Position numbers and translations under genes: made by a program
The notes under the pieces: model-generated
Told to the model about the DNA's origin: nothing
The model's database searches: none
The model's input: the letters and a program-made list of their open reading frames with translations, nothing else
NCBI GenBank assembly: GCA_963730185.1
Contig: CAVSQW010000007.1
Coordinates: forward strand, 640,001-704,000
Length of the DNA: 64,000 bases
Source of the DNA: an uncultured Gemmatimonadales bacterium
GTDB lineage: Bacteria; Gemmatimonadota; Gemmatimonadetes; Gemmatimonadales; GWC2-71-9
Direction of reading: 5' to 3'
Shown: piece by piece, positions 1-64,000 of the stretch
How positions within the stretch are numbered: position 1 is the first letter of the stretch
How the letters are laid out: each line of letters starts with the position of its first letter

Positions 1-1279
1 GCGGTGTCCCCGGACTCGTCGGTGGGAGAGACGTGGCTCCGGCGGCCGTTCGTGGTGCCCGGGTCCGACGTCGTGGTGTACGCCAGCGCGGTCGAGCGGG
101 CTCCGGAGGGCGGGCTCTCGGCCTACCGGCTCTCGGACGGGCGCCGGGCTCACCTTGGGATTCCCGGGATCGGCGCGTTGGGTTACCTGGACGGGCACCT
201 GATCTATTCGCGAGTGGACGGCACCCTGATGGCCGTACCGTTCGAGGCCTCCGCCCTCCGAGCCGGCGCCCCGGTGGAGCTCTCCCCGCGGGTGTTCAGC
301 AACGGCAGCATCGGGACCGCGGTCGGCCTCTCGAGCGGCGGCACGCTCGTCTATCAGGCGGCGGCGACGGCGGCTCGGGCCCGTCTCGAGCTCGTGGACA
401 CGACGGGGAAGACGGTGCCGCTCCGGGGGCAGTTCTCGCTGTTCGACCAGCCGCCGCGGTTCTCGCCGAACGGCCGCCTGGTCGCGGTGGCCGACGGGCG
501 ATCGGGGCAGGTGAGGCGGGGCCAGAACCCGTCAGGCGATCTCTGGGTCGTCGAGGTCGCGACGGGGGTCGCCACCCGCCTCACCACGGACGGCTCCGTC
601 AGTGCGCACGCCTGGATGCCCGACGGTCGGCATCTGGTTTTCGTGTCGGCCGGAAGCCGGGGGAGACGCTCCGTTCGGTCGCCGTGGACGGCAGCGAGCC
701 GCCGGTCCAACTGGCCGGCGCGCCTGGGGCGGAAGCCGTGGAGCCCCTCCCGGATGGGAAGTCGCTGATCGTCCTCGCCTACGACGTGTCGGGTATCGGC
801 CTGCTCCGAACCTGGCTGGACGGGAGCCGGCCGGTGGACACGCTGCTGTTCACCGCCCGAAGCACGGGCCTGGGCGACGTCTGGAGTCCCCGGGTGTCCC
901 CGGACGGCCGCTGGGTGGCCTTCGTCAACAGCTACACCGAGGACGTCTGGGTTCGCTCGCTGGAAGGCCGGACGCTGCTTCAGGTGTCGACCGAAGCCGT
1001 CCACGACGATCCCGTGGTCTGGGGTCCCGACAGCCGGCACCTCTATTACGCGGGGACCGCCGGACTGGTGAGCATCGAGCTTCGGACTACGCCAGCGTTG
1101 GCCGTGGTGGGGAGACGCACCCTGCCGAGGACGCTGGCCGGCGCGAGGCTCTACGACCTGGCGCCCGATGGGAAGACGTTCGTGGTCGCGCGGACGGAGT
1201 GGCGGCCGAACGATGTCGTGGTGGCGGTGAACTGGCTCGACGAGGCTCGGCGGGCCTGGCGGGCGGCGGCGGCGCGGTG

Positions 1280-1280
<1 letters not shown>
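1..1280 (+). CDS. C-terminal TolB-like/PD40 beta-propeller region, probably of a Ser/Thr kinase (5' partial, frameshift near 660)
   Basis: ORFs 4..768 and 33..1280 join into one propeller: PRFSPNGR, WMPDGRHL, PRVSPDGRWVAF, WGPDSRHLYY, YDLAPDGKTF. It ends VVAVNW, typical of kinase-PD40 proteins. The kinase domain itself is not in the window. Confidence 0.75.
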
Positions 1281-3065
<1,785 letters not shown>

Positions 3066-3126
3066 GGCCGGCGCGAGCGCCACCCGGGCAACGTAGCCGC
3101 CTGCGAACGGTCTTCCCGGAGGGCCC

Positions 3127-3142
3127 CGGCCATTCGCTTGCG
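3127..3142 (+). promoter_or_regulatory. Putative sigma54 -24/-12 promoter upstream of ECF sigma gene
   Basis: CGGCCATTCGCTTGCG = GG-N10-GC with TTGC, intergenic, about 50 bp before GTG 3195. Confidence 0.45.
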
Positions 3143-3194
3143 TTCTTCCCGCTTGCGGCGGAGATTCTCGATTCAAGCCTCCAGGCGGCCCGCG

Positions 3195-3721
3195 GTGCAA
3201 GGTCAGCCGGCAACCGAAGCCGTGGAACGGACGCTCGCCCAGAACTATTGGGAGCGGCTTCGGATATTCGGGATGCGGCGCCTGGGGGACCCCGCTCTCG
3301 CCGAGGACCTCGCTCAGGAAACCCTCCGGCGGGTCGGTGAGGCGCTTCGAGGCGGCCGGCTCGAGGATCTCGCCGCCCTGCCGGCCTTCGTCTTCCAAAC
3401 GGCCGCCAACCTCTGCCTCCATCACTACCGAAGCCGGGGTCGTGAGGAGCGGGCCCTGGCCCGGGTGGCCGGCATGGGCTCCGCGGTCTCGCCGAGGGGG
3501 CCGCTCGACGCCTGATCGGGGAGGAATCCCGAGCCGCGGTCCGGGCGGCCCTCGGCCGACTCGATCCCGGGGACCAGGACCTGCTCCGCCGCATCTACTT
3601 TGTCGAAGAACCGTCCGCCGACACGGCCCGTGCCCTGGGGGTGACTCCCGGGCACTCCGGGTCCGCAAGCATCGAGCCCTGGAGCGCCTGGCCGGCTTCC
3701 TCCGCGCATGGCGGGGTCTGA
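3195..3721 (+). CDS. ECF-type sigma-70 factor (frameshifted)
   Basis: Region 2: RRLGDPALAEDLAQETL...FVFQTAANL. Region 4 lies in shifted frames: LGRLDPGDQDLLRRIYF...ARALGVT...RVRKHRALERL. Probable true stop TGA 3719-3721. Confidence 0.8.
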
Positions 3722-3750
3722 AACGTCCTCCACCGATCGGGAACCCTAGG
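3720..3750 (+). promoter_or_regulatory. Putative ECF promoter, copy 1 (leaderless anti-sigma transcript)
   Basis: GAAACG-N13-GGGAACC directly before ATG 3751; matches the copy at 7052. Confidence 0.5.
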
Positions 3751-4354
3751 ATGATGGACCAGCTACCGGTGACCTGCGACCTGGTCGACGAACGGGATCT
3801 TGATCGACGCTACCTCTCGGGGCGGCTCGACGATCAGGAAGCGGCCGCCTTCGAGGCCCATTTCTTCGGGTGTGACCGGTGCTGGCAGCGGGTTAGGGGC
3901 GGTCTGGCGCCCGGGCGGCTTTCCAGGCGGAGGCCGGGCCGACTCGGTCACGGTGGTGGCGACCATGGATGCCGCTGGCCATCGCGGCCGCGCTGGGTGT
4001 CCTCTGGTTCGGTACCCGGCGGTTCGCCGACCGGGGCGCGGCCCTCCGGGACGCCGTGAGGGGAGTCCCCGACAGCATCGCCGTTTCAAGTCGGTTGACT
4101 GCCGACCGGTGGGAGGTGGCGTGGCCCGTCGTGGTCGGGGCCACTGGTATCAGATCCGAGTCTTTACCGGCTCGGGACGCCTCGTCCTGACCCGGGAGAC
4201 CGCCGATACCGGGGCCAGCCTTCCCGCGGACTCGCTCTCCGCCCAGGCTGTGGGGGAGGACCTCTACCTCGAGGTCGGGGCGCTCGACCGACTCAGCCGA
4301 CCGGTGGCCAGTTCCCGCCTTGCTCCCCTTCGGACTCCAGACTCCGGCGGCTAG
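3751..4354 (+). CDS. Zinc-finger (zf-HC2/ZAS) membrane anti-sigma factor (frameshifted)
   Basis: YLSGRLDDQEAAAFEAHFFGCDRC (H-x3-C-x2-C); TM segment WMPLAIAAALGVLWFG; beta-rich C-terminal domain (YQIRVF...LYLEVGALD) ending TAG 4354. Confidence 0.8.
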
Positions 4355-4355
4355 A

Positions 4356-7055
4356 GTGATCAGTCGTCGGCTCTCGATCCTCGCGGCCATCGGCGCCTTG
4401 GGGCTGGTCGCGCTCGGCTCTGGCTGCGGGGTCGAGCCGCGGGCCGCCCCGACCCGCTCCCCGTTCGTGGTCGCCGACAGCCTTCGCGACGAGCGCCGCT
4501 TTGCCCAGGCTCATCCGGAATACCGGCGGCTGCGGGACTCCTTCGCCGTGGCGGCGGATACCGCCAACTGGTGGCGAGCCCAGCTCTGGTGGGCCCAGAC
4601 GCTGATGCGACTGGGCCGAACCGACAGCAGCGAAGCCGCCATCCGTGACGCGTTCGCCCTCGCGGGAGGCGACTCGTCCCGGCTGGCCTGGACCTGGTTG
4701 ATGCGTTGCGGACTCTGGTCGCGACTGGGCGAATCGCTCCGAGCGGTCGATGATTGCGGCCAGGCGTTGCAGCTGGCGGATCGTCTCGGGTCCGGCGACC
4801 TCCAGGCCCGAATCCACATGCAACTCGGGACCGTGTACTCCCGCCGGGGCCTCTATCGCCGGTCGGTCGCCGAGTCGGAGCGAGCCCTTGCCCTCGAGCG
4901 CCAATTCGGGAATTCCGCCCACCAGCTGGCCGGGCGCTCAACAGCATGGGCGTGGAATACGCCGCCGTCGGCCGCCTCGGCGAGGCGGCCCAAGCGTACG
5001 AGGAAGGCCTGGCCATCACTCGCCGGATCGCGGACACCTCCACCGGCGGGTATCTGATCAGCAATCTCGCCGCGCTCCGTTCCTATACCGGCCGGATCGA
5101 TCAGGCCGTGGAACTGATGTCCGAGTCCCTGGCCGCCGCCCAGGTGATGGGCGACACCTCATCGATGGTGTACGCCCGCAACTCCCTGGCCGAGTACTAC
5201 CTCAGGGCCGGCAACCTGGCCGCGGCCCGGTCCGAGGTCGAACGGTCGCTGCCGCTGACGGCCCAGTCGCCGGGCATCTATCGGGTGATCGCGCTCATCA
5301 ACCTGGGCCTGATCGCGATGGCCGAGGGCCATCCGGATTCCGCGGCCACCGCCTTCGAGGAGGCGCTGGGCCCGGCCGTGAGCGGCGGGTTCGCCTACGA
5401 ACGGTTCCGAATCCTGGCGGCGCAGATCCGCCTGGCGATCGGCCGGGGTGATCGCTCGGGGGCCCGACGGCTGGTCGACCTGGCCCGCGCGGTGGCCGAC
5501 TCGCTCGGCGCACCGGACTCGGACCTCGAGGCCTTCACCCTCCAGGGCCTGGTGGCCGAGTCGGAGGGACGCGCCGATGCGGCGGGGATGTTTCTCGACG
5601 GCATCGCGCTGCTGGAGTCCTGGCGGGGCCGGCTCGCCATGGGTGACCTCCGGCTGGGGATCACCGAACCGAAGTGGGCGGTCTACGAAGGCGCGATCCG
5701 GACCCTGTTCGCCCGGGGCGATACCGCCGGCGCCTTCGAGGTCGCTGAGCGAGCCCGGGCCGAGGATGTTGTTGGAGGTCATCGCCGCTCGGACCGGGGC
5801 CGATCGGGGAAGCCGCGCGGACGAACTGAAGTACCGCCTCCGGCAACGATCGGAGGAGATCGGGGCTGGTGCCGACCGGGCGGAGCGGCAGGTGGTCGAA
5901 GCGGAATTGGCGGCGCTCCGAGACTCCCTCGCGGCGGTCGAGGCCGCCGACCCCGTTCGACATCCTGCCCCGGCGCCGTTGGCCGAGCTTCGGGCCCAGC
6001 TGCTTCGCGCTCCGGACGCGTCGCTGTATGCCGTGTTCTGGGGTGACAGCGCCGCCTACGGCTGGTGGGTTACCGGCACCGAGATCCGGGGAGGGCGTCT
6101 GGGTCGGGTCGATTCGCTGGGCGCGGCCCTGGACTTTCTCCGCCGGGCCATCGAGCGCGACCGAGCCGTTCCCTGGCGCCCGGTCGCCTCCCGGATCTAT
6201 CGGCAGATGGTGGCGCCACTCGAGCCCAGTGGTACCGGCCCGATCTTCGCCGTGGTCGACGGCCCGCTGACCAGGGTGCCCCTCGAGGTGCTGGTGCCGG
6301 CGATCGATTCGGCCCCGCTCGGAGCGGTCCGCGACATCGTGTACGGCCCATCGGCATCGGTGCTCGCCGCGCTGGCCGGAACCGCGCGTCCGCCCGGCTG
6401 GGAGCGGACCATGCTGGCGGTGGGCAACCCGCGGGCCTCCTCCCGCGACCAGACCGACGATGGGACCGAGCCGCTCCGGGGCGAGGACCGCCATCTGAAC
6501 CTGCCCTTTGCGGAGTACGAGGCGAAGGAGATCGGCGCATTGTACCGCGACCAGGGGTCCGACGTGCTGGTGGGGCGGGAGGTCACGCTCGCCGGCTGGA
6601 TGGCCCAAAAGCCCGGGCGATACCGGTACCTGCACTTTGCCGCCCATGCCACGGTGAGCGATCGCGAACCAGACCAGAGCCGGCTCCTGTTTGCCGATGG
6701 TGTGCTCGACGCTCGGGCGATTCGGGACCTCGAGCTCTCTGCCGAGTTGGTGACCTTGTCCGCGTGCGAGACGGCGGCGGGACGGCGGGTCCGCGGCGAG
6801 GGGGTGGTCGGTCTCTCCCACGCATTCCTGTCGGCTGGCGCCCGGAGCGCGCTGGTGACGCTGTGGCCGGTCACCGACCGGTCCACGGCGCTCTTCATGA
6901 CCGCCCTCTACCGCGAGCTGCACGACGGCCGCGCCCCTGCCCAGGCGCTTCGCCTGGTGCGGCAACGTTGGATCGAGGGGAAGGGGCCCACCAGTCACCC
7001 GGCCGCTTGGGCCCCATTCGTCCTCATCGGAGACCCAATCCCGCCTCGCCCGTAA
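4356..7055 (+). CDS. TPR + CHAT (caspase-like) domain protease with lipoprotein-type signal (frameshifts near 4935 and 5760)
   Basis: Signal ISRRLSILAAIGALGLVALGSG|C; TPR helices; CHAT motifs DGPLTRVPLEVL, YLHFAAHA (catalytic His), LVTLSACET (catalytic Cys), HPAAWAPFVLIG. Confidence 0.9.
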
Positions 7056-7083
7056 CGCCATCCCCTCATCGGCAACCTATAGG
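7052..7083 (+). promoter_or_regulatory. Putative ECF promoter, copy 2
   Basis: GTAACG-N13-GGCAACC; 19/26 identical to 3720-3745 with the same spacing; upstream of ATG 7110. Confidence 0.5.
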
Positions 7084-7109
7084 GTAGTCCATAGCCCCGA
7101 GGTTGCCGC

Positions 7110-8647
7110 ATGTTGACCCCGTTGCTCGCCGTCTTGCTGGCCGCGCAGGCTCCCACCCAGCCCCCTGCCGTCAAAGGGGTCTGGGAGCCGGTCAGTTACA
7201 CCGAGGATCTCTCCCTCCGCGAGGTCTTCTTCGTCACCGCGGACAAGGGCTGGGTGGCCGGCGACAAGGGCACCATTCTCCGGACCTCGGACGCCGGAAA
7301 GACCTGGGAGGCGCAGATGGGTGGCGACCCGGCTGCCGACGAGCCTCCCGTGAGACTGCTGCGCTTCATCGACGAGCAACGGGGTTGGGCGTTCAAGGAT
7401 GGGCGCGTGCTCCGGACCGAGGACGGGGAGAGTTGGGAAGACCTCGGTGCCGCTCCGTCGACGTTCACGGAGCTGGCCATGAACTCGGCCCGCGAGGGGA
7501 CCGCCGCCGGCTATGTCGGAATCGGGAGCGCTCCCACCACCCTGTTCAAGACCCGGGGACGGCGGGAAGACCTGGAAACCGGTCGCCGAGTGCTCGGTCA
7601 AGGCGGTGATGGGCGGTCTCGAACCGGACCGTCGCCTGTCACGTGTTCCGGATCCAGTTCGTCACGGCGTCCGTGGGTTATCTGGCCGCCCGAAGCCAAT
7701 GTGTCGGGATGGGGTGTGACGGCCCGCCCATTCTCGGGAAGACCGATGACGGCGGTGAGAGCTGGCGCTTCTTTACGCTCCCCGTCGACGACCAGAACGT
7801 GGGGACCCGGGACCTGTTCTTTACCGACGAGCATACCGGGTTCGTCCGCACCAGCGACGGCAAGCTGTCTCGGACGACCGACGGTGGGGTCACCTGGAAG
7901 GGTCTCCTCGCCAGTGTGGGAAGCAGCGGTCAACTGGGGTTCGCCGACCCGGAGGTGGGCTGGGCGCTGGAGGAGTACAAGGTCAGCTTCACCGTCGACG
8001 GCGGCAGCCGGTGGAAGTCCCGCCCATTCCGGTTTCCCACGATCCCGCGGGCCTGGAGTTTCCCGCGCCGCGACCGCGCCTATGCGGTTGGCGACCACGG
8101 GATGGTGTTTCGCTACCGCGTCCTTCCCGTTGCTCAGCCGGTGGCGGCGGCCTCGGTGCCGGCGCCTGCCATGCCGGCCTTCGCCTCCCCGCTCGACTCT
8201 CAGGTCTCGGCATTGGATGGTTTCGTCCAGGACCTCTCGGCCCTCGTCGAGCAGCTCCCGGATTCGTCCGGGGCGGCCGGGGCCTCACCGGCCGTGACTG
8301 CTGCTCCCGGAGATGCCGGCGCATTCGAGCAGGACGCCCCGCCCTCGGCCTTCGTGGCCGACTGTTGCGGCAAGCCGGTCAACCGTCTCAACGCCATCCT
8401 CGGCGCCGTGCTCCAAAGCCTGCCTCAGTTCGTGACTCGGTTCAAGAACACCAATCTGCTGGTGGCCGGGCTCCGAATGCTCTCCACCATGCCGTCGCAG
8501 CTGAGCGACCTCCGAGGGGCGCTCAGGGAGTTCAAGCGCGCGACCGACAAGCCCAGCGCCCAGGCGGCGCTGCTCCGGCTTGGCGGCGCGGCGAGCTCCC
8601 TCGGGCAGTCGACCAAGTTGGCATTCCAGACGGAGGTGACCCCATGA
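7110..8647 (+). CDS. Secreted YCF48/BNR-repeat beta-propeller protein with C-terminal helical domain (frameshifted about 7555-7640)
   Basis: Signal peptide; Asp-box repeats TSDAGKTW, TEDGESW, DGGKTW, TDDGGESW, TTDGGVTW, TVDGGSRW; motif GWVAGDKGTIL. Confidence 0.8.
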
Positions 8648-10783
8648 CCCGCTCACCCTGGCTCGTCGCGCTGGCCGGCCTGGTGACCACGCCGGTCCTG
8701 GCCCAGCCACCCGCGACGCCGTGCTGCGGCATCGTGCAAGTCGACCCGAGGACTGGGCTGGTGAAGGCCAAGGTTACGGCCGACGGCAGCCTGTTCACCT
8801 TCAAGGTCACCAACCCCTGGATGTTGGCGTCGCTCAAGGTGGGACAGGCGGTCTTTGCCAACTTCGGAAAGCGCCAGGTGTCGCTCGACGGACGCCAGGT
8901 CTGTTGCGCGATCGTCGGCGGCCTCACGGCCGCGCCATCCCCGGCGCCGCCACCTCCGCCCTCCACCGCCGTCCCAGCCGCAGGTGAGCGCGCCTCCCCC
9001 GGTGGCGGTGCGTCCGCCGGCCGGCCGGGCGAGCGCCCCGCCAACTTCGTCCCCGATCGCCGGACCGGTGGTGATCACCGCCGCGATGATCAACAGTCTC
9101 CGACGGTGACCTTCGGCCCACCCCGGGCCTGGACCGCCGTTCCCGCCCGGGCCCGGAGCCGGCTCGAGGCCGCGACCGTCACCGCCCCGGTCGCCGGTCG
9201 GTCGGTCACCGGGTCGATGCTCTATCTCCGCGGTCTCAAGGCCGCGGAGCAGGCGTCCAGCCTTCCCAGGGCGCCCGCCGGCTCCTCTGTGATGCTGGTC
9301 CGCCGGGTTCCGCCGGGGGAGTCCGATCACTATATCGTCGATCCGCAGCTGGCCCGGGAATGGATCGCGGCTCATCCGGTGCCGGACGAAGTGAAGGCGA
9401 CCGAACCGGCGGACAAGGAGTGCGGCAATTGGTACGACAGTTGGGATTGTGCGGGCCAGGCCGTGAGCGACGAGTGGCAACGGGCGTACGACCACGCGGT
9501 GGACCAGTGGAAGGACGCCGAGAAGACGCTCGCCGAGTCCTGGAAGACGACCCAGGCCTGCTTCACCGAGCGGACCATTTCTTCAGGTCGTATCCCGGTC
9601 AAGTTCGAGATCACCCCGTCCATGACGGTGAGCCTCTCCCAGAGCGGATCGAAAGGATCGGCGCAGGGAACGGTGGCCGGCAGTACCACTCTCGGTATTC
9701 CGATGCAGTCCGATGTCGGGGCCCGGCTCGACCTCTTCTATATCCCGTGTCTGCCCTTCGCCGTGCGTCCCAAGGCGCTGGCCGGGGACGGCACCCTGAA
9801 CGGTGGGCGAAGAACTGACAGCGGACGTCTCCGCCACCGGTCGCTTCGACAAGACCTTCACCCTTCCTCCGACCGGCGGTCCGGTGATTCCGATTCAGGT
9901 CTTCCCGATCATCATCGGCGGGGTGCCGGTGGCCGAACTGGATGTGAGTGCTTATATCGAAGGCAATGTCGAGGTCAGCGCGGCCGGCCGTGCCGTAGGG
10001 CAGTTCCGAATCAAGAACACCAACCCGAGCCAGTTCGATTTCGCGTGCAGCGGCAAAGGCTGCTCGGCGAGGTCCAAGGCCCAGGGTTCCTCCACCACCA
10101 CCAACGAAAGCGCCCAGATCCAGGGCACGGTGACGGTCAAACCAGCCCTCTTTACGGCCCTCCAGCTCGATTTCAACTATGAGGCCCTGAGCGCCCGGAT
10201 CGGTCCGCAGCCCTACCTGACGGGCGAAGCCGCGGGATGTGCCGCGGCAGCGGGCTCGCAATCCGGTGGAGGGGCCTCGGCCGTCCGGGAGAATCACGTC
10301 GTCAGTGCCGACCTCGACTGGGGAGTCGAACTCCGGGCGGAGGCGCTGGTGCTGGGCAAGGTCGTGGGAAGTCCCTACGTCCGCAGAGTGATGGCCGACA
10401 AGCACATCTGGTTCCGCGACTTGGCCCCGGGCGGTTCCACCGCTCTGGTGGCCGTGGCCGAGAGTACCGGGCAGGCCACGGTCGGGAAGCCGGCCGGCTA
10501 CAGCGTCAGGATGCCTTCGTGCTACCCCTATCCGGATCGGGTCGAGTACGCCGTCGCCTGGACCGGCAACGCCGCTCCGGCCCCTCGGGCGGGCTGTGTT
10601 TGGCAGGCCGGCGCAGGTCGGGGCCGCTGCAAGGCTGCGCCCCTCCAGGATTTGAACATCCTGCTGACGTGGCCGACCGCGGGCAGCTATTCCCTGACGG
10701 TGGTTCCGGTGGGCGACGCCCACGATCGGATCTTTGCGCCGGCGCCGCCACCGACCACGCTGGAGGTTACCGTCTTGCCCTGA
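8644..10783 (+). CDS. Secreted Cys-rich, beta-rich hypothetical protein (frameshift near 9800, probably others near 9000-9300)
   Basis: ATG overlaps the upstream TGA; signal MTRSPWLVALAGLVTTPVLA|Q; N-terminal domain bounded by CC pairs; coding-like sequence continues in ORF 9803..10783. Confidence 0.7.
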
Positions 10784-10858
10784 CCGGAGCCGGCGAGCGG
10801 TTCCCGTTACCGGCCGCGCGTCCATCATGACCGATGCGCCGGCTCGCCGCTCGGTCGC

Positions 10859-11746
10859 TCACTCCCGGCGAACCGCGAGGCCCTTCACCATTCCCAGCCG
10901 GGCGTGCGGGCGAGCGTCGGGCGTGTCCTGAAACTCGCACAGCAGGACATAAGTCCGGCCTGGCTGGAAGTCCACCCAGATCGCCGTTCGGTTGTCGTCC
11001 CCGGGGTAGGCCGTGAGAATGGCGCCGTCGTCGTCGTAGAGCGAGTCGACGTCGTGGCCCTTCAGGTACTCCGCGAAGAAGAAGGCCGCCGACGTTCCCG
11101 CCTTGAGCCGGCTCAGGGCAGCTTCGTGCCGTTGGGTCCCGGTGTTGCGGATCCGGAGCTCCGTCGGGCCGGCCGCCACGGTATCGGGGAATCGGAAGGC
11201 ATAGTCGCCGGTTTCGACGAGGAGCTGCCGGACCGCGACCGGCGCCGGCGCGGGGGCACCCTCTCGCACGTGGATCCGCTTGAACATCCCCAGCCGGGCG
11301 TGCTCCGGGTGGCCCTCCCCGTCAGTGAAGTTGCACCAGAGGACGTAGTCCCGTCCCGGCTCGAGGTCGACGACCAGCGCGCCATCGCCCAACCCACCCT
11401 CGGGCGCGAAGAGCACGGCGTTCCCGCCGTCGAGGAAGGGCCGAAAGCCGAGGTCGCCGTCGTACGCGGCCACCAGCTGGGCCACGGTGACGTTGCGCCG
11501 GAGCTTCATGACGATCATCTCGTGCCGGACTTTTCCTTCGTTGCGCAAGGTCAGCCTGACCCGTCCCGGCGCCACGGTGTCCGGAACCTCGAAGGCGTAG
11601 TCCCGGGCGACCACCTGGATGACCCGCTCCGGTGGAGTCGGAGGGGTGCGGGTACAGGCCCCCGCCAGGATGCCCAGGGCGAGCGGCAGCCGGAGAATCC
11701 CGCGGCCGGCGGTGAGGGCCGAGGGACGCGGGCCAGGTGGGGTCAT
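10859..11746 (-). CDS. Lipoprotein with two tandem cupredoxin-like domains
   Basis: Lipobox LAGA|C; two repeats of DYAF..PDTV..G...L.N.G...HE ... C-x10-HARLGM (type-1 copper His/Cys/His/Met pattern). Confidence 0.75.
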   Translation of the reverse strand: MTPPGPRPSALTAGRGILRLPLALGILAGACTRTPPTPPERVIQVVARDYAFEVPDTVAPGRVRLTLRNEGKVRHEMIVMKLRRNVTVAQLVAAYDGDLGFRPFLDGGNAVLFAPEGGLGDGALVVDLEPGRDYVLWCNFTDGEGHPEHARLGMFKRIHVREGAPAPAPVAVRQLLVETGDYAFRFPDTVAAGPTELRIRNTGTQRHEAALSRLKAGTSAAFFFAEYLKGHDVDSLYDDDGAILTAYPGDDNRTAIWVDFQPGRTYVLLCEFQDTPDARPHARLGMVKGLAVRRE

Positions 11747-12045
11747 TGGGATCCGGTGGTGGTGGTTGGACCGAGACCAACGTACTCGTGGCCGGCCCGG
11801 TGTGCGAGGATTCCGGCACCCGTGGCGCCGGCCCGACGCCGACCCCTCGGGTGGAACATCTTGGACAGCGCGGTCGCTGGCCGGTTGACGACGTGGCCGC
11901 CATATTGGGGCTCTGTTGGCCGATTCTCCCAAAGTCCCGACATCCGGACGAACCTCACCCCGCCCACAGGCGACCGTGGCTACGAGGGCTGGCGTGCCGA
12001 AGCGGCGACGGCCGATGCCGGCCGCGACCGAGAGTGGAGAGCGAC

Positions 12046-12756
12046 GTGCGCATAGCGGACCTCAACTGGATGCAGGTGGAGGAGTATCTCCGCCGTGACG
12101 ACCGGGCCGTCCTGCCGCTCGGCAGCACCGAGCAGCACAGCTATCTCCGGCTTACGGTCGACTGCATCCTTCCCGAACGGGTCGCGGTCGACGCCGCCGA
12201 GCCGCTCGGCGTGCCGGTCTTCCCGGTGGTGCCGTACGGGGTGACGCCCTACTTCCGCGAGTTCCCCGGCTCGGTGTCGCTCCGGGTCGAGACCCACCTC
12301 CGCGTCGTGACCGACATTCTGGACGGCCTGGCCCACAGCGGGTTCCGGCGGATCCTGATCGTCAACGGCCATGGGGGGAACGGCGCGGTCCAGCAGTTCG
12401 TGCCGGAGTGGGTCGCCGATCATCCCCAATGCCGGGTGATCTTCCACAACTGGTGGAACGCGCCCCGGACCTGGGCCAAGGTGCAGGCGATCGATCCGGT
12501 GGGGTCGCACGGCTCCTGGATGGAGAACTTCCCCTGGACCCGCCTCCCGGGTGTCGACATGCCCGGCGAGCCACCGACCCATGGTGGACCTGGCGCGGGT
12601 CCGCGCCCTGGACCGGCGGCGCTCCGGGACTACCTGGGCGACGGCAACTTCGGCGGCGAGTACCAACGCTCCGACGAGGAGATGGTCGCCCTCTGGGAGG
12701 TTGCCGTGAACGAGACCCGCGAGCTGCTCGACGGGCTCGTGGGGCGACGCGCCTGA
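12046..12756 (+). CDS. Creatininase-family amidohydrolase
   Basis: LPLGSTEQH, D, ILIVNGHGGN, HGSWME motifs; GTG after GGAGA RBS. Local frame disturbance near 12580. Confidence 0.9.
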   Translation: MRIADLNWMQVEEYLRRDDRAVLPLGSTEQHSYLRLTVDCILPERVAVDAAEPLGVPVFPVVPYGVTPYFREFPGSVSLRVETHLRVVTDILDGLAHSGFRRILIVNGHGGNGAVQQFVPEWVADHPQCRVIFHNWWNAPRTWAKVQAIDPVGSHGSWMENFPWTRLPGVDMPGEPPTHGGPGAGPRPGPAALRDYLGDGNFGGEYQRSDEEMVALWEVAVNETRELLDGLVGRRA

Positions 12757-12770
12757 CGGCCGGGCCATCC

Positions 12771-13807
12771 ATGCGGACCGTGATCTGGGGCGCGGGCGCG
12801 ATCGGCGGGACCCTGGGCGCCTATCTCGCCCGGGCTGGCGACGACGTCACCTTGGTCGACACGGCGGCCGAGCACGTGGCGGCCATCACCCGCGACGGCC
12901 TCCGAATCACCGGGCCGATCGACGACTTCGCGGTCCGGCTGCCCGCCTTCACGCCGGACCGGGTCGCCGGCACCTGGGACGAGATCGTCCTCGCCACCAA
13001 GGCCCATCACACCGACGACGCCGTCCGGGCCCTGCGCCCGCATCTCGCCGCCAATGGCTCCGTGATCTCGGCCCAGAACGGGCTCAACGAGCTGGCGATC
13101 GCCGAGGTCGTGGGCGCGGAGCGCACGGTGGGAGCGTTCGTGAACTTCGGGGCCGACTACCTCGAGCCCGGCTTGATTCACTACGGCGGCCACGGGGCGG
13201 TGGTCCTGGGCGAGATCGACGGGCGACGCACCGATCGCATCGTCGCGATTCGCGACCGGTGGCACCACTTCAGCCCGGAGGCCGTCGTCACCTCCAATAT
13301 CTGGGGGTACCTCTGGGGGAAGGAGGCCGTACGGTGCGATGCTCTTCGCCACGGCGCTCACCGACGAGTCGATCGCCGACGCGCTGGCCCGGCCCGAGTA
13401 TCGGCCGGTGTACGTGGCTCTGGCGCGCGAGCTGCTCGCCGTGGCCCGGGCCCGGTCGTTCGGCTGGAGCGTTCGACGGTTTCGACCCGGCGCGTACCTG
13501 CCCGATGTGCCCCCGGGCGCGGCCGAGGCCTCCCTCGACGCGCATGGTGGCCCACAACCGTCGCTCGGCCAAGTCGCATAGCGGCATCTGGCGCGACCTC
13601 GCGGTGCGCAAGCGCCCCACGGAGGTCGACGCCCAGCTTGGCGATCGTGGTCCGGCGGGGGCGAGGCGGGCGTGCCGACCCCGCTCACCGCCCGCCTCAT
13701 CGAGCGGATCCACGAAGTCGAGAGGGGCGCGGGACCCGCTCGCTCGCCGACCTCGACGACCCTCGGAGTGCGCTCGCGGGCACCGCTCCGAGGAGCCGCC
13801 GTCATGA
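12771..13807 (+). CDS. Ketopantoate reductase family oxidoreductase (multiple frameshifts)
   Basis: IWGAGAIGG, LATKAH, SAQNGL, YLWGK; SGIWRDLAVRKRPTEVD in another frame. Confidence 0.8.
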
Positions 13808-14580
13808 ACGTCGATTTCTCCGGGCGGACCGTCGATCGTGACCGGCGCCGCCCACGGCTTCGGCCGGGCCATCGCCCTGGCCTTCGCGGCGCCCGGGGTG
13901 CCCAGGTCTGGGCCTGCGACGTCCTCGAGGACGAACTCGCGCCAGACCGAGGCCGTCGCGGTCGGGCGACCGGGGCTCGGCCGAGCCTTCGTCGCTCGAC
14001 GTGCGCGACCGGTCCGCCGTCGACGAGTGCGTCGCCGACGCAGTGGCGCGGGTCCGGGCACGGTGGACGTCCTGGTCAACAATGCGGGCGGCGTGCGGGG
14101 CCAGGTGGGCCGTCCGCTCGAAGCGGTGACCCCAGAGGAATGGCGGGCGATCTTCGACGTCAACGTCTCCGGCGCCTTCTACTTCTCCCAGGCCGTGGCG
14201 CCCGCGATGAAGGCGGCGCGGAGCGGGTCGGATCGTCAACATCTCGAGCGGCGCGGGCCTCGGGCATCAGCCTCACCGGGATCCAGGCGTATGCCTCGGC
14301 CAAGGCGGCCCAGATCGGCCTGACCCGTCAGCTGGCCCACGAGCTGGGACCGTGGGGCATTACGGTCAACAACATCGCGCCGGGGTTCGTGCGATCCAAT
14401 CCGACCACCGAGCGGCAGTGGCGGTCCTATGGCGACGAGGGGCAGCGCGCCCTGGTCGATGGATCGCGCTCAAGCGGCTTGGCGCCCCCGAGGACATCGC
14501 GCACGGCGTGCTGTTCTTCGCCTCGCGAGTACGCCGGCTGGATCACCGGCCAAGTTCTTTCGATCGACGGCGGCAAGTGA
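13804..14580 (+). CDS. SDR family oxidoreductase (multiple frameshifts)
   Basis: TGAAHGFG, VDVLVNNAGG, YASAK, VNNIAPG, WITGQVLSIDGG distributed across frames. Confidence 0.85.
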   Translation: MNVDFSGRTVDRDRRRPRLRPGHRPGLRGARGAQVWACDVLEDELAPDRGRRGRATGARPSLRRSTCATGPPSTSASPTQWRGSGHGGRPGQQCGRRAGPGGPSARSGDPRGMAGDLRRQRLRRLLLLPGRGARDEGGAERVGSSTSRAARASGISLTGIQAYASAKAAQIGLTRQLAHELGPWGITVNNIAPGFVRSNPTTERQWRSYGDEGQRALVDGSRSSGLAPPRTSRTACCSSPREYAGWITGQVLSIDGGK

Positions 14581-15960
14581 GGGCCGACGCCGCGGTGCTG
14601 AAGCACCTCCGGGCCAACCACGACCGGATTCTTGCCCGGCTGGTGGAGTTCGCCTCGATCCCGAGCGTCGGTACCGACCCCGCTCACGCCGGAGACATCG
14701 ACCGGGCCGCCCGCTGGGTGGCCGACGAGGCTGGCCGCCGCCGGGCCGTTCTCGGTGCGGCTCCTCCCCACCGGCGGCAATCCGGTCGTTTACGCCGAAT
14801 GGCTCGGCGCCCCCGGTCGGCCGACGGTGCTGGTGTACGGGCACTACGACGTGCAGCCGCCGGACCCGCTCGAGAAGCTGGCTCACGCCGCCCTGGACGC
14901 CGACCCTCCGTGACGGCCGCCTCTACGGCCGCGGCGTCGTCCGACGACAAGGGGCCGATGCTGATCCCGATCGCCGTGGCCGGAGCGTACTTCGCCGCGG
15001 CCGGCGCTCCGCCGGTCAATCTCAAGTTCCTCTTCGAGGGCGAGGAAGAGGTCGGGAGCCGCCATCTCGAGGCCTTCGTGCGCGAGCACCGAGAGCTGCT
15101 CGCCGCCGACTTGGTCGTGTCGGCCGACGGCGCGATGTGGCGGGTCGACGAGCCCTCGATCACCGTGTCCAGCCGGGGCATCTGCGGGCTCGAGTTCACC
15201 CTGACCGGCGCCGCCAAGGATCTCCACTCCGGCCGTCACGGCGGGGGCGTGGCCAATCCGCTCCACGCCATGGCGACCTGGTCGCGTCGCTGCACGACGC
15301 CGAGGGCCGGGTGGCCGTGGCCGGGTTCTACGACGAAGTGCGGGAGCTCCGGCCCGACGAGCGGGCCGCCCTGGCCGCCTTGCCCTTCGACGAGAATGCC
15401 TACCTGGCCCAGGTCGGAGCGCCCGCCCCCTTCGGCGAGCCGGGCTACACCACCCTCGAGCGCCAGTGGACCCGGCCCACGCTCGAGGTCAACGGCATGT
15501 GGGGCGGCTACCTCGGGCCGGGCAAAAGACCGTGATCCCGAGCGAGGCCCACGCGAAGCTCACCTGCCGGTTGGTGGCGGACCAGGATCCGAACACGGTG
15601 CTGGCCGGGGTCCGCCGGCACCTCGAGGCCCACCTGCCTCCGGGCACGCCGGCTTTCCGTGGCCGTGGCGGATCACGGTACGCCCCGCGGGGCACATTCC
15701 GGCCGACCATCCGGCCCTCGCCGGCGCCGGGTCCGCCCTGGAAGCGACCTACGGTGTCCGCGCCGCTGGTCGTGCGGATGGGCGGGACCGTTCCGATCTC
15801 GGCCCTGTTCCAGCGCCATCTCGGGCTCGCGACCGTGTTCTTCTCGTTCTCGACGGCGGACGAGGACTTTCACGCGCCCAACGAGTTCTTCCGGGTCCAC
15901 CGGCTCCACGAGGGGCTCGAGGCCTGGGCCCGGTACTGGGCCATCCTGAGCGGGGCATGA
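14577..15960 (+). CDS. M20 family dipeptidase/deacylase (multiple frameshifts)
   Basis: [34 protein letters not shown]. Confidence 0.88.
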
Positions 15961-17431
15961 CCGGGGAGGCGGAAGGCCGTCGGCGGATCCGGCGGCCGGC
16001 CCACCGGCCGGGCTGGCCCGGGCCGAGGCGGACGTCGAGGCGCACAGCGCGGCGCTCAAGAAGGAGCTCGGGGTTCGCGACCTCGCCCTGACTCAGATCC
16101 TCTTCATCGTCGGCCTCACCTGGATCGGCGTCGCCGGCAAGCTCGGCTCCTCTCATCTCGTCTTCTGGCTCCTCGCCCTCGCCCTCTTCTATCTCCCCTC
16201 GGCGGCGGTGGTGATCTACCTCAACCGGCTGATGCCGCTCGAAGGCGGGCTCTACCAGTGGGCCAAGCTCGGCTTCAACGAGACCGTCGGGTTCCTGCTG
16301 GCCTGGAACCTCTGGCTCTACGTGATCGTCTTCACGTCCGAGATCGGCCTCCAGTGCACGACCTACCTCTCCTATGCGATCGGTCCGAGCGCCGCGTGGA
16401 TGACCACCAGCAGCTGGTTCGTCGCCCTGGCCTCGGCGGCGCTGCTGGCGCTGATGGTGGTTACCGCCACCATCGGCCTGTCGGTGGGCAAGTGGGTGCA
16501 CAACACCGGCGGCGTCTTCATGATCGCGATCTTCGGGGCGGTGGTCCTGGTCCCCGTGGTCGGCCTCCTGACCGGACGGCTGGCCGAGTACCATCCCTTC
16601 CGCACCAAGCTTCCCGAGCTCTCGCTCTACAACCTGAACATTCTGGGGAAGATGGGCTTCGGCGCCCTGGGCGGGTTCGAGTACATGGCCATCCTGGCCG
16701 GTGAAACCCGATCGCCGGTGCGATCGGTCAAGCGGTCGGTGGTGATCGCCGCCCCGGTCATCGCCTTGATGTTCGTATTGGGCACCAGCACCGTGGTGGC
16801 CTACGTGCCCCACGACGACATCGACCTGATCGGCCCGGTGGCCCAGGTACTCCGGATCGGATACGGCGCGTTCGGCTTCGCCACGCCCCTGGTGACCCTG
16901 GCGATCCTGATGACGCTGGCCATGCGGGTGGGGCAGGCCAGCGTGGCGTTCACCGCGGTGGCCCGCCTCCCGATGGTGGCCGGGTGGGACCGCTTGCTGC
17001 CGCCCTGGTTCAGCCGCCTGCATCCGGCCCACAAGACGCCGGTGAACTCGATTCGCCTGGTCGGGATCGCCTCGCTGGTGATCGCCTCGCTGAGTCTGGT
17101 CGGAGTGGGACAGGCGGAGGCCTTCCAGCTGCTCTTCAACGCGAGCGGGATCTTCTACGCGCTCTGCTACGTGGTGATGTTCGCGATCCCGCTGTTCGGG
17201 CTCCGGACCGTCACACCGCGGCCGCCCCGGTGGCTCCAGCTCGCGGCCTGGTCCGGTCTGCTGATGACGGTCCTCTACATCGTGCTCTCGATCTTCCCGA
17301 TCATCACGGTCACGAGCGTCTTCACCTTCGCGCTCAAGATCACCGGGCTGATCGTGGCCATGAACCTGGTGGGGATCGGGATCCTCCGCTCGGCGAACCG
17401 GCGGCGGGGCGCGGCGGCAACCGCCGTCTGA
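15957..17431 (+). CDS. APC family amino acid permease (frameshift near 16040)
   Basis: LKKELGVRDLALTQILFIVG, EGGLYQW, GFEY...AGET, RLHPAHKTPVN; about 12 hydrophobic segments. Confidence 0.88.
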
Positions 17432-17478
17432 CCGCGGGCCCGGACTGGCCAACCCCGGGGCGGTGCCTATCTTGAGGG

Positions 17479-17649
17479 ATGACCAAGTCCCCCGTCGATC
17501 CACCCGAGGATCCCAATCTCGCGGCCTTCCGGGCGATTCTGGCCCGGAAGAAGGCCGCCCGAGCGGACGGGCCGAAGCCCGGTCCGACGACCGATAAGGC
17601 CAAGCGTCAGAAGCCGCGTCCCAAGGAGCGGATGCGCCGTCGTCCCTGA
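17479..17649 (+). CDS. Small basic protein (56 aa), not in ORF track
   Basis: MTKSPVDPPEDPNLAAFRAILARKKAARADGPKPGPTTDKAKRQKPRPKERMRRRP*; GC3-biased codons; fills the intergenic gap. Confidence 0.6.
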   Translation: MTKSPVDPPEDPNLAAFRAILARKKAARADGPKPGPTTDKAKRQKPRPKERMRRRP

Positions 17650-17700
17650 GGCCGGGCCGAGGCCCTGCTCTGGTAGTCACCTTCGCATAGGGGGGTCTTC

Positions 17701-18348
17701 ATGAAACGGTCGTCGATGGCGGTCGTGGCAGCGCTCGTGGCGCTCGGCTGCGGCAAGAAAGACCAGACCCCGAACGTGGTCAGCGCCATGGCCAAGGCCG
17801 TGGCCGCTGCTCCGAAGGTGGAGGCGGCGATGGCGGACGCCGAAACGTTCCAGAAGGAGCGGGTCGCCAAAGGAGACACGGTCGCCATTCCCTACGGCGA
17901 CCTCCAGCAGTACCTCCCGACCTCGGTCGATGGCTACACCGCGGACGGGAATCCCTCCGGCAGCCAGCAGGCCATGCCCGGATTCTCGATGTCGCAGACC
18001 GAGCAGACCTGGGTCGCGCCCGCCGACGCGGATGGCAACACGCCCGAGGTCCAGGTCACCCTGGTCGACTTCGGCGGGACCGAGCAGGGCTACGCGATGA
18101 TGGCGGCGCCGATGATGATGAGCTACAGCCAGGAGGACGACCACCAGCGGGTCGGGTCGACCTCGATCGACGTGCCCTACACGGGCGCCTGGATGGAGTT
18201 CGACAAGGACGACAAGAATGCCAAGGTCACCGCGATCACCCGCTATCGGTTCGTGATTACGGTCGAGGCCCGCAACCAGAGCGAGGATCAGTCGGCGATG
18301 GTGAAGCGGCTGGCGGCCGAGATCGCGAAGAAGTTCGAGGGCAAGTAG
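17701..18348 (+). CDS. Hypothetical lipoprotein
   Basis: MKRSS + hydrophobic stretch + LVALG|C lipobox; strong codon bias. Confidence 0.8.
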   Translation: MKRSSMAVVAALVALGCGKKDQTPNVVSAMAKAVAAAPKVEAAMADAETFQKERVAKGDTVAIPYGDLQQYLPTSVDGYTADGNPSGSQQAMPGFSMSQTEQTWVAPADADGNTPEVQVTLVDFGGTEQGYAMMAAPMMMSYSQEDDHQRVGSTSIDVPYTGAWMEFDKDDKNAKVTAITRYRFVITVEARNQSEDQSAMVKRLAAEIAKKFEGK

Positions 18349-18365
18349 CGGGTTACCAACCGCGG

Positions 18366-18971
18366 TCAGCGGAGCCGTTCCAGGTCGAAGGGGTGATCCA
18401 CGTCGGGGTTGTCTCCGTCGAGCCACACCTCCTTCCAACGCACCCGCTGACGCTCGGTCGTGAGGTGGAAGGACTCGCTTCCCTCGATCCGATGGACCAT
18501 CCCGAAGTGGTAGCGCCCGATGTACGCCGGGTGGCTCACCGGGTCCGCGTACCCGTTGTACCGTGCCCGCACCAGCGCTTGGGGCGAGCCGCCGGCGGCC
18601 TCGACGACGGCCTGGACGGCGTGGCGGGTCACCATCGGCTGGTCGGCCAGGAGGACGACCACGCCCTCGGTGCCGGGGTGGACGGCGCTGACGGCCAGCT
18701 GGAGGCTGGCCGAGATCGGCTGCTCCAAAGCCGGGTGGAGCACCCGGCATCCGTCGGCGACCGCCAGGCTCTTGATCCGGGTTTCGCCGGCCGGGGCGAT
18801 CACCAGGACCTCGTTCACGACCCCGGCGTGCCAGGCGTTGGTGGCGGCGCTGATCACGTGCTCGATCAGGGTGCGGCCCCGCCATTCGGCCAGGAGCTTG
18901 TTGCGGTTGGCCCCGAAGCGGTGGTCGGAGCCCGCGGCGAGCACGACGGCCGAGACGTTCGCGGCGGCCAT
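18366..18971 (-). CDS. MobA/MocA-like nucleotidyltransferase (NTP_transf_3)
   Basis: VVLAAGSDHRFG...KLL, VLLADQP, HPAYI, DVDHP. Confidence 0.85.
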   Translation of the reverse strand: MAAANVSAVVLAAGSDHRFGANRNKLLAEWRGRTLIEHVISAATNAWHAGVVNEVLVIAPAGETRIKSLAVADGCRVLHPALEQPISASLQLAVSAVHPGTEGVVVLLADQPMVTRHAVQAVVEAAGGSPQALVRARYNGYADPVSHPAYIGRYHFGMVHRIEGSESFHLTTERQRVRWKEVWLDGDNPDVDHPFDLERLR

Positions 18972-18973
18972 GG

Positions 18974-20368
18974 CTAGAGGAGCGTCCCGCGGAGCAGCAG
19001 CGCGGCCACCGAGAAGTAGATCACCAGCCCGGTGACGTCGACGAGGGTGGCCACGAACGGGGCCGACGCGCTCGCCGGGTCGAAGCCCAGGCGGCGGAGC
19101 AGGAACGGGAGCATCGATCCGGCCATCGACCCGAACGTCACCACGCCGACCAGCGCGGTCCCCACGGTGAGCGCCACCAGCAGGAAGTGCGCGCCGTAGT
19201 CGTACCACCCGAGCCCCTGCCATACCAAGATCCGGAGCACCCCGATGCTCCCCAGGATCGAGCCGAGGGCCAGACCCGCCGGCAGCTCCCGGAAGGCGAC
19301 CCGCCACCAGTCCTTGAGCGTCACCTCCTTGAGCGCCATCGCCCGGATGATGAGCGAGGTGGCTTGCGAGCCCGAGTTGCCGCCCGAGCTGATGATCAAC
19401 GGAATGAACAGGGCCAGCACGACGGCTCGCTCGATCTCGTGCTCGAACCGACCCATGGCCGTGGCGGTGAGCATCTCGCTCAGAAAGAGCACCGTGAGCC
19501 ATCCCGCCCGCTTCTTCACCATGTCCAGGAAGCCGATGTCCCGGTAGGGCTCGTCGAGCGCCTCCATGCCGCCGAACTTCTGGACGTCCTCCGTCTGCTC
19601 GCTGACCAGGGCGTCGATCACGTCGTCCACCGTCACGATCCCGAGCACTTTCCGGTGTAGGTCGACGACCGGCACGGCGAGGAGGTCGTAGCGGGAGATC
19701 AGACGAGCCACGTCTTCCCGGTCGGTTTCGGGCGCCACCGTGAGCGGGGGCCGGGGGTCGCCGATCTCGCCCACCGGCTGCGCCCCGTCCGCGGTGAGCA
19801 GCTCCCGGAGCGAGACCACGTGCTCGAGGGTCTGATCCGCCGGGCTGAGGACGTAGACGGCGTAGACCGTCTCCTTCGCCTCTCCCACCGCCTTGATGTG
19901 CGCCAAGGCCTGCTCGGCGGTCCAGGTGGCGGGCAGGGAGACGAACTCGGTCGTCATGATCCCGCCCGCCGTGTGGGGCGGATAGCGGAGGAGCAGGGCG
20001 ACGTTGTCGCGGGTCGGTTGGTCGGCGAGCCGGAGCAGGCGCTCGCGATCCTCGTCGCTGGCCTCGCCGAGGAGGTCGGCCTGCTGATCGGCCGCGAGCC
20101 CGGCGAAGAACTTGGCCGCCTTGGCGTCGTCGAGGTGGCGGAGAAGCTCGACCCGTTGGTGCCCCAGCTCAGGCTCGTCCAGCAGGGCGATCGCGAGGTC
20201 CGCCGGAAGCTGGCTGATGATCCGGGCCGCCTGCTCCGGCGGGAGCTCCCGGAGCGGCGCCGCCAGGTCCACCGGCTGGAGACCCGCCACGGCCTCGGCC
20301 AGATCGTCCGGGTCGTGGGCGAGCAGCAGCAGCAGCTCGGCTGTGGGCTTGGAGTCGAGTATGGGCAT
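18974..20368 (-). CDS. mgtE: Magnesium transporter MgtE
   Basis: MgtE N-domain; YPPHTAGGIMTTEF; CBS pair; FIPLIISSGGNSGSQ; DPASASAPFVATLVDVTG. Confidence 0.95.
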   Translation of the reverse strand: MPILDSKPTAELLLLLAHDPDDLAEAVAGLQPVDLAAPLRELPPEQAARIISQLPADLAIALLDEPELGHQRVELLRHLDDAKAAKFFAGLAADQQADLLGEASDEDRERLLRLADQPTRDNVALLLRYPPHTAGGIMTTEFVSLPATWTAEQALAHIKAVGEAKETVYAVYVLSPADQTLEHVVSLRELLTADGAQPVGEIGDPRPPLTVAPETDREDVARLISRYDLLAVPVVDLHRKVLGIVTVDDVIDALVSEQTEDVQKFGGMEALDEPYRDIGFLDMVKKRAGWLTVLFLSEMLTATAMGRFEHEIERAVVLALFIPLIISSGGNSGSQATSLIIRAMALKEVTLKDWWRVAFRELPAGLALGSILGSIGVLRILVWQGLGWYDYGAHFLLVALTVGTALVGVVTFGSMAGSMLPFLLRRLGFDPASASAPFVATLVDVTGLVIYFSVAALLLRGTLL

Positions 20369-20551
20369 ACGACAGCCAGAGGGCGGGAAGGCCTGGAACT
20401 CGGACCACGGCCGGGGGCCGTGGCGGGGAGCGGGTGGAGCTTGGCCCCGCGGGCTCTCTCGGTCAAGGCGCGCGGGTCGTGAGTCGGTCTCCTCCTGGAT
20501 CCCCGACCGGGTCGCGCTACCCCGCCGAAGGCCGACCACGTACTCTCCGGG

Positions 20552-21616
20552 GTGCCTTCCGCCTCTCGCCCCGCCGACATCGACCGCGCCCGCGACCTGG
20601 TGCTCCGCTATGGCTGGCACCCCAGCGCGTATCAGATCCTCAACCCGGGCATCCGGCTCTGGTTCGCGACCGCCGGCGACGCGGTGGTGGGCTATACCGA
20701 CCACGGGCGGGTCCGGGTCGCGGCCGGAGAGCCGGTCTGCCCGGCGGAGCGGCTGGGCGCCGTGGCGGCCGAGTTCGAGGCGGCCACCGGTGCCGAGCAC
20801 CGCCGAGTCTGCTACCTCGCGGCCGAAGCCCGGCTCGGTGAGCTGCTGAACGACGCCCCCGGGTACTCGAGCGTGGTGCTGGGAGCGCACCCGGTCCTTC
20901 GGCCGAGTCGGTGGGCCGAGACGCTCCGCAGCCACGCGTCGCTCCGGGCCCAGCTCAATCGCGCTCGAAACAAGGGGGTCACGATCGAGGAGTGGTCGTC
21001 CGCCCGGGCCACCGAGAGCCCTGAGCTCCGCGAGTGTCTGGCCCGATGGCTGGGCTCGCGTGGCCTCCCGCCGCTCCACTTCCTGGTCGAAACCGAGACT
21101 CTGGCCCATCTCGTGGACCGGCGGGTGTTCGTCGCCGAGGGGGCGGGCGGCGTGGTGGGGTTCGTCGTGGCCTCGCCGATCCCGCTCCGCGATGGGTGGC
21201 TGGTGGAGCAGGTGGTCCGGATCCCGGAGGCGCCGAACGGAACGGCCGAGCTCACGATCGACGCGGCGGTCCGGACGTTCGAGGCCGAGGGATCCGACCA
21301 CGTGGCGTTAGGGGTGGCGCCCCTGTCCGAGCGGGCCGGCCGCTCCGACGTGGGCCCCGGTCTCCGCCTGGTGCTCGCCTGGGTGCGGGCCCATTCGCGG
21401 CGCTTCTACAACTTTTCGGGGCTCGAGGCCTTCAAGGCCAAGTTCGATCCGGCCTGGTGGGAGCCGGTCTACGCGATCTCCCGCGAGCCGACCTTCTCGT
21501 TCGGGACCCTCTGGGCCATCTCGGGCGCCTATTGCGGCGGGTCGCCTCTCCTCACGGGCGTGAAGGCGGTCGGGTACGCCGTCCGCCAGGAGGCGGCGTG
21601 GCTGCGCCGACGATGA
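20552..21616 (+). CDS. DUF2156 / aminoacyl-phosphatidylglycerol synthase C-terminal-like protein (stand-alone)
   Basis: AAGEPVC, LNRARNKG, APNGTAE, LGVAPLS, FYNFSGLEAFKAKFDP..WEPVY. Confidence 0.85.
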   Translation: MPSASRPADIDRARDLVLRYGWHPSAYQILNPGIRLWFATAGDAVVGYTDHGRVRVAAGEPVCPAERLGAVAAEFEAATGAEHRRVCYLAAEARLGELLNDAPGYSSVVLGAHPVLRPSRWAETLRSHASLRAQLNRARNKGVTIEEWSSARATESPELRECLARWLGSRGLPPLHFLVETETLAHLVDRRVFVAEGAGGVVGFVVASPIPLRDGWLVEQVVRIPEAPNGTAELTIDAAVRTFEAEGSDHVALGVAPLSERAGRSDVGPGLRLVLAWVRAHSRRFYNFSGLEAFKAKFDPAWWEPVYAISREPTFSFGTLWAISGAYCGGSPLLTGVKAVGYAVRQEAAWLRRR

Positions 21617-21662
21617 CCGGAGCCGCCGCCGGCATCCTGGCCGGCGGCGGCCCCGCCCGCGA

Positions 21663-24072
21663 TCACTCGGAGCGGAGAATGCCGGCCGGATCGGTCCGGG
21701 CCGCCTGGCGCGCCGGCCGGTGGGCCGCGAGGAGCGAGATCAGCAGCAAGCCGGCCGCGACCAGACCGTAGCTGAGCGGATCGGTGCTCCGGACCCCGGC
21801 GAGGAGCGGGCTCAGGAAGCGGCGGATCGCCAGGGCGCCGAGGGCCCCGAGCAGGATGCCGGCCGTGCCGAGCAGCAGGCCTTCCCGGAGGACCCCGCCG
21901 GTGATCCGCTCGCGGGGCGCCCCCAGCGCCATCCGGATGGCGATTTCCCGCCGCCGCCGGGCCACGAGGAACGCGATCACGCCGTAGAGCCCGATCCCCG
22001 CCACCAGCAGCGTGAAGAGCCCATATCCCCCGACCAGCACCACCGTGAACCGGGGGCTCACCAGCAGTCGATCGGCCGCCTGGTTCAGGGTGCGGAGACT
22101 GCCGATCTGCATGTCCGGGCTCGCCGCGGCCAGCCGCTGCTCCAACGAGCGCGCCACCAGGGCCGGATCGCCGGTGGTCCGGAGCACCAGGTACGACCCC
22201 AGCCGGAGGTTCTGAGCGAAGGGCCAGAAGATCTCCGGCTCGATCGCCGTTCCGGCTTTCCAGGGCGCCACGTCGGCCACCACGCCCACGACCTCGAAGG
22301 TCGGTCCGTCGCTCAAGATCCAGCGCACCGTCTTGCCGATCGGATTCTCGCCCGGCCAGGCTCGCCGGGCAAAGGTCTCGTTGACCACCGCGACCTTGGG
22401 TGCTCCGGGCCGGTCGGTGTCGCCGATATCGCGACCCCGCACCACTGGGAGGCCCAAGGTGGCGAAGTAGTCGGGGCCGACGTCGTGCCAGAGCGCGGCA
22501 AACCGGGCGTCGTCCGAGGCGCCGACCGGCTGGAACGAACCGGGTTCGGTCCCGCCGAAGAGTGGGCCCGACGACGCTTGGCTCACCCGGGCGACCCCGG
22601 GCACGGCGGCCGCTTCCGCCCGAAGCCGGTCGAACGTCCCGAGCAGTGCCTCGTTGCCGGAGACTTGGCTGGGCGGGAGGAGGGTCCACACCACGGCCAC
22701 GTGGTCGTAGTCGAACCCCGGGCTCCACCGGAGATAGCTGACGAACGACCGCCCGAGGAGCACGGCCCCCACCAGCAACGTGGTGGCCAGCGCCAGCTCC
22801 GCGATCACCAGTCCCCGCTGGAGCAGGGGCCGCCCGCCCGGGCCGCCGCTCGGGCCCGCCGTTCGCAGCGCGTTCGAAAGGTCGCGACGGGCCGAACGGA
22901 GGATCGGCGCCAGCGCAATCGCCAGGGTGAGTCCGACCGCCCCCACCAGCGACCAGATCAGGATCCGCGGCTCGACCGAGATCTCTGCCAATCGGGGGAT
23001 GTTCGACGGCGCGAGCCGCACGAAGCTCCGGGTGAGCCAAGGGGCCAGCACCGCCCCCACCCCCGCGCCGGCCAGGGCGATGAGCGCCGCCTCGGTGAGG
23101 AGGAGGAGCGCGATCCGGCCCTGGCTTCCGCCGAGCGCTTCGCGGACCGCGATCTCCCGGGCCCGATCCCACCAGCGGACCAGGAGCAGGATGGAGAGAT
23201 TCACGACTGCAATCAGCACGGCGAGGACGGTGGCACCCAGGAATGCGAGGAGCGCCGGGCGGGCGCTGCCGACCACCGCGTCGTGCAGGGGGCGCAAGGT
23301 GACGCCCCATCCCCGATTGGTCTCGGGATGCGCCACCGCGATTCGGCGATCGATGGTCTCGAGCTCGCTCAGCGCGACCGATCGATCCGCACCCGGCGCC
23401 AACCGCCCCACCACCTCGAAGCCCCGCCAGTCGCGGCGGGCCTCGTCCCGCGGGTCGAACGGGAGCGGAATCCAGACCTCGGTCTCTTCGAGCAGGGGGA
23501 CCGCGAGGCCGGCCGGCAGCACCCCGATCACGGTATAGGTGGAGTCGTCGAGCACCAGGGTGGCCCCGACCGGCGACGGGTGATCGGCCAGCGCGGCGTC
23601 GGACAAAGGCCTGGCTTACGATCGCGACCCTCGGCGCGCCACCGCCGACATCCGTCGGCGCGAAGGTCCGGCCGTCGGCGACCGAGATCCCCAGCGTTCG
23701 AAACCAGCCGGGCGTGGCCAGCGCGCCGCGAACGCCGCGGCTTCTCCCGTCGAGACGCCGGGTCAGGGGCCAGTCGCGGGCCAACCCGAGCGAGGTGAAG
23801 GTCCGCGCCTGGTCGGTCCAGTCCATCAGGTCGGGCGGCGAGGCGACACAGAAGCCGGCGACGCTCGGGTGCACCTCGCAGATCGAGACCAGCCGGTCCG
23901 GGTCGGCCACCGGCAGCGGACGGCTCAGCACCGAGGTCACGATACTCACCATCGACGCCATCGCTCCGACCGCGAGTCCCAGGGTGGCGATCGCCGCCAC
24001 GGCGAAGCCGGGCCGCCGGGTGATGCTGCGTTTGGCGATCCGAATGTCGAGGATCCGATCGCGCCAGGCCAT
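21663..24072 (-). CDS. ADOP/MacB-type duplicated ABC permease (frameshift near 23607)
   Basis: RRPGFAVAAIATLGLAVGA; REIAVREALG; LVIAELALATTLLVGAVL; RRREIAIRMALGA; PARQAARTDP...LRSE. Confidence 0.9.
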
Positions 24073-24429
24073 GCGGAGCTCAACGGATGGAGATGTCGTC
24101 GAAGAAGGGAAGTTCCATGCCGCTCGGGCCGCCTGGGCAAGCGGTTGCGTGGCAATCCGTTGCGTGGTCCTTGGCTGGGCTGGCGACGGGCGGAGGTGTC
24201 CGATCGTGGGACGCCCGGCACGGATCCGAACAGGGAGGGGATCACTCGCTAATGCCGGCTTCACGAAGCGACGGGGCCCGCGCATTTCGCGGCGGCGGGA
24301 TCGGACGCGGCCTCGTCGCTAACCTGAATCCTCCACCTGAGTGGGGATTGGGACGCCAGGCATTGCACCGCGGCCGGGGTGGCGTGTCGATCGGGTTGGC
24401 GGGTCTGCAGAGCCCTGCGCCATCGGCCG

Positions 24430-24445
24430 TGGTGCCGCGCTTGCA
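24430..24445 (+). promoter_or_regulatory. Putative sigma54 promoter of Rieske gene
   Basis: TGGTGCCGCGCTTGCA, GG-N10-GC with TTGCA, about 60 bp before GTG 24507. Confidence 0.55.
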
Positions 24446-24506
24446 AGAGCGGAGGCCGGGCCGGGGGCCATCCGCCGGCCGCGAACTCGAGCGGGAGGGC
24501 GAGACC

Positions 24507-25010
24507 GTGTTCGACTGCAGCGAATCCGATCCCAAGCGGACCGAGGCGTGCCTCGGCCGCCGTGACTTTCTCGCCCGGGCGGCCGCCGTCTGGACCGCGG
24601 GCTGGCTCCTGCCCCTGGGGCTGGGGAGCGGGCGCCTGAGCCTTCGCCGCGGGGAGGCCCTGGCTCAGGGTGACGTGTCGTATCCGATCCCGACCACCGA
24701 CGGGGTCACCATCGACAAGCCCAACCAGGTCATCCTGGTCCGACACGCGGGGCTGGTCTACGCCTTCGCCCTGAGCTGCCCCCACCAGAACACGGCGCTT
24801 CGGTGGCAGGAATCGGAGGGGCGCTTCCAGTGTCCCAAGCACAAGTCGCGCTACGCGCCGGACGGGCGGTTCCTGTCCGGGCGAGCCACCCGCAACATGG
24901 ACCGCCTTCCGATCCGGCGGACCGGGGGCAAGGTGGTGGTGAACGTGGACGCCGTGTTCGAGAGCGACCAGGACCCGAGGGCCTGGGCTGGCGCGGAGGT
25001 TCAGCTCTAG
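24507..25010 (+). CDS. Tat-exported Rieske [2Fe-2S] protein
   Basis: GRRDFL twin-arginine signal; CPHQ ... CPKH Rieske boxes. Confidence 0.85.
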   Translation: MFDCSESDPKRTEACLGRRDFLARAAAVWTAGWLLPLGLGSGRLSLRRGEALAQGDVSYPIPTTDGVTIDKPNQVILVRHAGLVYAFALSCPHQNTALRWQESEGRFQCPKHKSRYAPDGRFLSGRATRNMDRLPIRRTGGKVVVNVDAVFESDQDPRAWAGAEVQL

Positions 25011-25091
25011 GACGCTAACCTCCAGTGGGACCCGGGGCGTTCCAGGTTCGGGGGGCTGGCGCGAGTACTCCGCTAGACGCTAACCTGGGGC

Positions 25092-25361
25092 GTGTCCCAT
25101 ACAGACCTGCCTGCCACCTGGTTTGCGGTGGTGGACGGGGCAGCGCTCGCCCCGGGCGACGTGGTTCGAGTCGTGCCCGGAGGTCCTGCCCCCGTCACCC
25201 TCTACCGCACGAACGGTCCGGTCGTTTCGGGCCTTTCCTACCCCCGTCTGCAAGCCATGCTGGCTCAGGGGGAGCTGCTGCCACTGACCGAGCGAAGCGC
25301 CCTGGAAGCTAGACTCCTGATGGAGGATCTTCCGGAAAACGCGGGAATGCCGGCCGCTTGA
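25092..25361 (+). CDS. Hypothetical protein (89 aa)
   Basis: Plausible globular composition; convergent with the XRE gene, overlapping its 3' end. Confidence 0.5.
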   Translation: MSHTDLPATWFAVVDGAALAPGDVVRVVPGGPAPVTLYRTNGPVVSGLSYPRLQAMLAQGELLPLTERSALEARLLMEDLPENAGMPAA

Positions 25362-25743
25362 TCGCCTCCATCCCGGCTTCGAATACCCGTCGAAGGAGGC
25401 CATAGGCCAGGGCCGGCGGAATTTGCTCCCCTCGCTCGATATAGGGGGCAACCTCGAGGGCCGCCTCGCCATAGGCGTCCCGGAAGCGGCGCTGCGCCGC
25501 GATCATCTCCAAGTCCCCTTCGTTCGCCTCCTTCGGACCGGTGCCCGTCCGGAGCCAGTTCGGCGCCACCCCAAGGAGCCCCGCCAGCCGAGCCAGCCGG
25601 GCCGGGACGGGCACATGTCCACCACGCCATTTGCTCACGGTAACCGGGTGAACCGGGAGTCGAACGGCAAGCTCGGCGATCGAGACGTTCCGGGCCTCCA
25701 TCAGGTCGGTAAGCCTTCGGCCGAAGTCCTGGTCTCGGCTCAC
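25309..25743 (-). CDS. XRE-family helix-turn-helix regulator
   Basis: FGRRLTDLMEARNVSIAELAVRLPVHPVTVSKWRGG..P...LARLAGLLGVAPNWLRTG; AAGAGGG RBS before GTG 25743. Confidence 0.85.
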   Translation of the reverse strand: MSRDQDFGRRLTDLMEARNVSIAELAVRLPVHPVTVSKWRGGHVPVPARLARLAGLLGVAPNWLRTGTGPKEANEGDLEMIAAQRRFRDAYGEAALEVAPYIERGEQIPPALAYGLLRRVFEAGMEAIKRPAFPRFPEDPPSGV

Positions 25744-25974
25744 CCGCACGCCCTCTTGGTTTCCATCTACACGCGTCATGCTATGTCTCGCTAGCTTTGA
25801 GCTTTTATTTTAACAGCACCACATTATCACATTAGTTCTGGAGGACTTCATGCCCGGAGACAGTACGCTCCGTGGCCTGGGAACGTTGCGCTGAGGGATC
25901 GGCCCAGCGGCTTCGAGAGGTGTCCGGGTAACGTCCCCGGGGCTTATGATTGCGGGACCACCGACTGGAGTCCG

Positions 25975-27309
25975 ATGACGGGCCGTCGTCGCCACCTGGC
26001 TGTCCCCCTGGTTCTCGCCGCCCTCGCCGGGTGCGCGGGGCGGACGCCGCCGCCGGTCCCGGTGCCCTCGTCGGACCCGTGTCTGATTCCGGCCGCTGCC
26101 GGCGCCACCCCGCTGGATACGGTCCGGGTCGGGGTCGACGGCCCGGTCCGGATCGACTCCCTGGCGACGCCGGTCACCAGCGCCGAGCGGCTGGTAGCCC
26201 GCCAGCTCTATGCGGGGTTGGTCCGGCTCGACTGCGAGGGCGGGGTCAGGCCGGACCTGGCCGTGCGATGGACTCGCGACCCGCGCGGGCCGTCCTGGTT
26301 GCTCGACCTCCGCCCCGACGCCCGGTTCGACGACGGCATGGTCATCGACGCGACGGCCGTGCGCGACGCCTGGCTCGCCCGGGAGCCGGTCCGCGGCTGG
26401 CTGGCCGCGGGGCGTCTGGCCGTCGAGGTCGTCGGCCCCCGGTCTCTCCGGGTCACCCTGCCGCCCGGAGAGGGCGACTCGACCCCGGCCCCGCTCGCCG
26501 ACCGCCGGCTCGCGATTCGGGGGGCGCCCGGCGCGGACGGCGTGGCGGCGGCCTCGGGTGCCTACCGGCGACCGGCGGCGGCCGCCGCTTCAGGGGTGGT
26601 GTTGGTCCCGCGGGGATGGGGACCGATCCTCCGGATCGTCGAGCTCCCGCCGGGCCTCGACGGGCGGGACGTCCTGGACCGGGAGGCGCCCCGGGTCGAC
26701 CTGCTGGTGACCCGTGACCCCGAGACCGCGGATTACGCCCGGGACCGCGGCGACCTGTCGGTGGTCCCGCTGGCCTGGGACCGGACCTATGCGCTCGTCG
26801 AGCCGGCCGGCGGCGACGCCGTCCCGACGCCGGCCGAGCGGACGGCACTGGCCCGTGATGCGGTCCGGGCGGTCGCCCGAGCCGCGGTGCCGCCCTATTG
26901 GTGGGAGCGCGACCCGGCCTGCCGGCGGGATTCGGTGTCGATCCCGGTCGGGGGACTCCCCGAGGGCATCCTCTATCGGACCCGCGATCCGGTGGCGCGA
27001 GCGCTGGCCGAGCGGGTCGTTGCCTTGGCGGGCCAGACGACCGCGCCGGCCTGGCTGAGCTGGCCCGCCGCGCCGCTCCGGGTCGCCGGCGGCGACGAGC
27101 GAGCGCTCGCCGGCGCCCGTTCCCGGCTGGGGGCGGTCGCGATCGTCGACCTGCCCCGGGTCCCGGCGCCGGCCTGTCTCGGCGCCGGGCTCGCGCCCGG
27201 TCTCCGACTCGTCCCCTTGATCGAGACCCGCGCCCACGTCGTGACCCGTCGCGGGGTGCCGTCGCTCGACCTCGACGGCGCCGGGCTCTTCCTCGTCCAA
27301 CCCCGCTGA
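25975..27309 (+). CDS. Lipoprotein resembling family-5 ABC substrate-binding protein
   Basis: LAALAG|C lipobox; LYAGLVRLDCEGGVRPDLA..W...LRPDARFDDG..IDATAV signature. Confidence 0.75.
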   Translation: MTGRRRHLAVPLVLAALAGCAGRTPPPVPVPSSDPCLIPAAAGATPLDTVRVGVDGPVRIDSLATPVTSAERLVARQLYAGLVRLDCEGGVRPDLAVRWTRDPRGPSWLLDLRPDARFDDGMVIDATAVRDAWLAREPVRGWLAAGRLAVEVVGPRSLRVTLPPGEGDSTPAPLADRRLAIRGAPGADGVAAASGAYRRPAAAAASGVVLVPRGWGPILRIVELPPGLDGRDVLDREAPRVDLLVTRDPETADYARDRGDLSVVPLAWDRTYALVEPAGGDAVPTPAERTALARDAVRAVARAAVPPYWWERDPACRRDSVSIPVGGLPEGILYRTRDPVARALAERVVALAGQTTAPAWLSWPAAPLRVAGGDERALAGARSRLGAVAIVDLPRVPAPACLGAGLAPGLRLVPLIETRAHVVTRRGVPSLDLDGAGLFLVQPR

Positions 27310-27418
27310 TTTCCGGCATCCGGATTCTCGGCGTGCGCCGGCCGGTTCTCGCGCCGGGCCGGCCGACCTATCATTGGCGGTATCGGATCGTGTTTCGCGG
27401 TCCCGTCGCCGACCGCCG

Positions 27419-29086
27419 ATGACCTTTCGGGTTCGCCTCTCCCTCGCTTTCGCCGCCGCCGCGCTCCTGCCGCTCGTCGGGTTCGGCCTCGGCGTCCGGC
27501 ACGAGATGACGACCCGCCTCGACCAGCAGGCCGCCGAGCGGGTCGCCTCGCTGGTCGCCGTGCTCCGGGCCGACCTCCGGGGCGAGATCCGCCTCACCCG
27601 GGAGCGGCTCCGGGCGTTGGACCAGTCCCTCCAGGACGACAATCGGTTTCGGCTCGCCGTGGCGGGGGGCGATCGGCGCTGGCTCCTCGACTGGGCCGGC
27701 CAGGCCATGCGGGCCAGCGGGCTCGACCTCCTGGTGCTCCAGGACTCGGCCGGCCGGATCTTGAGCTCGGGCCACTTCCGGAACGACTACGACCGGCTCG
27801 ATCCGGACCTCCCCAAGATCCTGACCTGGGCCGCCGACGGCGCGGCCCTGCTGCGGGTCCGCGCCCCGGAGGGAACGATCCGGGCCATGGCCGGGATCGA
27901 TTCGTTCCGGGTTGGTGGCCGTCCGTACACCCTGATCGGGGGACGGGAGGTGGATTCGGCCCGGATCAGCAACCTGGCCCGCGACGGTGAGATCGCGGTC
28001 ACCCTGGTGCTCGGCGATTCCGTCTGCACCCCGGGTGCGCCCTGCGGCCCCGGCGAGCCGGTCACGGAAGTCGCCCTGGCGTATCGCGATGAGGTGACGC
28101 CGGACCAGGGCCAGACGGCCCGGCTGGTGGTGACGCGGGATCCTGGCCCGGCGGCCGCGCTCCGCCGGAACGTCGACCGGTGGTGGGCCCTGGCGATGGG
28201 GGCCACCCTGCTCATCGCGCTCGGTCTGGGCGGGTGGCTCGCGGCCCGGCTCTCGCGACCGATCGCCGCGTTGGCGGAACGGACCGCGCGGCTCGACCTG
28301 GACCGGCTCGATCAGGACTTCGCGACCGATCGGCCGGACGAGATCGGCGCACTGAGTCGCCTGCTCGATGCCATGACTGGACGGCTCCGGGCCAGCGCGA
28401 GCCGGCTCCGTGAGGTGGAGCGACGGGCCGCGACGGGCGACCTGGCCCGGCAGGTCAATCACGACATCAAGAACGGGTTGGCACCGATCCGACACGTGGT
28501 GCGTCACCTGAGCGAGGTGGCGGAGCGGGACCCCGGCCAGCTGCCCGCGATCTTCGCGGAGCGGAAGGGTACCCTGGAGTCGAGCGTGGACTATCTCGAC
28601 ACCCTGGCCCGGAACTACGCCCGGCTGTCGCCGGCGCTCGACCGGAGCGCCAGTCATCCCAACGCGATCCTGGCCGAGGTCGCTCGCGCGGTCAGCGGGC
28701 CAGGCATTACCGTCGAGACCCGGCTGGCCGAGGCGCCACCGGCGGTCCGGGCCGATCCCGTGGTGATGCGGCGGGTGCTCGAGAATCTGGTGAGCAACGC
28801 GGTCGAGGCGCTCGACGGCCAGCCGGGCCGGATCGCGCTCGCCACCAGCGTGGTCGGCGAGGCCGGCGAGCGGCGCGTTCGGATCACCGTGTCCGACACG
28901 GGCCGGGGGATGAGCCGCGACGAGCTCGATCGCGCGTTCGAGGACTTCTCCACCACCAAGCCCGCCGGCACCGGCCTCGGCCTCACCGTGGTTCGACGAC
29001 TGCTGGTGGACCTCGGCGGCTCGGTCCGGGTCGATACCGCACCGGGGCAGGGGAGCACCTTTACCGTGGAGATTCCCGTCGCATGA
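27419..29086 (+). CDS. HAMP-domain sensor histidine kinase (NtrY-like)
   Basis: Two TM segments; HAMP (RPIAAL...DEIGAL); H-box VNHDIKNGL; N-box NLVSNA; DTGRG; GTGLGL. Confidence 0.92.
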   Translation: MTFRVRLSLAFAAAALLPLVGFGLGVRHEMTTRLDQQAAERVASLVAVLRADLRGEIRLTRERLRALDQSLQDDNRFRLAVAGGDRRWLLDWAGQAMRASGLDLLVLQDSAGRILSSGHFRNDYDRLDPDLPKILTWAADGAALLRVRAPEGTIRAMAGIDSFRVGGRPYTLIGGREVDSARISNLARDGEIAVTLVLGDSVCTPGAPCGPGEPVTEVALAYRDEVTPDQGQTARLVVTRDPGPAAALRRNVDRWWALAMGATLLIALGLGGWLAARLSRPIAALAERTARLDLDRLDQDFATDRPDEIGALSRLLDAMTGRLRASASRLREVERRAATGDLARQVNHDIKNGLAPIRHVVRHLSEVAERDPGQLPAIFAERKGTLESSVDYLDTLARNYARLSPALDRSASHPNAILAEVARAVSGPGITVETRLAEAPPAVRADPVVMRRVLENLVSNAVEALDGQPGRIALATSVVGEAGERRVRITVSDTGRGMSRDELDRAFEDFSTTKPAGTGLGLTVVRRLLVDLGGSVRVDTAPGQGSTFTVEIPVA

Positions 29087-30429
29087 GCCGGATCCTGGTC
29101 GTCGACGACGTGTCCCCGCTGGCCGAGCAGTATGCATACGATCTGACCCGGCTGGGCGGACACGAGGTGGCGGTGGCCACCAACGGGCCCGCCGCGCTGG
29201 CCGCGATCGCGGAGGGCGACCTCGATTGCGTCGTGCTGGATCTCGAGATGCCGGGCATGGACGGCTTCGAGGTGCTCCGCACCCTCCGCCATCGGGGGGT
29301 GGAGGTTCCGGTCATCGTCTACACCGGGACCGGCGACTTCGACCGCTGCGTGCAGGCCGTGAAGCTCGGCGCGGCCGGCTTCATCGACAAGGCCGAGCCG
29401 ATGGTGCGGGTGGCGCAGGAGATCGCGGCGGCGGTGGAGCGCCAGCGGCTCCGCCTCGAGGTGCGAGCCCTCCAGACCCGGCTCGGCGACACCAGCCTGA
29501 TCGGCGCCAGCCCGCCCATGGCGGCGCTTCGTGAAGCCATCGCCCGGCTGGCGCCGATTCCGAGCACGGTCCTGATTCTCGGCGAGAGCGGGACCGGCAA
29601 GGAGCTGGTGGCTCGAGAGCTCCATCGCCGGGGACCCCGGGCCGCGGGACCGTTCGTGCCGATCAACGGCGGGGCCCTGCCCGAGCACCTGGTGGAAAGC
29701 GAGCTCTTCGGGCACGAGCGGGGCGCCTTCACGGGAGCGGTCGCCGCGAGGAAGGGCGCGTTCGAGGCGGCCCACGGCGGCACCCTCTTCCTCGACGAGG
29801 TCGGCGAGCTTCCCCTGGCCGCGCAGGCATCGCTCCTCCGGGTCCTGGAGGACCGGGTCGTGACCCGCGTCGGCAGCACCCGGGGCACGCCGGTCGATGC
29901 TCGGGTGGTCGCCGCCACCAACCGCGATCTCGACCACGCGGTCCATGCGGGCGGCTTTCGTGAAGACCTGCTCTATCGCTTGAACCCGCACGTGATTCGA
30001 GTTCCGCCGCTGCGAGAGCGGCGCGAGGATGTCATCGAATTAGCGCAACGCTTCGTCGTCGCTATCTGCCAGCGATTCGGAATGCTCCCGAAGGTCCTGT
30101 CGGGCGAGGCCAAGGACCTGTTGGTCCGCTACGACTGGCGCGGGAACAACGTCCGGGAGCTGCGGAACGTGATCGAGCGGATGGTGGTGTCGGCGGACGG
30201 GGAAATGCTTCGGGTGGAACACGTCCCGTCGGAGCTGCGCGGCGGCGACTCGGTGCGGGAGCCGGCGCCGACGTTTCAGTCGTTGAAGCACGAGGCCGAG
30301 CGGGCGATCGTCCTGGGCGCGTTGGAGCAACATGAATGGCAGATAACACGGACGGCGGAGTGGCTCGGTCTGTCGGACCATGCCAGCTTGCTCAAGATGA
30401 TGCGGCGCTTGGGGATACGCCGGGAGTGA
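29083..30429 (+). CDS. Sigma54-dependent NtrC-family response regulator
   Basis: Receiver VVDD...LDLEMP; GESGTGKE; ESELFGHERGAFTGA; LFLDEV; C-terminal HTH. Confidence 0.95.
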   Translation: MSRILVVDDVSPLAEQYAYDLTRLGGHEVAVATNGPAALAAIAEGDLDCVVLDLEMPGMDGFEVLRTLRHRGVEVPVIVYTGTGDFDRCVQAVKLGAAGFIDKAEPMVRVAQEIAAAVERQRLRLEVRALQTRLGDTSLIGASPPMAALREAIARLAPIPSTVLILGESGTGKELVARELHRRGPRAAGPFVPINGGALPEHLVESELFGHERGAFTGAVAARKGAFEAAHGGTLFLDEVGELPLAAQASLLRVLEDRVVTRVGSTRGTPVDARVVAATNRDLDHAVHAGGFREDLLYRLNPHVIRVPPLRERREDVIELAQRFVVAICQRFGMLPKVLSGEAKDLLVRYDWRGNNVRELRNVIERMVVSADGEMLRVEHVPSELRGGDSVREPAPTFQSLKHEAERAIVLGALEQHEWQITRTAEWLGLSDHASLLKMMRRLGIRRE

Positions 30430-30887
30430 CCGGTGATGGGAAGCCGAAGTGAGCGGGCGTGGATAATTCATCCACTTGCGCTCGGATTTCGTGGTTACTA
30501 CTCTGTAGCACCTCTTTATTAACTGACTTGAATGACGAACCGGCACTGCTCGCGCACCGCGAGCTTGGCAGCGGACATATCGGCCGTGCGGCAGCTCGGT
30601 CCGAGAGGCGCTGGGGTCCGAAGGATCGTATCCAAAGCACAGTTGACAGGGCGGTAGGACGAGGAGACCGGCGGGCTGGCCGGTTGTTTTTCGCAGCGAG
30701 CGCGCGGCACGTTGGAACCTTGGGGGGCGTGCCTGCCGTAGTGTGGATCTCCATTCGGATCACAGGGTCAACGCCGGCGCGGGACAGTGCGACCGGCGTC
30801 CCATTCAAGGCGCCCCGGCGACGGTCGGTGCCCGTTTTTTCTCAATTCGTCGGTGGGTGCAGTTTGGCTAAATCACTGGGGGTTGTC

Positions 30888-33800
30888 ATGCATTTGCCCT
30901 ACCTGACCAGACGGATTCGCTCGGTGGGAGCGATCGCGCTGGGCTTGTCCCTGCTCTTGCTCGGCGGCGGCAGACCGCTGGCCGCGCAAGGCAACGTCTC
31001 GATCCGCGGCACGGTGACGGAAGGCGCGACGCAGCGGCCGGTCGCCGGTGCCGCGGTGCTCCTGGTGGAGCGGAGCCTCCGGGCGCAAGCGGACGCCAAC
31101 GGCGTCTTCCAGTTTCGGGACGTGCCGGCCGGCCAGTACACGCTGACGGTGCGCGCGATCGGCTTTTCGCCGTCGACCCAGACGGTCACGGTGGGTGGCG
31201 GGGCGCCGGCCACGGCGGACTTTGCCCTGGTGCGCGCGGTCATCAAGCTCGACGAAGTCGTGGTGACCGGAACCGCCGGCCAGACCTCCAAGCGCGAGAT
31301 CGGCAATTCGGTGAGCAGTGTCGAGGTCGGTGAGCTGACCGAAGTCGCCCCGATCAACAACGTCCAGGAGCTGCTGAACGCCCGGGCGCCCGGTCTGACG
31401 CTGACGTCGAACTCGGGTCTCCTCGGGGCGGCCTCCTCGGTGCAGATCCGAGGCGCCGGTTCGCTCAACGCCGGGTACACGCCGGTGTACTACATCGACG
31501 GGATCCGGTTCGAGGCCAACCAGGTGGCCACCGGCGGGGTGACCAACGGCACGGTCCAGTATTCGAGCCCGATGGACTTCATCAATCCCTCGGACATCGA
31601 GCGGATCGAGGTGATCAAGGGCCCGGCCGCCGCGACGCTCTACGGGGCCGACGCGGCGGGCGGCGTGATCCAGATCATCACCAAGAAGGGCATCCGCGGT
31701 GGTGAGCGGGTCCAGTGGCAGGCGAGCGCGGGCTACTCGTCGTCCAAGTGGATCGCCGACATTCCGCTCAACTACTACCAGTGCAACGCGGCCAAGATCC
31801 GGAACGCCACGAGCTATCCGGGCTGCCACGACCCGAGCTCGGTCACCTATGCGACGCAGAACGGCATGGTGACCGGGATTCCCGAGTCGGACATCACCCG
31901 CTACGGCGACTCGCTGTTCGTGATCGTGGACAACCCGTTGGCTCGTGACCCGTCCGCGCTTCGGACCGGCGCCGGCGGCGACTTCAAGCTCTCGGCCCGG
32001 GGCGGCAGCCAGACCTTCGGCTACTTCATCTCGGCCAACAAGCTCAACGAAGACGGGATCTACTACAACAACTTCCAGGATCGGATCGGCGGTCGGGCCA
32101 ACTTCGACTTCACGCCGTCGCAGATCATCAACTTCAGCGTGAACTTCGGGTACACCCGGTCGCACTACCAGATGCCGCTCTCGGACAACGCCTCCAACGG
32201 CATCCTCCGGAACGCGTACCGGGGCAAGGCTCGGGCGACCCTGGATCCCTGGTCGACGGGGTGGTTCAGCTTCGGCCCGGAGCAATCCAACGAATTCGAC
32301 CTCCAGACCTACGAAGAACGGACCACGCTCGGACTGACGACCAACTTCAATCCGTTCAGCTGGTTGGAGAGCCGATTGGTGCTCGGCATGGACAAGTACG
32401 ACCGTCGGGACCAGACCTTCTACCGGATCGACCCGACCCGGAAGTGGGGGGCGACCGCCGGAACCGGGCTGATCGACCAGCGGTTGCCGGTGACCCATAC
32501 CTGGACCTTCGATTACTCGGCGACCGCCCGGGCGAAGGTCTCTTCGAACCTCACGTCGAAGACCTCGGCGGGGCTCCAGATCAATGCTCGCCAGTACCAC
32601 CGCTACACGGCGACTGGTACCGGGCTGGTGGCCAACAACCTGAATCTGGTGGGCGCGGCCGCCACCACCTCGGCGGACGAGGGCTTCGTCGAGCAGACCT
32701 CGCTCGGCGTCTTCGTGCAGAATCAGTTCGGCTGGAAAGACCGGCTCTTCGCGACTGCGGCGGTCCGGATCGACGACAACTCGGCCTTCGGCTCCAACTT
32801 CTCGCTGGTGGTCTATCCGAAGGCCTCTCTGTCGTGGGTCATCTCGGAGGAGCCGTTCTTCCACCTGCCGTTCGTGGACGAGCTCAAGCTCCGGGCTGCC
32901 TACGGACAGGCCGGCAACGCGCCGGCGCCGTTCTCGGCCGACCGGACCTTCTCGCCGGTGGCCACCCTGGTCGATCAGACGGCCACCAACGCGCTGACCC
33001 CGGCCGCCTACGGCAACACCAACCTCAAGGCCGAGACCGGCCAGGAAATCGAGCTGGGCTTCGACGCCTCGCTCTTCAAGAACGCGGTGGGGCTGGAGGT
33101 GACCTACTACAACCAGCACACCAAGGACGCGTTGATGTCGATTCCGGACGCGCCCTCGACCGGCTTCACCGCGACCCACTTGGTGAACGTGGGTGAGATC
33201 GCCAACAAGGGACTCGAGGTCCTGGCCCAGATGAGCCCGATCCGGGCCCGCAAGCTCACCTGGGACATGACGGTATCGGCGGCGTTCAATCACAACCAGC
33301 TGGTATCGTTCGGTGGGACCCGGAACGAGATCGCGTTCGGGGCCTTCACCAACTCGCAGCGGATGCGTGAAGGCTATCCGCTGGGCGGGTTCTGGGCGGT
33401 GGACGTGCTCCGGAACACGGACGGCTCGATCGCGCTCGATGCCAACGGCAACGTGACGGTCGATGCGACCTGCACCTGGCCGGACACGCAGGACCCGAAC
33501 GGGCCGGGCGGGAGCTGCCACGAGATCTACATGGGGCCGTCGACGCCCACCCGGGAAATCGGGTTCGGCAACGCCTTCACGATTCTGGGCAATCTCCGGC
33601 TCTACGCCCAGCTGGACTACAAGGGCGGTCAGCACATCGTCTGCGCCATCTGCTCGATCCGGCAGCGGATCAACACCAATACCTGGGCCGTGGCCAATCC
33701 GGACACGCCGCCCGAGGTGTACAAGCAGCTGACCAGCTTGCAGACGCTGACCTACATCATGCCGGGCGACTTCCTCAAGCTCCGCGAGGTGTCGCTCAGC

Positions 33801-34013
33801 TACAACGTCCCCTCCAGCCTCGGTCGGTTCTTCAAGGACTACCGCTGGAACGTGACGGTGTCGGCCCGGAATCTCTGGACGACCACCAAGTACAAGGGCA
33901 CCGGCGATCCGGAAGTGTCGTTCTACTCCGACGCCAACAATTTCGACCGGACCGACTACGCGGCCGTTCCGGCTCCGCGCCGGCTCCAGGTCACCGTCAA
34001 CGTCGCGTTCTGA
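30888..34013 (+). CDS. SusC/RagA-type TonB-dependent outer membrane receptor
   Basis: Signal peptide; carboxypeptidase-regulatory-like domain; LDEVVVTG; INPSDIERIEVIKGPAAATLYGADAAGGVIQIITKKG; C-terminal Phe. Confidence 0.95.
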   Translation: MHLPYLTRRIRSVGAIALGLSLLLLGGGRPLAAQGNVSIRGTVTEGATQRPVAGAAVLLVERSLRAQADANGVFQFRDVPAGQYTLTVRAIGFSPSTQTVTVGGGAPATADFALVRAVIKLDEVVVTGTAGQTSKREIGNSVSSVEVGELTEVAPINNVQELLNARAPGLTLTSNSGLLGAASSVQIRGAGSLNAGYTPVYYIDGIRFEANQVATGGVTNGTVQYSSPMDFINPSDIERIEVIKGPAAATLYGADAAGGVIQIITKKGIRGGERVQWQASAGYSSSKWIADIPLNYYQCNAAKIRNATSYPGCHDPSSVTYATQNGMVTGIPESDITRYGDSLFVIVDNPLARDPSALRTGAGGDFKLSARGGSQTFGYFISANKLNEDGIYYNNFQDRIGGRANFDFTPSQIINFSVNFGYTRSHYQMPLSDNASNGILRNAYRGKARATLDPWSTGWFSFGPEQSNEFDLQTYEERTTLGLTTNFNPFSWLESRLVLGMDKYDRRDQTFYRIDPTRKWGATAGTGLIDQRLPVTHTWTFDYSATARAKVSSNLTSKTSAGLQINARQYHRYTATGTGLVANNLNLVGAAATTSADEGFVEQTSLGVFVQNQFGWKDRLFATAAVRIDDNSAFGSNFSLVVYPKASLSWVISEEPFFHLPFVDELKLRAAYGQAGNAPAPFSADRTFSPVATLVDQTATNALTPAAYGNTNLKAETGQEIELGFDASLFKNAVGLEVTYYNQHTKDALMSIPDAPSTGFTATHLVNVGEIANKGLEVLAQMSPIRARKLTWDMTVSAAFNHNQLVSFGGTRNEIAFGAFTNSQRMREGYPLGGFWAVDVLRNTDGSIALDANGNVTVDATCTWPDTQDPNGPGGSCHEIYMGPSTPTREIGFGNAFTILGNLRLYAQLDYKGGQHIVCAICSIRQRINTNTWAVANPDTPPEVYKQLTSLQTLTYIMPGDFLKLREVSLSYNVPSSLGRFFKDYRWNVTVSARNLWTTTKYKGTGDPEVSFYSDANNFDRTDYAAVPAPRRLQVTVNVAF

Positions 34014-34023
34014 GGAGAGAACC

Positions 34024-35457
34024 ATGCGATTTCATAGATTCTCCAGATGGGCCGCCGGGCTGACGGTCGCCGCCTTCTCGGTGGTCCTCGTTGCCTGCGA
34101 CAGCATCCTGAAGGTCAACAATCCGCAGCAGATTCCGGTGGCGTCCCTGGACGACACCACCCTGATCGAGGCCCAGGTGGCCGGCGTCCTGGCCCAGTTC
34201 CAGGACGAGTACACCCGGAGCAACGGGGCGCTGCTCTGGAGCGCCAACTTCATTACCGACGAGCAGGTGACGGGGCTCAACTGGGAGGACTACGCCCGGG
34301 TCAACCAACGGATCGTGAACTACACCGAGGGACCGGTGCGGCTGATCTGGGCCGGGCTGAGCGGGATCATCCGCCAGTCCGAGGACGTGTCGGGTCGGAT
34401 CGAGGCGCTGCTCAGCGCGCAGGACAAGCGGCTGGCCCTGACCTCGGTGTACGCCGGGTACGGCTACACCCTGACCGGTGAAACGATGTGCATGGCGGTG
34501 TTTGGAACCGCCGAAAACCCGGGAACCGCAATCGAGACCCCGGACCAGATCTTCGCCCACGCGGTCCCCTGGTTCCAGAAAGCCATCTCGATCGGCGGCG
34601 CCACGGGGCAGACCGATCTCGTCAACCTGGCCCACGTCGGCCTGGCGCGCGCCTATCTCAGCATGGGCAACTTCGCCGGCGTCATTCAGGAAGCCTCGGC
34701 CGTCCCGTCGACCTTCCAGTACTGGGTCGAGTACTCGGCCTCGCAGACCGCGCTCAACGACGGCCTCTACGGCAACATCCACGGCGCCAACTTCAACATG
34801 GGCGTCTCGCCCTGGTTCCTGCAGGGCACGTTCGGCGATCTCGACATCATCGATACCCAGACCGATCCGCGGATTCAGCACGCCAAGGACTGGAAGAAGG
34901 GGCACAATGCCCTGACCCCACTCTACAAGCCCTACCAGGGGCTCCGGTTCAGCGGCTACACCGGCGAGACCCAGGCGCCGGCCTCGGCCGGCTGCCCGAA
35001 CTGCACCGGCGCGGTGGCGTCGTCGAGCGGCGACACCGGTCCGCTGCTGCTCTACCAGCAGGACACCCAGGTGCTGCTGGCCGACTACCTGGAAGCGCAG
35101 CACGACCTGATGGAAGCGACCCTCCGCTCGGGCGGAAGCGAGCAGGTGGTGCTCGACTTCGTGAACGCCCGACGGGCGGTAGGCAACGAGCCGCCGGTGA
35201 CGCTTTCCGGCTCGGCGCTCTTCGCGGAGCTCCGCCGCCAGCGCTCGCGGGACTTCTATCAGGGCGGGCTCCGGCTGGGCGATCTCCGGCGCTGGAAGCG
35301 GGACGGCGTAGGTGACTTCTTCCCGACCGGCAACCACGTGAACGTCGAGTGGGGCGCCTACAGCAACTGGACCTGCTACCCGCTCCCGCTGGAGGAATAC
35401 GAAGGGAACCCCGCCCTGCCCAAGCCGGCCGATCCCTTCACCCCGCCGGGCATCTGA
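34024..35457 (+). CDS. SusD/RagB family lipoprotein
   Basis: VLVA|CD lipobox; GLARAYL; ELRRQRSRDFYQGGLRLGDLRRW; PLPLEE...NP; directly follows susC-like gene. Confidence 0.9.
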   Translation: MRFHRFSRWAAGLTVAAFSVVLVACDSILKVNNPQQIPVASLDDTTLIEAQVAGVLAQFQDEYTRSNGALLWSANFITDEQVTGLNWEDYARVNQRIVNYTEGPVRLIWAGLSGIIRQSEDVSGRIEALLSAQDKRLALTSVYAGYGYTLTGETMCMAVFGTAENPGTAIETPDQIFAHAVPWFQKAISIGGATGQTDLVNLAHVGLARAYLSMGNFAGVIQEASAVPSTFQYWVEYSASQTALNDGLYGNIHGANFNMGVSPWFLQGTFGDLDIIDTQTDPRIQHAKDWKKGHNALTPLYKPYQGLRFSGYTGETQAPASAGCPNCTGAVASSSGDTGPLLLYQQDTQVLLADYLEAQHDLMEATLRSGGSEQVVLDFVNARRAVGNEPPVTLSGSALFAELRRQRSRDFYQGGLRLGDLRRWKRDGVGDFFPTGNHVNVEWGAYSNWTCYPLPLEEYEGNPALPKPADPFTPPGI

Positions 35458-35480
35458 CCCCGCGGTTCAACCGGGAACAG

Positions 35481-35524
35481 AGAGGGGTGGAAGGCCGGGC
35501 CAGGGCTTCCACCCCTTTCCTTTT
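35481..35524 (+). terminator. Hairpin / probable intrinsic terminator after susD-like gene
   Basis: GGGGTGGAAG...CTTCCACCCC 10-bp stem followed by TTTCCTTTT. Confidence 0.65.
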
Positions 35525-35542
35525 GGGGCGATCATCCAGGGT

Positions 35543-36409
35543 ATGACGCGGACCATCGTGGCGGCGGGGCTGGCCCTCGCCTGTGCCCATCCGCTCTGGG
35601 CGCAGCGAGTCCACGGCCAGCTGCGGGACCTCGAGACCAGGAAGCCGCTGGACGGCGGCCTGGTGACGCTGCGCACCGCCCGGGGCGAGCGGGTCGGGTC
35701 GGTGGCGGCGACCAACCAGGGCACCTTCGAGATCCTGGTGCCCGCCCCGGGCCTCTATTACGTGGAAGTGAACCGGCTGGGCTACCGTCTCCTTCGCGAC
35801 GGTCCGTTCGAGCTCGAGGCGGGCGGCGACCGGGAGGCGATCTACTCGCTCCAGCGCCAGGCCTTTCAGCTCGCCCCGATCGAGGTCAACGCGGCCCAAC
35901 CCAAGGCGCGGAGCACCTACCTCGAGGAGGTGGGCTTCTACGAACGACAGAAGTCGGACTTCGGGCACTTCATCACCCGCGAGGAAATCGAGCGACGCCA
36001 GGCTCACCGGTTCACGGACCTGCTCCGGCTCATCCCAGGCGTGGGGATCCAAGACAACGGGAACGGAAGCGGGTCGAGTATCCAGCTTCGGGGATCGATG
36101 CTCTCGCTCGGTGGGGCCTGTCATCCTCAGGTGATCGTGGACGGGCTAATCGTGATGCGGGGCACCGCTCGCCCGTGGCGTCCCGCCAACGCGCGTCCCG
36201 AGGACCGGGCCACCGAACAGTCGCTTCCCGCGCTCGATCCCGACCGCGAGCAGGTTTCGATCGACGACGTGGTCATGCCGGACGACGTGGAGGCGATCGA
36301 GGTGTTCCGGAGCGGCGTCCAGGTACCGGTTCGCTTCGGGGGCACCAGCACCTCCACCCAGTGCGGCGTGGTCGTGATCTGGACTCGGCGAGGCCACCGC
36401 GACTCGTGA
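35543..36409 (+). CDS. Secreted carboxypeptidase-regulatory-like + TonB plug-domain protein (no barrel)
   Basis: Signal peptide; GFYERQK..FGHFITREEI; TDLLRLIPGV; VEAIEVF; CGVVVIWTR. Confidence 0.8.
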   Translation: MTRTIVAAGLALACAHPLWAQRVHGQLRDLETRKPLDGGLVTLRTARGERVGSVAATNQGTFEILVPAPGLYYVEVNRLGYRLLRDGPFELEAGGDREAIYSLQRQAFQLAPIEVNAAQPKARSTYLEEVGFYERQKSDFGHFITREEIERRQAHRFTDLLRLIPGVGIQDNGNGSGSSIQLRGSMLSLGGACHPQVIVDGLIVMRGTARPWRPANARPEDRATEQSLPALDPDREQVSIDDVVMPDDVEAIEVFRSGVQVPVRFGGTSTSTQCGVVVIWTRRGHRDS

Positions 36410-37608
36410 CGCAACCGATCGTTCCCGGACCCCGGTCGGCCCCGGTTCCCTGGCTGCTGACCGGGGCGCTGGCCGTGGTGCTGGCCTGCAGCCATCCCGC
36501 AACCGAGGCCGCGACTGGCGAGCCCGGTACCCCGATCGCGGGGCTTTCGCCCGCCGAGCTGGGGCGGTTCAAGGCGGGCGAGGCACTCTTCAACACCGTG
36601 TTCAATCCCGATCAAGGCCTGGGGCCCGCCTTCAACGAGAACCAGTGCAGCGCCTGCCACACCTCGCCGGCCAGCGGGGGAGTAGGCGGCGAGCGGATCC
36701 TCAAGGCGACCCGGTACGACGCCTCGACCGGCTGCGACCTGCTCGTGGCCCAGGGGGGCGAGAACGTCCGCCGGAAGGTCACCCGACCGGCGGCCGCCGG
36801 CGGGATCCCTCGCGAGTCGGTCCCCGACGGCGCCACGCCCGGTCACTTCACGGCTCCGTCGCTCTATGGGATCGGATTGGTCGATGCCGTGCCCCAGGCC
36901 GAGGTCGACGCGTTGGCCGATCCCGACGACCGGGACGGCGATGGGATTTCCGGCCGGGTCGGACGGACACCCGAGGGGCGGCCCGGGCGGTTCGGCCGGA
37001 AGGCCGACGTGGCCACCGTCGCCGACTTCGTGGCCTCCGCGCTCTATCTCGAGATGGGGCTCACCACCAGCCGGCACCCGGCCGACGAGGTCCAGGGCGC
37101 TCCGCCCCCACCCGCCACCGATCCGGGGCATGACCCGGAGGTCGACGACGCGTCGATGGCGTTGCTGGTGAGCTACGTCCGGCTCCTGGCGCCACCGGGC
37201 CGAGGCGCGCCACCCCCCGGGTGGACGGCCGAGTCGGTGGAGCGGGGGGAGCAGATCTTCGGCGCCATCGGCTGCAACCGATGCCACGTGCCGTCGCTCA
37301 CGACCGGCCCGGATTCCGCGCCGGCCCTGGCCCGGAAGCGGATCGCGCTCTACTCCGACCTGCTTCTCCACGACATGGGGCCCGGACTGGCCGACGTCTG
37401 CGGTCCAGGCGCCACGCCGTCCGAGATCCGGACCGAGGCCCTGATGGGAATCCGCTACCGCGACCTGCTGATGCACGACGGCCGGACCAGCAACCTCCGC
37501 CAGGCGGTGGAGCTGCACGACGGCGAGGCCCGACCCGCTCGGGATGCGTTCCGGGCGCTCTCGGCGGCCCAGCAGGCGGAGCTGATCGCCTTCCTCAAGA
37601 CGCTCTGA
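36406..37608 (+). CDS. Di-haem oxidoreductase family (DHOR/DUF1111-like) lipoprotein
   Basis: VLA|C lipobox; GLGPAFN..CSACH; DPDDRDGDGISGR; GRFGRKA; GCNRCH; YSDLLLHDMG; MHDGR. Confidence 0.9.
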   Translation: MTQPIVPGPRSAPVPWLLTGALAVVLACSHPATEAATGEPGTPIAGLSPAELGRFKAGEALFNTVFNPDQGLGPAFNENQCSACHTSPASGGVGGERILKATRYDASTGCDLLVAQGGENVRRKVTRPAAAGGIPRESVPDGATPGHFTAPSLYGIGLVDAVPQAEVDALADPDDRDGDGISGRVGRTPEGRPGRFGRKADVATVADFVASALYLEMGLTTSRHPADEVQGAPPPPATDPGHDPEVDDASMALLVSYVRLLAPPGRGAPPPGWTAESVERGEQIFGAIGCNRCHVPSLTTGPDSAPALARKRIALYSDLLLHDMGPGLADVCGPGATPSEIRTEALMGIRYRDLLMHDGRTSNLRQAVELHDGEARPARDAFRALSAAQQAELIAFLKTL

Positions 37609-37643
37609 ATTCGACCCCGCCCCGGCCGCGTCCGGCCGTTTGC

Positions 37644-38174
37644 CTACGGCCGGCGCACCGGGAGGCCCATCGAGTGGCAGGAAATCTGGGCCCCCGCCGG
37701 AACGACCACCTTGGTGTCGATCGCGTCGTTGCCGCGCTGGCTCGGATCCTCCTCGTACGGCTGGATGGTCTCGGCCACGGCACCGTGGAGGTCGTACGTC
37801 GTCCGGCCGATCCGCGGCGGCCGCGTGAACTGCATGGCCGTCGCGCCCCGATAGAAGAACTCGATCGCCACCGGCGTGACCGCGTGACCCTGGGTGGGCG
37901 GCTGGATCGTGACCGAGCGGTTGCAGATCTCCTGGCCGCCGGCCCCGTTCCGGGCGTTGACCCAGGCCAGGATCGGGTGGGTCCCGGGTGCGCCGCTGTT
38001 GCCGACCGTGAGGATCACCCGGATCATCATCCCGCCCGGCACCGAATGAGCCGGCGGGTTGGTGCCGTTGCCCCCTCCGGAGAGTCCGACCCAAAAGTCG
38101 GGGCCCGCCGAGACCCAACTGAGGCTGGCGAGCACGGCCGCGAGGCCAAGGATGGAGTGCCGTAGATTGGGCAT
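37644..38174 (-). CDS. Secreted hypothetical protein with possible CARDB/Ig-like fold
   Basis: Signal MPNLRHSILGLAAVLASLSWVSA|; PDFWV...LTVGNSG...EEDPSQRGND pattern; two Cys. Confidence 0.65.
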   Translation of the reverse strand: MPNLRHSILGLAAVLASLSWVSAGPDFWVGLSGGGNGTNPPAHSVPGGMMIRVILTVGNSGAPGTHPILAWVNARNGAGGQEICNRSVTIQPPTQGHAVTPVAIEFFYRGATAMQFTRPPRIGRTTYDLHGAVAETIQPYEEDPSQRGNDAIDTKVVVPAGAQISCHSMGLPVRRP

Positions 38175-38176
38175 GT

Positions 38177-38653
38177 TCACTTGTCCGGTGGATCGGGACA
38201 GTCGTAGGTGCAGCTGAGCTCGGTGTCGCTTCCGGAGACCCCGGTGATGAAGCACTGGACGCCGGCCACGGAGAGCGGCGGACACGCGACGATCGGACCG
38301 CCGGGGGTGCGGTGAAGCTTGACGATGACGGTCGCGGCGTTGGGGGCGTTGGCTGTCGTCGAGGGGATGGCCGGCACGACCCGACGGTGGATGGGGACGG
38401 AGTACTTGGCACCCCAGGCCACCAGGGCGCTGTGGATCGGTCCGAGCCGCTGGTTGATCAGCGCGATCGTGAGACTGGACCGGGGCAGGTTGGCAATGGC
38501 CGTCGTGGCCTGGGCGCGGATCGCCGAGAGGTCGCGGTCCCGGGGCTGGATCGAGGGGGCGACGGGGTGGCGCTGCGCCAGCGCGGGAGTCGCTACCGTC
38601 GACCCCAACCCGGCGAGGAGGAGCATCACGATCGGCATTCTGGAGACCGGCAT
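38177..38653 (-). CDS. Secreted 4-Cys protein, paralog 3
   Basis: Signal ending PALA|Q; LGPIHSALVAWGAKYSV; C-terminus CPP..QCFI...LSCTYDCPD. Confidence 0.8.
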   Translation of the reverse strand: MPVSRMPIVMLLLAGLGSTVATPALAQRHPVAPSIQPRDRDLSAIRAQATTAIANLPRSSLTIALINQRLGPIHSALVAWGAKYSVPIHRRVVPAIPSTTANAPNAATVIVKLHRTPGGPIVACPPLSVAGVQCFITGVSGSDTELSCTYDCPDPPDK

Positions 38654-38666
38654 CGAAAGCCTCGCT

Positions 38667-39164
38667 TCACGGGTTGAGGGTATCGGGGCAGTCGTAGACG
38701 CAGATCAAAGTGTTGTTGACGATTTGGGCGTCGGTGATGCCGCAGGGCATCCCCGTGCTGGCCCATTCCATCGGGCAGGTGGCCGTTCCGCCGTGGGGAA
38801 TGTCCACCGTGACGATCTTGGTGCTGGCGATCGGCCGGTTACCGGCCAGCCTGGTGGCCGGAACCCGGTGGGTGGTGAGCTTGACGTGGTACCGGGCGGC
38901 CCAGGCGGCCAGCGAGGTTCGAACCGGCGCCAGTTTGGCGGTCAAGGTGGCGGCGGTGAGGCCCTTCTGGGTCGCGAGCTGGGCATAGAGGGTGCGCGCC
39001 GAGCCGATCAGCGTCTGGTAGTCGTGGTCGCGGGCGGCGGTCGAGGCGGCCGGACCGGTGGGACGATGGACCTGGGCCCCGGCGGTGGCCGCGCCGGTCA
39101 GGAGGAGGAGCGTGGCGAGTTGGCCCACGCGATGGACTCGGTGACCTCGTTCGGGTGCCGGCAT
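38667..39164 (-). CDS. Secreted 4-Cys protein, paralog 2
   Basis: Signal ending AGA|Q; LAPVRTSLAAWAARYHV; CPM..PCGI...LICVYDCPD; ATG overlaps the paralog 1 stop (TGATG). Confidence 0.8.
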   Translation of the reverse strand: MPAPERGHRVHRVGQLATLLLLTGAATAGAQVHRPTGPAASTAARDHDYQTLIGSARTLYAQLATQKGLTAATLTAKLAPVRTSLAAWAARYHVKLTTHRVPATRLAGNRPIASTKIVTVDIPHGGTATCPMEWASTGMPCGITDAQIVNNTLICVYDCPDTLNP

Positions 39165-39685
39165 CACATCTCCGCTGGTTGATTGTCGGGGCATTCGTAG
39201 ATGCAGTAGAGCTGCGATCCCTCCCGGTCGACCGCCACGAGGGTGCAGGGATGGCCGTCCGGTCCGGACGGATCACAGTCGACCGTGCCACCGTTCAGGT
39301 CGATGATCTTGATGACCGTGGCCGCGTTCGGGAGCCCGCTCTTCCCGCCGGGCGGTTCGCGGTTGGCGGTGATCACCTTGTGGGTTTTCAGCACGACGTG
39401 GTAACGGGAGGCCCAGGCCTCGAGGCTGGCCCGCACCGGCCCTAGCAGGGCGGTGATCCGGGCCGGTGCGAGCCGACCCATCCCGGCGATCCGGGCTCTC
39501 GTGCCCCTCGCCTGCTTCATGATGTCGAGGTACTGAGATTTCTGGGGCGCGCTCCACGCCGGCGGACGTAGGGCGCGGGGTTGCGCCAGGACGGGCACGG
39601 CCAGAATGGCGCCCAGCAGGACGCCGGCGAGGCCGGGCCGACCGATCAGGCTGCCGAAACGGATCATGGGGTCTCCTGGGCTCAT
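39164..39685 (-). CDS. Secreted 4-Cys protein, paralog 1
   Basis: Signal ending PVLA|Q; LGPVRASLEAWASRYHV; CDP..PCTL...LYCIYECPD. Alternative start at 39667. Confidence 0.8.
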   Translation of the reverse strand: MSPGDPMIRFGSLIGRPGLAGVLLGAILAVPVLAQPRALRPPAWSAPQKSQYLDIMKQARGTRARIAGMGRLAPARITALLGPVRASLEAWASRYHVVLKTHKVITANREPPGGKSGLPNAATVIKIIDLNGGTVDCDPSGPDGHPCTLVAVDREGSQLYCIYECPDNQPAEM

Positions 39686-40046
39686 GGTGAAGGTTCGCTC
39701 GCTCGGCGGCCGTCCTGCCTGGCCCGAATCCGCCGCCCCATGATAGGACCGGCGTCTCACACGGCTCTCATTGCCGGATCAACCTGTGTCAACAGGTTGC
39801 CACTTCGGGTCTTGGGGAGTTCGACCGGGCGAGGAACGGGACCCCACGGATCGGCGCGCCATCCAGCGACGGCGGATCTGCCGCTTGACGCCGGGGCGCC
39901 CCATTCGCCGTCGTGGGTACCGTCGTGCCGGCGGCGACGGGGCGGAGGTCGTCGCGCAGCTGTTGGATGCCGGGAGCGGGACCGCCGCTCAGGCCTTCTC
40001 GGCGAGCCAGCCGACCTGGGAGTTGTGGGCGGCCCCCGGCTACGCC

Positions 40047-40075
40047 TAGACAGGCTGCCTATCGATAGGTAGAAT
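40047..40075 (+). promoter_or_regulatory. sigma70 promoter of padR with palindromic operator in the spacer
   Basis: TAGACA-N17-TAGAAT; perfect palindrome CCTATCGATAGG at 40058-40069; ATG 8 nt downstream, so likely leaderless. Confidence 0.7.
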
Positions 40076-40083
40076 GTCTTGGT

Positions 40084-40422
40084 ATGAGTCCCGATCGCCG
40101 TCGCGCCGACATCCTCCAGGGCATGCTGGACATGCTGATCCTCAAGACGGTGGCCGACGAGCCGCTCCATGGCTACGCCGTGGCCCAGCGGATTCGGCTG
40201 CTCTCGGGCGACCGGCTCCAGATTCCGCAAGGCTCGCTCTACCCCGCGCTTCACCGGCTCGAGCTGAAGGGCTTTCTCAAGAGCCAGTGGGCCGCGACCG
40301 AGACCGGTCGGGACGCCAAGTTCTATCGGTTGACCCCCAAAGGACGCCGCCAGCTCGACGCGGAACTGTCGGGCTGGCGGGAGCTGTCGGTCGCGATCTC
40401 TCTGGTATTGGGCGCGACCTGA
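40084..40422 (+). CDS. PadR-family transcriptional regulator (acidobacterial type)
   Basis: LQGMLDMLILK...LHGYAVAQRI...QGSLYPALHRLE...GRDAKFYRLTPKG. Confidence 0.93.
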   Translation: MSPDRRRADILQGMLDMLILKTVADEPLHGYAVAQRIRLLSGDRLQIPQGSLYPALHRLELKGFLKSQWAATETGRDAKFYRLTPKGRRQLDAELSGWRELSVAISLVLGAT

Positions 40423-40426
40423 TCGG

Positions 40427-40813
40427 TCAGCGGGGAACGAGGCCGAGCAGGCGGCCGGTGTTGCACTCGATCCGGAGCAGCTCGTCGAGGCCGGCGCCGT
40501 AGCGGCCCGGCGGTCCTGCGTAGTCGCCCACCCCCCCGGCGGACCGGACCAGCCGGGCCACTCCCCGATCCCGCGGATCGATCAGCGGTGAGAGACATCC
40601 GCTCCCGGCCAGCGTGTCGGCCGGTTGCAGCAGCGCTCGACGGTTACCGGGCTCGAATCGGGCCGGGGCCCCGCTGGCAGGCCGGACGGACTCGGGCCCG
40701 GGCATGGTTTCGGGACCGTGGTGCCCGCAGCCGAGAGCTCCCGCCAGCAGCGACGACACGATCACCGCCGCGATCCGACGCGCGCCGCGACCGATGAGCT
40801 CGCTCGAAGTCAT
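40427..40813 (-). CDS. Hypothetical small lipoprotein
   Basis: GGAGG RBS; LAGALG|C lipobox; CLSPLIDPRD...GDY...GRYG...LLRIEC. Confidence 0.7.
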   Translation of the reverse strand: MTSSELIGRGARRIAAVIVSSLLAGALGCGHHGPETMPGPESVRPASGAPARFEPGNRRALLQPADTLAGSGCLSPLIDPRDRGVARLVRSAGGVGDYAGPPGRYGAGLDELLRIECNTGRLLGLVPR

Positions 40814-40873
40814 GGATTGCCTCCTGACGTTCGATCAAGCTGGCTGGTTGCCCTGGGATGTCAACCGGGAAAT

Positions 40874-40950
40874 AGGGACTGGTGAGTCGGGAGTCGTGAG
40901 TGGGGAGGGAACAGGGACTGGGGACTAGGGGGGTCGAAGGGTCGAGGGAC
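40874..40950. repeat. Degenerate heptamer tandem repeat (nGGGAST / nGTGAGT)
   Basis: AGGGACT GGTGAGT CGGGAGT CGTGAGT GGGGAGG .. AGGGACT GGGGACT in an intergenic spacer. Confidence 0.7.
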
Positions 40951-42011
40951 TACGGCAGGCGGACGGCGGAGTAGGTGAAGGGCGTGCCCCGGTCGTTGCC
41001 GCTGCCGGTGTGATCGCCGCGGACCCAATGGGGGAAGACGGCGCCGCCGACCTGAGTGAGGGTGTAGGTGCCGTCGCCGTTGTCCACCAGACTCTCGACG
41101 AACGAGTCGGGGGTGAACTTCGGGTCCCATGGCATGTCCTCGACGTAGAAGCGGCGGAAGTAGCCGCCCACGAAGCGACCGCTGCCCAGCTCGAACATCA
41201 GGCCGACGGTGGCGGCGTCGTTGACCCGGTACCGCTCGACGGCCGGCGGACTGGTGCCCGGCACCGCGACGATGGTGGTGTAGGCCGCGCACACGAAGGG
41301 GTCGGTGGCCGCGGCCGGGGTGCAGTTGATCCCTCCGCCGGCCTCGGCGGTGGTTGGGTCGGCCAGCGCGGCGTAGGCGATGTCGCGGATGTCGAAGTAG
41401 AGCCGGAGCACGACCGGAATCGCGATCGTGTCCGACACGACCAGCGCCGGCACGATATCGAAGGCGGCGCCGCACCCGTGAAACCGCACCGGCACCGGCT
41501 GGGGTGTCCCGGTCGGGGCCAGGTTGCCGGCGGTCTGGGTCACGTAGCCGACTCCCCCGATGGTCGTCGTGCCCGTCAGATAGGCGTTCCACTCGGTCTC
41601 GGCGTTGCCACAGTAGCTGACGACGACCTGATCGTAGGTGCCGACCGGGACCGACACGGGGTCGGTGCTGAGCAGAGTGGACAGCTCGGGGCCGTTGAGC
41701 TCCACCAGGCAGTCGTCGGCCACCAGGCCGCTGCACTCGTAGAGCGGCGCGTCGCTGGTGCCCGACCCCCGGATCTCGATCCGGGTAATCGGGCTCTTGA
41801 GGGAGCTCAGGCTCACCTGGCTGGTCCAGGGAATGGTGCCCGGCGGGGTCGCCGCCGGGCCCGTCTGCACGATCGGGGATGCGCTGGCGTTCCCACCCAA
41901 CCGGACCAGCTCGGCGTGGACCGAGACATCGGAGCTTCCGCCGCCGCAGGCGGCAAGCACGACGGAGGCCGAGAGGACCAGCACCGGACACCAGCGGGAA
42001 GAAGCATTCAT
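40950..42011 (-). CDS. Hypothetical Cys-containing beta-rich lipoprotein
   Basis: MNASSRWCPVLVLSASVVLAA|CGGG lipobox; coding bias through to TAG 40950. Confidence 0.75.
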   Translation of the reverse strand: MNASSRWCPVLVLSASVVLAACGGGSSDVSVHAELVRLGGNASASPIVQTGPAATPPGTIPWTSQVSLSSLKSPITRIEIRGSGTSDAPLYECSGLVADDCLVELNGPELSTLLSTDPVSVPVGTYDQVVVSYCGNAETEWNAYLTGTTTIGGVGYVTQTAGNLAPTGTPQPVPVRFHGCGAAFDIVPALVVSDTIAIPVVLRLYFDIRDIAYAALADPTTAEAGGGINCTPAAATDPFVCAAYTTIVAVPGTSPPAVERYRVNDAATVGLMFELGSGRFVGGYFRRFYVEDMPWDPKFTPDSFVESLVDNGDGTYTLTQVGGAVFPHWVRGDHTGSGNDRGTPFTYSAVRLP

Positions 42012-42043
42012 ACCGACGCAAGCTAGGAACGGCGCTCCCGTCC

Positions 42044-42067
42044 GCCATCGCATCATCATGCGATGGC
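42044..42067. promoter_or_regulatory. Perfect 10-bp inverted repeat, candidate NarL-type operator
   Basis: GCCATCGCAT-CATC-ATGCGATGGC between the response regulator stop and the lipoprotein start; no U-tract. Confidence 0.55.
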
Positions 42068-42070
42068 CCG

Positions 42071-42763
42071 CTACACCAGTCCCTCCCGGATGGCCCGGCT
42101 CACCGCCTCGGCCACACTGTGCACCTGGAGCTTGGAGTAGACCCGCCGGACGTGGCTGCGGACGGTGTCGAGGCTGATCCCGAGCTGGTCGGCCACCCGC
42201 TGATAGGTAAGCCCCTGCACCAAGAGCCCGAGGACATCCTGTTCCCGCTGGGTCAGGCTCAGCCGGGTCCCGGGCGCCGCCCCGTCGGCCGGTGGGCTCT
42301 CCGCCGGCCGGGGGCGCCCGGCGGGGGTCCGGAGCAGGGTGAGCACCGTCCGAGCCACGCCCGCCGAGAGCGGGGCACCGCCCGCCATGACGGAGCGGAG
42401 CTCGGCCAGCATGTCGGCGGGCGGGGCCCGCTTGGTGAGGTAGCCGTCGGCGCCGGCGCAGATGGCTTCGAGCACCGTGTCGGCGTCCTCGAGGACGGTG
42501 AGGACCACGACCTTGATGCCGGTCATCCGGACGGCGAGGGCCCGGATACAGTCGATGCCGGTGGCGCCCGGCAGGTCCAGGTCCACCAGCGCCAGGTCCC
42601 ACCCGCGCTCCGGTGGCCCGCCGGCGCCCGGGAGGGCCGCCAGGAGGTCCTCGCCGGTGGCGAACGAGGCGGCCAGCTCGAAGCCGTCGGCGTGGCCGAA
42701 CAGGGTGGCCAGGCTGGCCCGGTACCGGTGGTCGTCCTCTACCGCGACGACGCGAATCGTCAT
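42071..42763 (-). CDS. NarL/LuxR-family response regulator
   Basis: VAVEDD, LVDLDLPG, GADGYLTK, LTQREQDVL...TVRSHVRRVYSKLQV. Confidence 0.95.
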   Translation of the reverse strand: MTIRVVAVEDDHRYRASLATLFGHADGFELAASFATGEDLLAALPGAGGPPERGWDLALVDLDLPGATGIDCIRALAVRMTGIKVVVLTVLEDADTVLEAICAGADGYLTKRAPPADMLAELRSVMAGGAPLSAGVARTVLTLLRTPAGRPRPAESPPADGAAPGTRLSLTQREQDVLGLLVQGLTYQRVADQLGISLDTVRSHVRRVYSKLQVHSVAEAVSRAIREGLV

Positions 42764-45591
42764 GGGGCGCCGCCTCGGGCCAGCGTGACCCGGGTCCCGC
42801 CATCCGGCGCGGCGGTCCAGATGACCGACCCGCCGAGCGCGCGGGCCCGGCGGCGCATGCTCTCGCGGCCGAGGCCGTCCGAGCGGTCGTCGGCCGGGAG
42901 GCCGGCGCCATCGTCCTCGACCACCAGCCGCCAGGCCCGGGGTGTTCCGCCGAGGGAGAGCGTCACCTGCCGGGCTTGGGCGTGGCGGGCGGCGTTGTGC
43001 ATCGCCTCGAGTCCGATCAGGAGGACGCTTCGGCTGCCCGAGGAGTCCAGCCGAACATCGCCGGCCCACTGGGGCAGGTCGGCGGTGAAGCGGATGTCGT
43101 CGCCGGCGAAGAGGCGGGCCCCGTGCTCGGCCAGCCGGGCCGCGACATCGCCGAGGGTGCCGGCCCGGGGTCGAAGCGACCAGACCAGGTCGGAGAGGGA
43201 GGTGGCCAGCTCGCTCGCGATCTCGCCGATCGTGCCCGCCAGCGACCGCCCCTCCGGGTCGGTGTTCGGCCGATCCGCCAGGACGCCCGAGAGGATGCCG
43301 ATGCTGCCGAGTCCCGAGCCCAGCTCGTCGTGCAGGTCCATCGCGATCCGAGTGCGTTGCCGCTCGAGCCGGAGCAACATGGCCACCCGGGCGCGGTGTC
43401 CGAGATAGAGCAGCGCCGCCGCGGCAAGGGCGGCCAGGCCGAGCGCCCAGCCCTGCAGGTACCAGGGTGCCCGGACCGCGACCGAGAACGAGGCCGGCGT
43501 CGCCGACCAGTTCCGTCCGTCGAGCGAGGCGCGGACCTCGGCCCGATACTCCCCGGCGGGAAGATCGATCCAGCTGAACGAGGGACGACCGGTCTGATCG
43601 ATCCAGCCGCCGCCGGGCGTGAGGCGGACCTGGTACCGGACCCGGGTCGGGTCGCGGTACGAGAGGGCGGCGAAGCGGAGGTCGAGGCGATTGTGACGAT
43701 GGCGGAGCCGGACCGGAGCGTCCGGGGCAACGCGTGATCCGTCGACCAGGACGTCGATCAGGACCGGCTCGGGCGCCGCCAGCGGGCCCCGGCGGGCCGC
43801 GGCCGGCACCCGCGCGAGACCGAGTGAGGTCGCGACCCAGAGGGTACCGTCCGGGTCTTCGAGCACGTCCTGCCCTTCGGACGGGATGCCGTGCCAGGCG
43901 GTGAGTTCTTCCAGCACCTCCCAGCCCAGCGGCGAATCGAGGTTCTCTCGAACCCGAACCGGTGTCGCGAACCCGAGGATCCAGATGCCGCCGTCGCGCG
44001 AGGGGCGGAGGCCATAGACGGCCCGGGCCGAGAGCTGGCCGTTGCCGGGGTGCGGTTCCCACCGACCGTGATGCCGGCGCCAGACGCCCAGGCGCGACGA
44101 CCCGGCCCAGATCGAGCCGCTGGGCGTTTCCACCAGCCCCGTGATCTCGACCGCGCCGGGGATCGAGTCGCAGGCCCACTGCGCCCCGGTCGGTCGGCCG
44201 GTGGGCCGTTCGGTCCGGCAGACGGTCTCCTCGCCGGCCAGCCAGAACCGGCCGTCTCGGGCGTGGAGCAGCTGGCGTACCTCCGCCCCGGGCGGTAGGG
44301 GTGAGTCGGTCACGGTCCGGATCGGACCGCCGTCGCCGGGGGCGTGGAGAATCCCGTGATTGGTGGCGAGCCAGACGCCACCGGAACCGTCGTCCTCGAT
44401 GTCCCATTCGAGCCCGACGAACGGTCGCCGCCGGAGGGCCCGCCTCCCCGCGACCTCACGGAGCCCACCGGTGGTGGCGATCCAGAGCGTCTTCCGGGCA
44501 TCGAGGTGGAGCCGGGTTCGGCTGATCCACTCGTCGGGCAGGCTGCCGGCCACCCGGCCCGACGGCAGGTCGTCGACGTAGCCCAGACCCTGCCAGGTGC
44601 TGACGTAGACTCGAGACCCGGACCGGGCCAGGTAGCGCGTGTGGGCCGACGGGAGGCCGTGGCGGTCGTTCCAGAAGACCGTCTCCGGCTCCGGAAACTG
44701 GAGCAGGCCGCTGAAGGTGCCGAGCCAGAGGTCGCCCTCGCGGTCCACGAGGAGGGGGCCGCCCCCCTCGGGTATCTCGTCCGAGCCGATGACGGTCGAG
44801 CGCCCCGACGAATCGATCGCCGCCAGCCACCGGTCGAACGCGGCCCACACGGTCCCTCGACGCCGGACCACCGCGATCCCTCTTCCGAGGGGCGGGACCA
44901 CGGTCCTGACCCGGCCTCCGGTCGGGGCCACCACCCCGGCGTTCGAGGTGATGACCAGGGTATCACCTCGGGCGTCGACCACCACGCCGTTGGGACGGCC
45001 CACGGTCATGATCCGCCGGGTCGTCCCGTCGGCCTCGAGGCGCCAGAGGGCGACGTCGGTGCGGACCCAGACTCCCGGGCCAGGCGGTCCGTTGATCAGG
45101 AGAGGGCTCGCGCCGGCGAAGGCGGCGGGGGGCGCTTCCTGCCACTGGCCCGAGCTCGACCGCCAGCGCACCGAGCGCTGCCCGCCGACCCAAAGCGTGC
45201 CGTCGGTGTCGCACTGCACGCTGCCGGCCGAGGCCGCCTCGACCGTGCCGGTTCCGGCGACCGGCTCGGCCTCGGGACCCGCGATCCGGTAGAGGGTGCC
45301 GCCTTCCTCGATCGCGTAGAGCGTTCCGTCGGGACAGACGGTCAGGTCGTTGATCCAGCTCCGGAGCCGGGACGGAGACCAGCGGCGAACCTCCACGCCA
45401 TCCCAGCGGAGGAGCCCGCCGATGGTACCGATCCAGATGAAGCCGGCGCTGTCCTGGGCCAGACTCCGCACTGATCCGACCCGCACGCCCCCCAGCACGG
45501 CGAAGCGGCGCACCAGCCGGCTCTGGCCGTAGACCGGAGCGGCCGCGAGCACGAAGCCGAGGAACAGGACGAGCCGGCGCGCGAGAGGCAT
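42760..45591 (-). CDS. Sensor histidine kinase with periplasmic beta-propeller + Y_Y_Y domain, HisKA_3
   Basis: QDSAGFIWIGT, VDREGDLWLGT, EDPDGTLWVAT repeats; DLPAGEYRAEVRA; RIAMDLHDELG; EAMHNAARHA; DDGAG; GLGRESM. Confidence 0.93.
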   Translation of the reverse strand: MPLARRLVLFLGFVLAAAPVYGQSRLVRRFAVLGGVRVGSVRSLAQDSAGFIWIGTIGGLLRWDGVEVRRWSPSRLRSWINDLTVCPDGTLYAIEEGGTLYRIAGPEAEPVAGTGTVEAASAGSVQCDTDGTLWVGGQRSVRWRSSSGQWQEAPPAAFAGASPLLINGPPGPGVWVRTDVALWRLEADGTTRRIMTVGRPNGVVVDARGDTLVITSNAGVVAPTGGRVRTVVPPLGRGIAVVRRRGTVWAAFDRWLAAIDSSGRSTVIGSDEIPEGGGPLLVDREGDLWLGTFSGLLQFPEPETVFWNDRHGLPSAHTRYLARSGSRVYVSTWQGLGYVDDLPSGRVAGSLPDEWISRTRLHLDARKTLWIATTGGLREVAGRRALRRRPFVGLEWDIEDDGSGGVWLATNHGILHAPGDGGPIRTVTDSPLPPGAEVRQLLHARDGRFWLAGEETVCRTERPTGRPTGAQWACDSIPGAVEITGLVETPSGSIWAGSSRLGVWRRHHGRWEPHPGNGQLSARAVYGLRPSRDGGIWILGFATPVRVRENLDSPLGWEVLEELTAWHGIPSEGQDVLEDPDGTLWVATSLGLARVPAAARRGPLAAPEPVLIDVLVDGSRVAPDAPVRLRHRHNRLDLRFAALSYRDPTRVRYQVRLTPGGGWIDQTGRPSFSWIDLPAGEYRAEVRASLDGRNWSATPASFSVAVRAPWYLQGWALGLAALAAAALLYLGHRARVAMLLRLERQRTRIAMDLHDELGSGLGSIGILSGVLADRPNTDPEGRSLAGTIGEIASELATSLSDLVWSLRPRAGTLGDVAARLAEHGARLFAGDDIRFTADLPQWAGDVRLDSSGSRSVLLIGLEAMHNAARHAQARQVTLSLGGTPRAWRLVVEDDGAGLPADDRSDGLGRESMRRRARALGGSVIWTAAPDGGTRVTLARGGAP

Positions 45592-45599
45592 GGGGATGG

Positions 45600-45845
45600 A
45601 GGGAAGGTGGGGCGGGTGGGCGCGGGCGGGAAGGGGCGGGGGAGGCGGGGAGAGATGGGAGAGACGGGGAGGGGGACGGGTGGTCGGATCATACTAGATC
45701 TCCCCTCACACCCCTCCCCATCTCTCCCCGCCTCTCCCCATCTCTCCCCATCTCTCCCCATCTCTCCCCATCTCTCCCCATCTCTCCCCATCTCTCCCCG
45801 TCTCTCCCCGTCTCTCCCCGTCTCTCCCCATCCCTCCCGATCTCC
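45600..45845. repeat. Polypurine/polypyrimidine VNTR: about 13 x TCTCTCCCCR with inverted partial copies
   Basis: 45711-45840 tandem 10-mers; 45641-45680 carries reverse-complement units (GGGGAGAGATGGGAGAGACGGGG). Confidence 0.9.
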
Positions 45846-45857
45846 CTCGACTCGTCC

Positions 45858-48800
45858 CTAGAATCCCGGCACGAGACTCAACTGAAACATCCACCCCTTG
45901 TCCGGGCGATCGAGCGGGCGGACCAGGGCACCTTCCACCACGGCGAAGCCGAGCAGGTTGACCCGGAGCGCCACGCCGGTGCTGAAGACCGGGCGCCGGC
46001 CCCCGTTCGAGAGGGACAGCGGATGGGCGTTGTCCCAGGCCCAGCCGCCGTCCGCGAACAGGGCGATCTCGGTCGGCAGCGGACCGCCGTAGTAGCCGCT
46101 CCCGATGCCCAGCAGGCGGAAGAGCGGGGCGCGAACCTCGAGGTTGCCGACCAGGATCCGGCTCCCCACCAGTTGATCGAAGGCCGGACAAGCCTGGGGG
46201 TCGGCGGCCGTGGGATGACACTCGTTGGCCGAGAACGACCCGATGGTGTAGCCCCGGACCAGCCCCTGGTAGCCGAGGAAGAGGGGCGCGAGGCGCCGGT
46301 CTTCCGCGTCGCCGCCGTAGCGACCGTAGTGCATGATCCGTGCGGCCACCGTCACCGGCGAAAAGGGCGTCAGGTACTCCCGGGCGTCGCCCAGGACGGT
46401 GGCGAAGGTGAGGGAGCCGATGGTCGGGGTGATCTCGAGCCGGGCTCGTGAGCCCTTGAGCGGGCTGGTCGCGCCGAGGATGGCGTTGTCATGCACCAAG
46501 GCGGCGCTCATTTGGCCGAGATTGAGCGACGAGGGCGCCGGGAGATTCTGCTTGTCGTTGATCAGGAGCTGCCCGGTGGTGAGCGAATAGGCCCGGGTCT
46601 GCTGCTGGATGTCGAACCCGATGTTCTGATAGGCGACCCAGGTCTCGGCCCGATCGAACCGATTGAAGGGATAGGACACGCCGAAGCTCAGCTGGCGATA
46701 GGTCTGCCGGTAGAGCAGCGACTGCTGGACCAGCGCCCCCTGGCCGTTGACGGTGTCGGTGCCGACCGCGAAGGCGCCGGTGCGGATCGGCTGCTGCTGC
46801 GCCTCGATGGCCCAGTTGGCGCGGTGCGCGAGCGAGGTGTACCCCACCTGGGCGGCGATGTCTTTGAGCCCGCCGTTCACCTGGAGACCGGTCACCAGGT
46901 TCTTCCGGCCGAGGAGGTCGCCGAAGTAGAGCGCGGTGCCGCCGCCGACGTAGGTCCCGAATTGGTCGGCGCCGAAGGCGAAGGTCGGCGGGGCGACGTA
47001 GTCGAGATGGAGGTCGCCGTCGTACGGATGGACCGGAAACGAGTCGCTCGCGGGTAGCCCGTCGACCGGATTGGCCTGGAGTGACAGGACTTCCTCGCCG
47101 TGGCGCGCGACCGGCGGGAGAATCGCGGCGTCGCCGTGGCGGCGGGGGGTGGCCGCGAGGGTGGCGCCGTCCTGGGACGCCTCCCGGCGGTAGATGTCGT
47201 ACCCGTCGCCGTTGAAGACGCTGATGGCCAGGGTGCCGGTCTTCGACGCGACCGAGAGGGCCGGGCTCAGGGGAGTGATGCCGCTCACCCCGGAGTAGAG
47301 GTCGGTGACCTGTCCGATGGTATCGCGCGCCAGGTCGGCCCGGTACACGTTGGCGATGCCGTCGCGGTTGGCCACGAAGTAGAGGGCCTGGCCGTCGGGC
47401 GCCCACTCGGGGTTCACGTTGTCGGCGTCCGGGAACGACGGCGCCGGGGTGATCCGCTTGGTCACGGGGTCGATATAGGCCAGCCGGTAATGGCCCGGGG
47501 CCAGCTCCTTCAGGTTGGCCGAGTAGCGGTCGGTGGTGAAGGCGATCCGGCGTCCGTCGGGCGACCAGGCGGGGTGGAGGTCGGCCCACGCGTCGTGGGT
47601 CAGCCGCCGGCGGTTGCCGGTGTCGAGGTCCACCACGAACAAGTCGGTGAGGCCGCCGATCAGGCCCGAGAACGCGATCGAATGCCCATCGGGCGACCAG
47701 GTGGGGTTGAAGATCTCGCCCAGGTCGTCGAAGTGGAGTTCGCGCGACACGGCTCGCCGGTCCACATCCCAGATCGAGATCATCGGCCGCCCGTGCGAGA
47801 CGCCGGCGAACGCGAACCGGTGTCCGTCCCCGCTCCAGGCGCCGGCCGAGTTGATGAACTCGAGGCTCTGGAAGTGGGGATCGAGGGCCGAGTTGGTGAG
47901 CCGGGTTCGGATGGCGCCGGTCTTGGCGCTGGCGTAGTAGAGCTCGACCGAGAAGAGGTCGCGGGACGAGAGGTACATCACCGACTGGCCGTCGGGGCTG
48001 AGCACGGGCGCGAGATTGAGCGTGGTGGAATCCCCGAGGCCGGTGACCGGGCTCCAGCCCGAGCGGTCGGGCCGGCGGTCGGTGACCGAGGCGAGGTCGC
48101 GATTGGCGGCTTCCAAGGACGCCCGCCAGCGGGCCACCAGGGTGTCGGGCGGTACCCGGAGCACCGAGTCGACCGCCCGAGCAAGATCGCGAATCCGGCC
48201 GCCCCGCCGGAGCAGCTGGGCGAGGGCGTCGTCGCCCCAGGTCCCGCCGACGTAGGCCAGGAGCGCCTGGCCGAACCGGTAGGGGAAGTACCGGGGGTCG
48301 TCGACGTCGCCGAACGTCTTGGGAAAGCGGCTTTCGATCGCGGTGCGCATCCACATGGCGGTCAAGGGGTCGTTGGGACCCTTCGACAGGTATTCGGCCA
48401 TGCCCTCGGTGAACCAGAGGGGCAGGGCGTTCACGCCGGGGCTGAGGCGGGAGTTCATCCGGCCCTCGTGGCCGGTGATGTCGTATTGGAAAGCGTGGAC
48501 CAGCTCGTGGCCGATCACGTGGTTGGTCTCTTCGATCGTGCCGGCCAGCGGGAGGACGATCCGACGTTTGAGCGGCTCGGTGAAGCCGCCGGTCCCTTCG
48601 CCGAGCTGGCCGGAGGTGGTGTTGGTCTGCTCGAACTCCGGATGGCTGGCGTAGAGGATCAGCGGCTGCCGCCCGCTGAGGTCATGATGGAAGAACGTGG
48701 CCAGGCGGGCGTACCACCGCTCGGCCATCCGGGCCGCCTGAGTGGCCGCCTGACGCTCTTCCGGGTAGAAGTAGACGTCGAAATGCTTGGTCTTGAGAAC

Positions 48801-48923
48801 CTGGAACGCGAAGGAGCGGTACTGAACCTTGTTCTGCCCGAAGTACTGGGCCTGGAGCGGCGGAGCCGCGACCCCGCATATAACGACGCCGATCATGGCG
48901 ATGACGCGACGTGAGCTGAGCAC
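45858..48923 (-). CDS. Zinc-peptidase-like + PD40 propeller + Omp85/BamA-type barrel fusion protein
   Basis: QYFGQNKVQY; HELVH...WFTEGMAEY; many WSPDG repeats; barrel with LVRGY; C-terminal Phe. Start 48923 (GTG) or 48896. Confidence 0.88.
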   Translation of the reverse strand: MLSSRRVIAMIGVVICGVAAPPLQAQYFGQNKVQYRSFAFQVLKTKHFDVYFYPEERQAATQAARMAERWYARLATFFHHDLSGRQPLILYASHPEFEQTNTTSGQLGEGTGGFTEPLKRRIVLPLAGTIEETNHVIGHELVHAFQYDITGHEGRMNSRLSPGVNALPLWFTEGMAEYLSKGPNDPLTAMWMRTAIESRFPKTFGDVDDPRYFPYRFGQALLAYVGGTWGDDALAQLLRRGGRIRDLARAVDSVLRVPPDTLVARWRASLEAANRDLASVTDRRPDRSGWSPVTGLGDSTTLNLAPVLSPDGQSVMYLSSRDLFSVELYYASAKTGAIRTRLTNSALDPHFQSLEFINSAGAWSGDGHRFAFAGVSHGRPMISIWDVDRRAVSRELHFDDLGEIFNPTWSPDGHSIAFSGLIGGLTDLFVVDLDTGNRRRLTHDAWADLHPAWSPDGRRIAFTTDRYSANLKELAPGHYRLAYIDPVTKRITPAPSFPDADNVNPEWAPDGQALYFVANRDGIANVYRADLARDTIGQVTDLYSGVSGITPLSPALSVASKTGTLAISVFNGDGYDIYRREASQDGATLAATPRRHGDAAILPPVARHGEEVLSLQANPVDGLPASDSFPVHPYDGDLHLDYVAPPTFAFGADQFGTYVGGGTALYFGDLLGRKNLVTGLQVNGGLKDIAAQVGYTSLAHRANWAIEAQQQPIRTGAFAVGTDTVNGQGALVQQSLLYRQTYRQLSFGVSYPFNRFDRAETWVAYQNIGFDIQQQTRAYSLTTGQLLINDKQNLPAPSSLNLGQMSAALVHDNAILGATSPLKGSRARLEITPTIGSLTFATVLGDAREYLTPFSPVTVAARIMHYGRYGGDAEDRRLAPLFLGYQGLVRGYTIGSFSANECHPTAADPQACPAFDQLVGSRILVGNLEVRAPLFRLLGIGSGYYGGPLPTEIALFADGGWAWDNAHPLSLSNGGRRPVFSTGVALRVNLLGFAVVEGALVRPLDRPDKGWMFQLSLVPGF

Positions 48924-48985
48924 CTTCCCAACCCTCCCATAACCCGCTTGCCCCGAGTCGGGCGGCGGACCTCCGTTGGTGTGAG

Positions 48986-49138
48986 CGTGTCCGGACGGAC
49001 ACGGAGTCCGGGTAGGCCCCGTGTCCATCCGGACACGAAGGGCCATGGGCCGCGACCGGCGCCGACGGCTCAACTCGTTGCTTTTCAAGCTGTTGCACGT
49101 TCGGCCTCCGGTCGGACGGTCGTGGCCATCCACTTGCC
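48986..49138 (+). promoter_or_regulatory. sigma54 promoter with two palindromic enhancer sites and an IHF-like site
   Basis: CGTGTCC-N4-GGACACG at 48986 and 49020; TTTCAAGCTGTTG at 49083; TGGCCATCCACTTGCC at 49123. Confidence 0.7.
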
Positions 49139-49203
49139 TTCATCAGGGGTGACCGGATTGACCCCAGGCGTTTGCACAACGCCGACACCATGAGGAGGAT
49201 GCC

Positions 49204-50235
49204 ATGCCCCGCGCCATCGCCCGTCCCGACCACCGTCCCATCGTCTTCGCCGCCGCCCTCGCGCTACTGCCGCTCGGCCTCGTCGGGTGCGGCCAGGACA
49301 AGACTCCTCCCAAGCCCGTGGTGGCCGTGGCAACGCCCACCCCGCCGTCCGAGCCGAAGGTGATCCCCGCCGGCGGCCTGCCGCCGGTCGAGAAGACCAC
49401 CCCACCGGCCACCCCGCTGACCAGCTTCGCCGAGGCCGAGACCGCCTACCACGAGGGCCGGGTCGACGAGGCCAAACGGTACTTCGAGGAGTACGTCACC
49501 TCGAAGCCCGACAATCCGTGGGGATTCTACATGCTGGGGCTCGCCGCCTCGCGAACCGGCGACCTGGCCGAAGCGGAGAAGGCGTTCGAGACATCGCTCG
49601 GGCTCGAGCCCAAGAGCGTCAAGACCCATCGGAACCTGACCCGGGTCCTGCTCGATCTCGGCCGCAACAACGAGGCGCTCGAGGAGAGCGAGGTGGCCCT
49701 GACGCTCGACTCCACGTCGGCCGAGAGCTTCCGGCTCAAGGCCCGGGCCCAGGCCAAGCTCGGTGACCCGACGTCGGCGATCGAGACCTACCGCGAGGCG
49801 CTGGCGGTCGACGACAAGGACGTCTGGTCGATGAACAACCTCGGGCTGATCTACCTCGACCAGGGCCGTCCCGACGACGCGCTGGGACCGTTGGCCCGGG
49901 CGGTGGAGCTCAAGGGCACCGCGCCGGTGTTCCAGAACAACCTCGGCATGGCGCTGGAGCGGGCCGGCTTCCCGGTCGCCGCCAAAGAGGCCTACCAGCG
50001 GGCGGTCAAGGCCGACAGCAGCTACACCAAGGCCGTGAAGAACCTGGAGCGGATCGGCGGCGTGGTGGGCGACACCACCAGGGACGCCGGCGTGAACCTC
50101 TCCGAGATGGCCGAGGTGTTTCGTCTCAACGTGCAGATGTGGAAGGACAGCAAGGGCCAGCCGCCGGTGGAGGAGCCGCCGATGATTCGGGACTCCGTCC
50201 CCGACATCGCGGTGCCGGACACCACCGGCCGGTGA
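49204..50235 (+). CDS. TPR-repeat lipoprotein
   Basis: GAGGAGG RBS; GLVG|C lipobox; about 6 TPRs (NNLG motifs). Confidence 0.9.
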   Translation: MPRAIARPDHRPIVFAAALALLPLGLVGCGQDKTPPKPVVAVATPTPPSEPKVIPAGGLPPVEKTTPPATPLTSFAEAETAYHEGRVDEAKRYFEEYVTSKPDNPWGFYMLGLAASRTGDLAEAEKAFETSLGLEPKSVKTHRNLTRVLLDLGRNNEALEESEVALTLDSTSAESFRLKARAQAKLGDPTSAIETYREALAVDDKDVWSMNNLGLIYLDQGRPDDALGPLARAVELKGTAPVFQNNLGMALERAGFPVAAKEAYQRAVKADSSYTKAVKNLERIGGVVGDTTRDAGVNLSEMAEVFRLNVQMWKDSKGQPPVEEPPMIRDSVPDIAVPDTTGR

Positions 50236-50597
50236 GGCCGAGCGGGGCAGGGTCGAGCGGGGTTCCGCGGGTGCGCGGGGCCCCGCCCATCATTGACGAG
50301 TCCCACCGCGAAGCCCTCGAGTCCGAATACGGCGAGGCCGCCCACCGCAGGTCTCAGCGAGGCCGGAGTCGTCATTGCCCAGAAGGCCGCCGCCTCTCAG
50401 AAGCCAGAACAGCAGCCCGTCGAGGTGCCTTGGGCCGCGGTGACGATCAGGACCTCGATCGTGACTCGGGGGCCCACGCGAAGCGGCCGACGGATCGGGG
50501 CCTGGCGTCCTCCGAGGCCGCACTTGCCATCGTGCGAGCGGCGGCGGATTGAAACACGTTCGGGGTCCAGCACCTCGCGCCCCCGTGGGCGGAGGCC

Positions 50598-50613
50598 CGG
50601 AATGACTCGTGCA
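50598..50613 (+). promoter_or_regulatory. Putative sigma54 promoter
   Basis: CGGAATGACTCGTGCA, GG-N10-GC, upstream of the small stress-type genes. Confidence 0.4.
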
Positions 50614-50685
50614 AGGATACGGGGGTAGCGAGCCTCCTCTCACCAGACCGGTCCGTTCGACCGGCCTCAAGCGGAAGCAGTCAAC

Positions 50686-50982
50686 CTGAAACAGTCGCGC
50701 GATCAATTCATCCAGGAAACCAAGCGGCGCCTCGACGTCCTGAACGCCCGCCTTGCTGAAATCGAAGCCAAGGCCCGTGACGTAAGGACCTCGGTGAGCA
50801 CGGCGGTCGCCACCCAAGCCGCCGAACTTCATCGCCGTCGGGACGAGCTTCGGAGCAAGCTGACGCAACTGTCGATTGCGGGTGCGGACGCAGGGGAGCG
50901 GCTCAAGGACGGCGTGGAGGAGGCCGCCTCGGCTCTCGAGCGGGCCTTCGACGAGGCGGAGGCGGAGGTCCGGAGCGCCTGA
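50686..50982 (+). CDS. Coiled-coil small protein resembling sll1863-like family (probable CTG start)
   Basis: KQSRDQFIQETKRRLDVLNARLAEIEAKA...LKDGVEEAASALERAF; in-frame TAG at 50626 limits the start. Confidence 0.65.
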   Translation: MKQSRDQFIQETKRRLDVLNARLAEIEAKARDVRTSVSTAVATQAAELHRRRDELRSKLTQLSIAGADAGERLKDGVEEAASALERAFDEAEAEVRSA

Positions 50983-51028
50983 CGTCCACGTCACCGATTG
51001 GAGCCTCAGGCCAACAGGGAGAAGGGTC

Positions 51029-51331
51029 ATGCCACAGCAGACTTGGAGTCAACGCGACGAACGAATCTACGAGCACGTCAAGCAGAGTGAGCGAGGTCGA
51101 GGCCGGGGCGCGGACCGGGCGGCCGAAATTGCCGCTCGAACCGTGAACCAGGAACGACGGAGAGAGGGCCGGACCGAAAACCGGCAGACGATGGGAACTG
51201 GAAACCCCAATACGTCCCTGGAAGACCGGACCGTGCCGCAGCTCCGCAATCGGGCTCGCGAGCTGGACATCGACGGCCGGAGCACCATGCGGAAGGCGGA
51301 GTTGATCGACGCGATCCGGACGGCAAGCTAG
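51029..51331 (+). CDS. Small protein with C-terminal Rho-N-like nucleic-acid-binding motif
   Basis: WSQRDERIYEHVKQS...AAEIAARTVN; TVPQLRNRARELDIDGRSTMRKAELIDAI. Confidence 0.85.
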   Translation: MPQQTWSQRDERIYEHVKQSERGRGRGADRAAEIAARTVNQERRREGRTENRQTMGTGNPNTSLEDRTVPQLRNRARELDIDGRSTMRKAELIDAIRTAS

Positions 51332-51356
51332 GACGGAACGGATCCTGGCCGCTCCT

Positions 51357-51408
51357 CACGTGAGCCTGAGTGGAGGGACCGACACGTGAGCCTGAGTGGA
51401 GGGACCGA
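51357..51408 (+). repeat. Perfect 26-bp tandem duplication containing an RBS
   Basis: CACGTGAGCCTGAGTGGAGGGACCGA x2 immediately before ATG 51410. Confidence 0.85.
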
Positions 51409-51409
51409 C

Positions 51410-51541
51410 ATGGACTGGTGGGCCTGGATTCTGATTGCTCTCGCCGCAGTGATTCTGCTCTCTCGTCCATCGCCGGGTACCCCGCGATCAAGCGCCATCT
51501 GCGAATGCGGAGCATGGAGAGGGGAGTGCCGGGGGAACTAG
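51410..51541 (+). CDS. Small membrane protein (possibly frameshifted near 51460)
   Basis: GGAGG RBS; MDWWAWILIALAAVILL. A shifted frame continues SIAGYPAIKRHLRMRSM. Confidence 0.55.
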   Translation: MDWWAWILIALAAVILLSRPSPGTPRSSAICECGAWRGECRGN

Positions 51542-52434
51542 CGCCGGTCGGCACGTGCGATCGAGCGGCCGGGCTCGAGCCACTGCAGGAAGAGCACGGC
51601 GGCTGCCGCGAGATAGACCAGCCCCGCAGGGATCCACATGAGGAGGCCAGCCAACTGCTGGTCTTCGAGGGGGGTCAGGCCGAAGGCGGTGGTCCAGGGT
51701 CGATGGCTCGGGTACCAGGGTACGGTGGCGAAAGTGAGGAGGGCCCCGAGCGCGCTGCCCTGCAGCCCCATGGCAAACAGGTAGAGTATTCCCGCCCCGC
51801 GGTCGATCCGGACGCCGGCCGGCCGGAAGAGTACTCGCCAGAAGAGCAAGCTCGCACCCAACAGGGTGATGTGCTCCAGGGCATGGATGCCCTCGTGCGC
51901 GAGGGCCACCTCGTAAAGCCGAGGAAGGTGCCAGAGCCAGAGCAGCGCCGCGGCGAGGGCCCAACTCGGGGCCGGACGAGTCAACGGCTCGACCCGGTCT
52001 CGAAAGCCGGCCAGCCGGCGGCGGGCCGATCGGGGGAGCGCCCAGAGCACGCCTCGGCCCCAGTCGCCCAGGACCAGTAAGGGGGCCACGACGACGAGTA
52101 GCACCAGATGCTGGACCATGTGTGCCGAGAAGAGCGCTGTTGCCAGGGCATCGAGGGGCGAGACGAGGGCCAAGGCCAGCGAGACCATTCCGCCCACGAA
52201 CGCCACCGGCCTCCAGGCCGGGACGCCGCGCCCAGCACCCGCCCTGGCCCACAGGCGGCGGATCCCAAGCCAATAGGCCACTCCCAAGACGACAATCCCG
52301 ATCAGGGCACCAGGCTCGAACGTCCATGCCGACCAAATTGTCGCCGGGGTTGGGGGACGGTGTTCACCGGCCAGCCGCGCGGCAGTCTTCACCACCGGCG
52401 GGATCGCGACCAGCCAGCCGTTCCGACTCGGCAC
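51538..52434 (-). CDS. ctaG: Cytochrome c oxidase assembly protein, caa3-type CtaG family
   Basis: SPLDALA..LFSAHMVQH; WLWHLP; HALEH; LEDQQLAGLLMWIP. Confidence 0.9.
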   Translation of the reverse strand: MPSRNGWLVAIPPVVKTAARLAGEHRPPTPATIWSAWTFEPGALIGIVVLGVAYWLGIRRLWARAGAGRGVPAWRPVAFVGGMVSLALALVSPLDALATALFSAHMVQHLVLLVVVAPLLVLGDWGRGVLWALPRSARRRLAGFRDRVEPLTRPAPSWALAAALLWLWHLPRLYEVALAHEGIHALEHITLLGASLLFWRVLFRPAGVRIDRGAGILYLFAMGLQGSALGALLTFATVPWYPSHRPWTTAFGLTPLEDQQLAGLLMWIPAGLVYLAAAAVLFLQWLEPGRSIARADRR

Positions 52435-52445
52435 CGGGACGCCGC

Positions 52446-52847
52446 CTACCGGCAGATCGGCATCAGGAACAGGGGAAGGACGTCGAACCCAAGGCCGACG
52501 AGGAAGAACCCGGCCAGGATGAGCCCGCCGAGGGCCATGAAGCGGGCTCGGGCCGCGTGAGCTCCGGTATCCGCGACCGACCGCGCCGCCCTGAGGCTTC
52601 GGATCCCGGTCCAGAGGCCCAGGCCCGCGACGGCCAGGGCGACGGCGCTGAACGCCATCAGGGTCCACCACGCCCGGCTCTGACGAGTCACCGGCTCGGG
52701 GAGCAGCACGCAAGCTGCCGAGCTGACGGCGACCGAAACCAGGAAATGCGCACTCCAGGCGGCCGGCGCGCCGAACACGGCGAACCAGAGCGCTCGTCGA
52801 CCGACCGGCTCGGCCGGATCCCCGGCCCTCAGTCCCTCTGGGTTCAT
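52446..52847 (-). CDS. Hypothetical 3-TM membrane protein of oxidase operon
   Basis: LWFAVFGAPAAWSAHF..C; RARFMALGG; ends PICR; ATG overlaps the subunit III stop. Confidence 0.75.
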   Translation of the reverse strand: MNPEGLRAGDPAEPVGRRALWFAVFGAPAAWSAHFLVSVAVSSAACVLLPEPVTRQSRAWWTLMAFSAVALAVAGLGLWTGIRSLRAARSVADTGAHAARARFMALGGLILAGFFLVGLGFDVLPLFLMPICR

Positions 52848-53440
52848 CGGAGGCCCAGGCGCGGAGCGAGATAGAGCGACGTGAAGACGGCCAGCCACAC
52901 CAAGTCAACGAAATGCCAGTAGAGCGCGGCATTCGAGACGTAGGTGTGGCCCTTCGCGTCGAGCTCGCTGCGCCGCGCCATCATTGAGATCACGGTGAGG
53001 ATTACGAGGCCGACCAGCACGTGGGCGCCGTGCATCCCGGTGACGGTGAAGAACGCCGATCCATAGGCGTCGGTCCGGGGGGTGAAGGTCTGTCGACTGT
53101 ACTCGTATCCCTGGAGGCCCAGAAAGCTCGTTCCGAGGACCAGGGTGAATCCCAGACCGAGTCGAAGCCGACCTAGCTGCCCGGAACGGAGTCCCCGCTC
53201 GCCCCATCGAAGGGTGAGGCTGCTGGCGAGCAGGAGTACGGTATTGACCGAGGCGATCCGGAGATCGGGAGGGCCGAACGGCGGCCAGACGGGCGCCCGA
53301 GCACCGAGATAGAAGTAGGTAAACAGGAGGCAGGCAAAGAGCGCGGCCTCGGTGGCGATCAGGAGCAGCATCGCCCACTCCCCCGGGGGGTGCCGCTCGG
53401 TGGCCGGCAGGTTCGAGAGGACTCGATCGCCGGATGTCAC
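52844..53440 (-). CDS. ctaE: Cytochrome c oxidase subunit III
   Basis: LIATEAALF; NTVLLLASS; YGSAFFTVTGMHGAHV; YWHFVDLVW. Confidence 0.92.
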   Translation of the reverse strand: MTSGDRVLSNLPATERHPPGEWAMLLLIATEAALFACLLFTYFYLGARAPVWPPFGPPDLRIASVNTVLLLASSLTLRWGERGLRSGQLGRLRLGLGFTLVLGTSFLGLQGYEYSRQTFTPRTDAYGSAFFTVTGMHGAHVLVGLVILTVISMMARRSELDAKGHTYVSNAALYWHFVDLVWLAVFTSLYLAPRLGLR

Positions 53441-55332
53441 GACCTCTCCTCGGCCTCGTCCCGGGGCCAGAGCCAGCCGACGATCGTGACGCCCAAGGCG
53501 ATGACTGCGCCGATCGCCACGGGCCAGAGAGCGAAAAGAAGGGCGTAGAACAGGGTCAGCACGGCCATCGAGAGATAGAGCGGCCAGAGGCTGTCGCCCG
53601 GCATGCGCAGGATGGCCCTCGGTTCGGCGTCGAGCGCGCTGGTGCTGACCGCCAGGTGACCGTCGTCGAGGGGCGGTCCCTGATCGAGCACCGTGTGGCG
53701 TCCGGGTTCGAAGCGTCCTTCCCAGAGGGGGTGGCGACTGCCCACGCGGGGAATGGCGGCGAAGTTGTAGGGCGGCGGCGGCGAGGGAATCGACCACTCC
53801 AACGTTCCTGCGTCCCACGGGTTGGGCCCCGCCGGCCGGCCGTGCCGCCGGCTCCACCAGACGTTCGCGAGGGTGAGCAGGAAACCCCCGGCGAAGAGGA
53901 ACGATCCGAGGGTGACCACCAGGTTCCAGCCGCTCCAGCCGAGCCCCGCGGGATAGGTGTAGATCCGGCGGGGCATCCCCAGCAGGCCGAGGATGTGCAT
54001 CGGAAAGAAGCCCAGATTGAAGCCAAGGAACATCAGCCAGAAGTTCCAGCGGCCGAGGCGCTCGCTCATCAAGCGGCCAGTCATCTTGGGGAACCAGTAG
54101 TAGGTTGCCGCCACCACCGGGAAGAGGTTGATGCCGATCAGCACGTAGTGAAGATGGGCGACCACGAAGTAGGTGTCGGTGAGCTGCCAATCCAGGGGGA
54201 CCGCGCCGGTCATCACGCCGCTCACCCCGCCGATCACGAAGGTGATCACGAACCCGATCACGAACAGGAACGGCGTGGTAACGGTCGGCCGCCCCTGCCA
54301 GATGGTGGCCACCCACGCGAAGACCGACACCGCGCTCGGGATGGCGATGACCAGGCTCGCCCCGCCGAAGAACGAAAGGGCGAGGGTCGAGAGCCCGGTG
54401 GCGAACATGTGGTGGGCCCAGACACCGAAACCGATGATCCCGACCGCGACCGTCGCGAGCGCCACATAAGGGTAGGCCACCAGTGGCCGTCGGCAGAAGG
54501 TGGGCAGGATATCGGATGCGATGCTCATCGCCGGGAGGACGATGATGTAGACCCACGGGTGGCCGAAGATCCAGAAGAGATGCTGCCAGAGCAGCGGCTG
54601 GCCACCGTGGGCGGCGTCGTAGAAGTGTGTCCCCGCGTGACGATCGAGGTAGAGTAGAAGACAGGCGGCGCTCAGGGCCGGGACGGCGAAGATGGCGGCG
54701 AACGAGCTGGTCAAGGTGCCCCACAAAAGGATCGGTACCCGGTCCAGGGTCATGCCCGGCGCTCGCATCTTGAAAAAGGTGACGACGAAGTTGATGGCGC
54801 CGGCCGTGGTCGAGATGCCCAGGAACATCATTCCGAGCGCGAAGAAATCGATGTTGAGACGGGGGAGATACTCGGACGACGCCAGCGGCACGTAGTTGAA
54901 CCACCCCGCGTTGGGGGCGAGACCGAGGAGGAAGCTGCTGTAAAGAAAGATCCCGGCTCCAAGGAACAGCCAAAAGCCGACGGCGTTGACCCGGGGGAGC
55001 GCCATGTCACGTGCGCCGACCATCAAGGGCCAGAGATAGTTGCTGAACCCGGACAGGACCGGGAGGGCGAACAGGAACAGCATGGTCACGCCGTGCATCG
55101 TGAATAACTGGTCGTAGAGCTCCGGCGACACGACGCGGGTGCCGGCATGGGCCAGTTGAATCCGGATGAGCAGCGCCTCGAGGCCGCCGACCACCAGAAA
55201 GACGAAGGCCGTCACCAGGTAGCGCAGGCCGATGATCTTGTGGTCCACCGTGCCGAGCGCGCCCAGCCACCCCGGGGGGGTCGTCCACCGATCTCGGAGC
55301 CGGTCGATCGCGGCCGAGTCGGGGCCCGTCAT
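53437..55332 (-). CDS. ctaD: Haem-copper oxidase subunit I (A-family-like, atypical proton-channel residues)
   Basis: DHKIIG; FTMHG; GARDMALPR; GHPWVY; WAHHMF; VVAHLHY; GMPRRIY. Confidence 0.93.
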   Translation of the reverse strand: MTGPDSAAIDRLRDRWTTPPGWLGALGTVDHKIIGLRYLVTAFVFLVVGGLEALLIRIQLAHAGTRVVSPELYDQLFTMHGVTMLFLFALPVLSGFSNYLWPLMVGARDMALPRVNAVGFWLFLGAGIFLYSSFLLGLAPNAGWFNYVPLASSEYLPRLNIDFFALGMMFLGISTTAGAINFVVTFFKMRAPGMTLDRVPILLWGTLTSSFAAIFAVPALSAACLLLYLDRHAGTHFYDAAHGGQPLLWQHLFWIFGHPWVYIIVLPAMSIASDILPTFCRRPLVAYPYVALATVAVGIIGFGVWAHHMFATGLSTLALSFFGGASLVIAIPSAVSVFAWVATIWQGRPTVTTPFLFVIGFVITFVIGGVSGVMTGAVPLDWQLTDTYFVVAHLHYVLIGINLFPVVAATYYWFPKMTGRLMSERLGRWNFWLMFLGFNLGFFPMHILGLLGMPRRIYTYPAGLGWSGWNLVVTLGSFLFAGGFLLTLANVWWSRRHGRPAGPNPWDAGTLEWSIPSPPPPYNFAAIPRVGSRHPLWEGRFEPGRHTVLDQGPPLDDGHLAVSTSALDAEPRAILRMPGDSLWPLYLSMAVLTLFYALLFALWPVAIGAVIALGVTIVGWLWPRDEAEERS

Positions 55333-56330
55333 CGGCGCTGTTCCAGGAAGGCCACCAGGGTGTCCACTTCGGACCGGGTCAATCCTGTCCGCGGCATCAG
55401 GACGCCCGGCTTGACGCTGTCCGGGCGGCGGAGCCAACGACCCAGATTGGCGGCGGTATTCGGCACTATCCCGGACGCCAAGCTGGAACGTTCCGCCAAG
55501 TGGGTGAGGTCCGGACCGGCCAGCCCGGCCGATGGGGCGCCGCCGACTCGATGACAAGCCATACACCCCCGCCGTCGCAGGAGGTCGACCACCTCAGGGT
55601 CCGGTGGCACGGCCTCGCGCTGGCGACGGGCCCAGGCTTGGTAGGCGTCCGGCGTCTGCACCACCGCGACCAGGCGCATCAAGGCATGCGCCGGCCCGCA
55701 GAACTCGGCACACTGACCGACGTAGCGGCCGACCTGATTGGCTTCGATCCACATCTCGTTCCGTTGCCCCGGGATCAGGTCCGTCTTCCCGGCCAACTCC
55801 GGCACCCAGAAGCTGTGGATCACGTCACCGGCTTCGAGCTGGAGCCGTACCCGGGTCCCGACCGGGAGGTGGAGCTCGTTTGCGGTCACGAAATCGGGCC
55901 GGCCTCCGGGATCAAGGTACTGGAGCGACCACCAGAACCGATGGCCGACCACCCGGACCGTGAGTGGGGCCCCGGCCGCTCCGCGGCCGGAGTCGATCAG
56001 GACCCGGAGGGAATAGATGAACGCGCCGAGCAGGATGAGGGTGGTGACGGCGGTGCCGCCGACGATCCAGCGGCGGCTGCGGCGCTCGGTGGCCTCGAAC
56101 CGGGCGAACCGGTCCGAAGCCGGCGGGTCCGGCGGTCGGCGGCGGAAGAGCGCGACCAGCACCAGTCCAGAGACGATCACGACCACCAGGCTGGAGACGA
56201 TCGTGAGGGTCAAGCCGAGTCGCGCGATGGCGTCGCTCGACGCGCCGTGGGAGGCAAAGATCGAGGGCGATCGAGCACAGCTCCCGACCAGGACGGGCAC
56301 GACGAGGACTCCGGCCTTGCGTCCGTCCAC
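55329..56330 (-). CDS. ctaC: Cytochrome c oxidase subunit II with fused cytochrome c (caa3-type)
   Basis: LVGS|C lipobox; two TMs; DVIHSFWVP; CAEFCGPAHALM (CuA); CMACH. Start approximate. Confidence 0.92.
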   Translation of the reverse strand: MDGRKAGVLVVPVLVGSCARSPSIFASHGASSDAIARLGLTLTIVSSLVVVIVSGLVLVALFRRRPPDPPASDRFARFEATERRSRRWIVGGTAVTTLILLGAFIYSLRVLIDSGRGAAGAPLTVRVVGHRFWWSLQYLDPGGRPDFVTANELHLPVGTRVRLQLEAGDVIHSFWVPELAGKTDLIPGQRNEMWIEANQVGRYVGQCAEFCGPAHALMRLVAVVQTPDAYQAWARRQREAVPPDPEVVDLLRRRGCMACHRVGGAPSAGLAGPDLTHLAERSSLASGIVPNTAANLGRWLRRPDSVKPGVLMPRTGLTRSEVDTLVAFLEQRR

Positions 56331-56365
56331 AGTGCGACGCACCAGGCGGGCCCACTGACCGCCGC

Positions 56366-57799
56366 TCAACGGTGGGCCTCCGAGGGTCCGTCCCGGACCC
56401 GGGCGCCTCGTCGGCGGGTCGTCAGGAAGGCGACGAGCGCGTCCACCTCCGGAGCGCTCAGCAGGGCCCCGAAGGCCGGCATGTTGTAGCCACCGGTCTC
56501 CATCCACTGAGCCAGCTCCCCGGGGGGAAGTCGGTCACCGATGTCCGTCAGGTCCGGTCCACGTCGCCCCCCGTACCCTTCGACGCGGTGGCAGAACTCA
56601 CAGGCCCGATCATGGAAGAGTCGAGCCCCGTACCGCACCACGGAGTCGGCCGAGCGGACGACGGTGCTCGGCAGCTGCGGCGCCGAGAAGTCGGGGGCCC
56701 AGGGCGCCAGCCCCCCGATCCACCAGAGCGAACCGACTCCGAGGACGACCGTCGCCACGGCCGCCCAAGCCCAGGGCCGACGGGCGGGGTGACGTTCGCC
56801 CCGGGGAAAGAGGAGGGGAAGCAGGATCAGACCGAGGGCCCCCAGCAGCGGCAGGAGCCAGATTAGGAACCGTTCCGTTCCGTGCGGAAGCAGGGCCAGG
56901 AGGCCGAAGTACCAGAGCAGGTACCAATCGGGCCGCGGCTGGGCGTCGATGAGTGATGGGTTGGGAGGCTTGCCGAGCGCTTTGGGGCCGACGATCAGAG
57001 CGGCGGTGACGACCAAGGCCAGGACGGCCACGCCGAAGGCAACGTCGCGCCAGCCGGCATCCGGCCAAAAGGGGCGCCCCTCGCGTTCGAGCAAGGCCCG
57101 GTACTTGGCCCGGTAGGTCTTGGGATCGACCCCGTCGCCCCGGCGAGGTAGTTCGGAGATTCCGTGGCGGAGCACCAGATACAAATGAAGGCCGACGATC
57201 GAGGTGATCAGGATAGGCACCACGAACACGTGATAGGCGAAGAGATGGCTGAGCGTCGCGGTCCCGACGTTGGCACCGGCCAGGACGAATCGGGCCAGTG
57301 CGTGGCCGACTAGCGGAACCCGGCCCGCCTGTTCCGCGGCCACCACGGTCGACCACACGCCGTCCTGATCCCAGCGAAGGACCTGGCCGGTAAACCCCAT
57401 CGCCACGGTCAAGCCGAGGAGGAGAACTCCAGACAGCCAGTTGAGCTCGCGGGGGAACTTGTAGGCCCCGGTGAGGAAGACCCGGAGGGCATGGAGGCCC
57501 ACCAGCAGGATCATCGCGGAGGCGCCGAAGTAGTGCATCCCGCGGAGAAGCCGGCCGAAGAAGGCCTGATTGGTGATGAACTGAAGGCTCTGGTAGGCGT
57601 CACCCGAGGAGGGCACGTACATGGTGGCGAGGGCGGCGCCGGTCACGACCTGAAGCAGGAAGGCCATCAGGGTTGCGCTGCCGAACACGTATATCCATCC
57701 GGTATCCGGCGGCACCGGATGGTGGAGCAGGCGGTGGGTTGCTGCCCAGAGCCCAGTCCGATCCTCGATCCAGGTGCGGAGCCGGTTGAGGAGGCTCAC
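56366..57799 (-). CDS. Cytochrome b + subunit IV + cytochrome c fusion of a Rieske/cytb complex
   Basis: RGMHYFGASAMILLVGLH; YKFPRELNW; AYHV...GLHL; PDWY; CEFCH...MP. Confidence 0.92.
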   Translation of the reverse strand: MSLLNRLRTWIEDRTGLWAATHRLLHHPVPPDTGWIYVFGSATLMAFLLQVVTGAALATMYVPSSGDAYQSLQFITNQAFFGRLLRGMHYFGASAMILLVGLHALRVFLTGAYKFPRELNWLSGVLLLGLTVAMGFTGQVLRWDQDGVWSTVVAAEQAGRVPLVGHALARFVLAGANVGTATLSHLFAYHVFVVPILITSIVGLHLYLVLRHGISELPRRGDGVDPKTYRAKYRALLEREGRPFWPDAGWRDVAFGVAVLALVVTAALIVGPKALGKPPNPSLIDAQPRPDWYLLWYFGLLALLPHGTERFLIWLLPLLGALGLILLPLLFPRGERHPARRPWAWAAVATVVLGVGSLWWIGGLAPWAPDFSAPQLPSTVVRSADSVVRYGARLFHDRACEFCHRVEGYGGRRGPDLTDIGDRLPPGELAQWMETGGYNMPAFGALLSAPEVDALVAFLTTRRRGARVRDGPSEAHR

Positions 57800-57821
57800 G
57801 ACGCGGCTCTCTCGGGCCGGG

Positions 57822-58325
57822 TCACGTGATCGGGATGGGACGGGTCTCGACCTCGACTCGTCCGGCGCGAACCCTGACCCGAAGCCGCTTCAACGGTTGC
57901 TCAGGTGGTCCGGCGGCGACCCGACCGTCTTGGTAGAAGACGCCGCCGTGGCAGGGACACATGAAGAGTCGGGCGTCGCCGACCCAGCGAATCGGGCAGC
58001 CGAGGTGCGTACAATGGACGGAGAGGGCACTGAACGTCCCTTCGCTGTCTCGTCGGAGCCAGGCACCGGTGCGGGCGCTCACCCCTGACCAGGGCTGGGG
58101 CGACGGATCGTCGAATGCCACCTCGACCGTTCGACCGATCACGAAACCGTCGGTTGGTCCGACATCCCGCCAGGCCCCTGGGACCCGCCGCCGAAGGGGG
58201 CCGAGGACAAAGCCGATGGCTGGAACCGCAACGAGGGCCGCGCCGATCGCGGCCAGGGCGGCCCCGAGTCGGGAGAAAAAGCGACGGCGATCGCCGGAGG
58301 GTTCGGACGCCGGGCCGATGGTCAT
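57822..58325 (-). CDS. Rieske iron-sulfur subunit of Rieske/cytb complex
   Basis: DRRRFF Tat signal + TM; CTHLGC; CPCHGG; GPP. Confidence 0.93.
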   Translation of the reverse strand: MTIGPASEPSGDRRRFFSRLGAALAAIGAALVAVPAIGFVLGPLRRRVPGAWRDVGPTDGFVIGRTVEVAFDDPSPQPWSGVSARTGAWLRRDSEGTFSALSVHCTHLGCPIRWVGDARLFMCPCHGGVFYQDGRVAAGPPEQPLKRLRVRVRAGRVEVETRPIPIT

Positions 58326-58545
58326 CGGCTGGGGGGGAGGGACGGTGCAAGCAGGCAGGGAAGGCGGGCGGCCGTCCGGCGACCCGGGAGCGCTTGTCGA
58401 GATGGAATCGGCATGGGGTTCAGTCACCTCGTTTCCGGCTGCTTTTCGACCCGGAAAGGCACACAAGTACCGTGGCGGCATCCCCTTCTCGTCCGCACGC
58501 TGGAGCAACGATGACGTCAGCGTGGGGATTCGGATCGTATCTCGC

Positions 58546-58561
58546 TGGCCCGTCCGATGCA
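58546..58561 (+). promoter_or_regulatory. Putative sigma54 promoter of histidine kinase
   Basis: TGGCCCGTCCGATGCA, GG-N10-GC, about 95 bp before ATG 58658. Confidence 0.45.
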
Positions 58562-58657
58562 AGATTATGGTCGCCTCATCGTCACCCCAGAACCGGGGTG
58601 AGGCGCTATCTTCCGATCGACCGCGATCACTCCGACGACCTTCCGGAGGGCCACTGG

Positions 58658-59806
58658 ATGGGTACCGAGCTGGCAGGCCACGTCGGACGTCAGCTCGCGG
58701 CTCGCGCTTCCACAATTACCCGGCAGTGGATCGACCTCCTGGTCCGGCATCTCGGCGAAGCGCGAGCCCAAGTGCTGCCCGGCGCCACGCTGCTGAACCA
58801 CGTCCCCGCCATCATCCAGGATCTGGCCCGCTTTGTCGGAGACCCGCAGATTGCCGACCCGCTCAGGCCCGCGACCCAGGCGGACCTCGGTCGACTCGCG
58901 GATCTCAGGCGGCGACGGGGCACCACCCTGGAGGAGATCCTGAGAGAGTTCGGGATGCTGTCCGCCCTGGTGGAGGATGCCATCGCCGAGGGGATCGCCT
59001 CGTTTGAGGGGAAGGCTGGGCGGAAGGAAATCGTCCGGCTGGTCGGGCGGGCCAAGGACGCCGTCTTCGTGCTCGGCTCGGAGGCCGCGAGTCACTACCG
59101 GGCCTGGGTGGTGCGACGGCGAGCCGAGCGGTTACGGGTGCTCGAGGGCTATTCGGCCATGCTCTCGCACGAGTTGGGGAATCGGTTAGGCGCGGCGGAG
59201 ACAGCAGTCCGAGTGCTCATGGGGCAGTTGGAGGTGCCACCGGAGCGGCGCCAACGGCTTCACGATCTGATCCTCCATTCGGTTCGGAGCGGCCTCGAAA
59301 CCGTCGAGGCCGTGAGCACGCTGTTCCGAGCGCGGGACGAGGCCTCTGGGGGGGGCGCTCGGACCCTGCCCCTCGATGTCGTCCTCGGCGATGCCGTCCA
59401 TCAGCTTCGCGTTCGGGCCGGCGCCCGTCAGATCCGGCTCGAGCTGGTCGGCCCGGTGCCGTCCCAACTCGTCGATGCGGAGCGGTTTCCGCTGGTGCTC
59501 TATAACCTGGTCACGAACGCCGTCCGGCATCATGACCGCCCCGGGGGGCGGGTCAGGATCGCAGTCGAAGAGGAACCCCATGTCCTCGCCATCGTCGTCG
59601 CGGACGACGGACCGGGGATCGCCGAGGCCATGCGCGGACGGATCTTCGAGCCGCGGGCTCGGGGGGCGACCGAGGAGGAGGGAGCTGGCCTTGGGCTCGC
59701 GATCGCGAGGGAGGCGGCCGAACAGATGGGGGGGGCGATCGAGCTCGTTCCCAGCACGGGGAGAGGCTCGACCTTTCGACTGACCATCCCGTGCCGGCTG
59801 GAGTGA
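58658..59806 (+). CDS. Cytoplasmic histidine kinase with RsbRD-N-like helical input domain
   Basis: No TM; ITRQW...RRRRGTTLEEILREF; LSHELGNRL; NLVTNAVRH; DDGPGI; GAGLGL. Confidence 0.88.
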   Translation: MGTELAGHVGRQLAARASTITRQWIDLLVRHLGEARAQVLPGATLLNHVPAIIQDLARFVGDPQIADPLRPATQADLGRLADLRRRRGTTLEEILREFGMLSALVEDAIAEGIASFEGKAGRKEIVRLVGRAKDAVFVLGSEAASHYRAWVVRRRAERLRVLEGYSAMLSHELGNRLGAAETAVRVLMGQLEVPPERRQRLHDLILHSVRSGLETVEAVSTLFRARDEASGGGARTLPLDVVLGDAVHQLRVRAGARQIRLELVGPVPSQLVDAERFPLVLYNLVTNAVRHHDRPGGRVRIAVEEEPHVLAIVVADDGPGIAEAMRGRIFEPRARGATEEEGAGLGLAIAREAAEQMGGAIELVPSTGRGSTFRLTIPCRLE

Positions 59807-59845
59807 GTCCCGGCCGCGGAGGTGAGCTTGAGCCTCGGCCGTTGA

Positions 59846-61261
59846 TTAGATGCCGTACTTGCGCCGCCGGCGCCAGAGCGTCGAGGGCGCGACGCCCAGC
59901 ACCTCCGCGGCCTGTTCGACCGAGTCGGTCACCGCCATGACGTGGCGGAGGTAGCGTTCCTCGAGCCCGTTCAGGGTCGGCAAGGCGGCGGGGTCGCTCG
60001 CCCCGATTTGTTGCAGCAGATCTCCCGAGCCGGTCCGGGGCAGGGCGCCGACGCCGATCTCCTGGCGCCGTTCCAGGATCACGGCCCGCTCCACCGCGTT
60101 TTGCAGTTCCCGAACGTTGCCGGGCCAGCGCTGTTCGGTCAGGGCCACCCGGGCTTCGGGGGCAAAGCCGGTAATCGGCTTGCCATAGCGGCGGGCGAAG
60201 AAGTGGAGAAAGCGCTCGGCGAGCGGGACGACATCCTCAGGGCGCTCCCGCAGGGGGACCAGCTCGATCTGGATCACATTGAGCCGATAGTAGAGATCGT
60301 CGCGGAAGGCGTCTTCCCCGACGGCCCGGTGGAGGTCGCGGTTGGTTGCCGCGATGAGCCGAACATCGGCGTGGCGCGGCTCGGGATCGCCAACCCGTTC
60401 GTATTCCCGATCTTGCAGGAACCGCAGCAGGCGCGGCTGGAGATCGAGGTCGAGCTCGCCGACTTCGTCGAGCAACAGCGTGCCGCCGTCGGCATATTCG
60501 ATCTTCCCGGCCCGGGTGTCAGTCGCCCCGGTGAAGGAGCCCTTGACATGTCCGAAGAGCTCGCTTCGGAGGAGCTCGGCCGAAAGCGCCGGGCAATTGA
60601 CGGTGGCAAAGGGGTGGGCGGCTCGCGCGCTCCACCCGTGCATTGCCCGGGCGAGCACGCCCTTGCCGGTGCCGCTCTCGCCGGTGAGGAGGACGGTGGC
60701 GTCGGTCGGGGCCACGTCCGCCGCCAGCGCGATGGCTCGGGCCATCGCGGGATTCGCCGTCTCGAGGAGCGGAGTGGGATGGGAGTCCTTCGCGTCGTCT
60801 TCCATGGCGCGCATCCGGCTGGCCAGCCGCCGCCGTTCGATCGCCCGGCCGACCAACAGTTCCAGCTCGTCGGGCGCGACCGGCTTGGCGAGGTAGTCGA
60901 AGGCCCCTCGCCGCATGGCTTCGACGGCTGTGGCGATCGAGCCGTGGGCCGTGATCATGGCGACCAGCAACTCCGGGTCGGCGTCGAGCAACAGCGGCAG
61001 GAGGTCCAGCCCGGACTCGCCCCCGAGCCGGAGGTCGACCAGCGCCAAGTCAAAGCGATGTCGGGCGACGGCCACCCTTGCGTGCTCGCCCCCGGAGGTG
61101 GTGGTAATCAGATGCCCGCCGGGCTCGAGGCAGAGTCGCATGGCCTCCTGAACGGCGGGCTCGTCATCGACGATCAGGATCCGGGCGCTGCCCGGGGCGG
61201 GTCGTCCGTCCGCGGGCTCGAGTGGTTGCGCCGGTGTCGGGGATGAGTTCGGGGACGTCAT
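59846..61261 (-). CDS. Sigma54-dependent response regulator (NtrC/AlgB-like)
   Basis: IVDDE; VDLRL; GESGTGKG; SELFGHVKGSFTGA; WPGNVRELQN; LWRRRRKYGI. Confidence 0.95.
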   Translation of the reverse strand: MTSPNSSPTPAQPLEPADGRPAPGSARILIVDDEPAVQEAMRLCLEPGGHLITTTSGGEHARVAVARHRFDLALVDLRLGGESGLDLLPLLLDADPELLVAMITAHGSIATAVEAMRRGAFDYLAKPVAPDELELLVGRAIERRRLASRMRAMEDDAKDSHPTPLLETANPAMARAIALAADVAPTDATVLLTGESGTGKGVLARAMHGWSARAAHPFATVNCPALSAELLRSELFGHVKGSFTGATDTRAGKIEYADGGTLLLDEVGELDLDLQPRLLRFLQDREYERVGDPEPRHADVRLIAATNRDLHRAVGEDAFRDDLYYRLNVIQIELVPLRERPEDVVPLAERFLHFFARRYGKPITGFAPEARVALTEQRWPGNVRELQNAVERAVILERRQEIGVGALPRTGSGDLLQQIGASDPAALPTLNGLEERYLRHVMAVTDSVEQAAEVLGVAPSTLWRRRRKYGI

Positions 61262-62793
61262 GACGAGCTCCCGGGCTGGCGCTCAGATCCCTTGGCCCCG
61301 AGCGAATGGTGGAGCTTCGGGGTACGATCGGGCCGAACGGGTGTCGGAACATGGGCTGGGCGCGAATCGTGCTCAAGAGGGGCCGGGTCGCCGGCCTGGA
61401 ACGCGAGTGGGCTCTCGGGCTCGCTCCCGGCGTCGGCGGGCTCCCCGCCAGCCGACCACAAGACCAGAACGCCGCCGAGTCCCGCCGCCAGCGTGGACGC
61501 GAGAATCGCCAGCTTCGTCGCTTCGAGAGTCGGCCCCTGGAAGGCGAGCTTGGCGATGAAGAGCGCAACGGTGAAACCGATGCCGGCGAGCACCGAGACG
61601 CCGGCGACGTGCCGCCAGGTGAGCGAGGCCGGAAGGTGGACCAGATCGAGGCGCACCCCGATCCAGCAGGCAGCGAGCACCCCGATCGGCTTGCCGAGGA
61701 CGAGTCCCGCAGCCACCCCGCGGGCGGCTGGGTTCTGGATTGCCGGCCCGAGGGTCGCGGGTGAGACGACCGCGCCAGCGGTGGCCAGGGCGAAGAGGGG
61801 GAGCACCACGTAGCTCACCCAGGGACGGAGCCGGCGGCCGAGCCGCTCGGAAAGCGGCTCAGACCCGGTCACCATTGCTTCCAGGCCACCCAGAACCACT
61901 GCTCGGCGCCGAGTGTCGGCTCGGTCGAGCCCGGTCAACGCCGATCGGGCCATCGGGACGACTTCGCCCGGGTCGAAGAGCGACCGGGTCGGGATCAGCA
62001 GGCCGAGTGCGACCCCAGCGACTACGGGGTTGATTCCCGCGGCGAGCGTGGCGATCCAGAGTGCCAGCCCGAGGATCACGTAGAGGCTCAGGAGGCGAGG
62101 GCCGGTCCGAGCCAGGAGGCCGGCGGCGCCGATCAGGACGACGGCAACGCCGAGCCAGGGGAGGGATACGCGGCTGCCATAGAAGACGGCGATAAGCAGC
62201 ACCCCGCCTATGCTGTCCGCCGCCGCAAACCCGAGCAGAAGCGCCTTGAGGGCCTGCGGGACCCGGTTCCCCAGCAGCAGCAACACTGCGAGGGAGAAGG
62301 GCACGTCGGTTGCGACCGGGATCCCAAAGCCGGCTCGCAGGGGCCCATCTCCGGAGACCAGCAGGTAGAGCGCGGCAGGGATCAGCATTCCGCCGACGGC
62401 CGCGAGCAGTGGAAGCGCCGCTCGTTTGGGGCTGTCGAGATGGCCATCCTGGACTTCGTGGCGGATATCGAGGCCCAGAGTCAGGAAGAAGAGCGGTAAC
62501 GCCGCCACGTCGATCACCCGGCGGAGGGTGACGACGGCGGTCAGCGAGCCGATCCCGACCGTGAGCGACGTGTTCCAGAGCGCGGCGTAGCTGGCTGCCC
62601 AAGGAGAGTTGGCCCAGACGAGCGCGACGGTGGCGGCGCCGATGATGGGGACGCCGGCCGTCTCCGCGATCCGGATCCGCCGGGCGATCGGCACGCTGAC
62701 CGCTCGGGTGAAGATCGAGCGCTCGGCTCGGCGCGCCAGCCTGCCGCCGATCCGGCCCGGGAGATCAAGGCCCACCTCCCGCACCCGGCTCAC
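61258..62793 (-). CDS. nhaA: NhaA-family Na+/H+ antiporter, degenerate ion-binding motif
   Basis: ALVWANSP; AAVGGMLIPA; GIPVATDVPF; LGKPIG; LAGIGFTVALFI. The canonical DD is DS here. Confidence 0.85.
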   Translation of the reverse strand: MSRVREVGLDLPGRIGGRLARRAERSIFTRAVSVPIARRIRIAETAGVPIIGAATVALVWANSPWAASYAALWNTSLTVGIGSLTAVVTLRRVIDVAALPLFFLTLGLDIRHEVQDGHLDSPKRAALPLLAAVGGMLIPAALYLLVSGDGPLRAGFGIPVATDVPFSLAVLLLLGNRVPQALKALLLGFAAADSIGGVLLIAVFYGSRVSLPWLGVAVVLIGAAGLLARTGPRLLSLYVILGLALWIATLAAGINPVVAGVALGLLIPTRSLFDPGEVVPMARSALTGLDRADTRRRAVVLGGLEAMVTGSEPLSERLGRRLRPWVSYVVLPLFALATAGAVVSPATLGPAIQNPAARGVAAGLVLGKPIGVLAACWIGVRLDLVHLPASLTWRHVAGVSVLAGIGFTVALFIAKLAFQGPTLEATKLAILASTLAAGLGGVLVLWSAGGEPADAGSEPESPLAFQAGDPAPLEHDSRPAHVPTPVRPDRTPKLHHSLGAKGSERQPGSSS

Positions 62794-62797
62794 CCTG

Positions 62798-63901
62798 TCA
62801 TCCGCCTTCGACGCGGAATCGGAGCCGGGCCCCCACGCCCCCGCCGGCCGTTGCGAGCCGGTTGGCTGCCGGCCCGGTCACTTCGAGGCACTCGGCCTGT
62901 TGGGCCAGCGCTTCGACGACGAGGACGTCGGTCCGGTCACCGTGTTCCCGCCGATAGCCATCGGTGAAGACGAGGAGGCCAACCCGCCGTTCCCTGAGGG
63001 CCCGGGCCACGGCGGTCTCGCCCAGGCAGGCGTCGCCGCCACTGCCGGCCGCATCGATGAGCAGGTCGGTCGTTCTTGCCTGGCGTGTCTCCGCCCATTC
63101 CGCCCCGGCCCGGTCCAGCGCGTCTCGGAGCTCCGCGTCAGTGAGGTCGAGGCTGAGCTCCGGCCGCTCCCAGCGACGGGTCGACTCGAGGCCCTCCTCG
63201 AGCGACCGGCCCAGCGATGCCACAGCTTCGGGCGTGCCACCCATCACCACCAGTCCATGATCCCCGGCCGCGGCGTGGACCTCGTCCCGGACCCGGCTCA
63301 TAAGACGATCCCGTTCGACGGCCAGGTAGGTCTGGGCCTGGTCGGTCCCGGTCAGGCCACGCCGCCCGGTCGCTTCCACAGCTCGCTTCGAGCTACTGAC
63401 GTCAGTCAGGTCGCCGAGGATCGTGTCGGCCTGCAACCGATCGATGTCGTCGAACGAGCCCGCCCGGTAGCGGACGATCCGGGCTCGTCTCGCATCGACG
63501 AAGACGCCGACGACCGGGCGGGCTCGCTCGAGCACCTGCAGATAGGGTGCGATCCTGGGGCCTCGACCCCAGCGGACCAGGTTCGACATCCGGACAGGGA
63601 GATCCTCGGCGTGAATCACCTTCTCGGCGGTCGCGAAACCGACCCAGCCCCGGCCCCGAAGAAAGCCATTCGGATCGGGAGCGAGCGACTCGTTGAGGTG
63701 GGTCCGGGCTGCGGCCAGCAGGCGTCCCTCGGCTGTGGACAGGTGTTCAGCCGCGGCTCGGATCCCGTTGGCGAGCACCACCCTCCATCGCTCCCGCTCG
63801 CCGAAGTCACGCTGATCGGCGTCGAGGTACACGGTCAGCATTGGGGTGTCGTGGTACCACCGGTAGTGACTCTGAAGTTGATCCAGCGTGAGCATGAGCA
63901 T
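62798..63901 (-). CDS. Bacterial eRF1/aeRF1-like (baeRF) domain protein
   Basis: MLTVYLDAD; VDARRARI; GLVVMGG; GGGVGARLRF C-terminal eRF1 domain-3 signature; GAGGA RBS. Confidence 0.75.
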   Translation of the reverse strand: MLMLTLDQLQSHYRWYHDTPMLTVYLDADQRDFGERERWRVVLANGIRAAAEHLSTAEGRLLAAARTHLNESLAPDPNGFLRGRGWVGFATAEKVIHAEDLPVRMSNLVRWGRGPRIAPYLQVLERARPVVGVFVDARRARIVRYRAGSFDDIDRLQADTILGDLTDVSSSKRAVEATGRRGLTGTDQAQTYLAVERDRLMSRVRDEVHAAAGDHGLVVMGGTPEAVASLGRSLEEGLESTRRWERPELSLDLTDAELRDALDRAGAEWAETRQARTTDLLIDAAGSGGDACLGETAVARALRERRVGLLVFTDGYRREHGDRTDVLVVEALAQQAECLEVTGPAANRLATAGGGVGARLRFRVEGG

Positions 63902-63943
63902 TCCTCGTTGACGACGGGCCTAGCGTCATATCACCGCTCACGC

Positions 63944-63959
63944 GGCAAGCTTCACGCCT
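63944..63959 (-). promoter_or_regulatory. Putative sigma54 promoter of baeRF-nhaA-regulator operon
   Basis: Minus strand AGGCGTGAAGCTTGCC, GG-N10-GC with TTGC, about 45 bp before ATG 63901. Confidence 0.55.
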
Positions 63960-64000
63960 CGGAGGTGGCGGGTCCCGTCTCTTCCCCGTCGTCGGGCCCA

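Follow-up and report, generated by a model that had tools for sequence, protein, structure and literature searches.

The window, the whole stretch of 64,000 nucleotides that was analysed (G000:C7:640001-704000, G000 being the genome that holds the operon), carries an operon of three paralogous genes followed by a fourth gene of another type, and the paralogues belong to a rare family of proteins with an invariant C, C, C-x-Y-x-C pattern. Both the family and its architecture are apparently novel, in that sequence, profile and model comparisons matched them to no described family or fold. The paralogues are predicted to be exported and to fold as two modules. We tentatively favour, at somewhat less than an even chance, the reading that they remain uncleaved and form a hetero-oligomer of the envelope, which would show disulfide-locked heads.

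Organization of the operon and properties of its products

All four genes lie on the minus strand: paralogue 1 (P0001, 167 aa) at positions 39164-39667, paralogue 2 (P0002, 165 aa) at 38667-39164, paralogue 3 (P0003, 158 aa) at 38177-38653 and the fourth gene (P0004, 176 aa) at 37644-38174. The open reading frames and the sequence itself agree in this with the original prediction, as they do in the TGA/ATG overlap at 39164 and the ensuing gaps of 13 bp and 2 bp, but the first start codon probably lies about 130 bp downstream of 39798, the end coordinate given for the operon. An AGGAGA sits 4 bases 5' of the ATG of P0001. The four genes have a third-position GC content of 0.85-0.91 and the adjoining gene for the di-haem oxidoreductase DHOR has one of 0.89, and this resemblance shows that the frames given are the coding frames. 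The four genes are presumably co-transcribed; a promoter scan gave a sole site, on the plus strand before padR, and no terminator was found.

Outside the operon, Pfam identifies the convergent DHOR gene (PF06537; 36175-37608, plus strand), whose real start is probably near 36442, and a divergent gene for a PadR-family regulator (40084-40422, plus strand). Ahead of DHOR, a TonB-dependent receptor, a SusD-like lipoprotein and a carboxypeptidase-regulatory/plug-like protein were noted by eye on the plus strand (30459-36409). Two minus-strand open reading frames, at 40427-40813 and 40950-42047, have no Pfam match, and the product of the latter, which lies downstream of a two-component-like gene pair, resembles a Cys-containing lipoprotein. 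Intergenic short purine-rich tandem repeats occupy 45300-45500 and 45700-45850, where the translations of open reading frames read GEMGRDGERW-like. The genome has two VKOR genes, one of which (G000:C7:708309-708704, minus strand) lies about 4 kb past the window.

The paralogues are 35-38% identical to one another and retrieve one another by tblastn with E-values of 2e-10 to 3e-17, and tblastn, regular-expression and HMM searches of the 5.27-Mb genome found no fourth copy. Each carries the helical motif L-[GA]-P-[VI]-x3-L-x-A-W-x2-[RK]-Y-x-V and the C-x-Y-[DE]-C-P-D motif as originally described. The first cysteine gap, reported earlier as C-x8/9-C, is in fact 9, 10 and 9 residues long in the three proteins, giving a spacing of C-x9/10-C-x13-C-x3-C. 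The cysteine modules span C131-C159 of paralogue 1 (39191-39277), C130-C159 of paralogue 2 (38688-38777) and C124-C152 of paralogue 3 (38198-38284), all on the minus strand. The proposed Sec signal before Gln is likewise predicted from inspection by eye, with a basic N-region, a hydrophobic stretch and an A-Q junction in at least 90% of 30 aligned rows. The hairpin region of the operon proteins is basic (+6 to +13) and their core acidic (-3 to -5); over the family, the core's net charge is 0 to -6, neutral or acidic, and hairpins are acidic in some members. The strong divergence claimed for the residues between the cysteines is real among the paralogues (0.29 identity without Cys) but is not special to them, the helices standing at 0.36. 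Core and helix identities are 0.90 and 0.96 in close orthologue pairs, and 0.63 (0.57 without Cys) and 0.64 in distant ones; by these alignments the cysteine core is not hypervariable and is conserved about as well as the helices among orthologues.

An AlphaFold model of P0002 consists of a two-helix hairpin and a beta-hairpin cysteine module, which are loosely docked (pTM 0.44). The predicted helical hairpin covers residues 42-92 (38889-39041, minus strand), with helices of about 22 residues, hydrophobic residues at heptad spacing, and Ala, Leu and Trp that are conserved. The beta-hairpin is modelled at residues 142-159, there are three beta-strands per chain, and the linker at 103-112 is disordered (pLDDT <50). 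Disulfides C1-C3 and C2-C4 are predicted, the pairing being derived from the strand register. In an alignment of 37 family members every row keeps the four Cys and the Tyr, hairpin positions 49, 52, 81, 85 and 88 are hydrophobic in all 37 rows, Ala is frequent at positions 56, 76, 79 and 89, and L96, L143 and Y157 are conserved hydrophobic residues. A pore-forming hairpin was considered and rejected, the mean hydrophobicity of the helices being only -0.33 to 0.26.

The distance from the conserved Trp to Cys1 ranges from 23 to 56 residues, and several lipoprotein members have an intervening segment rich in Gly/Ser. The 37 rows gave no cleavage motif common to the family: the GG said to precede the C-terminal module is not conserved, lying at most nine residues before Cys1 in 13 rows, and PxA[AS][TKV] occurs in 10, nine of which come from the operon's own clades. 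The narrower PxA[AS][TK] is common to all nine operon proteins, and the modelled C-terminal sheet (114-159) starts directly after it. A double-glycine (bacteriocin/RiPP) cleavage site was rejected on account of the GG count, the Sec/lipoprotein signals and the absence of an adjacent peptidase-transporter or modifying enzyme.

The fourth gene encodes, as expected, a protein of another type, with a predicted signal peptide and cysteines at 84 and 166, but its description as CARDB-like was not confirmed. P0004 has no Pfam match, scores under the 22.7-bit threshold of PF07705, has a marginal profile score that 2 of 500 shuffles equalled, and is absent from the three CARDB matches of the genome even at E 10. 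HHalign against CARDB domains gave probabilities <1%, and a first local CARDB profile, of 4 sequences only, was uninformative. From CARDB and Ig-like domains (PF07705) P0004 further differs in that its mature chain, of 150 aa, has a pair of Cys. Fold comparison returned weak Ig-like matches, and P0004 is likely, going by a model with a pLDDT of 47, an all-beta Ig-like sandwich.

In agreement with the original prediction, no recognised domain was detected in the paralogues. Pfam has no family for P0001-P0003 or P0004, and NCBIfam gave one chance match for the paralogues (E 0.15). Over 37 members scanned against Pfam and NCBIfam the best E-values were 0.011 and 0.033, concerning at most two members and none above cut-off, and PDB sequence searches with two alignments reached best E-values of 0.96 and 0.21. 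Fold predictions were made for full-length chains, the Cys module being compared only within whole models; on this basis Foldseek found nothing at E <=0.001 among PDB structures and viral models. VIA-align matched the helical hairpin alone, and residues 96-165 were barely covered by the fold search. The ESM Atlas yielded unnamed clusters only (0.76-0.82, under the trust level), and no description of the family was found in a literature search with limited coverage of subscription journals. Three leads were discarded, viz., a match of P0033 to Mu Gam (PF07352), at 27.9 bits under the 28.3 cut-off and confined to coiled-coil, an 18-residue chance match to a viral contig, and the label 'exoribonuclease R' that one cluster member carries in its source, which no profile supports.

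Breadth and distribution of the family

A profile built from eight close sequences retrieved 24 proteins at E <=0.001 among 1.84 billion representatives, and later searches raised the family to 70 non-identical members among 74 stored proteins, the other four being P0004 and its homologues. C...C...C-x-Y-x-C is present in 68 of the 70, in keeping with the proposal of an undescribed family. The two exceptions, P0036 and P0062, are both shorter than cluster mates that carry the pattern and look truncated; the cluster partner of P0036, P0071, is complete. The members with the pattern have four cysteines (61/68) or six (7/68). The family takes three forms, namely the long-linker Sec form of the operon, a short-linker form with 23-29 residues from the conserved Trp/Tyr to Cys1, and a clade of lipoproteins (support 100/99) that have a lipobox-like Cys and a further Cys pair. 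In the six-Cys clade the spacing is C-x1/3-C-x10/12-C-x6/7-C-x6/12-C-x3-C, and the strand register suggests a I-IV, II-V, III-VI pairing. P0033 holds two complete units within one chain, and P0029/P0054 represent a fragment in which the parts are joined head to tail over 15 residues. We read P0029 as a piece of a multi-unit chain; a true circular permutation was rejected, given that P0029 has no signal, that its first Met is an internal residue of its relatives and that its two records end differently.

P0019, P0021 (labelled Dehalococcoidia in its source record) and P0027 have additional N-terminal domains, and G000 encodes further secreted proteins with homologues of these domains. In the window, the plus-strand region 7110-10783 contains a YCF48-like propeller gene (PF14870) and then a secreted-protein gene, both apparently interrupted by frameshifts, at about 7600 and about 9815 respectively; the secreted protein begins with a PCC..CC domain that is 39-45% identical to the N-terminal domain of P0019/P0021. 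At another locus of the genome (L022, G000:C8:366100-372180), an operon divergent from a BTAD/TPR regulator encodes a secreted protein with two CARDB domains, a YCF48-like propeller and a further, unnamed secreted protein homologous to the N-terminal domain of P0027 (25%, E 3e-14). The L022 operon suggests a broader pool of shuffled secreted modules.

The family was found, G000 included, in 2 of 22 genomes of the genus, 3 of 401 of the taxonomic family, 3 of 401 of the phylum and 4 of 401 of the class, which are lower bounds since no more than 7-9 candidates were scored for each genome in the large searches. Of seven loci examined at the DNA level, five have one gene (two unlinked loci in G387 and one each in G004, G729 and G679), four of these five having been read over only ~2.6-3.5 kb; the G000 locus has three genes and P0004, and the G023 locus a tandem lipoprotein pair. 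One of the single genes, encoding a six-Cys lipoprotein (L011:3551-10198, in G387), lies directly upstream of an AbiEi/AbiEii pair, with a Mutator transposase near. It is also 5 kb from a DHOR gene; that DHOR flanks the G000 operon as well is possibly due to chance.

No relative of P0004 was found at the loci read as DNA outside G000, and its homologues come only from two contigs (44,817 and 3,155 bp) and, as a near-identical copy, from a contig end. Contigs of identical size (44,817 and 3,155 bp) suggest that the four-gene set recurs on two more contigs and, on the same kind of evidence, that P0014/P0018 form a further tandem pair on four contigs. Scans of genome contigs with P0014 and with the short-linker alignment gave no match, and these clades are known here from proteins alone. 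Each paralogue type is monophyletic across three loci (support 100/98, 99/98 and 84/88) with one-to-one orthologues, viz., P0006 (89%) and P0009 (53-57%) for paralogue 1, P0005 (89%) and P0008 (59%) for paralogue 2, and P0007 (92%) and P0012 (61%) for paralogue 3. A single clade of the three types is neither supported nor rejected (AU p 0.32). P0004 is the most conserved operon protein on the recurring contigs (74-75%). The conserved tandem arrays that had been anticipated are thus seen in the apparent recurrence of the four-gene set and are not general, five of the seven DNA loci being single-gene; the Cys pattern persists in 68 of the 70 members. Going by these loci, the operon is one conserved elaboration of a family often found as a single gene, and since most loci have one gene and none outside G000 has P0004, the three types and the partner appear not to be needed family-wide.

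Assembly, processing or independent action

In the hetero-oligomer that we tentatively prefer, the three paralogues would be exported via Sec with removal of the N-terminal signal, and the Ala-rich two-helix hairpin, the variable linker and the four-Cys beta-hairpin module would remain one uncut chain. The paralogues would associate through their hairpins, with the probably Ig-like P0004, into an envelope complex displaying three different disulfide-locked binding heads. The same hairpin-Cys unit would form a homo-oligomer in single-gene genomes, and the lipoprotein clade would provide it with a membrane tether. The absence of processing, the oligomerisation, the contact with P0004 and the binding role are all presumed. 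A two-helix hairpin with such hydrophobic faces requires a packing partner, and the hairpin and Cys module co-occur in 68 of 70 proteins, also in P0033 and P0029/P0054. The one-to-one retention of the three types at a distant orthologue identity of ~55-60% fits fixed, non-redundant subunits. Against the oligomer, the conserved hydrophobic faces could pack within their own chain, and the modelled disordered linker and pTM would suit just as well a C-terminal module that is independent or can be cleaved off. Most loci carry one gene only, the linker varies in length and is flexible, and the fold of P0004 depends on its low-scoring model. It is a more speculative and doubtful extension that the hairpin is a self-assembling scaffold with interchangeable knottin-like heads mixed from tandem paralogues, lipoprotein-anchored or Ig-docked and shuffled with PCC..CC and P0027-type modules, which would make a new display/effector class in uncultured Gemmatimonadota and other lineages.

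The paralogues may instead be independent compact alpha/beta monomers, in which the base of the hairpin would pack on the chain's own disulfide-braced sheet and which would act singly in the periplasm or outside the cell, likeliest as enzyme inhibitors or orphan immunity proteins with the operon as a specificity panel, which we consider possible at perhaps one chance in a few. Periplasmic immunity and lysozyme-inhibitor genes form arrays of secreted and lipoprotein paralogues, and Sec and lipoprotein forms, singles and tandems, a sporadic distribution and the single copy beside the AbiEi/AbiEii pair and transposase are all in keeping with this. Short-linker members have just 23-26 residues between W88 and Cys1, and L96, L143 and Y157 could form a common core. 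A cognate toxin or enzyme was, however, not found nearby, the 37 scanned members matched no Pfam/NCBIfam immunity family, the one-to-one orthology of three types over three loci is unlike that of fast-turnover arrays, and the conserved fourth gene is left unexplained. Slightly less probable, and on the whole unlikely, are pro-proteins, in which, once exported, the hairpin would serve as a pro-domain or as an immunity domain, with a host protease freeing the disulfide-rich C-terminal peptide of 30-50 residues, either toxin or signal. The part of this earlier proposal that stands is the presence of two modules joined by a variable, disordered linker; the sheet that starts right past PxA[AS][TK] in all nine operon proteins, the basic hairpin set against an acidic core, and the lipoprotein members with six Cys past a flexible linker agree with it. 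The GG does not carry over to the family, no other cleavage motif is family-wide, and the core changes no faster, visibly, than the helices. Cationic defence peptides differ in charge from these acidic or neutral cores. Two-unit and head-to-tail chains also occur. As noted originally for modifying enzymes, the open reading frames and Pfam place no protease, transporter or modifying enzyme beside the operon, and none of the 37 members matched the halocin C8 profiles TIGR04449 and PF22862 at E 0.1.

Two further alternatives appear improbable. A jellyfish-type holdase, i.e., a hetero-trimer built through a small beta-barrel of C-terminal strands with basic hairpin tentacles for holding unfolded clients, like Skp, prefoldin and the small TIM chaperones, would account for the chain size, the one hairpin and three strands, and the basic hairpins that parallel Skp; but no OmpH/Skp or prefoldin profile is matched and none is among the listed fold matches, the helices measure only ~22 residues, some members have acidic hairpins, and a housekeeping chaperone would hardly be so sparsely distributed. 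Still more remote is the binding of a metal (Zn, Cu or Fe-S) by four Cys that form no disulfides. The C-x3-C spacing and the DHOR genes, adjacent here and 5 kb from one further member, speak for it; the scanned G023 region has no DHOR, the four core Cys contain no CxxC knuckle and the proteins are predicted to be exported. The gain of Cys as a pair in the lipoprotein clade and the two VKOR genes, which serve disulfide formation, favour disulfides over metal.

Comparison with known systems

A preprint on ProC8, the halocin C8 precursor (HalI + C8), describes a Tat-exported protein of 283 aa whose cleavage yields an immunity protein from the N-terminal part and a peptide of 76 aa from the C-terminal part, with ABC transporter genes in the flanks (bioRxiv 10.64898/2026.07.27.741052). 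The family resembles ProC8 in that a single exported chain joins a partner domain at the N-terminus to a peptide module at the C-terminus. It differs in its size of ~160 aa, its Sec/lipoprotein signals, its 30-aa core and the absence of a transporter gene. The halocin C8 peptide is itself Cys-rich. If processed, the family would add a new class of peptides, from an uncultured phylum.

Skp is described (PMC8573040) as a trimer whose 17-kDa monomer consists of three strands and one positively charged two-helix tentacle. The operon proteins share with Skp/OmpH, so described, an exported chain of ~17 kDa, a two-helix hairpin, three beta-strands and basic helices, and a trimer is possible. The short helices, the invariant disulfide-type module, the lipoprotein forms and the rare, patchy occurrence set the family apart from Skp/OmpH, prefoldin and the small TIMs, none of which it matched by sequence or among the listed fold hits.

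Assembled as proposed, the paralogues would represent a new bacterial route to show mixed binding heads and a possible engineering scaffold. The family is rare, and the three-plus-one operon is conserved in a few close lineages. To our knowledge, bacterial disulfide-rich mini-domains are few and mainly known from antimicrobial peptides. The family offers a module of ~30 residues with two or three predicted disulfides in about 70 natural variants, and in these respects its core is akin to knottin- and defensin-like mini-proteins. It departs from them in a six-Cys spacing that fits no Pfam family, in its acidic or neutral cores and in being always joined to a hairpin.

What the first reader, a model, noticed from the sequence alone, without database searches (positions are those of the whole stretch)
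53437..55332. Haem-copper oxidase subunit I lacking both the D-channel Glu and the K-channel Lys
Seen: all metal ligands and the cross-link Tyr are present (TMHG, HPxVY, HH, HLH). Helix VI reads FGHPWVY (Trp codon 54553-54555) and helix VIII reads AIPSAVSVFAW (Ser codon 54325-54327). Established: A1 oxidases have GHPEVY, A2 use YSHPxVY, and both keep the Lys of PTGxK. The D-channel entry Asp and Asn (GARDMALPRVN) are retained, and subunit II shows no obvious Glu at the start of TM2. Inference: an oxidase with altered proton delivery, non-pumping behaviour or different chemistry. This region has no frameshifts and each change needs several base substitutions, so sequencing error is unlikely.
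Basis: partly seen in the sequence, partly recalled or inferred. Interest (0 to 1): 0.78.

Follow-up and report, generated by a model that had tools for sequence, protein, structure and literature searches.

The report
Cytochrome oxidase with tryptophan-plugged proton channel
This gene encodes an intact spare oxygen-reducing respiratory enzyme from a widespread, biochemically untested bacterial lineage that has tryptophan and a small residue where textbook enzymes need a glutamate and a lysine to move protons, and a culturable relative is known to be switched on, so how it moves protons can be tested.

Summary
Confirmed. Subunit I (53437-55332, minus strand) keeps all six His and the cross-link Tyr, but has Trp260 at Rhodobacter Glu286 and Ser336 at Lys362; subunit II lacks Glu101. 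This is a lineage trait: HPWVY in 121 of 121 closest proteins, none with Lys; dN/dS 0.02-0.16. The main Trp clade nests inside a larger Lys-less clade, so Lys was probably lost first. Trp at this column is also the NO-reductase state, but the Tyr points to O2 reduction. The genome, and 10 of 10 other carriers checked, also has a canonical oxidase. Elsewhere the operon usually sits beside a XoxF3-like PQQ dehydrogenase (56 of 80 loci); here a Rieske/cytochrome b pair takes that place. In Methylocella tundrae T4 the HPWVY oxidase is transcribed in step with xoxF3 (published RNA-seq). Best reading: an accessory O2 reductase that pumps little or not at all, probably fed by a Ser/Thr-lined K-type path; this is inferred, not measured. 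The operon type and Lys-less oxidases are in print; I found no paper on the Trp. This scan noted the clade at least four times before on other DNA. New variant of a known kind.

The parts
53437..55332 (-). coxA/ctaD, haem-copper oxidase subunit I, 631 aa, 12 core helices plus two C-terminal helices; W260 and S336 at the Glu286 and Lys362 positions
   Evidence: TIGR02891 697 bits, above its cut-off of 670.75; PF00115; AlphaFold pLDDT 86.9, pTM 0.90; best Foldseek match Thermus caa3 2YEV, TM 0.86
54553..54555 (-). Trp260 codon (TGG), at the D-channel Glu position
54325..54327 (-). Ser336 codon (TCG), at the K-channel Lys position
55329..56339 (-). coxB, subunit II with CuA site and fused cytochrome c (caa3 type); start approximate; no TM2 Glu
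   Evidence: TIGR02866 above cut-off; PF00116 + PF00034; CuA ligands and CxxCH present
56366..57799 (-). cytochrome b with fused C-terminal cytochrome c; the only cytochrome b found in this 82%-complete genome
   Evidence: PF00033, PF13442; one PF00033 match in the genome
57822..58325 (-). Rieske 2Fe-2S protein with twin-Arg leader; CHGG-V-F motif lacks the Ser and Tyr of high-potential Rieske proteins (that rule is recalled)
   Evidence: PF00355; sequence
52844..53437 (-). coxC, five-helix subunit III; start overlaps the coxA stop
   Evidence: PF00510
52446..52898 (-). conserved three-helix membrane protein of no known family (invariant Trp and Cys); candidate extra subunit; start may be 52847
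   Evidence: 60 homologues in 106 HPWVY loci; alignment; no Pfam or NCBIfam family; only unnamed Atlas clusters; weak complex support, 0.60 against best control 0.00
51538..52440 (-). Caa3-type CtaG copper assembly factor; start approximate
   Evidence: PF09678 196 bits

Best explanation
An intact, accessory caa3-type O2 reductase (operon type a-II) that conserves less energy than a canonical A1 oxidase. Shown: the haem a/a3-CuB-Tyr site and the CuA/haem c input are intact and under purifying selection; Glu286, Lys362 and subunit II Glu101 are gone; carriers keep a canonical oxidase too. Inferred: Trp260 caps the top of the D-channel, as the same Trp does in non-pumping NO reductases, so pumping is low or absent. 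Inferred, less securely: chemical protons reach Tyr262 mainly through a Ser/Thr-lined K-type path (S333, S336, T294, S273, with new hydroxyls on helices V and IX), much as in B-family oxidases. Inferred role: a low-coupling electron sink wired to its own donor. In most genomes that is a XoxF3-like dehydrogenase with its cytochrome c; here it is a low-potential, probably menaquinol-oxidising Rieske/cytochrome b-c complex.
For: Invariance in 121 of 121; dN/dS 0.018-0.156 in 13 of 14 pairs, 1 saturated. The NOR column is Trp: HIWVE/HLWVE in 5 of 5 NOR-type ORFs aligned and in solved qNOR 3AYF; cNOR does not conserve energy (PMC11214002 passages). Clade-specific hydroxyls T206, T208, S210, T294, T375 (120-121 of 121) and T297 (108 of 121) lie 1-6 residues from R. 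sphaeroides L238, G324 and G398, which bound the K-channel volume (PMC10341450 passage); M316 and A319 face it (PMC9687966). In the sister lineage position 294 is Glu in 14 loci, and there position 260 varies: E 11, L 1, I 1, W 1. All 13 proteins with Val297, the query among them, have Ser/Thr at 336. B-family proteins show P-S-x-x-T at the same place. Canonical E+K oxidase in the own genome and in 10 of 10 other carriers. PQQ dehydrogenase within 8 kb in 56 of 80 GTDB loci, and in 11 of 22 Trp loci against 0 of 36 Lys loci in the metagenome set. M. tundrae T4_00359-61 follow xoxF3/J3/G3 in the same rank order over four conditions.
Against: The lower D-channel is invariant in 121 of 121 closest proteins (Y38, N98, D109, N116, N181) and has gained S94, S97 and T176; a dead channel should decay. 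The query has only 4 polar residues at 10 K-region positions, the same as the commonest count in canonical enzymes (23 of 40), though most of its subclade has 5-6. The B-family Tyr at the S291 position is absent. Thr at 294 also occurs in 9 of 40 canonical sequences. Kin share residues, so the covariation counts are not independent. No distances could be measured on the model, whose helix VII-X loops have pLDDT 59-75. No activity or H+/e- value exists for any member that I found.
Confidence: 0.48

Rival explanations
1. The D-channel is still the working route. Protons pass Trp260 on a water or Ser/Thr chain (S94, S97, T175, T176), the K-path is closed, and the enzyme pumps at B-like or near-normal stoichiometry.
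For: D-channel entry and asparagine gate invariant in 121 of 121 and in 57 of 57 of the query's subclade. A2 enzymes pump without the Glu (PMC3084760 table). Lys-less A-type oxidases that keep the D-channel are catalogued (bioRxiv 2020.03.01.968255).
Against: No Tyr-Ser substitute. In basal Trp members the N121 position is Asn in only 7 of 16 and the D132 position is Glu in 2 of 16. An indole cannot shuttle protons (established chemistry).
Confidence: 0.25
2. A non-electrogenic O2 reductase that, like cNOR, takes its chemical protons from the periplasm and acts as a pure electron valve for periplasmic dehydrogenases.
For: Both cytoplasmic key residues and the subunit II entry Glu are lost; Trp matches the NOR state; the enzyme is always accessory in the genomes checked.
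Against: The cytoplasmic D-channel entry is invariant and new hydroxyls cluster on the cytoplasmic half of helices V and VII. I identified no periplasmic proton path.
Confidence: 0.1
3. The enzyme reduces NO, or is an NO-tolerant dual-function oxidase.
For: Trp at the NOR column. The M. tundrae homolog rises 17-60-fold in anoxic methanol + N2O cultures (PMC11102522 supplement). A-family oxidases can reduce NO slowly.
Against: Cross-link Tyr262 is kept and the NOR Glu ligands are absent; the Tyr marks O2 chemistry. Highest transcript level is in O2-replete methane cultures, 192 TPM against 88 anoxic. CtaG copper chaperone in the operon.
Confidence: 0.1
4. Sequencing error, pseudogene or decaying copy.
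For: The gene is patchy: 17 of 251 genomes of the phylum carry the motif, and none of 21 same-genus genomes has a match above 52% identity.
Against: Open frames across the operon; 121 of 121 share the motif; dN/dS at most 0.16; a homolog is transcribed and regulated.
Confidence: 0.02

Closest known systems
A1-type caa3/aa3 cytochrome c oxidases (Thermus caa3 2YEV; M. smegmatis CtaD 6ADQ; R. sphaeroides 1M56; P. denitrificans 1AR1)
   Same: Fold (TM 0.86 to 2YEV), six His, cross-link Tyr, CuA plus haem c subunit II, lower D-channel
   Different: Glu286 to Trp, Lys362 to Ser, Thr359 to Ser, no subunit II Glu101; new Ser/Thr/Asn on helices II, V, VII, IX and X
COX operon type a-II (Degli Esposti 2014, PMC4013037) and xoxF3-cox-ctaG clusters (Voutsinos 2024, PMC10875860)
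   Same: Subunit I with a two-helix C-terminal extension, subunit II fused to cytochrome c, five-helix subunit III, small hypothetical protein between coxC and ctaG, frequent PQQ dehydrogenase neighbour
   Different: PMC4013037 has 0 occurrences of 'proton' or 'channel' in text and supplement; the PMC10875860 passages read do not discuss oxidase residues. Here a Rieske/cytochrome b pair replaces the dehydrogenase module (Rieske in 1 of 80 loci).
Lys-less A-family oxidases catalogued from sequence (Acidithiobacillus rus-operon type and others; PMC8239418 Table for Fig. S7; bioRxiv 2020.03.01.968255)
   Same: Loss of K354 and of subunit II E78 with the D-channel kept
   Different: The table, read whole, has no row labelled a-II and no E278 column; Trp at the Glu position is not mentioned
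B-family (ba3-type) oxidases
   Same: No Glu at the 286 position; Ser at 359 and a small hydroxyl at 362 (P-S-A-V-S against P-S-F/L-x-T)
   Different: D-channel residues are kept; no Tyr at the S291 position; phylogenetically inside family A; 362 is Ala in 78 of 121 relatives
cNOR/qNOR nitric oxide reductases (3AYF, 3O0R)
   Same: Trp two residues after the first metal-ligand His
   Different: Tyr, not Glu, at +4; no second Glu; CuA subunit and CtaG present; the Trp is convergent

Membership tests
Haem-copper oxygen reductase, family A (broad) | Six His ligands and helix VI cross-link Tyr | tested here: met
   H80, H258, Y262, H307, H308, H393, H395, each 121 of 121
Haem-copper oxygen reductase, family A (broad) | Sequence and tree placement among A-family subunit I | tested here: met
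   TIGR02891 above cut-off; nested beside caa3-type A1 proteins
Haem-copper oxygen reductase, family A (broad) | O2 reduction and proton pumping measured | not testable with these tools
   No biochemistry found for any member
Type A1 (PMC3084760 Table 2) | D-channel Asp124, Asn199, Asn113, Asn131, Tyr35, Ser134, Ser193 | tested here: met
   D109, N181, N98, N116, Y38 and T175 present; the Ser134 position is Gly in the query but Ser in 54 of 57 of its subclade
Type A1 (PMC3084760 Table 2) | Glu278 at the top of the D-channel | tested here: not met
   Trp260
Type A (PMC3084760 Table 2) | K-channel Lys354, Thr351, Ser291, Tyr280 | tested here: not met
   Ser336 for Lys, Ser333 for Thr; Ser273 and Tyr262 kept
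Type A2 | Tyr-Ser before the helix VI His | tested here: not met
   F256-G257, against Y-S in 11 of 11 A2 rows
Type B | No D-channel; alternative K-channel Thr, Ser, Tyr | tested here: not met
   D-channel kept; Ser/Ser/Ser, with no Tyr at the S291 position
Type C (cbb3) | Active-site Tyr from helix VII | tested here: not met
   Gly301 at that position in 76 of 76 Trp rows
cNOR/qNOR | H-x-aromatic-x-E motif with FeB Glu, no cross-link Tyr | tested here: not met
   Aromatic Trp present, but Tyr262 where NORs have Glu
COX operon type a-II | COX4-like two-helix fusion at the C-terminus of COX1 | tested here: inconclusive
   Helices 583-599 and 603-621 in the model; PF12270 precomputed on 1 of 120 homologues but not on the query
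COX operon type a-II | COX2 fused to cytochrome c | tested here: met
COX operon type a-II | Frequent association with a PQQ dehydrogenase | tested here: inconclusive
   Met for the clade (56 of 80 loci) but not at this locus; the genome's closest PQQ dehydrogenase lies on another contig (C15)

The most novel reading that the evidence does not exclude
A natural A-family oxygen reductase that does not pump at all. It has converged on the NO-reductase tryptophan plug at the Glu286 site, runs on a lysine-free hydroxyl channel (or on periplasmic protons), and serves as a dedicated, deliberately uncoupled electron sink for lanthanide-type XoxF3 dehydrogenases, here rewired to a quinol-oxidising bc complex. 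It would be a natural intermediate between A-type two-channel and B-type one-channel designs.
Probability: 0.3. Interest if true: 0.75.

Novelty: new variant of a known kind. Interest (0 to 1): 0.55.

Why it matters
Glu286 and Lys362 are treated as the central residues of proton transfer in A1 oxidases, including the mitochondrial enzyme; replacing either nearly stops turnover in model enzymes (recalled). A widespread, conserved, expressed lineage without both is a natural experiment on what is needed for O2 reduction versus pumping. The tree supplies intermediates: Lys to Gln with Glu kept, Glu at 294, then Trp. Annotation pipelines and at least one paper call such enzymes proton-pumping A1 oxidases without measurement (PMC11102522), which affects energy budgets drawn from soil genomes. 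It also gives the unstudied XoxF3 systems a defined terminal step. A culturable host with known inducing conditions (M. tundrae T4) makes the test practical.

Tried and rejected
1) A conserved bc-oxidase supercomplex as a clade trait: rejected. Rieske occurs in 1 of 80 HPWVY loci. Of 13 close cytochrome b homologues in the phylum, 11 show no oxidase in the stretch fetched (one only 3 kb) and 2 lie beside canonical E+K oxidases. 2) A single origin of Trp: the first tree suggested it (76 rows one side of a branch, support 88, trait columns included). With sister sequences added and 21 trait columns dropped, two changes are needed, because L178 carries Trp inside the Glu294 clade. The quick version of that tree left the Trp subclades unresolved. 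No AU test was run. 3) E52 as the compensating acid: it also occurs in the canonical paralog and lies in helix I. 4) B. cenocepacia H111 'caa' expression data (PMC11742914): not used, because that enzyme is a I+III fusion and I could not show it is HPWVY. 5) Expression at this locus: no RNA holder was listed; this is no evidence either way, and read laying was not used. 6) Channel modelling: the model's coordinates do not reach the script machine, so proximity rests on published residue lists. 7) Quinone type: mqnC not found in this 82%-complete genome, 2 UbiA-family matches; unresolved. 8) Island test: GC 0.66-0.69 across the operon against 0.64-0.76 over the window; GC3 0.75-0.89 against 0.88-0.94 for the canonical coxAB; suggestive only. 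9) No sigma-70-like promoter found. 10) My histidine-kinase query was on the wrong strand, so nothing is claimed about its conservation. 11) Literature: 'HPWVY' in 0 papers; two searches gave 0 papers; searches listed none whose title or abstract start names this variant. The Degli Esposti 2020 BBA review is not held, and the bioRxiv 2020 preprint's supplement (Fig. S10) is closed; either could catalogue the variant.
Full report
Observation. The frame 53437-55332 (minus) gives an unbroken 631-aa subunit I that passes the CtaD cut-off and folds like Thermus caa3 (pLDDT 86.9; TM 0.86 to 2YEV). I mapped numbering through P0202, a near-gapless match to P. denitrificans and R. sphaeroides subunit I. 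W260 is Glu286, S336 is Lys362 and S333 is Thr359 (R. sphaeroides numbering). The six His, Tyr262 and the lower D-channel (Y38, N98, D109, N116, S174, T175, N181) are kept. There is no A2 Tyr-Ser.

It is a lineage, not an accident. The query and the best 120 of 8000 hits all have HPWVY, and none has Lys at 336. Position 336 was readable in 75 of those 80 and was never Lys (A 40, Q 18, S 7, G 5, T 5). Subunit II has no Glu in the canonical column in 0 of 74 sequences. dN/dS was 0.018-0.156 in 13 of 14 hand-picked close pairs; one was saturated. The nearest named relatives are Gemmatimonadota, so the genome probably is too (inference).

It is accessory and patchy. The genome has a canonical E+K caa3 operon on C6 with the subunit II Glu, one haem A synthase, a bd oxidase match in pieces and an ACIII-like cluster. 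Ten of 10 other carriers checked also have an E+K oxidase. The motif is in 17 of 251 genomes of the phylum, the own included. None of 21 same-genus genomes (73-98% complete) has a match above 52% identity, and one has no match.

History. A FastTree of 170 rows (156 of 232 candidates passed a coverage and ligand filter; 14 fragments were added back) put all 76 Trp rows on one branch inside a Lys-less clade. A careful IQ-TREE run used 61 rows that I chose, LG+G4 without mixture, with 21 trait columns removed and A2 proteins as root. It gave 100/100 for the Lys-less clade of 48 rows and 96/83 for the main Trp clade of 22 rows, with one further Trp (L178) inside the sister clade. The likely order is Lys to Gln, then Glu to Trp, then Gln to Ala/Ser/Gly/Thr; it depends on the root and no AU test was run. 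The sister clade is informative: 14 metagenome loci have Glu at position 294 (M320, helix VII), and in them position 260 is E 11, L 1, I 1, W 1; three more have Asp260 with Thr294. Once Lys is gone and helix VII gains a polar residue, Glu286 seems free to be lost (inference).

What could carry protons. No Glu or Lys replaces the lost ones in this protein; E52 in helix I is shared with the canonical paralog. The clade has instead fixed hydroxyls at T206, T208, S210, T294, T375 and an Asn at 402 (120-121 of 121), T297 (108 of 121), and usually a small residue at 212 (116 of 121), where canonical enzymes have Leu. These map next to L238, G324, A356 and G398, which bound the K-channel volume in a simulation paper (PMC10341450, passages); M316 and A319 face the channel (PMC9687966, passages). 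The 13 proteins with Val297, the query among them, all have Ser or Thr at 336 (kin, so not independent). B-family proteins from relatives show the same P-S-x-x-hydroxyl pattern. Against this, the query has only 4 polar residues at 10 K-region positions, no more than most canonical enzymes, and the D-channel is invariant in its subclade, though not in basal Trp members (Asn in 7 of 16 at N121). I could not measure distances, so the route is open: K-type path about 55%, D-channel about 30%.

The tryptophan. NO reductases have Trp in this column (HIWVE/HLWVE in 5 of 5 NOR-type ORFs aligned; solved qNOR 3AYF), and cNOR does not conserve energy (PMC11214002, passages and section 7). This shows the fold tolerates Trp there and suggests a plug. 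It does not make the enzyme a NOR: Tyr262 stands where NORs have the FeB Glu, and that Tyr marks O2 chemistry.

Context and expression. A PQQ dehydrogenase lies within 8 kb in 56 of 80 GTDB loci (33 of 44 full-length; a few hits are short or distant). It does so in 11 of 22 Trp loci against 0 of 36 Lys loci in the metagenome set (7 of 10 against 0 of 20 among loci of 10 kb or more). 51 of 52 aligned segments carry D-x-D at the position I recall as the lanthanide site. This is the xoxF3-cox-ctaG cluster of Voutsinos 2024 (PMC10875860, passages) and matches operon type a-II of Degli Esposti 2014 (PMC4013037, passages and supplement passages). Methylocella tundrae T4 plasmid p1 carries an HPWVY oxidase (63% identical) beside xoxF3. 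Its published RNA-seq (PMC11102522, passages and supplement rows) gives ctaD 3, 88, 192 and 47 TPM for CH3OH+O2, CH3OH+N2O, CH4+O2 and CH4+O2+N2O. I inferred the column order from the fold changes. xoxF3 gives 15, 140, 728 and 122; all six cox and xox genes read share this rank order, while the canonical ctaE does not (210, 414, 173, 310). The authors list it as a low-affinity aa3 oxidase and call the terminal oxidases proton pumps, without measurement in the passages I saw.

This locus. Here the upstream module is Rieske plus cytochrome b-c, the only cytochrome b found in the genome. That pairing is local: Rieske in 1 of 80 clade loci, and 11 of 13 close cytochrome b homologues show no oxidase nearby. 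The gene order rieske, cytb, coxB, coxA, coxC, small protein, ctaG, with overlapping or near-touching ends, suggests a self-contained quinol-to-O2 branch (inference). The small three-helix protein is in 60 of 106 HPWVY loci. Folded with subunits I and III it scored 0.60 against a best control of 0.00; the runs agree in at least 96% of contacts and partner pLDDT is at least 75. The mark was reached by 116 of 157 solved complexes and 2 of 215 mismatches, but at 0.60 or under by only 18 of the 157 and by both mismatches. The job had three chains and my own alignments, unlike the calibration, so this is weak support for a subunit.

Known and new. Lys-less A-type oxidases are catalogued (bioRxiv 2020.03.01.968255, passages; PMC8239418, passages, supplement file 2 passages and file 5 whole). 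Glu-less A2 enzymes are textbook (PMC3084760, passages; PMC6431628, passages). By those definitions the protein fails A1, A2, B, C and NOR while belonging to family A by descent. I found no paper on Trp at this site (open-access library only; the 2020 BBA review was not held; Keltjens 2014 seen only as cited). Mutant phenotypes of E286 and K362 and the Rieske potential rule are recalled. The scan's own notes describe this clade on other DNA, one marked 'part of it fell' without saying which part; those notes are leads, not support.

Verdict. Real, conserved, a new variant of a known kind, mechanism unmeasured. O2 reductase about 0.88; pumping below A1 level, given that, about 0.7; full best explanation 0.48. 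Interest 0.55.

Noticed in passing
L178, L180, L186-L189, L192-L197, L199, L236 (metagenome loci): Sister lineage of Lys-less (Gln) A-type oxidases with a buried Glu at the R. sphaeroides M320 position in helix VII; the Glu286 position varies (E, L, I, W). Many have a distant cytochrome b homologue (26-30%) about 3-5 kb downstream.
   Followed up: partly
P0124-P0135, L022:8005, L029:1357, L241: Second Lys-less sister clade with Glu at positions 94, 172 and 181 in the D-channel; L022 and L029 carry this type and the Trp type within about 6 kb of each other.
   Followed up: partly
window 58115-63901 and 50978-51331: Flanking genes look stress-related: histidine kinase with RsbRD_N domain (plus strand) converging on a sigma-54 response regulator, NhaA, a baeRF10 hibernation-factor-like protein, and a small Rho_N protein. 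A paralogous regulator and Rho_N pair lies at G000:C14:265853-267803.
   Followed up: no
G000:C12:89089-90277: The cytochrome bd subunit I match is in three pieces with stops, probably long-read frameshifts or a broken gene.
   Followed up: no
G000:C8:448900-455800 (L162): ACIII-like cluster (molybdopterin/Fe-S fusion, NrfD, cytochrome c), a likely electron donor for the canonical caa3; a second NrfD with a multihaem cytochrome at C8:325022.
   Followed up: partly
G000:C15:748677-750802 (L159): PQQ dehydrogenase about 50% identical to the oxidase-linked ones, with D-x-D and an adjacent cytochrome c but no oxidase genes nearby; one of about nine PQQ-family matches in the genome.
   Followed up: partly
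L233:3313 and L239:1893: A highly diverged second subunit I-like ORF (26-27% identity; helix VI position Thr in L239) upstream of a canonical oxidase operon.
   Followed up: no
window 45607-45861: Low-complexity purine/pyrimidine-biased repeat between two genes (repeats such as GERWGEMGRD in one frame).
   Followed up: no
L026, L200, L218, L224, L240, L256: GMC-family flavin dehydrogenase genes near type-a oxidase operons, an alternative periplasmic donor to the PQQ enzyme (6 of 80 GTDB Trp loci).
   Followed up: no
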